A stretch of 64,000 nt of DNA from Antedon mediterranea (lineage: Eukaryota; Animalia; Echinodermata), in the NCBI RefSeq assembly GCF_964355755.1, contig NC_092672.1, positions 930,001 through 994,000 of the forward strand, read 5' to 3'. A model generated the notes under the pieces. The model was given only the letters and a program-made list of their open reading frames with translations, searched no databases and was not told where the DNA came from. The position numbers and the translations under genes are program-made. Positions 1 to 64,000 of the stretch are shown here, piece by piece. Numbering within the stretch: the stretch's first letter is position 1; every line of letters begins with the position of its first letter.

Positions 1-207
1 TGAAATAAGTCACGGAAAAGGTAACCACGTGTTAGTAGGTCTATAGTCTATATTTATCTATTTACCTATATTATGAGAAACAATCACTGTATCTAGCTTT
101 GTCTTAGATATATGTACGCGCTAGGCGTAAGCTATGACGTTTTTTTGTTAGCCTTTTGTGATTGGTTGCCAAAACAAAGTTTCTAATAATTTGTATTGTA
201 TTTCAAG

Positions 208-1977
208 GTATAGCAAGTGGGTATTTACATTTACAATTAAAAGAAAAAAGAATATTTGCCATGAAAATATTTCGAAGTTTGGGAATGGGTAAATCAACTT
301 TTGAAAATACAATTGTACACGAACTAGAATACCTGAAACGTAAACTGTTAGAAGTTGCTGACACGTCAGTTGAATACGACCCTAAACATATCATCGAGAA
401 CGCCGTTTCAAACATCACATGTGGAATCGTTTTTGGAAAACGTTACAAGTATGACGATCCAAAATTCAAAAGATTTCTAAGTATACTGTACGCAAATTTT
501 GAAATGATTTCCCATTCTGCTGCTCTGAACTTTCTACCAATCTTGAGATATATTCCTGGAAGTGGTTGGAAGACTATATTTAAAAATGTAGATACGTTTA
601 TGAATGAATTCATTAATGTTGAATTGAAAGAGCATACAGAAACAATTGACTTCAACAATCCACGTGACTTTATCGATGAGTTTTTAAAAGCAAAATCTGA
701 ACTGGAGAATGAAGGTGAGAATACAGATGCATTTGACGATGAATCAGCCAAACAAGTTATCTCGGAACTTTTTATCGCTGGAACTGAAACAACCGCAACA
801 ACGTTAAAATGGGTAATTCTGTACTTAGCTCTCTATCCCGATATTCAGGCTAAGGTGTATGAAGACATAATGTCAGTATGTGGAGGAAACAATCCTCCAA
901 CATATAAGGACCAACCAAAACTTGTGTACTCTGAGGCAGTGATGATGGAAGTGACCCGTATCCGACCTATTGCTCCATTAGGTAAATAATTGAGCCTATA
1001 TAATATATGCCTGTAATTACATACCTCGAATATATAATTTTAAAATAATAAATATATACGAACACATTTTATACACACTGTTTTACATACAGGTGTCGCG
1101 CATGCTGTTCTGCACGATACGTACTACCAGGGGCATTTTATAGCAAAAGGTACAACCGTGATACCAAATATGTGGGCAGTGATGCATGACCAAACCACTT
1201 GGCATGAACCAGACAAATTTAAACCAGAAAGATTTATCGATGAAAAATGTAATCTAATCAAAATGGAGGAGTTAATTCCATTCTCAGTTGGTAGGTTATT
1301 TTCAGTATCCACAATTATAGATAGTTTAAGAACGACACAGCGATTGTTCAAAATAATTTCATGTTATGCTCAGTTATCCACGATAAATATACTCAACAAA
1401 AACACCAATTCTACCCACAATTTAAAAGAACCACTAAAAAATAATTAAGTTTAGTTAGTAAAGGGGTTGAACTTTGGCGTGAAATACCTGAGACTCTTAA
1501 GTTACATAAGAATCCTATAACTTTTAGGCCTAAAATAAAATACAAAGATAAATTACTTTTGCAATACTCTGATTAATCTTTTTTTGTTGATAAGAAAAAA
1601 AAAAGATTTCTACTTATAAGCTGTGCTTCAGACATTCCCCCTTTCCATTCTTTCGTTTTGTACAGTAATGAATATTTATATATGTTTATGTTTTTGTTGT
1701 GAATGGAAATAAAGAAACAAAACACTAGAAGAATGTATGTATTTTTTTCCCAGAAAAATATCTAATACAGTGTATACTTATAATTCTCTCCATAGGTCGC
1801 CGTTCCTGCCCGGGAGAACAATTAGCTCGCAAGGAACTATATTTGTTTTTCACACACTTAGTTCATCAGTTCAAGTTTGAATTACCTCCAGACAAGCAGA
1901 AACCAACAACGGAACCACATGTTGGAATAACCTTATCTCCCAAGCCATATCAACTGATAATCACCAACAGAAATTAA
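208..1977 (+). CDS. Cytochrome P450, CYP2 clan; 3' part only (exons 208-981, 1093-1290, 1796-1977), exon 1 lies upstream of the window
   Basis: I-helix AGTETT, K-helix EVTR (ExxR), PERF motif, and heme motif FSVG|RRSCPGEQLA assembled across the 1290/1796 junction. GT-AG introns are in consistent phase; stop TAA at 1975-1977. Confidence 0.95.
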
Positions 1978-2635
1978 ATAATAATAATTATTGACGAGCA
2001 GCATTTGTAAATTTCAATTTAATCTACATTTTACTGGGTTTTTAATTTGTTCTTATTCTTAGTGTTTTACTCTATTTTTAGACACTAATTATAAAATAGT
2101 TTATCCTGTTAGTCTTGTTACACTTTCTGTGATATAAATCAATTAAAATTGATTTTTTAAACATTTTGAACTATCTATCATTTTAATCTTTTAGATTATT
2201 CCGTTTAATTGCATGTGTTATACAATAATATCAAATTATGATTTTGACCAAATAAATAAAAATGAAAACAAACAAAAATATAGGCCTATGCAGTATCGTG
2301 GGCAATACGGTAAGCGTTGTGATTAATGGTACTATATTCCTACATCTAATTTAGGGCTAATTTTCTACCGTTTAATTTAATATTTGGATTGCAGCTGTTC
2401 ACCGACAGCACCCTGTGCTATTATACGTTGTTGCTTGTTTGATTCAGAACAAAAAGCATCATATTTTGTCTAGCTATCTATTTAGATCACGTGGTCTTTG
2501 TATTCTGTGTATCGATATACAACTTTTCCCACCCACCAAGTTCCCTCGCCAAAACTTTCTGCCGCCAGGTTCCTTCGCGCCAAACGCTTGTGCGTGGTTC
2601 GTCTTACGCGCGCGCATCTCTTACGTGATGTTCCT

Positions 2636-5600
2636 TCAACGCGAAACTCCAAATATATCTTCATGATATCGGTCTTCGTCCTTTAAAGAAATGTTTATGT
2701 AAGTTAACTAACAATATAGAAAATGACTAAGGAAATGATTTCATATGCCTATATGCCTACAAATTACTTAAAAAATATTAATTAGTTCTATTCGAGGAAA
2801 TATCAGAGTTATTCAACATTTCTTTGAAGCTGGTTTGTGTAAAGCTCTGTCTACACTATCAAACTTAAAACTAAAAAAATGTGATATGACATCATCATTT
2901 CCATATATGGGCACATCCCATTTTGTTCACATAAAGTTTGATAGTATAGACAGCTTTATAATATTTAAACAAAATATGCCTATATTGTCACACTATGGTA
3001 AACAACGTATATGTAGAAAAATTAATATGGCTAATATGATATTGATATTTCCGATTCTACGTAAAGCTCTGTCCTGTCAAACTTTGACAAAAAAAAGTGT
3101 GATGTGGCTAAATATGGCATAGTGATATGACATCATCATGTCCACATATGAGCACATCACATTTGTTTGTCACATAAAGTTTGATAGTGTAGACGGAGCT
3201 TAAGATGAAGTAAAATAAAAGTAAAAATAATCGTTACCTTTAGTATCTGTAGCATAGCTTCGGCATTTGCTAATGTTGTGCATCCGTGAATTTGTATAAT
3301 GTCCAATAATGTCGTTATTACGCCTCTCGCCATGTTTGTCCCACCACATATGTACACGTGACCTCGCTGCTCGATCATTTTCGTGTATACAGTTAATGAA
3401 TGTTCAAGTAATTCATTTTGTACGTATCGCTATTTTAAGCAAATGTTTACATGTTATATATTAATATGTGTTTTCAATGCTTTCTTTTTAAATTGTTATT
3501 TATTTTTATGTCTTTAGGATGTGGCCAAGGATTACTAATAGTAATCAATAACTGTCCTATCAGATAGGTGGTAATCATCTGATACAACCAGTGAACCAGT
3601 TCACACCAGGGAAACCCCTACTTGTCTCGAATGATGAACTGGGTTCACGGGTTATAACTGTGTACACTGGACCTACGATTCATAGTCCTTACGGTTTATA
3701 AGTCTGTTTGGTGGATGCGAATATCCTCTACTCTTGGTGGGACCCATGGAAGATCAATGACTCGGAAGATCAATGACTCGGAAGAGTCGTTTTCATTGTC
3801 AAATTAAATTTGAGTATCCACTACCCCTAAGTCGTGCATTTGTTTTGTCTTACAGCAATGCCGTAGAGTTTAAATGAAATAGGTGATGTTAAAGTATGTT
3901 GCTTATATTACATTTATTCTAGCAAACCGAAATTGATAACTTTAGTTACAGAAAACCGATATTGTAAATGAATTCCTTTAAAGTGACGTAGTTGCTTCTG
4001 CGGAATAATTGGGGTTTTGTTGTTGAAATTTCCGCATAAACTTAAGGATAAAGCTAAAAAAGGTATTCCTACCTTTTGACCATTTTCTGTCTGTGAAAAT
4101 GCTACATTAACACTTTCTAATACACCTGACTGCAACAGCGCCTTCAATTCATTTTCGTAAACGTAGTCAATAGAGGGATGACGACAGCCATAAAACAAAG
4201 TGAATATAGGTTTCTCTTTCAAACTGGCTTTCATCTGCTGGTGTTGAAAGAAGCCTCGAAATGGCGCAATACCTGCTCCATTCCCAATTAGGATAATAGG
4301 TGCAAACGATTCGGAAGGAAGATGAAAACCTTCGCATCTTAAACACAAAATCAATGACATTAAATAACGCAAAACACTTTTTTGTCAAACTAGTTTGATA
4401 GTGTAGACATAGCTTTAGAAACTTTGATGAAAGAAACAACCATGATTAATTAGCAAAAGAATCTTAAAAAAGTATAACATGATTCTAAAGAAAACAAAAA
4501 CCTGAAAGTGACTCGTTTTATTGTTTTGTAGATTACCTTTTGATAGATAATGGAACGACATCTTCTGCCTTCATTTTTCGAAACCATCCGGAACATAGGC
4601 CATAACTGTGTTTTCCATTCTTAGCTGTTGTTTTTACACCTAAAAATAACAGTAAATTATAAATGTGAAATAAATTCTAATAACTTTTAAAAAAACGATA
4701 GCGTATAGGCCTACATTAATTTGGAAAAAGGAGGTATTAAGCTCTGTCTGCAATATAAAACTAGTTTGACAAAAAAAGTGTGATGTGCCCAAATATGGTA
4801 GTGATATCATCGTGTCCATATATGGGCACATCACATTTTTTTTGTCACATAAAGTTTGATAGTGTAGACAGAGCTTTATGTATCCTTAAAATTCCAAGTT
4901 GGTAAAAAGTCTGTGGAAAAAATTTGAAACCATGTCGGTATTATTGCCGCTCAAGCACTATACTTAAAACTGAAAGATATACTTACCATTAACTTTACCA
5001 CTAGTGAAATGCTGCTGTAAAGCCACTGTTAGGTGAATCTCATTTGCATAGGTCAAAAGGCATGAGCTGACTGAATAGTATCGAGGCCTAATGATAGGAA
5101 ACTTTTCAATGATGAGTTCTGCAGTAATCTTTACGTTGACAAACACGTCTAGGACGTCACATACAGATGGATTTCCAAGTGCATGCAACGTCTCTTTGTA
5201 TAAATCTTGTTCCTAGTTGATAAATCATGAACAATAAACGTTTCAAATATGTGTTTAATGAACAAAGGATCGGATGAGGAAAGATGGAGAACGATTCACG
5301 CTTGTCATTGGTCAACTCACTAGTGGGAACCAAACTTAACGGGCTAGACTCGATAAGTCAATTAGATTTTATAGCTCCTCCTTATGCTACTTTACCAAAA
5401 ATAAGAAAAAGAAAATAATTTTGAATTGAAATGAAGAACACAAAAACACATACGGTAGACAGTCGTTGAAGAATCTGTTTCTCAGCAGAATCTGACGACA
5501 TTAATGCAAAAGTTGTCAGAAGTTCCTGAGTTGGGGGCGCACTTATGTCTATAAAATGTTTCAATGCTGTTCGTACTGAGCAGGGCGGTAACCTGCTGCA

Positions 5601-8600
5601 TTTTCTCCATGATTTACTTGCGTCTAGAATAAAGTAAGAAGGTATATTGCAACGGTCGGTGGATTGTCGAGTTTAAATACAGGAAATGTATACAAGGTAG
5701 TATCAAACTTATTTGTAATCGTGGCACTTGCATTACTAGACCAAACATACATATGCAGTTTGCGTATGTAAATGTAGACTACTGTTTTTTTTTTATTTAT
5801 ACGCTGTGCTTTGAAAATCGTTTAATTTGAAATGTAACCGTAAGATATATGACAACTTCTTTATTTTCTTTGAACGATGAACATTTCAATATGACAATAC
5901 AAAATAAAATTTAAAAATTCTACAAGCAAATGCTTATAAAAAAAGAACCCTATTTAAATACCAATCTCAATAAATAGACTATAAATACCAAGTTTTTCAA
6001 CTTCAATGACGTCATCAAAAGTCCGTGTGTTCATTCTGCCAATAATTTTGTTCACAAGAATTTCATCGTTAGAGGGATAAACGATGACGTGGTCACCTGG
6101 GTCATACAATAAACCAGTTTCTTCAACATGTTCCAATCGAATAAGTAGCGTAGACCGACTGAAGAATAACAAGGTAATGAGAAAATGAGAAAAAATAATA
6201 ATAAATAAATAAGAGAGTCAGTTTTTCTCTGTAAAAGAACAAATAAATTAAAAAATACCACACAACCAAATACAGTAGAGCTAGCAAAACAGAGTTGGAG
6301 GGGCAGTCTTCACATCATCTGAAGTTGGCTCCAATTACGAAGAAGAAGAATCAGCAAATTTCAATGGTTATATCGGTCGGTTGGTTAGTCAGTCGGTCGT
6401 TCGGTAAACACTAACTCAAATTTGCACACGCGACTGGGCCAGCCATGTATATGGCCTTGTTCACTTACAATTAGAAGTCTTGGTTTGGCTAGATTGGTAA
6501 TCATGCTTCAATATTTAACTTTAAAAAAACCTTTGGAACGTCAAAAGAATAGATCTACACTTTTAGGTTTTAGCAGATCTAATTAGTTTGAACATTTACC
6601 TTGACGAATGTGATTGTAATTCTTTTTTTGAATGCAAACGACACGGTACAACCTTCCTCTTGTGTATCGACGAAAGAGAATCTATCAGATTTGGTTCTGA
6701 AGACTGACTTTTGACAACACGATAGTCTTTAGGATCCCATTCCAGTTCTTTCTTTATTTCATCGATTGACTTTAGTAAGATTGTCTGATCATACAAGGAA
6801 TTCTCATTGCAGATAGTCTATAAAATACAAATGATTATTATAAGCTTGAGTTTGGCTTATTTTCAATTTTTTCAAAGTGTCCAATAGGCCTGCTAGTGTT
6901 ATTATCAGAATTACAAACATTTTACTCCGGGATTTAACTCTAGCATACCTGAATCACTTTAAGCGTCCAAATCTGAAAAGACTCCGCCTGTTTGTACAGC
7001 TCATCCCCCTCACCGACTTCAAGTAATTGTTGTGCTCCAAGTTCGATGAGATTGTCGTTAACATCATGGGCAAATTTACAAAAAGTATGGTACGATCGAG
7101 ATCCAAGACCAAACACTGCAAATCTAAATATTAAAAAAGCGCCATCTAACGGCCACACAATGAACCAAATTGTCTGCTATACTTCTAGTTGAAAATTCCT
7201 TACCTGACATTCTTGAAATTCCTTTTACTATCATTTGGGTTGCAATCGTTTCCATTTTGATACGTGACTTTTGTACGTAGCAACGACAATTGGCGACCAA
7301 ATTTCTAAATGAATCAAGATTATAAAAAAAACAACTTGTTATACATACAAAAGATATACAGGCTAAATTATCACGTGAAACAAATACTTACCTACATGTA
7401 AATGAAACATCGTTGCAAAAAAATCACACTAGATACATAAAGCTTGGTTCTCAGTACGACGCAACGCAAAGACGCAGACGTAACACTAACGAGTTGACCG
7501 ATTACAAGCGACAGTTTAAATAATCCATCGCTTGTGATTGGTCAAATCACTTATGTTGCATTACGTCCTGTGTTGCGTCTCTATTGGGAACTAATTCACA
7601 ATACGTTTGCTGCCCTCCCTCTACAGTTTATGAATGTCAATACATACCAGTTATTGTTTTTACCTTTGCATTTTGTGGAGGGTCACCATTTCCAAATGTA
7701 CTTGTGATTATCAGTAAGATATGCTCTCTGCTCAGTCGCGTTGTGTCGTACTGATCCATCGGGTATACCTTAAAGCAGCAAAATACAAGTTTAACGCCTC
7801 CACCCTGGACATTCGCCCAATGAAACATAAAAAGAGTACTATTTATCCGCACATGACGAAAGGTGGAGCTGCTACCGTGCAATTGATCGTTAGACGTAAT
7901 TGCGCTAATAGTTACGTAATTTATATCGGTATGCTTACCTCAACATAAAATAAATTCCGATAGAATTCGGCAAATCTTCGTGCAAATTTTTCAGACTGGC
8001 CTGTCTCTGTTCCGAACAATATACATACCCTTTCACGTTGGGCAAGTGCCTTCATTGTCATGTATTGCACGCACATGATAAAACTGAAATGACAACATTA
8101 GTCAATTGTATTTTTTTTCTTTTCAAATTGTTTAAAATGTTTTTCTTTTCCAGCCTGTGTTTAGGGATCACAGCCTATAACAAAAATTAATGACACAAAG
8201 AAAAGAGAATGTCACATTTTATTTGTAATTGACATTAACTTCAGTGTACATGTCCGAATGGTCAACCATTCATCAGCTTCAACCACGCCACGTCACTTGT
8301 TTTGTCACGTATAGCCAAGAGACGTAAATATGCTTAGTCATATTAACTTTTTTTTTATCACTTTTTAACTTTTTATCATACTCATTCAACAGCGAGTAAC
8401 TCGCCAATTACAGGATGGATAAACTATTTAATAATTTATCGTGCTTATAAACTAAGTCTCATTTGAGGCTTAGGGAGTGGAGTTGAAAGAGTCATGAGTT
8501 ACAACCCTGCACTAGGTCAGGATTGAACCCGGGACCTTGGGATTGGAAGGCAAGCACGTTAACCACCAAGCTACAGCTCCACTACAGCTCCACTATTAAG

Positions 8601-11600
8601 TGTATATTGTTGTACTTTAGTTGATAAAGACGTACTAGGCCCTGAAATGAGATAATAAACATACGCCCTCAACTGTCACTCACATTGTAACTTCTTTCAA
8701 TGTGTATCGCTTCTGTTTAAATTGCAATTTCAATGTTGGATCCTGCCATTCGTGCGACTCAGCAGCATTGTCCTGTAAAAAAATGTGTGAAATTGAACTA
8801 AAAACCGTCGTTCAAAAATTCAGCACGCCATATTCAACAATCATTGCTGTGTTTAGAGACAGTTGAACGAATGCAATTATCTTTTTTTTTTCAATTATTA
8901 CTAGTGTGTTTATACCTGGTAATCAAATGAAGGTTTTAAATGATAATTCGTCATCTCCTGATGAAATACCTTGGTGGCGCTACCAGACAGTGGGGGAACT
9001 ATCCACACCCAGTCAGCTGGACAACCTCCCCTTAGCGTCTGCTCTTGTTTAAAATGTTTCATGAAGGCATCAGACGCTGTATGATGATCCCACAGTGTAA
9101 CGCCAGCTGTCTGAACAGAAAATAGAACAGGTTTAAAATCAGTTTTATGAATGGAGTTTAAATCAATACACTTTCCAGGAAGTTCTATAAATGGAGTTTG
9201 GACTATAATTTTGATTATTTAAGTTATCATATCAATTTTGTTTTTCTTTTTTTGTGTGTAAACCCTTATATTTTGTTTTTCTTCTGTGTTTTCTGTGTAT
9301 TCAGATTTCTATGTTTCATATGACAATACTGTAACGTACGGCGAGAGTCAATAAACTAAACCTAAATCTATTATAAATTATATATTTATAGTAACATTTC
9401 TTCAAACGTCACTCACCTGAAAACTGTAATTAACAGCCAGTGTTGTCTCCACCATTGCTTTGTCCTTCCAAAACGATGAGTTGGTTGACGTATCAAGACA
9501 CATTCGCTTTGCTATTGGCTACCAGTACAGAAACATAACAATGAGAATTTTATAAAAACTCACATAAAATCAATATTCGGATCGAACAGGTTATGCAGAG
9601 AAAAGGAAACTACATCTAATAAATCAATCAATCAAATCCGAAATTTTAAGAGGTCTAATTTAGTTTACTATGTATTGTTATTTTGTTCAAAGTGGGGTCA
9701 AAGTGGGGTCAAAGTGGGGTCAAAGTGGGGTCAAGGTAGATTACCACCGTCTATTTGAACCAAAGGTGTCTATACGTAGCAAATATTATTATTTCTGTAA
9801 TCTAAAGATGTCTACATTTTGACCCTCAGTTGCATGCTGCCATTGTATTTTTTGTACGGGTGATTGCATGATAATAAAGAATACGAAGTAACTGTTTTAC
9901 GAGAATAACAAGGTGTTTCTACGTAACAAAAAAATATTAGTTTTGTAATCTACAGACGTACAATGATATTTTGATATAATAAGTATACATACCTCTAACA
10001 TATTGTACCGTTGTGGATCACAAATATCGCGTGTACCTATCTCTGTTACCATGTACCAGCCGCTGAATGGTGCGGCTGGAAATTGAATTCCACCGCAATC
10101 GAATACCATATCAGACACTGCTGGTACGGCGTACCACTGAAGGCCTAGTTCATTAAACCATTCATATCTAGAGAAAATAGAAACAGATACACAATTGCGT
10201 AAAGTAAAATTTGGGAACCAAGCTTTAAAGCAAATAATACCATCTTTAGAACTTACGTTGGATGTGATATTGATACTTGCAAAACTAAATTCGAAGGTAT
10301 CTCAAAAACGTCTGGATCATTTCCATTTGTTGATAACACTAATGGAAGAATATCAAACATCCCTCTCTTTCCTTTCCATCCAAGTAATTGGCAAAGCTGA
10401 AACAAGATAAGATTTTATAATTTAGCACGTACAGTTGTTTCTCAATTATATATTATGAGAAGAATACACACGTCTATGAAAATATTTGGATTGCGCCAAG
10501 ATGTGAGACCACGACAATGGTATTTGTAGGCTAGCATGGTAACCACCACGCACGTTAGATCAACTGTGCGTATGCACATAATGACGCGAAAAATGAGCAA
10601 CCTCTAGGAGCTGGGCTGGTCGATACGCGCACAAAGTAGATGAGTAGACTTACACGAACATTGGAATGCGAATGTCAATGTTATGTTAACATGAACCCAG
10701 TTACCTCTAAAGTACACATACTTTTGTAAATTCAACATTTACTGGATCACCGATGGTCGTTCCGTCTTCCCTGATATACCCGGCATACCGTATCAACTGC
10801 GAGTTCCATATACGGCAATTCTTTTGTCCTGGTTGTCTTGCTGGGAATATTGTCATGGCCGATCTAGCAACAAACAATTAATTAACACATAGATTAGAAT
10901 AATAAGACATTTTAGTGTCTAAATAACGCCAAACGTTTTTGCGCGCCCGTAAAAGGGTGTAATATCACTGAGTCACATCTCAATCGTACATATTCGTCAA
11001 TAATAGGCTCAAATTACCTAATTTTTCCTTTATTCGTAGCAAATTCCAAGTGTCTACAAATGGCTTCAAACATGTCTTTTGTTGATGAAATATTACGGCA
11101 ATCATATACTTCTAGAGTGTTCCACTGTTGTCTTCCAATGCATCTAGGTGCGTTTCGCCAAGCTAACTTGGCGCCAAATACGAGTTCTTGGCGGGAAAGT
11201 TCATAATGACCCGTTTTTGTAATAGATTCTTCAACACACTTTATTCGAGCCAAGTGCAAATCTGTTCCATTTCTAAGATAGAAAGATAGTAACGGTACGA
11301 ATAAACACGAGGTGCAGTGCATATTATACGAATAGTTACTTACTATATTATAATATAGTCACAAGTAAAGTATTTATTTTACGTTTTGCATCATTTTTAC
11401 ATTGTATGAAATATTTAAATCTAAATGTTTTCCCTCGTACAATGTGTTTGATATTAAAAAATCTTAATCGTATCCCGTAACTTCTTTGCTATATCTAAAT
11501 AAATGAATAATTATTTTTAATCAATTTCAATTCAGAATGATAACTTGTAAATTGTAGGCGGTATTCATTCATTGTATTTATATCCATTTTGTCATCGTGC

Positions 11601-13543
11601 TAACAAACAAAGCAAATACCTGTACTATAATTAGCAAAATTATATGTTGACACGTAAAAATATGGTAAAAATTGTAGATAAACTAATATACCTGAAAAGG
11701 ATTTACATAAGGCATGAGGTAAAGTACAATTTAAAAAAACAAACAAAAGAACAGTAAAACAAACCGACTTATAATAATCTAAAAATATGTCAAACTTGTA
11801 GAACAGACACTCATATGGAATTTAAAATGGACCTGAAATGGATTTTCGATTTTTTTCATTTTAGAATGATGTTTTGGGGGCTATTAGGTGTTGCTAGAAT
11901 GTATATTGTTACAAAATATAAATTGGCCCTTTTGGGGAAAGCCCCATTTGAAAATCAAAAAAATTCGCGGGTGACGTCACTTTGCGAATATATTCCTATC
12001 CCTCCAATGGAAAATTTGCAGTTTTTTGGCTATAACTCTTGAAATCTATGGAGTATTTTCTAAAAAATGCTTGTGCATTTGCAGAAACGTATTTAGAATT
12101 TTTTTAGATAAAATTATTACCGTATAAACGGTTATTCATCGAGTAAATGACGATTTAAAATCTTAAAATCAACGGTTTTTTTCTGGCAATACCGAAGTTG
12201 GCCTGGCAACGTTGTCCGGGATACAGCTCCGTGCGCAATGATGCGTATCCATATTTTCCGTTCGTGTATTTTGTATATCGTTCGTAATTTATACTGCTAA
12301 AATTTGTTAGTTTCTTTAGTTTTTAGTTTAGCAGAATTAAATTAGTAATATGAGATGATAATTTATTTGTCACGAATCAGGCAGTTCGAAAACGAATTTT
12401 ATTCATATTTTACTTTGGCTTGACAATGAGCGCAGCAAGTTGTTGATATCGCTTTGGTCCTTGGATACACATGAAACGGAGCCTCGCCGCATGATGTGGG
12501 TGGTGGATCGACTCCGCGCTCTGGATTGGGGGCATAGAGGCCTAGTAAAGGTTTGGGAGGTAGGCCTTCTAAATTCGGGTTTTAGAACAAACGAAGTACA
12601 TTTTAGGGACCTATATTTCAACAACATTAGATATTGAATAAATTAGTATTAGTGTCAACGCTTCGCGTATCTTTCCAGGCCGTCGATCATTCACACTGAC
12701 TATCGGGCGGCATACACGCTCTCGATATCATCGTATGTATATGTGACGTCGTGAATATAGAGGCTTCCGACGGCCGTTGAAATAGAATATTGCAATGGCG
12801 TGAGTAATTTTCGCTAATTTACCATGGTATCTTAAAATTTCGTTTTTACTCAAAATACTATACATTTTGTTTTTATTTGTGTGGGTTTGTGTTAATTTGA
12901 TACATTTAAATAACATGTGTGAATTTCTTGAAAATCGAAATTCCATTTCAGGTCCATTTTAAGCGGATTAACAGATGTTAGAACAATGAAAAAGTCGAGG
13001 GAAAAATAAAATAGTTATTACTTACTGACCAATGTGCCGGTAATACGAATCAATGAATTCAATGGCTTCTAGACTCACATCAGCGAATGATAATTGCTTC
13101 GTGACATTGCCTGACTGTCTCACCAGTGCCCCTATACAATGCTGCTTAGTAGACACAAATAACACACAAAACAGTGTTTTAGTTTAATTTAGCAACGAAA
13201 TCTGCTGAATATTCAAATACACAGGAAATAGAAACCACGATAAAAAAAATATATTTCCAGTGCTGTATATGCACATACTATCTATTTGCAAAGTATCGAA
13301 GGAATATTTGGTAATACAGCATCTCATTTATATCACATGTGGTGCCTGTATCATGTAAGGTTAGGTTACTACTAGAAACACATGTGATGTTGTATTTCTA
13401 TGATACAGTAACGAGAATGGAAAACAACTTACCTTATTGCTTTCTGTGTGCAAAGTATCCCGGCTTCTTGTGTTCGAAATGTAGTCTTGCAGAGATATGT
13501 GTTCCTTTTTCTGCATTCTACAGCCTCTGGACCTATCCTCCAT
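2636..13543 (-). CDS. NOS: Nitric oxide synthase, divergent paralog 'NOS-B' (~1076 aa, 21 coding exons)
   Basis: Exons 13433-13543, 13026-13144, 11018-11272, 10722-10863, 10257-10396, 9993-10167, 9417-9518, 8916-9110, 8684-8772, 7939-8083, 7664-7768, 7204-7304, 6949-7123, 6600-6817, 5989-6158, 5454-5623, 4999-5212, 4537-4639, 4073-4337, 3238-3429, 2636-2680 join into one frame. Motifs: [10 protein letters not shown] (heme Cys), [57 protein letters not shown], Gx[13 protein letters not shown]. The start codon and a few alternative donors (4987, 5962) are uncertain. Confidence 0.93.
2843..2955. mobile_element. PIF/Harbinger (Tourist-like) MITE family A, copy in NOS-B intron
   Basis: TIR AGCTCTGTCTACACTATCAAACT with a degenerate right copy; TAA/TTA flanks. 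Confidence 0.75.
3065..3200. mobile_element. PIF/Harbinger MITE family A
   Basis: Same TIRs, TAA target-site duplication. Confidence 0.8.
4740..4875. mobile_element. PIF/Harbinger MITE family A
   Basis: Same TIRs, TTA TSD. Confidence 0.8.
7441..7592. mobile_element. MITE family B (TIR AGCTTGGTTCCCACTAG, GCAAC-rich), degenerate copy
   Basis: Similar to copies at 20997, 26467, 31915, 31964 and 60710. Confidence 0.6.
8500..8580 (-). mobile_element. tRNA-derived SINE head (Pol III A and B boxes) in a NOS-B intron
   Basis: Minus strand reads GGAGCTGTAGCTTGGTGG (A box) ... GGGTTCAATCC (B box); no intact acceptor or anticodon stem. Confidence 0.6.
9687..9735. repeat. 10-bp tandem repeat (TCAAAGTGGG/AAGTGGGGTC) x4
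   Basis: Direct tandem periodicity. Confidence 0.85.
11826..12958. mobile_element. Non-autonomous TIR DNA transposon with TTAA TSD (Kolobok-like), ~1.1 kb, in NOS-B intron 2
   Basis: TTAA|AATGGACCTGAAATGGATTTTCGATTTT ... AAAATCGAAATTCCATTTCAGGTCCATT|TTAA; no transposase ORF. Confidence 0.78.
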
Positions 13544-14788
13544 TTACTTCTCTTTGTTAGAATATTAAGCAAGCACAGACTTCGACTCAAAGACTAAAGA
13601 TCCTGATGAGGTGTTATTTACATACAGTTTATGGAATTTTGTTATACAAACCTTTTATGAGTGTTCCTACCCAAAGTTCATACATTGTGGTAAGGTTTTA
13701 TCTTGTTAAATTATATGTATAAAGAAAACGAATTACTACACTGTAAATAGTTTAAATATCGCGATCAAATATTTAATTTAATTATTGTTCATGGTCGTAA
13801 AGTCTTGTTATAAAGTAGTTTTTCCGTGACACCATTCCAAAACAATAGATATAAATCCACAATATCAATACAATCAAGCCAAATTACTGTTTTATTATTT
13901 TCTTCTCAAATTTTTTATCTCTTTTATACACAATCCGATATTATTATTTAATTCTTTAACTTGTGAACATGCCGTAGTCTCCATCATAATAATAATATAA
14001 TTTTTAATATCAATATATTTTAAAAATAAACGAACAAGCTAGAAACATAGGGAAACTATACCCAGCAATAAAATCTGGAGATATAAAAACGTTTTTGATT
14101 CAACATTGCGTTACTCCTTGCCTTGCCTTAAAATAGTAACATTTCTTCTTCGTCAAAAAAAAAAAAAATAAATAACACACACCGAGACTGTTAATGTAGC
14201 TTTTTATATCATCTGTTTTAAAACATTTCAACACTGATTTTGTAAAAAAGAAATTTAAAATAGTAGAAAGATCAATATTAGGAATTAGATGACACAATAT
14301 CATTTCACGATTCCAGGCAGCATTCGGTACTACTGTCGTGTATTAGGAGAAGGTAAGAAGGCTCCATCCCAAGAAAGAGGGCTATGAAGTACATGAAGTT
14401 TGTAATACCTTAGTACCTTGATCTTTACGTACTCCTTGACAAGTTTGAACACTTTCAACAGGTTACAGTCTGACCAAAATCATGTCCAATCTTAACAAAT
14501 TAATGTATGGTTTCAGAAATAGTCCTCAAATAAGCCCTAAACCTCTTCCATAACATGTTTACGTTAAAAAGAGTGATTCTATACATATAGTTGTGGAGTC
14601 AACAGAAATAAAATTTAACAAATATTTGATACAACTATCCGCTTTTGTAAAGAATCACAGATAACAATGTTGTTGAAGAGGATGATAATAAAATGTAGTA
14701 CCTGATACACCACCATGCCATGGTTGATTGTTATGGACTTTGCCACAGCTTAACCAAACACACTGGAATAGGTTAAGTCTTCCTTGTA

Positions 14789-14949
14789 CAGTTGAACCTC
14801 CCGTAAGCGGCCACCCTCGGAACCGGGAAATATGGCCACTTACGGGACCAAATGCACTAATTAGATAAACAGAACAAACGGGCTTTTGAAAGTCTCCGTT
14901 AAGGGGGGTGGCCGCTTACAGGAGGTGACCGCTCACGAAGGTTTAACTG
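14789..14949. mobile_element. Tc1/mariner-pogo-type MITE
   Basis: TA|CAGTTGAACCT ... AGGTTTAACTG|TA, with internal repeated AAGCGGCCAC motifs in inverted orientation. Confidence 0.72.
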
Positions 14950-15229
14950 TATTCTCTTTTTGACAATCCAGGGAATAGGAGGTTAAATATGGTTTTTGAG
15001 GATGCAGCCTACGCGCAACGTAACTAATTTAACCAATCACAGTTCGTCACTCGGTAATTCATTTCTATGATAAAATAACTTGAATGTGTATAGGCTACGT
15101 GTGTACGTTGAGTTATAGGGTAGGGAACCAAGCTAAACGGAGAAAATATATAATATATACTTTTGACATAATACTTTTTAAACGTTTACGATATTCACAA
15201 AGTAAACGTCATAGGATTTATGGCAAATG

Positions 15230-15640
15230 TAAAAAAAATTACCACATCTTTTTAAAATAATTTTTAGTTTACTGTGCCATTTTTAATCATAACCCCAGAA
15301 CAAGAACTGAATTGAAAAAATCCTTCACGAGATTGACTTGCAGTCAACAATTTATACACATATGGACCAAATTTTTTGCAATGGCGTTATTCAATTGAAT
15401 ATTTTTTAAATGAAAAATAAATGTATAAATAAACACGTTAAAAATCACCATTTATCGCTTTATGCTGATGAACTAACATTAAATGTATATAGGAAATGAC
15501 GCTTTTTTCTCACTTTTATTTTATTTATGTTATATTTTATGTAACAGTGTCCTGCGAAAACATAATTATATACTAAAATTCTAAAGTTATAAACGATGAC
15601 TAAATAAATGTGAATGAATGAATAATAATAAGTGAAAATA
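15230..15640 (+). mobile_element. LINE 3'-end remnant (CR1/L2-like)
   Basis: Shares CAGAAC..AACTGAATT..GACTTGCAGTCAACA..ATGGACCAAA and the GACTAAATAAATGTG tail with 41600-42030. Confidence 0.5.
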
Positions 15641-15865
15641 AAATACTCACTTTAAACTGGAAATCATACAAAATGAAAATGAAAAAATGTGTTTCAATCT
15701 CGTAGCTCTTGGATGTATGTCTATTAAGGTACCTTTTTATAATAGCTTATAATATATATCTACGCATTTCTCTAAAAATAAATACTCAAATAGCTAACAA
15801 CAACTTTAATTCTTAAAAAGTGGGTTGTCGTTTTTCTTTTGGTATGTCATTGTTGGTGAGACTTA

Positions 15866-16771
15866 CGCCCGTATTCTTAAACCGGACTTTAGTCGTAGTT
15901 CGAAGTTCGACTTGAAAAAGTCGTAGTTCGAGCTATTACTTCAAATTCGATTAAAAAACGAAGTAGTCGAAGTTTGCAGTTCGACTTAATGAAGTAGAGC
16001 TTTTAGTCGAGTTGCACACGTCTGGGTAACAAAGGCTATACATTGGCCAATGACAAGAGAGTATTTGAGGAGCAGACGACATTTTGCGCATTGATATCAC
16101 TTTCCATTTCTTACAACACTTTTTACGCATCAGGACTATGCATGAAAAATAATTTTAATCGTTAATTATTAGAACAATATCAGTATTAATTTAACAGTGA
16201 AGTATATTTGATTAACAAAAATAGAATCTTCAAAATATATTTAGGAACCATGGCGGTACGGTAACTTTTATATTTTCTAGGCCCCCAACAAAGTATGATC
16301 GCCACGAACCACGCACTTCATAGCGTGACAAGAAAGCGCTAGGCCCCCTAAACATTCCATCGCGTGGTGAATTGCCGCATCTCCCATTGTCGCTATGGCG
16401 TGACGTAGCTCAAGTCGGACTTGCGCGAAGAAAATAATGTAATTTGTATACAGTTGTAAATAAAGATGATTTTCATTATTATAACAATTAAGCTAATATA
16501 AATATAGATATTTCATTCTTCAATATCTGGCCAATATAACAACTCAATGACTGTTACGTTTTTTATAAACATCGTTTAAAAACCATTTAGTCGACCATTT
16601 AGCCTGCCCCCTCCAGGACTAAAAAAATCGATCAAAATCCGTCTCGATTTAGTCGAGGTTGGCCTGATTTAGTCGGTGATTTAGTTGAAGTTCGGTTTAT
16701 GAATTAAAATGACGTCATTTTTTTAGTTTTAGCTCGAACTACGACTAAAGTCCGGTTTAAGAATACGGGCG
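15866..16771. mobile_element. ~0.9-kb non-autonomous PIF/Harbinger-like element, copy 1
   Basis: Perfect TIR of ~38 bp CGCCCGTATTCTTAAACCGGACTTTAGTCGTAGTTCGA; TTA TSD. Confidence 0.88.
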
Positions 16772-16875
16772 TTAGCATTTTAATGCCCTATGCTCTAAAT
16801 GTCTGGTAATTCAAAAGGCCTTTATGTTATTCTCCACAAACAGTACTAACAAGTGTGGCGCTATACAAAGACTTA

Positions 16876-18184
16876 CGCCCGTATTCTTAAACCGGACTTT
16901 AGTCGTAGTTCGAAGTTCGACTTGAAAAAGTCGTAGTTCGAGCTATTACTTCAAATTCGATTAAAAAACGAAGTAGTCGAAGTTTGCAGTTCGACTTAAT
17001 GAAGTCGAGCTTTTAGTCGAGTTGCACACGTCTGGGTAACAAAGGCTAAACATTGGCCAATGACAAGAGAGTATTTAAAGCCGATTTTCCACTAGGCGAA
17101 TTTGTTCGCGCGAATCGAAAGCGTCATGCTCTGCGCATGCGTATTCGAGTTTCTGTCTGTCATACTCCCTTCTGCGACGAATTCTAGTTCCTTGAATTTT
17201 CGCTGTAGCGAAATTTACTAGTTCGAAGTGTTTCTACTTTTTGCGAAGCGAAATATTGCGCAACCAATCAGAGCTCAGGAAATGAGCTATGACGCTTTCA
17301 TGAGCAGTCATGCGAATCGAAATACTCAGCAACCACGCGAGGAACATGAACGTCGCAGCTATTCGCTCATGTAGTGGAAAGAGAGTAGGCGATTTTTGTC
17401 TCTTCGAAACGTTTGATTCGCGCGAACAAATTCGCCTAGTGGAAAATCGGCTTGAGGAGCAGACGAAATTTTGCGCATTGATATCACTTTCCATTTTCTT
17501 ACAAAACTTTTTACGCATCAGGACTATATATATACATGAAAAATAATTATAATCGTTAATTATTAGAACAAGATCAGTATTAATTTAACAGTGAAGTACT
17601 TTTGGTTAACAACAAACAAAATCTTCAAAATATATTTAGGAACCATGGCGGTACGGTAACTTTCATATTTTCTAGGCCTCCAACAAAGTATGATCGCGAC
17701 AAACCACGCACTTCCTAGCGTGACAAGAAAGCGCTAGGCCCCCTAAACATTCCATCGCGTGGTGAATTGCCGCATCTCCCATTGTCGCTATGGCGTGACG
17801 TAGTTCAAGTCGGACTTGCGTGAAGAAAATAATGTAATTTGTATACAGTTGTAAATAAAGATGATTTTCATTATTATAACTTATACCAATGTATATTTAA
17901 TTAAGCTAATATAAATATAGATATTTCATTCTTCAATATCTGGCCAATATAACAACTCAATGACTGTTACGTTTTTTATAAACATCGTTTAAAAACCATT
18001 TAGTCGACCATTTAGCCTGCCCCCTCCAGGACTAAAAAAATCGATCAAAATCCGTCTCGATTTAGTCGAGGTTGGCCTGATTTAGTCGGTGATTTAGTTG
18101 AAGTTCGGTTTATGAATTAAAATGACGTCATTTTTTTAGTTTTAGCTCGAACTACGACTAAAGTCCGGTTTAAGAATACGGGCG
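16876..18184. mobile_element. Same element, copy 2, carrying a nested insertion
   Basis: Same TIRs and TTA TSD; near-identical to copy 1 apart from the insert at 17079-17452 and small indels. Confidence 0.88.
17079..17452. mobile_element. 374-bp MITE nested in copy 2
   Basis: Perfect long TIR AGCCGATTTTCCACTAGGCGAATTTGTTCGCGCGAATC; absent from copy 1; imperfect 3-bp TSD TAA/TGA. Confidence 0.88.
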
Positions 18185-20996
18185 TTAGTGCACTACTTAA
18201 ACTAATATTAGGTTAGGCATACGTGATATCAACAACTTGCACTATTACTAAAGTTACCGCAACAAAAATTCTCAAAAGAACAAATTATGAATTGATAGGA
18301 TATGTTCAATTCAATATACTTTTTACAAAGAAATACTTAAGTTCGTTCATAATAATGGTGCCAGCAAAAATAACAAACATTCTGAAAGAAAATAATCCAA
18401 TAATTTCACCTAATTTTTTTTGCCATAAAAAGATCGCGTGATACATTTGTATTAACATTACTATATAGCCATAAATATCACATCATCCATGACGTTAAAT
18501 CACTTGTAAGATGCAAATCTATATTGATTTGATATTATGTGTATTTTATCGGTTCTATTATAATGTTCTATTATAGAATTAACATTTGATCTTTAACTGT
18601 TGTAATTGTTATACTTTCTGTACACTTAGTTTACACTTTTGTTTTATATTGAGTGTCTACACCGTATAAATAAATAATCAAAGTTAGTATCATGAATACG
18701 TCTTTACAAATGTCTTCGTGTAATCACTTTGAAGGGCGTTCTTACTTTAACTTTAACTTTATTATCGCAATTCATTATTTAGATAATATATATCATATAA
18801 AAAAATTACAAAACACAAAAATGCAATCAAAGGTTAACAAGGTGGAGGAAATATTTTACCAGTTCATGAAAAAACCATGTTTTTTAGTTTTACATAATTG
18901 GTAAACAACATTCATTCATTCTAAGATTGTAAGATTTAATGAACCAGTCGTTTCGGTAATACTTTTTAAGTCTAATTTCTTCTTCTAAATCTTTATTTTC
19001 TGGAAATATTGCTTGCGCCGGCACTACCAATATTATGTGGCCATATATGGAAATAATGATGTAATCATTACCATATTTGGGCATATGACTACCATATCAG
19101 TGGCATGGCAAGGAATAATTGGCCCACGCGCACCCAGATCTATTGAAATAAATAGAGTAACATCATTCACTTCATCTGTTTGATTTCTTAAATAAATTGT
19201 TGAAATTAATATTTACTTCATTTATGAACTTTGACCGGAAGCGTGTACTGTCCGTCCATCCTGCATTTTATGTGTGCCATAAAGTTGTAAACAAATATTC
19301 CGAAATCATTGTGAATTCGATTTGATAAAATCATTTCAAACCAGTATGTATTCTTACAGATTGTTGTTTTATAATAAGTAATTTTTAATCTTTTATCAGA
19401 CTAGTGTGTTGTTAACATGCTATTCTGTGTTGTGCAAAGTTTTCTGGGTAATTTTACAGTTTTATTTATATCTTTATATGATGATATGCCAGTTTTCCGA
19501 AGCAAATTTCTGTTAATTTCAGTTTCAATGGACAAAGATACTGACTATGACTTTATTGGTGAACCTAGAATTATTATTATATAGCATAAATAATAGGCCT
19601 ATCAATCGAATGGACCGAAAGTGACATCACCAGGCTAATCACGTGGTACTTCTTTATCTTGTATAACAATATCTTTCTGACCTTATGCACTTCTTGTTTT
19701 CCCAACAATCTTTCTTGTTAGTTGTCTGGAAATGATGGTGTTTTAAAAGAAAAGATATCAAGTCACTTATACGGTAATATTCTTACTTTATTTTTTCAGT
19801 TAATATTTCGTTAGTGGAAGTATTTATCACGGGTTTCGTCATTCTCTAAGTTAATTTATTTGCTTGGCAGTTACGTCTTTTTTTGGCTTTGTCCTCCTTG
19901 ACTACAACGAACAAAGAAATACGGCTATGTTGGTGGTAAAGTTTACTACAAAATGGAATTTTTATCAAATCGAATTTACGATGTATAACATGTCTTATCT
20001 ACCAACAAATAATTAACAACAAGGTAAATTTGAGCGTTGATACCACAATGACGTCATGATCACATAACACAATCCAATTCGGCTCGCCATTTGCTGCTGG
20101 CTTCAAAGAGAAAATAGATCATACGCGTATGGCGTTTGTACGCGCGTGCGTGCGTCAACAACTATGCATTTCGTGTTGAATTTGATATTAAAGTTTTATA
20201 CTTGGTAATAAAAAAGTTATGCACGAATTAACCGCAATACGGTGTGTAACTTAATAGTAAAACGAGGGATGGATTTACTTAAATTGTTTATCACCCTATC
20301 GGTCAGATGTCATTTCGAAACCCAGTCCATAACACCCACCGTTGCGCCACATTCGATGTGGAATCTAGCCACATAATACTGATGTATTGGAATAGTGTCT
20401 TGAGTAGCTGATTCTGTCACATTCGATGTGGAATAGCCACAAAGACTACTGATGTATTGGAATAGCGTATTGAGTAGCTGAGGAGGAAGATACTTTAAGA
20501 CTTTAAGAGGTAGGTCCGATATCCCGTCAAATTCATAGCAGCGTAAGTCACCTTTCCCCTAGTAAAATATTATCAGAAATGGTCACTGATTATTCTACGT
20601 ATATTCATTATTATTATTCAGGAATTGATTCACAATATACAGTTGTGATGTTAGTTGGAGCAATTGTTTGATCTAGACTCGATATTATGTTAAGAAGGTC
20701 TCTTCATCTTAATCAACATATACACACTAAATCTAGACTGTATTGAGTTCTTTATGTTGGCTTTGTAGCGGTTTCTGAATGTTCAAACACATATCTAATA
20801 AGTTTTGTTTTTTCCTATTGATTTTGAATGATCTTTTAACAAATCAGAACTTCTCAAACATTCGTAAAATATCTAGAGACAAACTTTTCCCTTTTTTTGC
20901 GAAAACCCACATAAAAATGTTATTTTTCCAACGTCGTATTGAATTGCACACATCACAACATGTAACGTAGGCGCGCGCAATGAATTGATACATAAA

Positions 20997-21190
20997 GCGT
21001 GGTTCCACTCTAGCGACGCAACGTAACGCAATCTACGCAACGTAAGAATATGCCTCCAATCATTGTGTTTTCCCCCACCTGTTGCGTCAAATCAAACCAG
21101 CGATGTTTGCAGCACTGTTGCTGCAAACATCGCAGCTTGTGATTACGCAATACGGCACTTTGCGTTACGTTGCGTTCAAGTGGAAACCAG
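20997..21190. mobile_element. MITE family B copy
   Basis: AGCGTGGTTCCACTCTAGCGACGCAACG ... GTGGAAACCAG; internally similar to 60710-60919 in reverse orientation. Confidence 0.7.
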
Positions 21191-21367
21191 TTATTTGAGG
21201 TTTTAACGGATTTCTGTTAAGTAATTCGCTTCATTGGACCCCATGATACGTGGGCGAGTTGATTTGACGTTTATTTCCAAAGGTAATAGAATTTAAACTA
21301 TGCTATATATTTCCATGGTTATATAGCAAATATCAAAAGCGAATGTTTGATAATAAAGATAATAAAT

Positions 21368-21697
21368 CATACTGTATAAGAAGGCTTGGTGACGTCACTA
21401 GTAAATCACTACCCGTGGCAGTGATCCACACACCATACTGTATAAGAAGGCTTGGTGACGTTAATAGTAAACCACTACCCGTGGCAGTGATCCACACACC
21501 ATAGTGTATAAGAAGGCGTGGTGACGTCACTAGTAAACCACTAGCCGTGGCAGTGATCCACACACCATAGTGTATAAGAAGGCTTGGTGACGTCACTAGT
21601 AAATCACTACCCGTGGCAGTGATCCACACACCATACTGTATAAGAAGGCTTGGTGACGTCACTAGTAAACCACTAGCCGTGGCAGTGATCCACACAC
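21368..21697. repeat. 66-bp tandem repeat, 5 copies, each with a CRE-like site
   Basis: TGACGTCA at 21390, 21522, 21588 and 21654; TGACGTTA at 21456; period 66 bp. Confidence 0.92.
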
Positions 21698-23159
21698 GTA
21701 CCATACAATGCCTGTATAAATACCATATGGGCGGCCATTAGGGCCAAAATCCTGGCATTCACTTCAGAAAATAAAATTACTATAACATGAACATTATTCT
21801 TCGTTATTGGCGTGACAATCCCTACTGCAGCTCAAATAATGGACGTAATAACTTTGTCCATGCTCAAACGAACCTAAGATAGGGTGCAGGTGAAAATAAC
21901 TGGGGCTGAACATTATTATGTAGTTACAATATTATGTCCAGAACTCTAAGGATCTGTCTACACTCTATCAAACTTTATGTGCCCATCCATGGACATACTG
22001 ATGTCCTATCACTACCATTTGGGCTCATCATTATTTACGATTTCTATATAAACAGTGTTTGTTTATACAACAGGTTAGAGTGTCCGGGCATTTCGTGGCC
22101 CTTTAAAATATCCGCATTGAGGTAGTTTACATAATACAATACTGTACATTGTTTCCGCTGTTAGTTGGAAATACGGTAATTTGCCTAAAGCGTGGTTACC
22201 AACTATTGAGACGCGGCGGACGGAAGGACGTGCGTAAGCTTAAAGGCGGCAACACAATCGACAGAAATCTACTGTATAGGGAAAATAACACCGCGTATGT
22301 TACATACTTGGAACATGGTGATGTAATGAGAATAAATGAAACCATTTTAATATAAAGTTTCGAACTCGGTTATTACCTGTCGTCAGCTGGTGCGGCCACA
22401 AATTACGTATGTCATGACTTTATATGTTTTAACTGTGTGTATTGTTTAACATAAAATTTATCAGCAACACGTTTAAGCCAATATTATTGAGACGGCGGGT
22501 CTCCGACGTCCCAATCTTTCTTTCCATAACTTTTCCAAACTTGGTTCAGTATCGTTTAGCGGTTAATACATACAAATATATTAGGTATTTATAACATGTT
22601 CTATAACCTCTTGGAAGATTTGCACGTGTAGCTCGTGACTAATTCATATGACTAAGTCATATGAGGATAAAGGTTTAATTTATGCGGTACCAGAATTTAT
22701 GAGAAAATAATGTTCCGGTGTTATTTTATGTATTTAATAGAACAGTGCAACTAATGTTATTTCTCAGTGAAAGGTGTCATAATAAAACGGATATGTGAAA
22801 AGTAGTAGTAAATCAATTATTATTTTCAACATTTACATGTAGTTGGTTCCAAAGTCAATGACACGCAGGGTGCGCGCGAATCGTGGCTTTACGCGCACGT
22901 ACACGATTCTGCTTACGGTGCAAATTTTGGTTAACATGGTATTTTATTACTAATACCAGACAGCAGAATCATTTTAAATATTAAATTAGGGAAACCAACG
23001 TTGAAATCAATATGTTTATGAATATTGGAATTTTATTATGGAATAAACTCTACAAATGTATACAAAAAATGTCTACTAGAAAATTATACAATATGAGAAC
23101 ATTAATTATAAATATTTAAACATTTCTAAGCCCTTCTTTTTTTTTATCCAGTTTGAATT

Positions 23160-23236
23160 TTTTGGTGTTGTGTTGTATTTTGGTGTTGTGTTGTATTTTG
23201 GTGTTGTGTTGTATTTTGGTGTTGTGTTGTATTTTG
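23160..23236. repeat. 18-bp tandem repeat (TTTTGGTGTTGTGTTGTA) x4
   Basis: Direct tandem periodicity. Confidence 0.85.
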
Positions 23237-24988
23237 TTGAAAAACGGTTTGCAATTACAGGGACTGATTTTCATTGATATTTAAAATGGGTTTGGTTTGG
23301 CTTCTAGAATTTTCCCATTTCTTTGTTTAAATCAATTTTTATTTGTTAATATCATTTTAAAATTTTATATCTACAAAGAAAAAAAATTGTCATTGTCATA
23401 ATTAGATACTTCACACCAATTATACATATAATAGTACATTTGTTCACACATCAAAACATTTAAAACATACTCATCTCGCTTGGGTGGGGCTAGGTGGGGC
23501 TAGTGCCTTTGGTATCGCCTCTGACACTTGCCAGTATTGTATCGCTATTGTTGTGTTCTCTTATAATACCCAATGTTTTATTATAATTCCTTGTCAAATT
23601 GCCCAAGGAAGAGGACGCCATATTTCTTAGAGCTGGACTTCGTTTTATATAGCACTGTACTATAGGCCCTATAGTTTTCCACAAGAACATAGCCAATATT
23701 AAATCTCGGCCGATACTAACAGGATGGGTGTCCATCTTTCTAAAAGGTTAGAGTTTAAAAAATATGTAAAGTTATTAAACTGCGAAATTTTTACAAATAC
23801 ATAATGACACTATATGACATTATATAGTTTTTTCCTTATTATATTTTTTTTGTCGTCAATATTTTATATTTATTAGTTTTCTTGTCATGTCGACAACTGT
23901 TCAGGTGGTCAATGCTTAAAGTAATTTTTACTTATTTTGATCTCCTTTCACAAATTGTGTTTTTTTTTCTTATAGTTCATATTTCTGTTCCTTTTGTTCA
24001 ATGTGTGGAAAATAAACAAAACAAACAAACAAACAAACACACAATAGTTAGAATATTACCAACATTAAATATTCCTTTATCAGCGTGTTCTGAATTAACA
24101 TCTTTGTGTAGAATGTGCTAATGGGGCCTATATGTAAGTAGTACAGTAAGACCTCACCCCTCCCCTCTCCCCTGTTAAGACCCCCTATTAAACACCTCGT
24201 TGAACTAATGAGGGGAGGGTTTAGCTTTTAATACTACGGTCAATTCCTATCAAGCGCATACCTCCTATTAAGGCAGATGTTGGGTCCCAAACACACCCTC
24301 TCATTTTGTTCTACTTTATTCTATTTGTTTACACCAGTTGGACAACAAAAACCTCTTTTCATTATCTTCCCACACTTTTAACTTATACGGTAAATATTTA
24401 CACTTCTATTTATACTTATACTTCTACTTAACATCGGGACGACGTGACAATAAGCGATTCCTGTTAGGCCTATTCTTTTAAATCGCTTTCATATTTGTAT
24501 CTAAATTGAATTGAAACAACCTCTAACAACCCACAATAATAAGCCTTTATTTATACAGAAACGCTTTCACCCCATCAAATCCAAAGCAGTGGGGGGTATA
24601 CCTAGCATTCGAAACAAGGACACGCTGCCAGTTTAAATTATATTGTATATTTTATGAGTTTGAAATTCTTAACAAATAACCCCAGCAAAGTTTATCATAT
24701 CTCAATATCTTGGTAAACATATGATATTGACAATATGATTATTGCAAGGTACAGTAGTATGTTGTGGGCGGCCACCACCTGGATCTGGATGAATACTGAC
24801 GAAGGACCACATGGGTATATGCGCCAGGGGGTGCGTCTCTCGGTGTGCAAACATCATACTGAATTTGTTTTATAATTTTTTTTTTAACAAATTCAGTTCA
24901 CCTACACAGCTTCTAAAGACGTACACATTGACAAGTTAATTGGTTCCAACTCATGAGAATGATCACTGTGTCGTGATTGGTCACATTA

Positions 24989-25112
24989 AGCCGATTTTCC
25001 ACTTGGCAAATTTGTTCGCGCGAATCGAAAGCGTCAACTTATACGCATGCGTATTCATGTTTCCATCTTCCATATCTCTGTCTGCACATGCGTATAAGCT
25101 GAAAAATCGGCT
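24989..25112. mobile_element. Short deletion derivative of the 17079 MITE
   Basis: AGCCGATTTTCCACTTGGC ... GAAAAATCGGCT; TTA TSD. Confidence 0.72.
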
Positions 25113-25345
25113 TTAAGGCCAACTCAGCATCGTACGACGAGGCCTGACGAAACGTCTTGACTCGTCGGTGCTGTTTGAGTTGAATCCAGACGAGACGAGT
25201 TGTCTTGAGATAGCCGTCGGGCGTAGTTTTAAGGTCGTCGGGAGAATTTTAAACATGTTTAATTTTCTCCCGACGAGGCAAATCGTCTTACGAAGCAATC
25301 TGGTGTCCTTGCGAGGCGTTCGAATGGGAATTTGCAGTTACGCTA

Positions 25346-25471
25346 AGCTCTGTCTACACTATCAAACTAGTTTAACAAAAAGGTGCCCAAATATGATAGT
25401 GATATGATCATCATGTCCACATACGGACACATCACATTTGTCACGTAAAGTTTGATAGTGTGGACAGAGCT
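25346..25471. mobile_element. PIF/Harbinger MITE family A
   Basis: Same TIRs and internal sequence. Confidence 0.78.
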
Positions 25472-25808
25472 TAACAACAGAGGAAATATTATTCTATCCA
25501 AAGTTAAAAGTGATAGCATAATCCAAGGTAGGCCTAGCCATCAATGAATTAATACTGGAACAACGTTTTATTCACAATTTACAATTTCAATTATTACAAT
25601 TTACAATTGTACACACAACAGTACACCTAAAAGAAGTGAGTGCTTGTCAGTTTGGTGACTATTATTTAAATGCATCTACTACATGTAGGCCTATACATAC
25701 AGATATTGATTTAAGTGGTTATCTTTATACCAGTACCTTTTGTTTTATTAATTCATTTTAAGTAATTTCATTTTCACTTATTATGTCAACAGATCAGACG
25801 AATACATA

Positions 25809-28800
25809 ATGTACAGTCCAAAGATAAAAAAGAAAGACCTGATTACGTTCGATTCTGCTCAGCTGATTAAAGCAAAAAAGTATGGAAGTCCCAAAACAAA
25901 CATCACCACTGCGCAAATGCAAAAGCCACCTACAGGATCCAAAGTTAACTCCAATTGTAGAATCAAAACCAACCAAAGATTAACAGTGACTAGTCAAGCG
26001 TATCGACATAGTCCAAGTCCAAGACCAGTACCGGCACCACAGTTGATTATTGGCCAGTCAATGAAACGACGTGAACATCCATCGAAAACTACTAAAAACA
26101 TAATCATGATTGGAGAGTGTAACGTAAACCCAAGTAGTACTCCTAATGATATTAGGAATGACGAAGACAGTAAGAAATCACAAGGGCCAACGGTTGGGGA
26201 ATGTCCTGTCATGTCCAGATCGTCAACACAGCAAGGGCCAACGGTTGGGGGATGTCCTGTCATGTCCAAATCGTCTTCACAGCATCAGAAGTTTGTAAAG
26301 ATACAGAATTTTTCATCTGGAAAGCAATACATCGATACCTTACACCAAAAAAGAGAGGTTGGTTGTTTTCCTAATATTCAAATTTGACTCACTAACATGC
26401 TCATTACATATTTCTATATGGAAATGGAATACATAATATTCCATGTTGTGAATACTCTCAACTTTAAGGTTGGTTCCCACTGGACGCAACGCAAGGACGT
26501 ACGCGCAACGCAAGCGAGTTGACCAATCACAAGCGACAGTTTGAATAATCCTTCGCCTTGCGTTGTGCCTACATCATTGCGTTGCGTCCTAGTCAAGGGA
26601 ACCAAGCGTTAAAGGTATAAATATTGCAATACTGTTTTCTATCTTCATAATACTTGCATATGGTTGTTGACTTTGACTAAATGCGTGTAAAGTACGTTTA
26701 TTGTTGACTTAGTTTATGCATAATAACTATAATTGTAGTTTGGTATTTGACTGCTTATCGCATTCCTAGTTACAATACAATTAATACATGAAGATCTGAC
26801 CAAGACCCGTAGTGACTTTTTGCATCGTGTTTATACACACCAAAACGTTTCTAGATCCTGGTCATCGGGAGGACGAATTTATGCAACTTTTACCAACCGT
26901 GGGACTACAGTCACCGCGCTAATAAAATCGCTTGATCAACTTGGTTAATTTCTCAATATTACTCAGACTGACTACAAAAATAACTGTTTTCTTTTGTTGT
27001 TTTTTTGTTTTTTCCTTGTGAACAGTTATTGCCGCTAACCGCCATTTTATTATTTCATGCATCTTGAATAAATTAGTCGGTTCTTGTTGTTTACGTCCTT
27101 CTTGAACATTCAAACTGTATTAGCATATGTATGTCTTTTTTCAATTAAATTCCGTATTTTGCATATCTGTACCACCTTTTGATATTTGCATATCTTGTTT
27201 TCTTCCTTGAATATTTTAACTGTATTAGCATATTAGTGTATGTCTTTGTTCAATTGAATTCCGTATTTTGCATATCTGTACCACCTTTTGATATTTGCAT
27301 ATCTTGTTCTCTTCCTTGAATATTTAAACTGTATATGCATCTATGTATGTTCTTTGTTCAATTGAATTCTGTACTTGCATAATTTGTACCGATTTTTCTC
27401 TCCGCATATATTGATTTCACTTGATCAATTGTACACCTATTTGTTTTATATTTACTGCTGTCTAATATTGCATTTTGAATTTTGCCTCGTCTCTAAACAT
27501 GTCCTGAATCGATCTCGGCTGCTCTTTCATTTGCTAGTTTTTTATTTTATCAATGTTTAATATTCCGTCTAATTGTTCTGTGTCGTCTCGTCCTAAGCAT
27601 CCCTCCAGGGGCACGCATGATGATATTGTATTTAACCCCTTCTCGAACGCTGTAAATTTAAATTCTGAAAGAGATCCTGATAATCAATTTTACGCCAATA
27701 AAATTATTTCTAAATACTACCACTCTGATGATTTTATAAATGCCACTAAAAATATTGATAGAAACAACTGTCTATCAATGATACACTTTAACTCTAGAAG
27801 CTTACAACGTAACATTGATTCTATATGTACGTTTCTTAAATCCATTAATTTTACTTTTGATATCATTGCAAGTAGTGAAACATGGCTTGACACTGATAAT
27901 CCAGTTGTTCAAATTCCAAATTACGCTTTTGTTTCTAAAACAGATAACTTAAGCGCGGCGGTGGTGTTGGTATATATGTCCACGAACATCTTTCATTTAA
28001 AGTTCGACATGATGTCAGCATGCCTGAATCTGTTTGTGATTCTATCTTTATCTAAATTGAACAATCCTCACAATCTAATATTATTATCGGTTGTATTTAT
28101 AGAGCTGGTAGTTTTGATTTCAATTATTTTTCTGATTTGTTTGATGATATATTAATTAAATTAAATGGTGAAAAGAAATCTGTTTACTTACTTGGAGACT
28201 TTAATATCGATTCAATTCAATACCAGTATGATAATCGTGTTAATATGTTTATGAATTCTCTTTTTAGCAACTCATTTCTACCTCTTATTCACAGACCTAC
28301 TAGAATGACTGATACAACGGCAACCCTCTTAGATCATATGTTTTCATATCGAAATTCGTTTTGATATGAAAATCTAAGTGGAGCTTTCTTCTGCGATGCT
28401 ACCGATCATCTTCCTGTGTTTAATATCGTTTACACTCCAATTGATAAACAATATAATAATCATGAACTTCCACACTCTAGAAATTTCAGTCCCGAAAATA
28501 TTAACAAATTTAAATTAAAACTCTATTTAACGTCATGGGATCATGTTATTTCCAATAATGATCCGAATTCAGCTTACAACTTATTTGAAACATCTTTAAA
28601 TGACATTTATAATACCTGTTTTCCTTTTAAGTCCAATTTTAAAAAGAATGTAAGTATTCAGCCAAGTAGCATTCTTAAATCGATCAAGCACAAGCAAAAA
28701 CTTTATTCCAGATTTTTAAAAAACCCAACGTCAAAGAATGAAACGATGTTTAAACAATATCGTAATTTGCTCATTACTATAATTCGCTCTTCAAAATCTT

Positions 28801-31800
28801 AAGCTCTTCACCAAACATCAACACAATATTAAAAAAACTTGGTCTACAATACTTCTCCCAGCAAAAGCAACAATGTAAAACGTATTAATTGTAATGGCAC
28901 CTTAATTAATTTTGCGGTATGTTCTATGACGTGTGCTACCGTTGTGTGTAGCTTCAATAAATATTATCAATAAATATTATTATAATAGTTTATCCTACTA
29001 TAATTTCTTATTATGAAATAATTATGGAATTCTGAGAAAGACACAGCAATGAATAAAATACATTTCCATTGATACGTTATGTGTATTAGTTCCGAAAAGA
29101 ACTGTTGAGTTTCTCGACGTGTTGGTCAATATACAGTAGGCTACTTTGATCGTCCTCATACATTTCCGTTTTAATTTCCTATGTTTTTATATTATTTCTC
29201 TTCTACTATTTCGGTTGAAAATCGTTGATAATTAAATACAGTTATGATTTTGTCAACTGTGTTTAGCTTTCCTCAATGACATTTAACCCTTATTACTTTC
29301 TGTTGGTTGTATTGTACTTATACACGACTTCAACACTTTACATGTATTGTACTTATACACGACTTGAATACTTTACATGTATTGTACTTATACACGACTT
29401 TAAACTTTACATGTATTGTACTTATACACGACTTGAATACTTTACATGTATTGTACTTATACACGACTTTAACCTTTACATGTATTGTACTTATACACGA
29501 CTTGAATACTTTACATGTATTGTACTTATACACGACTTGAATACTTTACATGTATTGTACTTATACACGACTTTAAACTTTACATGTATTGTACTTATAC
29601 ACGACTTTAAACTTCACATTTTATTTTACTTTGGCTGTATTGTACTTTATTATTTATCTAAAGACGACTTTAATACTTGACATTTCTTTCTATGACGTTG
29701 CTTCTATTCTGTATGGGTACAATAAAAATAAATTGGTTTGTTGATTATAAATATGGTTTGTATAAAGTATACAAATTACAATTGCACAAAACATTGTATT
29801 CCTTAGATCGTAAAACCTTTAAAAGAAGCCAATGCACTTATATTTTAAGAATTCTCTTAAAGCCGATCTATCAGACAGGAGATAATAACAATTCAATAAA
29901 TTAACAATTTATTATGTAGAATTACTTATGATCAGACTGTGTCTCCATCTTATGATCAGACTGTGTCTCCATCTTATGATCAGACTGTGTCTCCATCTTA
30001 TGATCAGACTGTGTCTCCATCTTATGATCAGACTGTGTCTCCATCTTATGATCAGACTGTGTCTCCATCTTATGATCAGACTGTGTCTCCATCTTATGAT
30101 CAGACTGTGTCTCCATCTTATGATCAGACTGTGTCTCCATCTTATGATCAGACTGTGTCTCCATCTTATGATCAGACTGTGTCTCCATCTTATGATCAGA
30201 CTGTGTCTCCATCTTATGATCAGACTGTGTCTCCATCTTATGATCAGACTGTGTCTCCATCTTATGATCAGACTGTGTCTCCATCTTATGATCAGACTGT
30301 GTCTCCATCTTATGATCAGACTGTGTCTTCATCTTATGATCAGACTGTGTCTTCATCTTATGATCAGACTGTGTCTTCATCTTATGATCAGACTGTGTCT
30401 CCATCTTATGATCAGACTGTGTCTCCATCTTATGATCAGACTGTGTCTCCATCTTATGATCAGACTGTGTCTCCATCTTATGATCAGACTGTGTCTCCAT
30501 CTTATGATCAGACTGTGTCTCCATCTTATGATCAGACTGTGTCTCCATCTTATGATCAGACTGTGTCTCCATCTTATGATCAGACTGTGTCTCCATCTTA
30601 TGATCAGACTGTGTCTCCATCTTATGATCAGACTGTGTCTCCATCTTAGGAAACCAAATTTCAGAAATGAAGAAACTGTGGTTTGGTATCATCCAACAAT
30701 CTTTTAACCCGAATTGTTCTTTTATAATTCTATTCAGACAACTGTAACATGTTCGGAACAACGTTGCTTCGGCTCTATGATGTTTCCAGAAAAAGCTTCG
30801 ACAGATTCAAGACCAAAAGAAATAGTGTTGAGCCACGCTGTTGACTTTATCAATGAGTATTACGACCATATTAAAAAGTACGTTTTTACCATTGTACCAT
30901 GATCGCCACGCTTAAACTCAAATTGTGCTCCACTTTTTCGTTAAGTTCGTCTCTAAATAGATGTTATAAGCCCGTTTTGAAATTACAATTTACTTTTGCA
31001 CCCCATACACCCTTTCTACAACACAACAAATACAATTGTTTAATTGTCTTTCATAATAATTTGTTCTAACTGTATTGAAATGGAGTGAGAATCTGTTTGG
31101 GCTTTAGCCTATTCTCACTCCTGGTTATTTTTCATTGGTGACCGAATACATATTATTATTATTATAACCAACTTTCACGTTCTTTGGGCATCCTACAAAT
31201 TGGTACTTAAAATACTCATAAATAATTACGAACATTATTACAATTTTTAAGACGGTCAACCCCACTATATGAAGGTAGGATGAAGGAAGTACAGAAGAGC
31301 ATTGAAGCAACAGGAACGTACAAACTCACAGAAAAAGAACTAACATTTGGAGCTAAGATGGCTTGGAGAAACTCCGCCCGATGCATTGGCAGAATACAGT
31401 GGTCTAGATTACAGGTATACGACGTAATTTAATTTCTTACTAACGTTTTCATTTAAAGTGAAATTTGGAAAAAAATGATGGTAATGATGATGTTATTACT
31501 TCCTGTTTTTTGGCTCTTTATTATTTATGTTTAAATTGTTATTTTGTTTACCTTGAGAGAGAAAGAAATAAATGTTATTATGAATGAATAAATGGTCGAA
31601 TAATGTTGATTGTGATGTTGAGTATTGGTGTGACAATGTTGATAACATTTATAATGTTATAAATAATGCTCTTAACACATAAGTATTATGTAACTTGTTA
31701 TCATAATGTTGTATTGATAAGGTAAGGAGAGTGTAAATATTGATATGTTATCAATATAGGGTATTGTGCTATATACACCACACCTAGAAACCTATAATAT

Positions 31801-34800
31801 CAAAACAATTGATATTAATAGATGCCTTATATTATTATATAGAACATAATGCAAGTGTCTTACATTTTAAATAGCAAACAATATGGGTTTTACAATGGTC
31901 AAGAGATGCATAACAGCTTGGTTCTCACTAGCGACGCAACGTAACGCAATTTACGCAACGTAAAACGTGGTTACCACTAGCGACGCAACACAAGGACGTA
32001 ACGCAACGCAAGTGAATTGACCAATCACAAGCTATGGCTTATTCGCTTGTGATTGCTAACTGTCTATAACTTCGCTTGTCATTGGTTAAAACGCTTGCGT
32101 TGCGTTTACGTCCTTGCGTTACGTTCTAGTGGGAACCAAGCTTAAGAAAGTTCCCTTCCAATCATTGTCCCCGCCTGAGTGAAATCAAACCTACTATGTT
32201 TGGAGCACTATTGTTTCGTCGGTTCCCACTTACGCAATACAGCACTTGCGTCAATACGTCGTATCGTTACGTTGCGTCGCTTGTGGGAACCAAGCTTAAA
32301 TGGTAATGTCCAACCAAACCAAGTGAACACACACTTTGAACAACTTTGTTTACGGCTGTACTATGGTGACCATTCTCGAATATACCTTTGATCGACATAA
32401 AGTCAATTTGTTTGATAAGATATTCAAAATACAATGAAGTCTACAATCAAATCATCATTATTATCTCGTTAGTTTGGTTTAGTTTAAATATGGTTTGTTA
32501 GCTTCTGTGGGAGTATTTATCTATTTGTTTCGAGGGATAGTGCCCATCATGACTAATCAATGTTGTAGAGGTTTAATCCACTCCACGTCATTTTCATAAA
32601 TAGGAAATAAACAGACATATACTCATTTAAGCTTCCTTTCCACGTAACGACGTAATGTCAGCGTAACGCAAGTGAGTTGACCAATCACAGGCGACATGTC
32701 GAATGATTCTCGGGTCGTGATTGGTAAAATCATTTGCAGCGCGCTTATGTCCTTGTGTTGCTTGGAAACCAAGTTTTTAAAAAAATGACATGCTTTGTCT
32801 TTCTTCGTCATGTATTCAGATTTTGTAAATAGTCTATTGAAAAAAACATTTAACATTATTAAAAAGTTAATTCACTACAGTGTATTTTTTAATACTGTTT
32901 AAAATTTAAAATGTCAAAGGTCAACGCAAATGGTCACACCAATGCGTAAAGTCCACACTAAATAATAATCAACATTCAGAACGCTGTTATGAATACGTGT
33001 ACGTAATAACTATATTATATTTATTTTTGTAGGTGTTTGATGCCCGGAATGTAAGCACGGCTTCCGAGATGTTCCAAGCTATCTACTCACACATTGTGTA
33101 TGCAACCAATAAAGGAAATATAAGGTGTGTTTGATACACGCAGGCCTGTTTATACTTATATTTACCTATCTACCTTGTTCAAGCAGGGAAGAGTTCAACT
33201 ACATTTAACATAAATTGTAATTTAACTCTTCCCTGGTCCAAATACTTTCACTTGCACTGATGTGAAGGACTAGTGTTACTAACTGTTTAGGTTGTTTTAC
33301 TTTATGGTTTTGATTTACCTTTTCGCTTTTTTTTTGTATCTCCATTAAGATCCAGCCACTGATACCCACAGCATTTTAATTTTTTTCTGTAATTTACCTT
33401 TGGATTTATATATGTTCAAGTACATATTTTTACCTGGCAACGTTATGTATGCAAAGTACCGAGTAAAATATTAATCAAAACATGAAACACATTGTTTCAA
33501 AAGTTCTCTTAAACATGACAACATGGTAATGTAGACAATGGCAAACAAATACACATTCATTAAAGCATGGTGGAACAGATTATGTTAGAAAATAAGTGTT
33601 ATAAAATCCTGACGACGTAGCAATGTACGCGTAATGTACTGGTACTGCACGCCTTTCATTTGAACGTTCTCAGAACATGCAATGGATCTATCAAACTCAT
33701 ATTGGTTTCGTAATAATAGTTATAGATTATTCTAGTAATATCAACAAATTCAGCTAGACACTTATTGTGTGCAAGTTTATACAATTTGACTCAGCTGCTA
33801 ACGCAAGGCACACATATTACCACGTATCCATAGTGAATAATCCCGGGCTAACCGTAATTTTAATGCGTCTAAATAACAATTATGAAACTCTACCAAATCA
33901 TTATAAAAACACATACAAAGTGACAACATACTATTAACGTTAAAGAAACATACCTTTATATAGACGATTTTCCTGGATAGCCTAAAAAACTATTATTATT
34001 GTTTCCATTGAGGTGGTTATTTTATAATCTAAAATAAATAATCTAAAATAATCGAATATAGGCCTACTTTGCGTTTACACATAAATATAACAAAAATATA
34101 AATGTCAAAATAGGCCTAAGTGAATTAAAAAATGACTAGTTATTGTTTTAAAGTACTGAGTTGTGATTTAACCATTTTCTTAAATTACTCTTGCTTTTAA
34201 TTTGTTTAACATTCTGTTATGCATGAACATTTTTAAATATTCATAAAAAAAATGAACACGGATTTAATTTGCTTGTTTATTATGCATATTGCACGTAGAC
34301 TCAAGGAGTGTGAGATTACTCTGGTAGAACAACTATACTAGGTCCAAGGATTTATCCTTGGTGGCAAGTTTGTTCTAAAATACTTCACCGGCAAATATTC
34401 ATTTACAATTAATTAAACTTATCCCATCAATGATTTAATATTCTACATCATTCTGCTGACGAGAGAGAGAGAGAAAAAGAGTAGATAAATATAACATTTT
34501 TACGGTTATTTCCCTCCAGATCCACGATGACCGTGTTCCCGCCAAGGGCCAATGGAAAGGACTTCCGCGTTTGGAACAACCAGTTAATCAGTTACGCGGG
34601 GTACGCGCAACCGGACGGTTCCATTATTGGCGACCCGGCAAATGTGGAATTCACAGAGGTAAATATTACTTGATTGTGATTTGAATAGACCGCTTTGAAA
34701 GCTGTTGTAATCTATGCATTGTATAATTTATCCGGTATTTATATTTAAACAAAAACCGAGATATCCTCTTCTAGAGAACGTGATATGTCAAATCGACCAA

Positions 34801-37800
34801 TCAGCGCTTTAAGTTCGGTATAATAACAATTCCAACTGAACTGTATCACTTAAAATTCAAAATATTTCATTATGTTTTATGATGATCTCACCAGGTGTGT
34901 AGGAGTCTTGGTTGGAAAGGTGCTGGTGGCAACTTTGACGTCTTACCCCTTGTACTCTCCGCCAATGGAAAAGAACCAGAGATGTTTGACCTTCCACTGA
35001 GCGCAGTTCTACAGGTCGAATTTTCTCACCCTTCGTAAGTTATAAGCGGTATCAACACATATTATTAATAATAGTTTAATATGCCGTTGATGGTTGTGTC
35101 TCAGTCTGTAACGGTATTTTAATATGACAATTACAGGAAAGCAAATGTTTGGATGGAATATTAAAAACCACAAATTCATGTAAAAGGACCCTTAGGCCTA
35201 AGTGTTTCTATTATTATAGTAGGTCTATGGTGCTATAGATGACAATAAAGTAACATCAATTAATCATTGATGCGAATAGCTTGCGCGACGCATGGTGGGA
35301 AGGGTTTGGGAGCAAACGTCACGACGCGTACGTACGTGTCGTGACCCAAAGCCGTCCCATCATGCATTGTGCAATGACGTTCCTCGCGAAATCAATCTAT
35401 TTGCAATAAACCTTATAGATCAAGTATTTTTAATTGTAGTTTTGATTGGTTCGCTGCTCTTGGATTAAAATGGTACGCGCTACCGGCTGTTTCCTGCTTG
35501 CTATTGGACATAGGCGGGATCGAGTTTACCGGAGCACCTTTCAATGGATGGTATATGGTAACAGAAATTGGTGGAAGGGATCTCTGCGATCCACAGCGGT
35601 ATAATATGGCAAAGGTAAGAAAATTCCCTTCATGTTTTAATGCACACAAATAAATTTTCTGCATGGAAACGTTTGTATTCTTGCAATTTAAACTTTTGGT
35701 GCAGACGGATAAAGTGACGAATCTACAGAACTTCAAAATAAAATACATTTACTGTACTACCAAACATTTATCTAATTTTCAAAAATTTGCTAATGGACAT
35801 GCAGGACGTGTTACAGATTATTATCTCCTGAAAAAATAATTTTGAGTAAAAATGTCGATATGAAAGTTATTTATTACCCGACTAAACTAATGTAAAAAAA
35901 TAGTAAACCGGACGCCCATAGCTTAGAACATAATAACTTTTATGTTTTTAGGATTTATATTGTGATTTAATTTTTTTTTCTCCAGAAAATAGCACAAGGC
36001 ATGGGCTTGGACACCAACAGTTACGCGTCACTTTGGAAAGATCGTGCTCTCGTTGAAGCGAACCTAGCAGTTCTGCACAGCTTTCAGGTAACTAAACATT
36101 CTGTGTAGGACATGTACATATATAGATACATTTATACCCGTCTTATGTTAGTCCAGTCGGCGTTTCGATTTTTTTCTGGAAAAGAAAGAGCTCAATTAGT
36201 ATACGTATGAAACGCCATATATGCCAAAATGTTTATCTTTTTACTAATATTAAAGTAAAAACTTCGTCTAGAACACAGACTAAGATATAATATGTATGAA
36301 AGACAAGCGAAAAGAACACAATAGTATGTTGTGGTAAATAAATCATGCAGTTAAGGTTGAAATAAAGTGAAATCTCATTAATTTACTAGTTAACATTTCG
36401 TTCAATAGAAAGCTGGAGTCACAATTGCAGATCATCATTCTATGGCGGACTCTTTCCTAAAACACATGGACAACGAACAACGCTTACGCGGAGGCTGTCC
36501 TGCTGATTGGGTGTGGATTGTACCACCAATATCTGGAGGCATTACACCAGTGTTCCACCAGGAGATGCTTAACTATAAACTAAGACCTTCATTTGAGTAC
36601 CAGGTAGAGAACGTTCTTTAAAAAGAGTGGACAAAGTTTGATTAATAATTCTATAACATGTATAAACTGTTTCATTGTTTGAAGGTTTTTATGGCGAAAT
36701 CATGACTGTATTGATCGAAACGTCGAGAAACTCAACAGTTCCTATCTGAACAAAACATACGTGGAGTACCGTGGTATATCAACATTTTCTAACTACTTAA
36801 CGTTTTATAACGATCTTATTTTCTAAATGTAATACTTAATAGGCTGATGCTTGGAAAATCAACTCTGTAAGAAAGAAGGCTGAAGAAAGTCCAAAACACA
36901 AGATGAAAGGAATCACCTTCAAGAAAATCGCCAAGTACGAACTTTAATTTCTTAAAAATAAAAGGTTGACCAATTACACTGCTCTCCACAGGAGAGCAGG
37001 TATAAGTCGAATTGGCAAAACTTTTGATGAGTTCAATAAGTGAATTTTCTAAATGACGAATGACATTTTTTTTAGAATTTATCAAATTGGATGTTTATTT
37101 TTTTCAGCGCGGTTTCTCTTTCTACTGCAATGATGAACAACGCCATGGCTAAGCGTATAAAAGCGACGATTCTCTATGCCACAGAAACCGGAAAGTCTGA
37201 ATACTTTGCCGATAGACTTTATGAGGTTTACAAGTACGCTTTTAATCCAAGAGTAAGTATTTGGTAGATTCAATAATCGTGGAAATTGAGGGCCTATCCC
37301 AGCCCCTGTTTTTCATAGTTGACAAAACATTGTGATTGTAGAACTACACGACGCTCCACTCGGCTGTTATGCGCCAATCGATATGCGCGTTGCCGCGTGA
37401 AAACGAAAATTGACGTTCGATTGCATTTGCTGGCGCCAGACCGGAACCGTGCCGGAACGAACCGGTGTGAAAGACCCTTAATGCTCTTAATTAAAATGTT
37501 TAATTTCTGCTGACTGTTAAGCATGTACTGGAATTATTAACAATTTACTACACGTACCAATAAACATTTTAAGCCAGAACAGACGTGGCTATCTAGCTGG
37601 TCTCTCCGCCGGGAGACTATACAAAATACAATATTTAACTCTTTACCAGCATTTTATTAGCCTGGACGTGTCGATTATTATTTTATCTTTAGATAATGTG
37701 TATGGAGGAATATGATATTACTGATCTTGAAAATGAGAACCTGCTATTGATCGTCACAAGTACATTTGGCAATGGAAATCCTCCATCAAACGGCGAGGTA

Positions 37801-40800
37801 AGTGATGGCTTTCTGACGATTGGGTTTATCGCAAATATCTTGATTTCGCGATAGACGTCATTGCACAATGCTTGATGGGAAGAGTTAGGAGCAACAGCGC
37901 CATCGTATAATACAAACTGATAGTGGAGCTGTTGCTCCCAAACCCTTCCCATTATGCATCGCTCACGCAATTTTCGATAAACCTTATTGACATCTTGGCT
38001 ACGTATTCGTAATAAATTTGTCAAATAAAAGAAGACGACACTACACTTACGCGCGCGCCTATGAGCTGTCGATGACGCGGTGAAGGAATAAAAAAAAAAT
38101 GAAGAGAAGGTCGTGCAACAACACCCTCTCCCCATGGAGGTATAAACCTCCATGCTCTCCCTCTCTTTATCTAAACTCTTTTTGATTTTGAATAATCTAA
38201 AACTGGCGTTTGCATTATTTCTCAGAGCTTCTATGAGAATTTGCAAGAACTGATGCTTGATGAAGAAAGATCTTTAATGAACTTAAGCATGCCAAAGTAA
38301 GTTGTATAATTATTATTATGATATTTATTTTAGCAAATAGAAAAAGTGAAGGAAAGAAAGTAATGCTTTAAAAACACGTTTCAGATATTGAGAGTGGGGA
38401 TGAAAAAATATTACTTATGTTACAATTGGAAATTTGGAACCATTACATAAATAAAGATATACATTTTAATAGAAAGAGGATAATCGTAAATAGGCAAAGC
38501 TATTCGACTTCCGACTCATTTACGTACCTATTCATTGGTTGGCTGAATGGGGGTTTGTGAATTATAGAAGGTCAGAGCCATATATATAAAGAGTTACGAC
38601 ATTGAAGATTAGAAGCCATGTTTGTGTCAAAGAATTCGCACGCTGAGGGCGCGCGCGTCTATTTTGTATAGCGTTTTCCTAGTGTAGTTCATGCATTATT
38701 TTTAAATTTTTTTTGTCTATGAAATAACGCTTATATTCCGTTTTTATTTTAGTAATTAATTTTATTAATGGTATTAATTTTGTAACATATATATATTGTA
38801 TTTATAATAACAAATAATAAATGCTAGGACCGACATGCAAGTCAGGATACATCAAAGCATGAACCAATACAAATTCACCCCTCTTTTTATACAGTATGCT
38901 CTCCGTGTGTTTTTGATACACACTTTCCGAGACTCGTTCATCATTTCATTTGTAATAATTTGCATTTAATTATTTTAATATTGTTCATACCCTATTCAAT
39001 ATATTAACAATTATATCCACGACACTTTCTTATTTTATTTAGTCATCAAAGCATGCATTATGAATTGAAAATATTACATAATTGTTATTAATAGGACGTA
39101 GTTATGGGATGTTTCGTTCCAAAATCAATCAATCGAACTTTATAATGTACTAGCGCACGCGCGCGCAATATTCTTTGCCGCAAGTACTTCTGTACGCTGT
39201 GCACATCGATATTTCACCGTAGAATGTGCAATTACATTTTTTTAAATATAAGAAAAAGTTTAAAGTATTTTCTTGCTCCTATACTTTACATGCAACGGAG
39301 ACAAGTTTGACACAAATTGATCTGCATCACGTGACTATAATCCAATGTCGTAACTCTTTGTATATATGGCTCTGTAGACGGTTGTAAAACAACGCCCTCT
39401 TTACAGATTCATATTTGCAAATTTCTGTCAAAAAGTACAGATCTTTGATACACTATAATATTTAAGTACATTAATGTTATAGTACGTAAGTAACGTTGAA
39501 TCCAATTTTGGTACAGGGACTATAGAAAGAAGCATGGAAAAATCAGGTACTTTATATAAATAATTACTAACACTATAATAATGAAATGGTTTCTTTGTTG
39601 TCTTTGCTGTCTTTGCTGTCCTAATAAATAAATGTTTAACATAATACGTTCTGGATGGCGATTCAGCTTAAAAAAACATTTGACACACATGGCGTGCCAT
39701 AGACCTGAGCTGAAATAATAAAAACATTCGTAAAGAAATCTAATCTCTTTATTCAGTCTTTGGTATACATGTGTTGCTTGGACAACACTGTATTGTTGTT
39801 GGTCATAATAACTGAAAGGTACTAAAATTAACGTTATAACATCATAATGTTTTGTATTCTAGTATTATTCACCACCTTAGAATAATGATACACACATAAT
39901 ACGAAGAAAAACAACTTTCATAGCTATAACTTCTAGCTATACTAATAACTGCACAAGGTCAAGGAAAAGAATTAACAACATTGATAGTGATGAAACATAA
40001 CTATTTATTTATGCACATTTCTTCTTTTTGAATTACAATTTGTTGTATTGGTAATAATAATTAATGATGTATAAGCTTTAATGCCCATAATGTTTTAATG
40101 TTTATATTTTTAGTATATACATACAATGATTTCAACTTTTGCTGCTTTTTGTATTATATTTTTATAAATAAATAAATTTTTCCGCCTTCATGAAAAAAGC
40201 ATGAATCTTTGGTTTGTCTTAAGCTTGGTTCCCATTAGGACGCAGCGCAGTGACGTAAGCGCAACGCAAGCGAGTTGACAAATGGCAAGCGACAGTTCGA
40301 ATATTCCATATTTGCACAGACGTTCTTGTGTCATATTTTCTATAGTGTAACAGCAATATTGTTTTCTCTTAGGTTTGCAGTGTTTGGTTTAGGCTCCAAA
40401 GCGTACGTTAAATTCTGTGCATTTGCTAAGGATCTCGATCGTATTCTCATTCGTCTCGGTGGTGAACGCATTTTCAAAGTTGGTGAAGGAGATGAACTCG
40501 GAGGTCAAGACGTGTCATTCAATAATTGGACACGTGATGTATTTAAGGTAAAAATTCGATAATAAATCAAACGGTTTCTAAAAATAAGATGGATCGATCA
40601 AAATGAAAAACAGTGAAGTAAAGAATGTATCACTTCCATGAGAAGATGCTACTTCTTTTTTTACAATATTGCAGAACATATATTTTTACTGTTTATGTTG
40701 AATTTCAGAAATCGCAAGAAGAATTTTGTCTTGAAGATGACGAGAACTATAAGGAAGCCGTCAAGATGCTGACAACAGAGGGACAGCAGTGGGACAAATC

Positions 40801-43800
40801 AAATTGGAGATTTGTTGAGACAAATAAGAAAGGAATAGATGTCTCAGAAGGACTCGGTACTATTAATAAAAAGACAGTCAGCGCATGCAAGATTTTGTCA
40901 GTAGAAAACTTGCAATCTGAAAAATCTGGGTAAGTCTGGGTTCTAAAAAAAGCATAATGACTTTTAACAAACAGCGGATATGTTTTTCCCCCGGGAAATA
41001 AGAAAGAAGCGTATAGGTTTACTGACGGCTTATACAGGAAAGTAAATGAGAAATAAAGTTTAAAACACTTTCCAGTTTTCCATTTTAATGTTGAAAAACA
41101 AACCATCCTGCTCAAAACATAAAAATATGGAAACAATTCGTGGGAAGCGTTGGAATGACGGAAAACGTTTCAATAGAGGAGAGAATGTCTAAGTTTTAAA
41201 ACTTCTGCTTTCAGTCGTTCTACTATTCTAGTGAAGATGTCAACAGGAGGCCTAGATGACATGGGTTACGAACCAGGAGATCATCTGGCAATATTCCCAG
41301 CCAATGAAGACAGTCTTGTCAATCGAATAATCACAAGAACTGATTTACAAGGCATTCAACCAGATGTTGTCACTAAGTTGGAGAAACAAGAAATGAAAAC
41401 GACTCTTCTAGGTAAGCTAGACTCCTACTCTACTACTTAAGCTCCGTTCACACTATACAATGCAGTTACGTTCTAGAAGGCAATGTTATCAATCAATCAA
41501 AGGACAGTTGTCAAATTAGTATCGGTTCGTGTACAAACGGAACCAATACTTGGAACAATTATTGTTGACGACTCCACCAGGAACCATGAAACGTAAAATT
41601 CAATGAATTACCACATCACATTTTAAATATTTTTAATTACTGTGACAGTATTAGGCCTACTCATAACCTCAGAACAGAAACTGAATTCGAAATTCCCTTC
41701 ACAAGACTAACTTGCAGTCAACAGTTTATACACATATATGGACCAAAATTGTGGAAAGAATTCACTTGTAATGGTGGTAATAAACCGGTTATCTTAAAGA
41801 AACAAAATAAATGTATAAAAAAACAGGTTAAAAAATACTTTTTATCACTATATGCTGATTAACAACACCTTTGTTTATTTAAGTTCTATATACTTGTTCT
41901 TATGTAAAGGGTCCTACAAAAAAACGAAGCTACAGCTTTTTTATGCAGGATCCCTTGTCTCAGTTGTACTGTAATTATGATGTACTGTAATTGATGACTA
42001 AATAAATGTGGAATAAATGTGAAAAATGTGAAATCAATCAAAAAAATCTCTATTTTTTATTCACGGAAAAGTACAGCATACGAGATAAAAAACTTGTTCA
42101 CCACCAAATGTGACCACCAAATCAAGTCGAGATGGCCACACGCCGCTACATTATTCCACAGTGAAATAACGTAGCGGCGGCGTGTATATTCACTGTGAAA
42201 TAACGTAGTGGCGTGTATATTCACTGTGGAATAACGTAGCGGCGTGTATATTCACTGTGAAATAACGTAGCGGCGTGTATATTCACTGTGAAATAACGTA
42301 GCGGCGCGGCGTGTATATTCACTGTGAAATAACGTAGCGGCGCGGCGTGTATATTCACTACTTATTATTGTCTAGAATGAATGGTGGGTTACACTAAGTT
42401 TGTTTTTCTTCCAGGGACTGTAAAAAATTGGAAAGTAGAAGACCGTCTGCCTCAGTGTTCTTTGAGAACAGCTTTATCACGATACTTGGACATTACGTCA
42501 CCTCCTACTCCAGACTTTTTAGCTTTGCTTGCTAATTTCACCGACAATGAAGATGACAAGAAATATCTGAACACTCTAGCCGCTGTAAGTATACTATGAT
42601 AAATGAACCTTTAGGCTAACTTGAAACGATAATATCGAGGAGTACTCTCTAGAGACAGTGCATAAAACAATTGTTTTTATTTATCTTTAGGGAACTTCAT
42701 TGTACGAAGATTGGAAGTTCGAACATCACCCAAACTTAGCAGAAATATTAGAAGAATATTCAACTGTTGAAATTCCAGCTTCTCTTCTAATAGCAGAGTT
42801 ACCGATGTTAAAGCCTAGATATTATTCCATTAGTTCAAGTCCCCGTATGTTTCCAGGAGAAATTCATCTTACAGTCGCCGTTGTTATTTATACAACTCGT
42901 GGTAAGTACTTTAATTGGCGACGCTGGAGACACCCTTTTCCAAATCAGGTACAAACGGCAAGTCCATTTGCAATCAAGTCCTATTCAACTTTGGTGTATA
43001 GGTGTGGAGGATGGCAGGAGGAAAAGAGAACTTATATCATTTGTTAATATTCACACTCATCTTGTGAACATCGTTTGGTTGCATGACGCCTTGATCCTAT
43101 TATGTATACGAAAATAAGCGATTGATTTAATATTACTTTTTTTGAGTGGTAACTATAACAAAAAAATAAATCCTAAACATTTGCATTTGTTTTTCAGAGG
43201 GCCAAGGCGTGGAACACAATGGAGTTTGCTCAACATGGCTTAGCACAAGAAAACAAGGAGATGAAGTGGCAGCTTATACTAAATCGTAAGTATCTAAACA
43301 AAATAAGAATAAGCCTACTTTACCAGAAAAATGACATTCGGTGATATTATGTTACTTATGATAATATATTGTTTTATTTTGAAACATTGAGTAAGAGATT
43401 GTAACAATGGAAACTCTTTAATACTTTTGGAAACATCTGGTGTTTTGCAAACCTGTACTGCACTCTTATTCTCTCAACAAAATGAAAATCACTGTAAAAA
43501 AAACAATTAATGGTGATTAAAATGATATTTTGAATACAGAGCGAGTACGTTCCACATCCCAAGCAACCCATCAACACCAGTGGTTATGATCGGTCCTGGC
43601 ACAGGTATTGCGCCTTTCCGTGGCTTTTGGCAAGACAGAGTACACTACTTAACTGACAAGCAAAACAACGGCAAATTGTCAGCAGATTGGAAGCTGTATT
43701 TTGGGTGTCGACGTTCTGATATGGATCACATTTATAAAGATGAGATGCAAGATGCCCTTAACGGCGAAGCTCTTACTGACTTATTTACCGCGTATTCACG

Positions 43801-45092
43801 AGAACCTGGTCAGCAAAAGGTGAGTTTATTATTACTTAGCTTTTACGAATATTCTAGAAAACGGAATGTTTTCGAAAGTTGTTTCGTTACGATGCATGCA
43901 CTATTATTTGATTTATAATAATAATCAAATTGATTTGAATTGTCCGTGTTTTATTGTTTAAAAAATGCGCAAATGGGAAGTTAGTAATTAAATACAAACA
44001 CTAGCAGAAAGAGAAGAACAAGTTTTAAACTTGTGACGTCCGAAAAGGAAAAAATTCAATCGTACACTATAAACTAGTTTGTTCCGTTTCAATATCAACG
44101 TATACCGTGCACGTTGACATGCGCAGTGTTTGTTCCGTTTCAATATCAACGTATACCGTGCACGTTGACATGCGCAGTGTTTGTTCCGTTTCAATATCAA
44201 CGTATACCGTGCACGTTGACATGCGCAGTGTTTGTTCCGTTTCAATATCAACGTATACCGTGCACGTTGACATGCGCAGTGGGTGTACTGTATATTATTC
44301 TATGCGCATAAACTCAGTTTAATGTTTTTGTAATCTTCTCATAGACGTATGTCCAAGATATGCTAATACAAAGCAGTTCTCAATTCTACAATTACATTAT
44401 GAACAACGAGGGGCATATTTTCGTTTGTGGTGATGTATCGATGGCCTCTGGTGTTTACAAAGCATTCTTACAAATCTTGGAAGAAAATGGATTGACGAAA
44501 GAGGAGGCTAAGACAAATATGTCCAATATGTTGGTAAGTGACATTTATTCATTCAATCAATTTTTAGATTTTTTTTATAATTACAATAATAACAATCATG
44601 ATCATGATTACAACTTTTATTTTTTTGTACTATTTACGTTTGGTTCCCATTTTGACGCAATACAACGACGTACGCGCAACGCATGTGAGTTTGCCAATCA
44701 CAAGCGACAGTTCGGATGACTCATCGAGATTGGTCAAATCATTAAATGCTTGGTTCCCACTAGAGAAGCAACACAGCGCAACGTAACGGAGTTGACCAAT
44801 TACAAGCGATCTAATTCCTTATCATTGGTCAAGGGAGTCGCTTGCGTTGTGTCTATCTAGGGCCTTGCATTGCGTCTATCTAGGGCCTTGCATTGCGTAA
44901 CCTCAGTTACATAGCGCCTAATTATTATTTCTTTTTAATTATTCATTTCAGCGAGAACATCGGTATCATGAAGACATCTTTGGCGTTACACTTCGAACTG
45001 ATGAGGTGACGCGTCAACTACGAGAGAATGAAACGAGTGACACGAGTCAACAACTGGCGTTTAAAACGAGGATAAACCCAGCAAAGAAATAG
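25809..45092 (+). CDS. NOS: Nitric oxide synthase 'NOS-A' (~1269 aa, 23 coding exons), nNOS-like calmodulin site and C-terminal tail
   Basis: Exons 25809-26357, 30738-30877, 31252-31414, 33033-33124, 34520-34658, 34895-35034, 35440-35614, 35986-36087, 36409-36603, 36843-36934, 37108-37252, 37693-37797, 38226-38296, 39517-39546, 40373-40547, 40709-40929, 41215-41411, 42415-42584, 42691-42901, 43198-43285, 43540-43819, 44345-44533, 44952-45092 join in frame. Motifs: Zn [34 protein letters not shown], CaM site [46 protein letters not shown]. The frame stays open back to the acceptor at 25792, so an upstream coding exon is possible. Confidence 0.95.
26467..26609. mobile_element. MITE family B copy in NOS-A intron 1
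   Basis: GGTTGGTTCCCACTGGACGCAACG ... GGGAACCAAGCG. Confidence 0.7.
27553..28860 (+). mobile_element. Degenerate non-LTR retrotransposon (CR1/L2-like) ORF2 fragment: APE endonuclease domain, frameshifted and 3'-truncated
   Basis: [35 protein letters not shown] and TDHLPV motifs spread over three broken frames; ~118-bp tandem duplication upstream (27113-27380). Confidence 0.85.
29305..29615. repeat. ~33-34 bp minisatellite (ACTTTACATGTATTGTACTTATACACGACTT...), ~9 copies
   Basis: Direct tandem periodicity. Confidence 0.9.
29925..30647. repeat. 24-bp minisatellite (CTTATGATCAGACTGTGTCTCCAT) x ~30
   Basis: Almost perfect array; three adjacent units carry a C>T variant. Confidence 0.97.
31915..32296. 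mobile_element. Nested MITE family B pair: inner element 31964-32142 inside outer element 31915-32296
   Basis: Inner element is flanked by TAA duplications (31961-31963 and 32143-32145). Removing it restores GCAACGTAAGAA as seen in the 20997 copy. Confidence 0.8.
35262..35400. mobile_element. Palindromic MITE-like element (relative at 37840-37980 in opposite orientation)
   Basis: Shared ATGGTGGGAAGGGTTTGGGAGCAA and GCATTGTGCAATGACGT..CGCGAAATCAA segments. Confidence 0.55.
37840..37980. mobile_element. Palindromic MITE-like element related to 35262-35400
   Basis: Internal inverted repeat GGAGCAACAGC / GCTGTTGCTCC. Confidence 0.55.
38573..39374. mobile_element. ~0.8-kb non-autonomous TIR element with 8-bp TSD (hAT- or P-like) in a NOS-A intron
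   Basis: TIR CAGAGCCATATATATAAAGAGTTACGACATTG / CAATGTCGTAACTCTTTGTATATATGGCTCTG; flanks TAGAAGGT / TAGACGGT match at 7 of 8. Confidence 0.8.
39517..39546 (+). CDS. NOS: 30-nt microexon of NOS-A in the FMN-domain insert region ([11 protein letters not shown])
   Basis: Flanked by ...gtacAG and GTactt, phase 2-2. Together with the preceding 71-nt exon it equals exactly the 101-nt single exon of NOS-B (7204-7304). Confidence 0.8.
41600..42030 (+). mobile_element. LINE 3'-end remnant, same family as 15230-15640
   Basis: Direct similarity to 15230-15640. Confidence 0.5.
42138..42359. repeat. ~31-36 bp minisatellite (CACTGTGAAATAACGTAGCGGCGTGTATATT) preceded by one inverted copy
   Basis: Tandem periodicity; inverted unit at ~42138-42163. 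Confidence 0.85.
44077..44280. repeat. 51-bp tandem repeat, 4 identical copies
   Basis: GTTTGTTCCGTTTCAATATCAACGTATACCGTGCACGTTGACATGCGCAGT repeated four times. Confidence 0.95.
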
Positions 45093-46432
45093 TAGCTAAA
45101 TCATGGTTTTTACTTCTTTATGCCTAAATTATTAATCCCTAGCGTTTATTTGTAACGTGTAGGTAAAACCATCACCGTGTTACTATACTCTGTAGGCCTA
45201 AGGGCACTGGCCTATATTTAAGTAAAATAGTCGAAGCTTGGACACAAATCCATGTTTTTTTTCTAACGTAGCGCCACCAGAGCCTTTTTATTTTTTAACG
45301 AGTGCAAGTATGACACGCTATGTGTGCCAAAAGTTTTTAGAACCTACATTGTATTATTTAAAAATATTTCAGTTTATTATGCACATCATGAACTAATAAA
45401 ATGTACATTATGTAATCTTATGTAATGTACATTATGTAATCTTTCCTTGTCATTTATTCATAAGTTATTGTTTTGATGTAAACATTTGTTAACTGTTCAA
45501 AAATGTTCCAAAATATTAAGACATTCCATAAAGTTTACAAAATCGTGATATAAAGTTGCCATGGACAACAGACTGCTTCACACTTGGACGCAATGCAAAG
45601 TAATTTAACCAATCAGAGTTGAGATGATCCATAGGAATATGGCTTTGGAAATATAATTAAATCAAAATAAAAACAAGTTATTGTGAATAATGTTTAGCTT
45701 GGCGTTTCAAATTAACCAAGGCTTTTTTGTGAAAATGTTTTATACAGTGTATTTGTAATTTGTATTATGTAATTGACTTTTGACTTAGGTCATGCGGAAT
45801 TTGTATAAATTATTTGCCAAATTAAATTTTAAACTTTAATGCATGTTTTACCTGTATTTTGTAATTAAATAAATGATTTTTACTACAGTCAATAACAAGC
45901 CATTCATACAGCAACAAGTTAATAATCAACATGAATAAATTTATTTATCATAAAAACACATTATATAACCATACATTTCAGTATCAATTAACATAACAAA
46001 TAAATCCCATACCAACAAATACTAGCAAGTCCTCAAACATTAGGCCTATCAGCTACGTCAATACATACATTATCAACAATAATTTCTCTTGCTTTTAATT
46101 AAAATGCATTTAGTATTCTAAAAGTACGTTCACACTTAGCCTGTGTTCTGTCCAGTGAAAACTATTTTACGTTTTCAGATCACACATGATTTGTACAAAA
46201 ATACGGAATGAGTTCAGTGTGTGAACAGTCTAGTATTCTTAAATACTACACCCATTTTTCATGATATCTGGACACCGGTTAGTGTGAATGGGGGTTAATG
46301 ATTCGGGACAATTAGTCTGCTATCAGCTTTTTGTTAAACCTTGTTTAAATAAAGCATCATAAACAGAACTAATGAACTTAAAATTAAAACTACAATGTGA
46401 GAGTGTGCATGTGATTTACACAAAACATTTAA

Positions 46433-46574
46433 AGCTCTGTCCACACTATCAAACTTGTTTGACAAAAAAAACTATGATGTGCATAAATATTGTAGTGATA
46501 TGACATCATCTAGTCCATATATAGGCATATCACATTTTTTGTTGTTGATAAAGTTTGATAGTGTAAACAGAGCT
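46433..46574. mobile_element. PIF/Harbinger MITE family A
   Basis: Same TIRs, TAA TSD. Confidence 0.8.
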
Positions 46575-49029
46575 TAAAAATGTATTTTTTAAACTATTGT
46601 CTATAGATAGCAGATATTTATGTCCATTAGTACACAACATAAATCTGTGCAACAAAGCCATTTTAAAAGGTAAAGTGAGAAACTGTACACAAAAAGAATG
46701 CTGAAGATATAATGTAAAATGTTTTGTCGACTTGAGAAAATCACTTCAAATTCCATTTTGGGTATTTTGCATTATGTTGTCTATTCCTGACCACATGCAA
46801 TGATTTAACATATGTTTCAATATGATGATATAGTAAAATAATACCACCATAATACAATATACTGGTATGGATCGATTCATTTACATTATGAAAGACAAAA
46901 TAACAAAATTAAAACACTTAATGAAATTTAAGTAGGGGATAAACAATATCATTTACTGGTACTGAAGTCCTTTCTAATTTTAATATAAAGGTCAAAGGTT
47001 AGTACATTTTGTATCACTAAATATCCAACTAAATAAAACCCCAACAAAACACTATAAAAAGTCAATTATAGTAGTATTAAGCTACAGTATACTTTAAACT
47101 ATAGTATTATATAGTAGTAAGTAAGCAAAATTTATGTCTTATCGATATATTAAACATAAACACAGAAAATACAATTACTTATTATCACACATTCTAGAAA
47201 AAAACAACATAATCCACTGGCATTTTAGTTGCAACTTAAAAAACCATTCTTTTTGTTTACCAAATTAACATCACACACAAAATACGTTTTATGGAATGAA
47301 CAACCCTAATCTATAATATTGAGATAATCTAAACATCTTCCGTCATATTAACAAACATTTTGTTAATCTCATCATTTAAATTTGAATTAATTTTCATTTT
47401 TAATATTTGTAAATCTTTGTTATTATCCAAAATAAATAAAAATTTTGTTTAACGTCTGGAATTTTCATAAGGATCTTTACTATAATATTAGATTTTGTCT
47501 TGACAAACTAAAAGTGGTAATATTTAATTCAGTGTTAATTATTATTATTAAAGCAAAAATATACTCATTCTAAATTAAAAAAGCATTATAGGATTAACAT
47601 TTCATTGAATATCCTATGTTTATTTTAAAAGGTACAAATTCAAATTAAATCTTTTATATATGAAATTGAAATTTTTTTAAAACTCTATTTAGAGAGGAAA
47701 ACACTTCCAAACTTTACTACAAAAATTGTATTTTTAATTTGATATACCATCTGCTGTATTATCAATAATTCTATGATTTTTTTATTTTATAAATTAATAA
47801 CTTAAATACTATTTACTACTACTACTATAAAAATGTAAAAAACAATATCTTATTTGAAATATCACAAAATTATCAGAGATCATAAAATGTTGGCAATCAA
47901 GAAGATTTTAGCTCTTAAATATGTTATAAATGTAAATGCATGCATTGCTATTTAGGCAAATATATAATAATAAATGACTATAATACTCCACTACATATCT
48001 TAAGTAATTTCTTAGGTACATTCTTAACTTTTCGCCAGATTATCCCAAGTTGCTTTCCAAGGGCTTATGTTTGGAAGAAATGTTTAAAAAAAAAGAAATA
48101 TTATGCAAAACAAAAAAAGAAAACAAGGCTAACCAGCAAGAAAAGTCATTTAAAAATATCAGGGTCATTTTACTGCTTTAAAAAATATTTTTTTTTTTTT
48201 CAATGTGTGATTCTTAGGCAGTCTTAATGCATTATGGGATTTTTTTTTAAATTTCATTTCAACCCCTGTACTTCAAAACATATACGTATACATTAACAAG
48301 TAAACAGAAAAAAGGGATTTGAAAAAAAAACCATAAAATATCATATAAATGCATTATGGGATGGAGCAGGTGCAATGCATTATGGTAGTATTCAAATTCA
48401 ATGAATGAGTGTCTAGTCAGTTGTTTTACAAGGTCATTTAAAAGAGCAGGGTCATTTACTGCTTAATATATTCATTTTTCTAATGTGTGATTGTTATGCA
48501 GTCCCAATGCATTATGATAGAAGAGCTATCATAATTTGAAAATAGTAAAATTGAGCTAACAGTTTTACAAGGTAATCATTTCAGTTTGTTGGAATGAATA
48601 ATGTCATCAAAGAAATCTTTGATGTAAATTGTAATATTTATCAATTCACAAATAAAGTGTGGTCATACTTTTTCATTTACGCAAAAAAAATATTGATAGC
48701 ACCTGAAAATGGATTCAAGTTTTTAAAAAAAGCTTACCTAAAAAAAGTTTTCATAAAAAAAAATATGATCAAACCTAATTTTGCAACCAAACATTTAACT
48801 ATATGTATGGTTGTCAAATGCATTGTTTTGTCATTTATATATTATATATTATGAACATAAAACAAAACATTACTTTCAACACCAAGTTGCAATAATTAAT
48901 CTTTACCCAGGTGAACGTTCACCTCATTCTACTTTGGTAAAGGCTATTAAAACATTTTATATATTTTATATATTTCCACTGTTACAACTACTACTAAATG
49001 AATAGAAGGAAATTCCCAGCAGACTCCTA

Positions 49030-49962
49030 CTAAGATTTCTCTGGCATAGTAATTTCACACGTATCAGTAAAAGGAATTTTTGCAGTAACTGGTATGTACT
49101 CCGCTTGCGCAACAACGTCACGCTCTCGCTCGCATTGAAACGGATGATATAATTTCATTGTTGAAGTATAGATGATGTAAGCGAGCGTAATTCCAGCAAG
49201 ACCGTCCACGAGGTAGTGATGACACGTGTACATGCTGGCCCACACAATCCAACAAACATGAAACACACCGAATCGGTAACCAAACCACGGTCGAAATAAC
49301 ATAACAACTGCCGGCCATGCCACATGCAGACTGGGAAATGCACCAAATGTTACTTTTGATTTACCGTACAAGTTATGAAATAACGGATATCCAAGCATGG
49401 CGTCAACTCGCTTAAAACCAGCCTCATTGTCAGCTACGGATATAATATTTCCATTTGCGTCATATTGTACAGAGTCTACAAACCAAGGGGAGGCTGTCGG
49501 GCTGACAAGCTGAACAAGAACAGCGATAAAGTTCACCCAACCAGCTACCCACAGATACAACGGTACTTCATGTCGCCTTCCAACGTATATCAAGTATAGA
49601 GAAAATACCAACGGCAGTATAAAATGGAACAAGTATGGAATGGCCGCAATAAAATCTAAAACTGGTGAGGTATGACTTGACAGGATCTTATGTGGGTAAC
49701 AATGAAATAAGGAGTGTTCGAGCCACGGAAGAAACGCTGTACTCACATGCTTCTCGTCTAAGCCTAAAAGTTTTTGCAAATCGTGATAAAAGGTGAATGT
49801 GATGAGATAAGCACCAAAAGGTATAAACGCAAGCAGGATCTTGCCGAGGAGTGGCGTGCGCCTAGCCCCGGTAAACCCGCAGTGGACAACCGGAGCCGTC
49901 TTTACAAAGTTTGTGACTTTCGACACGGCAGTGCCCTGTGTCCAGTGGATTCTTGGTGCCAT
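49030..49962 (-). CDS. AUR1-like: Aur1/Ipt1-like inositol phosphorylceramide synthase family protein (PAP2/lipid phosphate phosphatase superfamily), 310 aa, multi-pass membrane, single coding exon
   Basis: Uninterrupted ORF with several hydrophobic helices and Aur1-type motifs PTASPW, AGFKRVD, FGAFPSLH (catalytic His) and WASMYTCHHYLVD (catalytic His/Asp). Confidence 0.88.
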   Translation of the reverse strand: MAPRIHWTQGTAVSKVTNFVKTAPVVHCGFTGARRTPLLGKILLAFIPFGAYLITFTFYHDLQKLLGLDEKHVSTAFLPWLEHSLFHCYPHKILSSHTSPVLDFIAAIPYLFHFILPLVFSLYLIYVGRRHEVPLYLWVAGWVNFIAVLVQLVSPTASPWFVDSVQYDANGNIISVADNEAGFKRVDAMLGYPLFHNLYGKSKVTFGAFPSLHVAWPAVVMLFRPWFGYRFGVFHVCWIVWASMYTCHHYLVDGLAGITLAYIIYTSTMKLYHPFQCERERDVVAQAEYIPVTAKIPFTDTCEITMPEKS

Positions 49963-51240
49963 AATATTACTTTGGAATAATCACTTAGAAAACTGGAAAA
50001 AAAAAATGTAAAAATATATGTTAAAAAATAAATAATAAAATTAATCAACTATTTTACTGGACCATTGCACAGTAAATTTTGTTTCCAGGCTGGAATAAAA
50101 AATGATTATTATGTATTTAAGCACTCAGTAATAAGTTATAAAATATAAAATTGTAGGGAATATGTAACTTCAACAGGGTAAAGTATGCCATTATTGTAAC
50201 TGTATAAATACCAACTTATTATTAGTACAATATAGCGTATAGTATATGACATTACAGTATTGCACTGTCTACATAGACCAACATATTAGTACAATAGTTC
50301 TCACCGAATGACCTCAAAAATTCCGGTTATCAATTGTGCAAACAATAGTGTTAAACAAATATGCTTTTCATTTATACTGTACAGTGTATTACAGTAATGT
50401 CAGCTTAAAGAATTTCACAATACAGTAGTAAGTTTCAGGGAGGCTTCCCCGACACACAAATTCTAGGTCCAGGTGAGACCCATGACACATTATGCGTAGC
50501 TCCTACAGTACAGTAGGTCTTGCGAATCGGAATGTCTTGAGAATTACCGTAAGTGCCAGAGACTAGCACTTTAATTAATAAATTTGGTCAATTATTCTTT
50601 CAACCATGACCTAATCAGATACAATTGTGGTAACGGTAGTACAGTAGTTCAATCAATCTATGGTGAACTACAATAGGGTTTTATTAGAAATATTATAATA
50701 ATAAAGGAGAATTATATTATTTTATGAATCACAAGAAAATATAATGAAGGACTGAATTGGCAAGATTTTAAACTAGTTGTCATGGTTGCAACTGAAGGTC
50801 AAGTGAATTCAAAGAAGAGATTATTAAAATTTAAAGAAAAGATTTTTGAACAGGACAAGGATTTAAAAAAGACTACGCCTCCACATGTTGGCAAAAATGT
50901 CAAATATTCATGACAATACAATCAGAATAAAATTACTAATATTTTTCAATTTTTCAAAGAATTTCAAAAGAAATTTACAAAACATTATCTTTAAAGCTTG
51001 GTTCCCACTTAAGATGCAACATATGGACAACGTTAGAATCACAAGTCACAAGTGACAGTGTGGATGATCCATCACATGATTGCTCAAATGACATTGCATC
51101 TTTCCAACGTCTATTTAGGCTTAGTTACCCTGTGGTTAAGTTGATTCCTGCCCACTAAAGCGAGTGTGCCTCACATGGCACCAACTTAACCTGGAAAATA
51201 CAGTAACTAAACTGAACAGGATCCTAGGACAACAAACTTA

Positions 51241-51379
51241 AGCTCTGTCTACACTATCAAACTTTATTGTGACAAAATAACTTGATGTGCCCATATGGAC
51301 ACGATGATGTCGTATCACTACCATATTTGAGAACATCACACTTTTTTTGTCAAACTAGTTTGATAGTGTGGACAGAGCT
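51241..51379. mobile_element. PIF/Harbinger MITE family A
   Basis: Near-perfect TIRs AGCTCTGTCTACACTATCAAACT, TTA TSD. Confidence 0.85.
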
Positions 51380-52820
51380 TTAGATAAGTTTCTGTAAATT
51401 TGTTATGTGAAGCGTCGCTGATTACATAAGCTATCATAGAAATGAGCGAGCGTTATACAGATGTTAATGAAAGAGATGATCTATCCCTGGTAGACAGTAA
51501 TCATGTATTATTGAAACAATACAAGTCATGGGTCAAAGTGTAACCATGGAGAAATAATCATGTGGTGTATCCATCTGATCTATTGCGCAATATCCATTTG
51601 TTTCCTTTAATGAATTAAATATCAAATAAAACATCAAGTCAGTGAAATCTGAAAACCAACTGACATGTTGCAATATTTAAAAGCTGATTTGATTAGCAGA
51701 AGTAACAATATAAAGATATCATGAGATTGTAGTATTATCAATATTGCATACAGATATAACCTTAGTCTTTGGTACTCACTTATCAATCTAGAATGTACTG
51801 TATTGGTATCCTATTTATCATTCTGTAAGTTTGAACTTACTGTAGGTTTGATGGTTTAAATTCTAATTAGCATGCAATGACCTATGAACCCAAATCATTA
51901 ATGCAAGAAGTCCTTATTGTTTGCAATTTCACACCTTCTTTGATTTCTAATATAAATACCCTTTGACAGTTGGTGCAAGAATACAAAGCAGGATTTCCTA
52001 TTGTGTTAGGGAAGCCAAGCTTAGTCTGTGATGAAATCAGTTTGCACTTCATTATTGTACAAAAATGCTTGTCATCCAAATTTTAAGAAGATGGTTTGGG
52101 GCAGGGTATCCATACAGTTATTAAAAAAAAAGAAACAAATTGTTTGGTGGAGTTACACAAGATTATCATAAAGATACACACCAGACCAAAGATGGGTGTG
52201 GCCTTACTGATACTATCATGGTCAGTGACGTAAATGTATTTTGAACTCCAAATTACAAGGATGACCTGTTGCCAAACGATACAGTTGCAGCCGCCGCTCA
52301 TTTCAAGCCAACTGGACCAGATCGTCTTAAAAAATACACTGTTTTATTTATATTTAGTGCAGTACATGGTGATGGCTTAATTGATCATCATTTAAAACTT
52401 ACTATTTTGACATTGAATTGTGGTAAATTACATGTTTTGTGGGCGGCGTCTAAACTTGCCGATAGATCAACTATGCTATATTATATATATAAATAAACTG
52501 ACCTCCCCTATTTTAGCACAGGGCCCACGCTAGGCCCAGCTTTCTAGAAAGGAGGCCTAACTAATTAATTCAAATATACAAAGTACTAGAAGATATACTT
52601 TATTTGGTTGTAAACAGCTACTTAGTATAGTATGGTGGACACCCAAACAACAAGTATAAGGGGTAGGCCTACTACTCTAAGCGGCTGGGCGCGGTATTCC
52701 TCTTTACCCACCCATGATCGATGATGTTGAGACTAACTAAGAGCGGGAAGGCTAGCCTAGCCTAGCTAGAGGTAGGCTAATAGAATTAGCGATGGAAAGA
52801 CAATATAAACCAAACCTTAC

Positions 52821-52950
52821 CTGTTATGTTAATTGAAACAATAATAAACAGAAATTAACACATTTATATTGTGGTTCAGTCCATGATTATTTTAGTTTTC
52901 GCTACTGTTGTTGAATTTAAGGGCAATAAATATACGTAGCGGCCGTACAC
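52821..52950 (-). other. Probable 5' non-coding exon of the Aur1-like gene (intron ~49993-52820)
   Basis: Strong donor CAG|GTAAGG at 52821/52820. Poly-T acceptor (ttttttccAG at 49993-49994) lies about 30 nt upstream of the ATG. The 5' limit is approximate. Confidence 0.5.
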
Positions 52951-53001
52951 ACACATCAACTGTTTTTGCATCATTACAAAACTCAGCCCTTCGGGATTAG
53001 T

Positions 53002-53012
53002 GGGGGCGTGGC
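53002..53012. promoter_or_regulatory. GC/GT box (Sp/KLF-type site) upstream of the putative first exon of the Aur1-like gene
   Basis: GGGGGCGTGGC in otherwise AT-rich DNA, just upstream of the putative exon. Confidence 0.35.
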
Positions 53013-55000
53013 TGTCAGAATTCACAAAATCGGATCCACTGAAGAGTTATTCTAAAATTGTAGGTCTAAATTATGAATTGCGCGTCTGGGCTTATTTTAT
53101 TAGTAACACATAACAGAATATAATAAATAACAAAATAAATCTATGCACAATAGTTGAATTAAATTTGTTTGTTCGGTTCTTTCCCCCTGTGTAGCCAGTG
53201 CTGGGCCAGCAGCATATTTTGTACTCGATCAGTTTCCTTTCTGAGTTTACCGCAGCTTTCATTTACAAATAAACAATCTCATTTTTTTAAACTTAGGCCT
53301 GTTTTTATATGTACTAAAATATTGAGTTGATTTGAAGGATCACAAAGTTAGTTATCAACATTCAAGATTCTTTCATCCGGGCCTAGAAATTTGACTTTCC
53401 CTTTTTAGCACTAAAACAATACATTGTTTTTAAAACCAACATGAAAGTCATTGAAATATATAAACTGAACATTACATTTAATATTAAGAATCGAAAAACG
53501 AAATCTAAAAATAACAATACTACCGCGTCACCCAACTATTAAATACATCACATCGCACAATCTCAAAATAAAAACTTCTGAGTAATTTGCCGCGTCAACA
53601 AAAAAAAAACCACTTCTGGGCTCAATTGGTACAACAACGTGGTACCCCAGACTTAGTGTGTTTAATATGCGTACTCGCCTCCTGGAACGATTTCTCCATG
53701 ACAACCAGGAACTGAAGGAAGAGAACCACTCGCAACAATAAAATGACTGAATTTTAATCCAACATTATTCTACGTTCAAGATATATATGGCTGCAGTCGC
53801 GTGCTCAAATTTGAGTGTTTATCGACCGACCAACCGACCACGGTCCGACATAGTGAGTAGGGTCGCATTTGCACGCGACTAAAAATTAAGTTTATTAATA
53901 AATCTGACTCTATAGGACATTTTGCAGTCCAAAAAGCCATTGTCTGAAAATGTGACTATTTTCAGGTAAATAGTAATTTTTAAAGTGAATAAAGATTATA
54001 TAAAATTAAAATGGCATATTCAACACTAAAATTATTGTTTTTGTTGACAATATCTACCTTCTTGAGAATAATAGTAATACCAATATATATAATGTTTTAC
54101 ACCTCCATTCAATTTTTATTTAGTGTTATTGATTAATTTTGTTAAAATATTTATTTAAAAATCAGGGTTCGTCGTACTTATCCAAACTTCGGAGTCCATT
54201 AGGAAAACGAGCCCTATTTAGCGTGAGCTTTTGCCTCTGGCATCTTACTTGTTTATTTTTGCCTAAAGCCAGTCATTAATGTCTTAGTCAATTAATAAAT
54301 CACGTAACACCTTGTTCATCTTCCAGGCTCAGCCTTCCTTGCTTCTGATTGGCTGCAATGCACAGCCTATTTAGGAATTGGTCACTCATTGTATTTAGAA
54401 ACCACCATTATACCATGGGTAAATTTTTTGCACACAAAATTAAAGAATGCAAGTGGCCTTGTGGTTAGCAAGGTCAGTTCTAATCTAACAGCAGGGAGCC
54501 AAAGAATGAACTGTAGAGATGAGTTTAAATTAAAAATGTGTGTTTTGTGCACCCTGACTAAAATCGCTGGAAAAGCAAAAACTTTTGTTTTGAAATTAAA
54601 ACTATATTTATAAACTATTTCATGTTCTTCAGCTGAGATCTCAAAATGATCTCTATGGATTTGCCACCCCTCTAATATTAAATATATAGGCCTAGAGTAC
54701 AGTAATACTATTTCAAATTATAAGCAAACAATTAAATACTGTATTTTATAATCATATTTTATATAATAGTTACTTTATGTCTCAATTATAAACCCCTTTT
54801 CTTGAGTATACCCCAATTGTATGCACATTTATGGAGGAAATATATATTTATGTTTTTCTCAATACATAATTTCAGTTTTTATTACACATTAATGTGACAT
54901 TTGTTTGTCTAAGTTGTGTGAAGTAATGATACCAAAAATGTTAACTCTTAATTTGTAACTCCTGAATTGTAATCAATAGATTAGGTCTAAGTAAATATTA

Positions 55001-55844
55001 AACAAGGCCAACAGCCATTAAGTCGCGTGCTACAATGCATAGTGATACCGGACCGACAGACAGACCGACAGACCGACAGACAGACCGACAGACCGACAGA
55101 CAGACAGACAGAGAGACCGACCGACCGACATAATGAACTATACTGACCGAAATTACTGAACATGTTTAAAAATGTTGAAATGTTTAAAAACATTTATTTT
55201 TTTTAATTTACACGTGCGTAGCCTGTCACTTTCGACGTGCTCGTATAACGTAATTTCGAGTTGAAAAGTAAGTCAAGAAAACAGAAATCGGGCAAAAAGA
55301 GTGCGCAATAACATTTAACGCGCAGTGCGCGCGCAAAAATATGCGCACTCATGGCAATTTTGTAAACGCTTAAAATTGCCTGAAATGTACTCTTATTTCA
55401 TCGAAAATAAATTTTGAAAATGTTAAGCGCGCGTACGCATGCGTTACATGCGCTACGCACGTAATTGTATTGCCATATGATGATATTTTATGCCCTGAAA
55501 TTTATGAGTACCAAATTTTATTTAATTGTGATTCATGGTTGTGAAGATATGATTACAAACGTGATTTCGTTAAATCGTGCGTAGATCGCGTAATTTTTTA
55601 TTGCGCACCGTAAAAACATAACCACATTGATTCCTGGCCATAAGGAATATACTGTGTAAAATTGACCTAGCTAGATTAAACTGATATCAAGATAAGGTCA
55701 GAAAGCGATAAAACGCATAGTGATAACGGACCGACAGACAGACAGACAGACCGACAGACAGACCGACAGACAGACCGACAGACAGACAGACAGACCGACC
55801 GACCGACATAGTGAACTATAGAGTCGCTTCCACGCGACTAAAAA
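55001..55844 (-). mobile_element. Helentron-associated (HINE/DINE-1-like) non-autonomous element, copy 1
   Basis: Subterminal inverted repeats AGTCGCGTG/CACGCGACT, terminal hairpin, (GACA/GACC)n microsatellites and A-run flanks. Confidence 0.65.
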
Positions 55845-56079
55845 TGGTTGTTAATGTTACAGATGGAACATTTTTGTTATAGGCCAGGATATCATTATTT
55901 TAACGATTAACTAAAAAATCAGATACTGTAATTAATACACTGAATAAAATCTGTATGTGCATGTTATATATTTATTTTAATTTGAAAATTAACAATTGCC
56001 ATGTAAACATATATTATGGGCCTAATTTGAATGAAATTTTATAGAGTATATATTCTTAAAAAATTCCTGTCCGTTAAAA

Positions 56080-56616
56080 AACAAGGCCAACAGCCATTAA
56101 GTCGCGTGCTACAATGCATAGTGATACCGGACCGACCGACAGACAGACCGACATAGTGAACTATACTGATCGAAATTACTGAACATGTGTAAAAATGTTG
56201 AAATGTTTAAAAACATTTATATTTTTTTAATTTACACGTGCGTAGCCTGTCACTTTTGACGTGCTCATATAACGTAATTTCTAGTTGAAAAGTAAGTCAA
56301 GAAAACAGAAATCGGGCAAAAAGAGTGCGCAATAACATTTAATGCGCAGTGCGCGCGCAAAAATTTGATTACAAACGTGATTTCGTTAAATCGTACGTAG
56401 ACCGCGTAATTTTTTATTGCGCACCGTGAAAACATAACCACATCGATTCCTGGCCATAAGGAATATACTGTGAAAAATTGACTTAGCTAGATTAAACTGA
56501 TATCAAGATAAGGTCAGAAAGCGATAACATGCATAGTGATACCGGACCGACAGACAGACAGACCGACAGACTGACCGACATAGTGAACTATAGAGTCGCG
56601 TCCACGCGACTAAAAA
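56080..56616 (-). mobile_element. HINE/DINE-1-like element, copy 2 (internal deletion)
   Basis: Near-identical to 55001-55844 but lacking ~200 bp internally; fragments also at ~6370-6460 and ~53790-53885. Confidence 0.65.
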
Positions 56617-56767
56617 TGTGAACCTGCATAATGCGATAAAGTATTGTTGGCACATATATTAAATCCCGTCACAGTATATCTTGTATCCTTTAACATTTGG
56701 AATGAGTTGGTGCATGGTAAGATATAGGAATATGGATTATGAAGGGGATGAAAAAATGTGAAAAAGA

Positions 56768-57620
56768 TAGCACAATTTCTCAAATAGGTATACCGTACGT
56801 ACAATTTCTCAAAGAGGTAGCACAACTTCCGGAATGGATTGCACAATTTCTCAAAAAAAGAGGTAGCACAATTTCCCGAATGGTTAGCACAATTTCCCGA
56901 ATGGTTAGCACAATTTCTCAAAGAGGTAGCACAATTTCCCGAATGGTTAGCACAATGTCTCAAAGAGGTAGCACAATTTCCCAAATGGTTAGCACAATTT
57001 CCCAAATGATTAGCACAATTTCTCAAAGAGGTAGCACAATTTCCCGAATGGTTAGCACAATTTCTCAAAGAGGTAGCACAATTTCCCGAATGGTTAGCAC
57101 AATTTCTCAAAGAGGTAGCACAATTTCCCAAATGGCTAGCACAATTTCTCAAAGAGGTAGCACAATTTCCCGAATGGTTAGCACAATTGCTCAAAGAGGT
57201 AGCACAAAATCTCCCGAATGGATTGCATAATTTCTCAAAGAGGTAGCACAATTTCCGAAATGGATTGCACAATTTCTCAAAGAGGTAGCACAATTTCCCG
57301 AATGGTTAGCACAATTTCTCAAAGAGGTAGCACAATTTCCCGAATGGGTAGCACAATTTCTCGAATGGTTAGCACAATTTCTCAAAGAGGTAGCACAATT
57401 TCCCGAATGGTTAGCACAATTTCTCAAAGAGGTAGCACAATTTCCCGAATGGGTAGCACAATTTCTCAAAGAGGTAGCACAATTTCCCGAATGGTTAGCA
57501 CAATTATTTCTCAAAAAGGTAGCACAATTTCCTGAATGTTGCATATTGCACAATTTCTCAAAGAGGAGCACAATTTTTTTAATGGATTGCACACTTTCTC
57601 AAATGTAGGTAGCACAATAT
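56768..57620. repeat. 21-bp minisatellite with two alternating variants (42-bp higher-order unit)
   Basis: TAGCACAATTTCTCAAAGAGG and TAGCACAATTTCCCGAATGGT units. Confidence 0.93.
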
Positions 57621-60600
57621 TTTGTGATTGTATGACCACAATTGTACTGGGAAGGTTTTAAACTATATTTTAAAAAATCACAGTGTGCAGAGGTTAGAGG
57701 GGTTGGAGGCTTAGTGATTTGCTGGGGTTAGTATCAATGACCACATGAGTAATGTGAACTGGGGGTATGTTTTAACTGCATTTGAAAACCGTCATAGAGC
57801 CGGGGTTAGAATTTGTACCAGGAAGTTTTACATTATAAGTCAGCCCGAGTCTGATGTGATGGTGTACCTCTTGACATCCCTACCAAATCCCATCGCACCA
57901 TCCCAGTTTATTTCAGAATCAATTTGTAGTAGGCTATGTATTTCATTGGTAAATTAATAAAATTAAAATTATTCAATTGTAATTGGTTGATCGCTTGACT
58001 ACTCAATTTAAGGTTGAACTTTGTAGCTCCCCATACAATGTTGTTAAAATGTACAAAATCGAAAAGGAAACATGGAAATAAAGGCTTACTTAAATAATTA
58101 TAAGGCGTGAAAAGGCTATTATATAAATATTCATTTATTTCATGAAATCAAACTATTACCTAATCATTAAAACATGCTGTAACTGAAACCTGATGCTGTC
58201 GGTGATTGGCTGTTGGCAAACAAAGTGGGCTTGGCCTCTTTTAGTACCCAGATACTTTCCTGCATGATTGATGGCCACTGTTCTGTTAATTACCCATCAA
58301 CAAGACTGATCAGGGTCAAAACAATTACAGGCAATTATAGTACCCCGGGTTAGCCGGGGTACTAAAAGCTCACGTTAAATAGGGCTCGTTTTCCTAATGC
58401 AGTAGCGTGATGTAAGGTGGATCCGATTCTATTCTAAAGAAATCAATAAAAAACCCACATTAAGCACGTGAGAATTTGTACATTGAGGGCGTTTCGTTCA
58501 ATATGAGTTTTGTAAATACAAGTTTGTCGCCCTCTATACCACAAATCGTAATTATTCGTTTACTCGAAACATGAATGATATTATAATTATGCTGTTTCGA
58601 GATACCGCCCGAGATACGGCATGTTTTAATCCATGCTCGAACTTTTCCGCTGCGTAAAAAAAATATTTATAAATCACAATGCATCTTGGGATTACAACTA
58701 GATAAATTAGGAATGTGTTGAGAGCTAGAAAGAGAAAGTTTAACAGTTTTATTCTGCAATCATTAACGATATTCCGCTGATATCATGAATTCCGATGTGA
58801 AATGATATTTTGTAAACTCAGTTTATGTTGAATTGTGATTTGTTTCTCTGTTATCGTTTATCGTTTGATACTTTCTTTTCTCTAAATAATTCGAGCCAGT
58901 TGAATGTTTACCATTACGACATCACCACTCCGGGGAGTAATTTGTCTGTAGTGTAAAATAATTATACACTATGCAAGGCGATCTAAGGACACTGAGTTCG
59001 CCTAGTCAAGATAGGAACTCGTAACAGTCCTTTTATCTTATGTCTGGCTGCGACAAATACCAACAATACTGTACAATGTAGGCCTAATTCTTCTCCGCGG
59101 CCCGCGGTTTCTCCTATGGGTGAGGAACTTATCCGCATGTCGCAATGACAGATAAACCCTTTGATATCCGGAGCTTAGCATCCTATTGTTAGAATGCCTT
59201 GCACTATGGTACTAATTTTAAGTTGACGACTACCCGCATACTTTTCACATGATTCTAAGCCAATGCGTCACGACGATAGAAACGAAAGTATCTACGTAAC
59301 GCGACGATGTTGGTAATACTCGATTGTACGTCAATTGGAATCATGTGACATTGGAGAGAAGGCTCCTAATGTCACTATGTTAATTTTAGGCCCTACACCC
59401 CTCCTACTCCCTCCACAACATCATCGAAAAGTGCGAGGCGTACGGTAGCTTGCAGAAGTTTGACTGTTTTTGTTAGCAGACAGAGACGCGCCCAAAATGT
59501 ATACATACATAAGTCTTATTTACATTATTATTTGGATCTTACAGTAATCATATGAATATCAAAATAACAAGAATCCTCTATTGTTGATGAAAACGAAACC
59601 AGACGCGCGACCACATACTTTCATTTCATCATTTTTTCAGCGTGAATAATTCCAGATATTTACCCTTTCATTGGCGGCAAATAAACATAATTAAATTAAT
59701 TGTTTTCAGTTTCTTTTGAAATACCACTGCGTCACGCGTAGACGACCTATAATGTAATTATTATTGTTTAAGCTTGGTTGGACGCACGCAAAAATGTGAG
59801 CGTAACGTAAATAATTTGATCAACCATACATATTATCCAAATCCTGGCTTGTGATTGGTCAACTCACTTGCGTTGCTTGTACATCGCATGCTCAGTGGTA
59901 GGCCTACATTGCATGGCGAATTAGTTAAAGTTAATTTTGACGAATAAAACAATAGCGGTTATCGATATTCATAATAATAATAATATTTTTCGTAATATTG
60001 TTTGAGAAAGCAACATTATTAATGTCTGCCGCTGTTATGAAAGAGTTTTCCGAATCAATCAATATTATTATTAATTGATTAATATTTATAGTTTCTACGA
60101 ATAAAACAATCGGTTTGTGATATTCTTACCAACAATTAAACAATCGGTTTGTGATATTCTTACTAACAATTAAACAATCGGTAATATTTGTTAAACAACT
60201 TCGTTGGAATACTACAAGCAAATCAACACAAAGAAATATTTCTTGTTGTATTACTCTAACGATGATTAAAAAAAGACATAGATGTTTAATGTGCGTTCAC
60301 TCCTATACATGTTTAGGATCCGGTTTAGGAACCGGATTAGCAAGGCGGACATTAAACCAGGGAAGAGGTAATTTAACTCTTCCCTGATTAAACCAGGTTA
60401 CGTGCGTTCAACCATGGATCATTGATGTTTCCCGCGAATTATGACGTATGAAATGTTACTGAATGTTTCCCCTAATAGGCTTAAAATGTATTAATTAGTT
60501 TTACCAAAATAAAAAAAAAATATTTAAATAATTTTCTCATTTTACTTATTTGTTGTGTTTTTAAGATTTTGTTGCTGTGTATACTTTATTAACATTTTTA

Positions 60601-60709
60601 ATTTGACAAAAAGGAATAAAAAGAATGTAAACGTTTAAAAATATTTAAAAACACTATACACTTCTAATGCTTGTTTACGGTTTATTTAAATAAGTAAATT
60701 ACACAGTAA

Positions 60710-60919
60710 AGCGTGGTTCCCACTAGCGACGAAACGCAACGCTATGACGTATTGACGCAAAGTGCTGTTGCGTAATCACAAGTGGGAACTGACGATGCAA
60801 CAGTGCTGTAAAGTCACAGGTTTGATTTCACGCAGGCGGGGGCAAACACACTTATTGAAAGGACATATTCTTACGTTGCGTAGGTTGCGTTACTTTACGT
60901 CGCTACTGGGAACCAAGCT
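60710..60919. mobile_element. MITE family B (PIF/Harbinger-like)
   Basis: TIR AGCGTGGTTCCCACTAGCGACG / CGTCGCTACTGGGAACCAAGCT; TAA TSD. Confidence 0.82.
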
Positions 60920-61859
60920 TAATACATATTGTATGATATACATAAAAAAGTAGGCCTTGTATTAATACCGAAAAGTCAGACAAACAACATTTGTACTTCC
61001 TTTTAGTAAACAGAAAATATCTGTGGTCATGTTACAAGAGTTAAAACAATAATCGATTATTTATCTGATAAAAAACTCCTAGAAAGTAGGAAGCTGTTGG
61101 CGATTTTCCCTTGACTGTATACACTCCGCAAACATTGGGCCTACACTACGGTACTATTGTTTAATGACCGCACTAGACATATTGTACTTTTTTCATATTT
61201 TTTTACGATTGTATAAAACATTTAGAAAAAACAAGCAGGATGATACATTATTTACCAATTTGTGGTTCATGTCAGTTAAACTATTTTTAAACTTTAAGTA
61301 CAATGCTTAGTGCGTCTACCATTGTGTACGGCCATTGGCCCCACAAGGCAACTTACAAGTACAATGCTTAGTGCGTCTACCATTGTGTATGCCCATTGGC
61401 CCAACAAAGCAAATCGTACTTCGTTGTACGGTATCGGTTTTTAGACAAAACACAAACAATAAACCATAAACCACCATAAGCCATACTTCTTATATTTACA
61501 CACAGTACTACGTAAATCACTATACTACATAAGCCTATGTCTCGTAATTTAAAACATTCAATTTTCAACAGTCAATAAAACGCAGAGCAAAATCAATAGA
61601 TATTATTTTAACAATATTTGCATACATAAGAGAAAGAAGCTGGGTCCTCATTTTTAATCATATTTACTGTTAATTTTTATTTACTATGAAATTATAAGAT
61701 AAATAAATGTTACTTTGATTGATTGATTGATTGATTGATTGATGACTTATTAGAACGCAAAAAAAATGGATTTACGTACGTAAGCGCAACGCAAAGATTT
61801 GACAAATCACAAACGATTCAGAACCGTAAACGGGTCCAAGTGGGAATTAAGTACTAATG

Positions 61860-61885
61860 TGACGTCATTAGCATAGGCCTATAAA
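61860..61885 (+). promoter_or_regulatory. CRE (TGACGTCA) plus TATA box upstream of the second CYP
   Basis: TGACGTCA at 61860-61867 and TATAAA at 61880-61885, about 70 bp upstream of the ATG. Confidence 0.55.
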
Positions 61886-61952
61886 CATTCGTGGTTCATT
61901 GATTTTATCATACTGCTCGCGGTCCTCGTCGTCGTCGTAACATCAATACAGT

Positions 61953-62328
61953 ATGGAAATAATCCTTGAAACCCTATCTGGTTGTTTCTCCGGCTACAAG
62001 CTGCAACTGTATCTTGTATTTGCAGTAGTGTTTTTCCTTACTTACAAATTACTGCAATGCTTCCAAGAAAAGAAGCAAGTATCACCACCTCGAGGACCAA
62101 GAGAATGGCCTATCGTTGGTATGTTACCGAGTTTAGCAGGCAAAGCTCCATACAAGATTCTCAGTCGCATGGCCAAGAGGTATGGTGGAATATTCGCAGG
62201 AAAAATGGGAAATGTTCCTACGATTTTCATCTCAGATTTTGAGTTACTGAAGCAAGCTTTTTGTCAGCCGGGTCATTTGTTTAGTGGCCGACCTTCTGTG
62301 ACAATGTTTGAGTTGAGTAAAGGCCGAG
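61953..62328 (+). CDS. Cytochrome P450 (CYP2 clan), first coding exon; gene presumably continues beyond the window
   Basis: N-terminal TM anchor, proline-rich PPRGPREWPIVGMLP, YGGIF and FSGRP. Donor CGA G|GTAAGT is phase 1, matching the phase of the exon starting at 208 in the first CYP. Confidence 0.9.
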
Positions 62329-63769
62329 GTAAGTTCAGTTTTCATATTATATAGGCCTAATTATGTTGCATCACAGGTCACTGTCACTTTCTCATAATTG
62401 ATAATTGGTAGTAGCCTATAGCACGCAGTACGATGTGTTTTGATTAGATACCAATTAGGCCTCCGTATATCTGACACATTCCTCGAGGCTTTTAAACCTC
62501 ACTCACATCAGATATTCTTTTAAACTGTGTGGTTATTATTTTAATATTTCAACTTTAAGGCGCATATTCTAAGTTGCTATTTGGATACTCTTATTTATGA
62601 CATTAGTCTCAGCCAAAGTCGAAGAGTTCGCACAAAAAAATAGAAAGTATAATTAATGAACTATCGGTGAATGATCTATATAAAAAACTACATGAACATA
62701 AACTATACGTATGTATGTAAGCCTATGAACTGCTCCGGTAATGACCTGTTTAAGGCATACTGACGTTGACAAGCTGTCATGGTTAGACCATTGTCTACCG
62801 AATTATAATGGATTTCAATGGTACTATAATTATTCATATAACCCGAGTAGGCCTACAGATAGAGACATATGGTAGTTTAATAATAGGCCTATATAGTACA
62901 TATAAAACATTGATAGACATGCCTAATGCCTTCAATATTAATCAGACTATCAAAGCATTTATTTAATCAGAGAGATGCAAACTAATACGACATCTCTCTC
63001 AATCAAGCACATCGTCTGGTTTCCAGACGGAGTTTTGTCTTAATATTAGTAAAGAGATTGGCTTCGTGAATCATGCCTACCCTGGATGTTACTAACACAT
63101 AATGTAGCCTATACTATTTGAGTTTGTGTATTTTCACGTCAACTGGCGAACTAACATACAAAAGAGACAATAAACAGACTTGGAGCAGGTAGGTATACCT
63201 CACTGCTTGGAGCGTGTCTATGCAGCACAGTGAGGCGGCCCACGGTTTGTGAAAATAGCCTATGGCACGCACCCGCTATGGCCTCAGCGTAATGCACTAT
63301 ATTATAATATCAGCAGGGGTAATAAATTACACAGTACAATATTTTAGTCTACGTATTCTGTATGGTCTGGCATACCATAATAATGTATGCTTACAAGTAA
63401 ATAATGTATGAAGGTCATCACGGAATTTATTTCCTGAATCTATTATTAGACTTGCAATAGGTCAAGATTCTTCTGTGTGAACGCGAACTTGTGTTTACAA
63501 TTGACAGCTTACAGTTACAATTTAAGTTAATACACAATGGACAATGACACTCACTTTTTGTACAATACTATCCAGGAAGTTGTAAACTGTGGAAGTACGA
63601 CCTTTAAACGCTTTAACTAAAAATCCCAATATTATACACACTATTATTATGCTTGTAACTCGATATTAATGTCAATACAATTGCGACAATGCAATATAAA
63701 ATAGAATATTTAATGAAAGCTATAGTGAAAAGGAAAGTTTGCTGCCCGGTTTGAGGCGAAGGGGAGTGC

Positions 63770-64000
63770 GGAGATTGAGAAAGAGTGGGGAAGATTGAGA
63801 AAGAGTGTGGGAGATTGAGAAAGAGTGGGGGAAGATTGAGAAAGAGTGGGGAGATTGAGAAAGAGTGGGGGAGATTGAGAAAGAGTTGGGGAGATTGAGA
63901 AAAGAGTGGGGAAGATTGGGAGAGGCAAAGTGGGGAAGATTGAAAGAAAACTGGTGAGAGTGGGGGAAGGTTGGTGCAAGAGAATTCCGGGAGATTGAGG
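63770..64000. repeat. Purine-rich ~20-22 bp minisatellite (GAGATTGAGAAAGAGTGGGG)
   Basis: Tandem periodicity, degenerating toward the window end. Confidence 0.9.

Follow-up and report, generated by a model that had tools for sequence, protein, structure and literature searches.

The feather star Antedon mediterranea carries an Aur1-type gene of its own, whose product, as judged from its sequence, is probably an inositol-phosphoceramide (IPC) synthase (a probability of about 0.75) and, by analogy, the likely source of the inositol-phosphoceramide core of crinoid gangliosides. Within the window (the whole stretch of 64,000 nucleotides that was analysed), the gene contained an intact minus-strand open reading frame (ORF) of 310 codons and a stop (Table 1), a length that the local stop frequency would allow by chance with a probability of about 2e-10. 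As an earlier note on this DNA had described, the ORF encoded all the quoted motifs and lay between NOS and CYP genes. The neighbours were identified with Pfam (10 of the 15 ORF pieces submitted gave a match) as NOS exons on the plus strand at 35.4-43.9 kb (NO_synthase, FAD_binding_1, NAD_binding_1) and a p450 exon at 61.9 kb.

Table 1. Features of the Aur1-like gene of Antedon mediterranea (positions in the window, residues in the 310-aa protein)
Feature	Positions	Strand	Basis
Coding sequence, 310 aa, uninterrupted; Aur1-type (PAP2_3) membrane phosphotransferase, six-helix core (predicted)	49030..49962	-	ORF, Pfam, PDB match, model
5' untranslated part of the coding exon, 30 nt, contains an in-frame stop	49963..49992	-	RNA-like contig of run X5, reaches 49992
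Splice acceptor of the 5'-UTR intron, T-run + CCAG	49993..50006	-	X5 contig departs from the genome exactly here
3' untranslated region, minimum extent	48249..49029	-	X5 transcript contig 48249-49992
IPCS1-like motif D103..Y110..H113-F114..P117 (yeast D146, Y153, H157, F158, P161)	49612..49656	-	alignment
PTASPW loop, residues 155-160	49483..49500	-	sequence
IPCS2-like AGFKRVD, residues 181-187 (yeast GGLARID)	49402..49422	-	alignment
D3/C2 motif FGAFPSLH, from residue 206; H213 = yeast H255, S211 = yeast S253	49324..49347	-	alignment
D4/C3 motif MYTCHHYLVD, from residue 244; H248, H249, D253 = yeast H293, H294, D298	49204..49233	-	alignment

Nine public runs from two organisms contained all or part of the window, and four of them were compared with it. 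The Aur1-like gene is spliced, with an intron in its 5' untranslated region, since a contig of 1886 nt from run X5 mapped to 48249-49992 and left the genome at the acceptor, its final 150 nt not fitting. Position 49992 is the first base past the T-run and CCAG on the minus strand, 30 nt ahead of the ATG. Runs X5 and X9 were taken as RNA because their contigs began or ended where NOS and CYP exons are spliced (the record itself is not marked as RNA). The upstream exon represented by the 150 nt found no placement in 42000-61500 (85%) or in 47500-64000 (93%), and neither AATAAA nor ATTAAA occurred in 48201-49030. Two contigs from run X2 (48191-49872 and 49874-51257), unbroken through the 5' end of the gene, tied it to the host flanks and to a high-copy repeat; X2 bears the same sample code as the best-holding run, and X5 is another sample.

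The best relative of the Antedon protein, which is itself on record on a sequence of 39 Mb, was its ortholog XP_033126660.1 from the comatulid crinoid (feather star) Anneissia japonica, 89% identical over the full length and located on a 2.5 Mb scaffold (its name, 'IPC synthase catalytic subunit AUR1-like', is an automatic NCBI label only). In the second organism (B), the ORF differed at 28 sites and was free of gaps over 877 nt, and the flank pieces contained 65-83 gap letters; between X5 and the window, three of the four listed differences within the ORF were silent. The gene therefore belongs to the animal host, as it was found in two independent assemblies, on a spliced contig and on contigs joined to host flanks, with its frame kept in a second organism. 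Contamination is not tenable, and the earlier note was right to treat it as a real gene of an animal chromosome. Among 34 loci in prokaryote genomes, the best long match reached 33% identity (over residues 36-272, L001:3001-3720 in a Rhodobacteraceae MAG, the rest being mostly from Myxococcales and Thermoanaerobaculia), and 12 pattern matches in viral contigs included no relative. Codon 205 (49348-49350), right before FGAFPSLH, read Thr in the window and Lys in another sample, in organism B, in A. japonica and in most of the family; Thr is probably a private allele.

Two NOS genes stood head to head (3157-11358, minus strand, and 35378-44719, plus strand), at least about 24 kb apart, and p450 genes were found at both window ends. 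The Aur1-like gene was flanked by two MITE-like elements (46427-46579 and 51237-51385), each about 150 bp in length and bounded by long terminal inverted repeats; the pair was considered as a mobilising unit and rejected, its members being about 80% alike and very high-copy, with the upstream exon apparently outside the pair. A segment of 839 bp (55000-55840) between two GACA microsatellite arrays was skipped in the X2 and X5 contigs and may represent a deletion allele or another repeat copy. Broken LINE-like endonuclease/reverse-transcriptase fragments occurred at 27538-28802 (weak Exo_endo_phos_2 match), and tandem arrays at 29925-30648 (24 nt x 30, 99% alike) and 56801-57618 (21 nt x 38, 73%) produced long spurious open frames. 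Rfam returned no match within the 64-kb window.

The assignment to Aur1-type enzymes that the earlier note had drawn from the motifs was borne out by family and structure searches. The protein matched Pfam PAP2_3 (PF14378) at E 2.8e-20 (73.4 bits vs a gathering cut-off of 27), and yeast Aur1 chains were the sole PDB sequences matched below E 0.001 (E 7.5e-25). The AlphaFold model, built from a 44-row alignment (pLDDT 83.7, pTM 0.80), predicted a six-helix membrane core like Aur1 TM3-8. Foldseek, through which all fold comparison was made, retrieved only two PDB entries below E 0.001, both Aur1 (9vj4 and 9ivc, E 7e-10 and 3e-9, TM by query 0.55-0.56). The catalytic triad H213/H249/D253 aligned with yeast H255/H294/D298, the auxiliary H113, S211 and H248 with H157, S253 and H293, and F114 with F158; the roles of the triad and auxiliary residues in yeast Aur1 are given in the available part of PMC13133130. 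All seven residues were invariant in the 25 subfamily cores examined (25/25). As defined in the accessible text of PMC11402645, the fungal IPCS1 motif (D-h-h-n-W-x2-Y-x3-H-x3-P) had the near match DFIAAIPYLFHFILP, with A in place of W and one residue shorter, and IPCS2 (Y-x3-G-x3-G-L-x-R-x-D) the near match AGFKRVD, i.e., G-F-x-R-x-D without the upstream Y and G. ESM Atlas gave generic PAP2_3 clusters only, for the Antedon protein and one outgroup.

Compared with yeast Aur1 (Saccharomyces cerevisiae; PDB 9vj3/9vj4/9ivc), the crinoid protein shared the six-helix catalytic core, the H-H-D triad, the auxiliary residues and an identical FGAFPSLH, but overall identity was 26-28%. The Gly-Ala-Pro kink of Aur1 is Ile-Leu-Pro in the crinoid, and the lipid-binding lysines of the Kei1 interface were not in register (K274 in a gap, K314 opposite crinoid M269). 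According to the part of PMC13133130 available, purified yeast Aur1 is inactive without Kei1. The crinoid enzyme probably works without a Kei1-type partner, since its predicted model comprises the catalytic core only: it starts near Aur1 TM3, and TM1-2 are without counterpart. Both aureobasidin anchors of yeast Aur1, H157 and F158, were kept, but five other contacts differed in a by-hand reading of the alignment (Aur1/crinoid: L225/F183, M236/L194, Y237/F195, A240/L198, F241/Y199), so that sensitivity to aureobasidin is not predictable.

DdIPCS1 (DdCSS2) from Dictyostelium is an IPC synthase from outside the fungi that is related to Aur1 and shows activity on its own after cell-free expression, as described in the accessible part of PMC11402645. 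By this description, it differs from the crinoid protein, which keeps H and F, in having eight predicted helices, resistance to aureobasidin and a poorly conserved 157/158 motif. The sole NCBIfam match was NF052609 (Bacteroides-type phosphoinositol dihydroceramide synthase; E 2e-22), a short PAP2_3 inositol-phosphotransferase family of 305 positions like the crinoid protein, but 80 bits against a cut-off of 480 mean that the crinoid protein is not a member.

Holozoan relatives were closer. The Aur1-like subfamily of Holozoa showed 43-55% identity to the Antedon protein, with the common signatures AA[IV]PYLxHFxLP and NEAGFxRxD, and comparison of sequences places the crinoid gene in this subfamily of sponges, cnidarians, choanoflagellates and Syssomonas, not with fungal Aur1. 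The initial search retrieved 114 proteins with E no higher than 0.001 out of 1111 candidates. Two profile searches with a limit of E 1e-10 brought 201 and 280 proteins (best 120 of each inspected), and an exhaustive search of 50% representatives yielded 1172 matches (best 150 of 1172 inspected). Named among the matches listed were sponges of three classes (Amphimedon, Oscarella, Sycon), cnidarians (Hydra, Hydractinia, Sanderia, Rhopilema, Nematostella, Acropora, Porites, Orbicella, Oculina, Dendronephthya, Paramuricea), three choanoflagellate species of Salpingoeca, and Syssomonas multiformis. This presence in sponges of three classes and many cnidarians indicates that the animal ancestor had a gene of the Aur1-like family. 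The only bilaterian named among the matches listed was the crinoid (30 clusters looked up, most members unnamed), which suggests that the gene is absent from other bilaterians. The 'fungal' character ascribed to the gene in the earlier note was thus not upheld, the nearest relatives being animal or other holozoan proteins, and neither was a uniqueness of the gene among animals.

Many animal members of the subfamily carried an N-terminal motif of the SWNxFAxxL type that the crinoid protein was without. A profile built from seven cnidarian N-termini detected a related motif at 41 bits in a demosponge-clade protein, at 17 in Oscarella and at 15 in Sycon, and also in an unlabelled clade; it found none in the two crinoids, Syssomonas, the choanoflagellates or Amphimedon. 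Five loci (L055, L058, L061, L063, L064) represented an unlabelled marine clade of the family with the animal-type motif. Seven long metagenome loci out of 69 were examined, six cnidarian-type and one sponge-type, and all had the catalytic core in one open frame, located after an AG acceptor in the six cnidarian-type loci. In cnidarian-type loci L047, L050-L052, L059 and L039, a phase-0 intron lay just 5' of the catalytic exon, with the N-terminal motif in a separate first coding exon. The acceptor stood 57 codons ahead of a conserved proline in the crinoid, compared with about 27 for coral-type loci; the two therefore do not have an intron position in common.

The origin of the gene was weighed among several routes. 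Acquisition from a fungus, or fungal/microbial contamination of the assembly, had in its favour the motifs identical or close to those of yeast Aur1 and the lack of coding introns. In a FastTree phylogeny of 274 sequences (283 chosen among 379, fragments and cluster duplicates then dropped), however, the crinoid pair fell inside a 136-row clade together with every named holozoan row and well away from the fungal-like ones. The latter owe their label to a single match with yeast Aur1 (P0346, E 3e-97) and to grouping with it. Fungal-like rows split off at 100/99 with intermediate outgroups, and constraining the crinoid with three of them was rejected (AU p 0.011, 30 rows). A tree with two fungal-like rows and no other outgroup was rooted on the crinoid branch (87/84 for the rest of the rows), which we read as long-branch attraction because intermediate outgroups remove the root from that branch. 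The placement of the fungal-like rows, the host linkage and splicing described above, and the 33% ceiling of long prokaryotic matches with no viral relative leave the fungal or contaminant reading largely refuted and close to negligible, and with it the fungal donor considered in the earlier note. A horizontal transfer whose donor was a unicellular holozoan akin to Syssomonas, following bilaterian loss of the animal copy and with later gain of the 5'-UTR intron, has in our view an even chance. The crinoid pair grouped with Syssomonas in six of the seven trees holding the latter (SH 0.987, 91, 99/96, 82/93, 97 and 98/96, the last on the 235-column core only; the value of 91 comes from a quick tree of 47 rows), the exception being the tree with two fungal-like rows as only outgroup. 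Syssomonas was not a long branch (0.32-0.53), no other bilaterian was named among the matches listed, and crinoids, Syssomonas and choanoflagellates alike missed the N-terminal motif found in cnidarians, Oscarella, Sycon and the demosponge-clade protein. Among topology tests, run after the first trees had been seen, the grouping of the crinoid with named animals against Syssomonas and choanoflagellates was rejected (p 0.017), as was that with cnidarians on the core (p 0.028), but the latter was not rejected with N-terminal columns included (p 0.115) or with Syssomonas left out (p 0.29).

The same transfer depends on one Syssomonas transcriptome sequence, since trees that omit it leave the crinoid unplaced, and the branch leading to the crinoids is long (0.7-1.3). 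Core identities did not single out Syssomonas (52.8%, vs 52.8% for a choanoflagellate, 51.9% for Oscarella and 51.5% for Hydra), which was tied with an unlabelled protein for rare residues shared with the crinoid, and Amphimedon, an animal, also failed the N-terminal profile. Two further signs were discarded: the lack of coding introns, since the one-frame core is common to cnidarian-type genomic loci, and GC3, whose value of 0.43 is the top of the neighbours' range (0.24-0.43). Vertical descent from the holozoan ancestor, with the gene surviving in crinoids, gone from most other bilaterians and misplaced in trees through fast evolution (or an ancient paralog), falls somewhat short of even odds. 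It accords with the occurrence of the family in three sponge classes and many cnidarians, with the two of three tests in which crinoid and cnidarians could stand together, and with a one-exon catalytic core that follows a 5' intron in the crinoid as in cnidarian-type loci. It would require many independent losses, however, and it conflicts with the two rejected groupings, with the differing intron position and with the fact that no unlabelled sequence joined the crinoid pair in three trees (SH 0.987, 91 and 97). Routes other than these two are quite unlikely. The alternative of transfer or ancient retention stated in the earlier note therefore stands with mixed tests (p 0.017-0.29), the candidate donor being now a unicellular holozoan, as the Syssomonas trees suggest, and not a fungus.

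The likely function in IPC synthesis follows from the characterised relatives (yeast Aur1, the bacterial enzyme and DdIPCS1), which all put inositol phosphate on ceramide, and from reports of IPC where the gene occurs. If the crinoid enzyme operates as yeast Aur1 does, D253 would activate H249, which would take phosphoinositol from PI with release of diacylglycerol, and H213 would then activate the ceramide hydroxyl to yield IPC; the reaction would take place on the luminal face of a Golgi-type membrane. The product would provide the inositol-phosphoceramide core for crinoid gangliosides. The feather-star IPC and IPC-core gangliosides mentioned in the earlier note do appear in the literature: the available text of PMC12113132 cites the IPC CJP1 from A. 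japonica (formerly Comanthus japonica) and zeamide from a sponge, and annotates six lipids of the sea pen Pennatula as putative IPCs, while that of PMC4393008 describes echinoderm gangliosides with a glycosyl inositolphosphoceramide core and cites two papers whose titles name glycosyl-IPC gangliosides of two feather stars, one of these papers being cited again in the accessible parts of PMC4699235 and PMC10216186. A coral preprint, in the part available, includes CerPI among the lipid classes of a table. IPC lipid and Aur1-like gene thus appear to co-occur by lineage in A. japonica, sea pen and sponge. The zeamide paper, in its accessible part, leaves undecided whether sponge or symbiont is the maker and cautions that marine IPCs may derive from symbionts or diet (PMC6151786). 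The feather-star genome may also encode another IPC-making enzyme.

Several observations weigh against IPC synthesis, namely the 26-28% identity to yeast Aur1, an NCBIfam score far below 480 bits, the need of purified yeast Aur1 for Kei1, and fungal IPCS1 and IPCS2 motifs matched in part only. A lipid-phosphate phosphatase of PAP2 type, with no transferase role, would have fold class and triad in common with the crinoid protein, but we consider it very improbable: K-x6-R-P, the C1 motif of PAP2 lipid phosphatases, was absent from 25 of 25 subfamily cores, Pfam PAP2 matched at E 4.3 only (vs about 3e-20 for PAP2_3), and phosphatase structures came at Foldseek E 0.03 or worse. Animal SMS/SMSr also share fold class and triad, yet human SMSr came at Foldseek E 0.09 with 11% identity, and PAP2_C (SMS/SMSr and plant/protozoan IPCS type) gave no match at E up to 10. 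The same chemistry could serve another head group or acceptor, e.g., aminoethylphosphonate or ethanolamine phosphate transferred onto ceramide, or a second inositol phosphate onto glycosylated IPC as by Ipt1. The triad, common to SMSr, does not disclose the choice of head group, and Pfam PAP2_3 takes in both Ipt1 and Aur1 (UniRef name). Ceramide aminoethylphosphonate is abundant in cnidarians, and molluscs make phosphonate lipid of this type; no mollusc was named among the matches listed, which argues against phosphonate transfer. Ceramide aminoethylphosphonate is listed in the available coral lipid table. In view of the inositol-phosphate transfer by all three characterised relatives and of the IPC reported, in the sources as accessible, from A. 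japonica, the species with the 89% ortholog, a different head group or acceptor is unlikely. According to the available parts of both structure papers (PMC13133130, PMC12122681), the account of PI specificity comes from docking or is left to further study; as it is not understood even in yeast, the head group is not readable from sequence.

NCBI automatic annotation already labels crinoid, coral and sponge proteins AUR1-like. A literature search, with most subscription journals and supplements outside its scope, found no published description of an animal Aur1-type family or of a crinoid IPC synthase. New here are the deuterostome case, its match to feather-star lipid chemistry and the affinity to Syssomonas. 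In a fuller scenario, the ancestral IPC synthase disappeared from bilaterians and returned to crinoids through transfer from a unicellular holozoan, giving them, by way of a Kei1-independent enzyme, the IPC core of their gangliosides and making them the sole deuterostome lineage with a fungus-like sphingolipid pathway; this scenario is put forward tentatively, the odds being rather against it as a whole. IPC synthase activity, the reading we prefer, would make the gene a candidate for producing the lipid that was obtained from feather stars in 1999 and forms the core of their gangliosides; the literature search found no gene assigned to it. The view of Aur1-type IPC synthase as specific to fungi is corrected, such genes being carried by sponges, cnidarians and a deuterostome lineage. 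A short and probably Kei1-independent enzyme would offer a simpler system for studying how PI is recognised and aureobasidin bound, and, if the link to Syssomonas is true, the gene would represent a rare protist-to-animal transfer restoring a lost lipid pathway.
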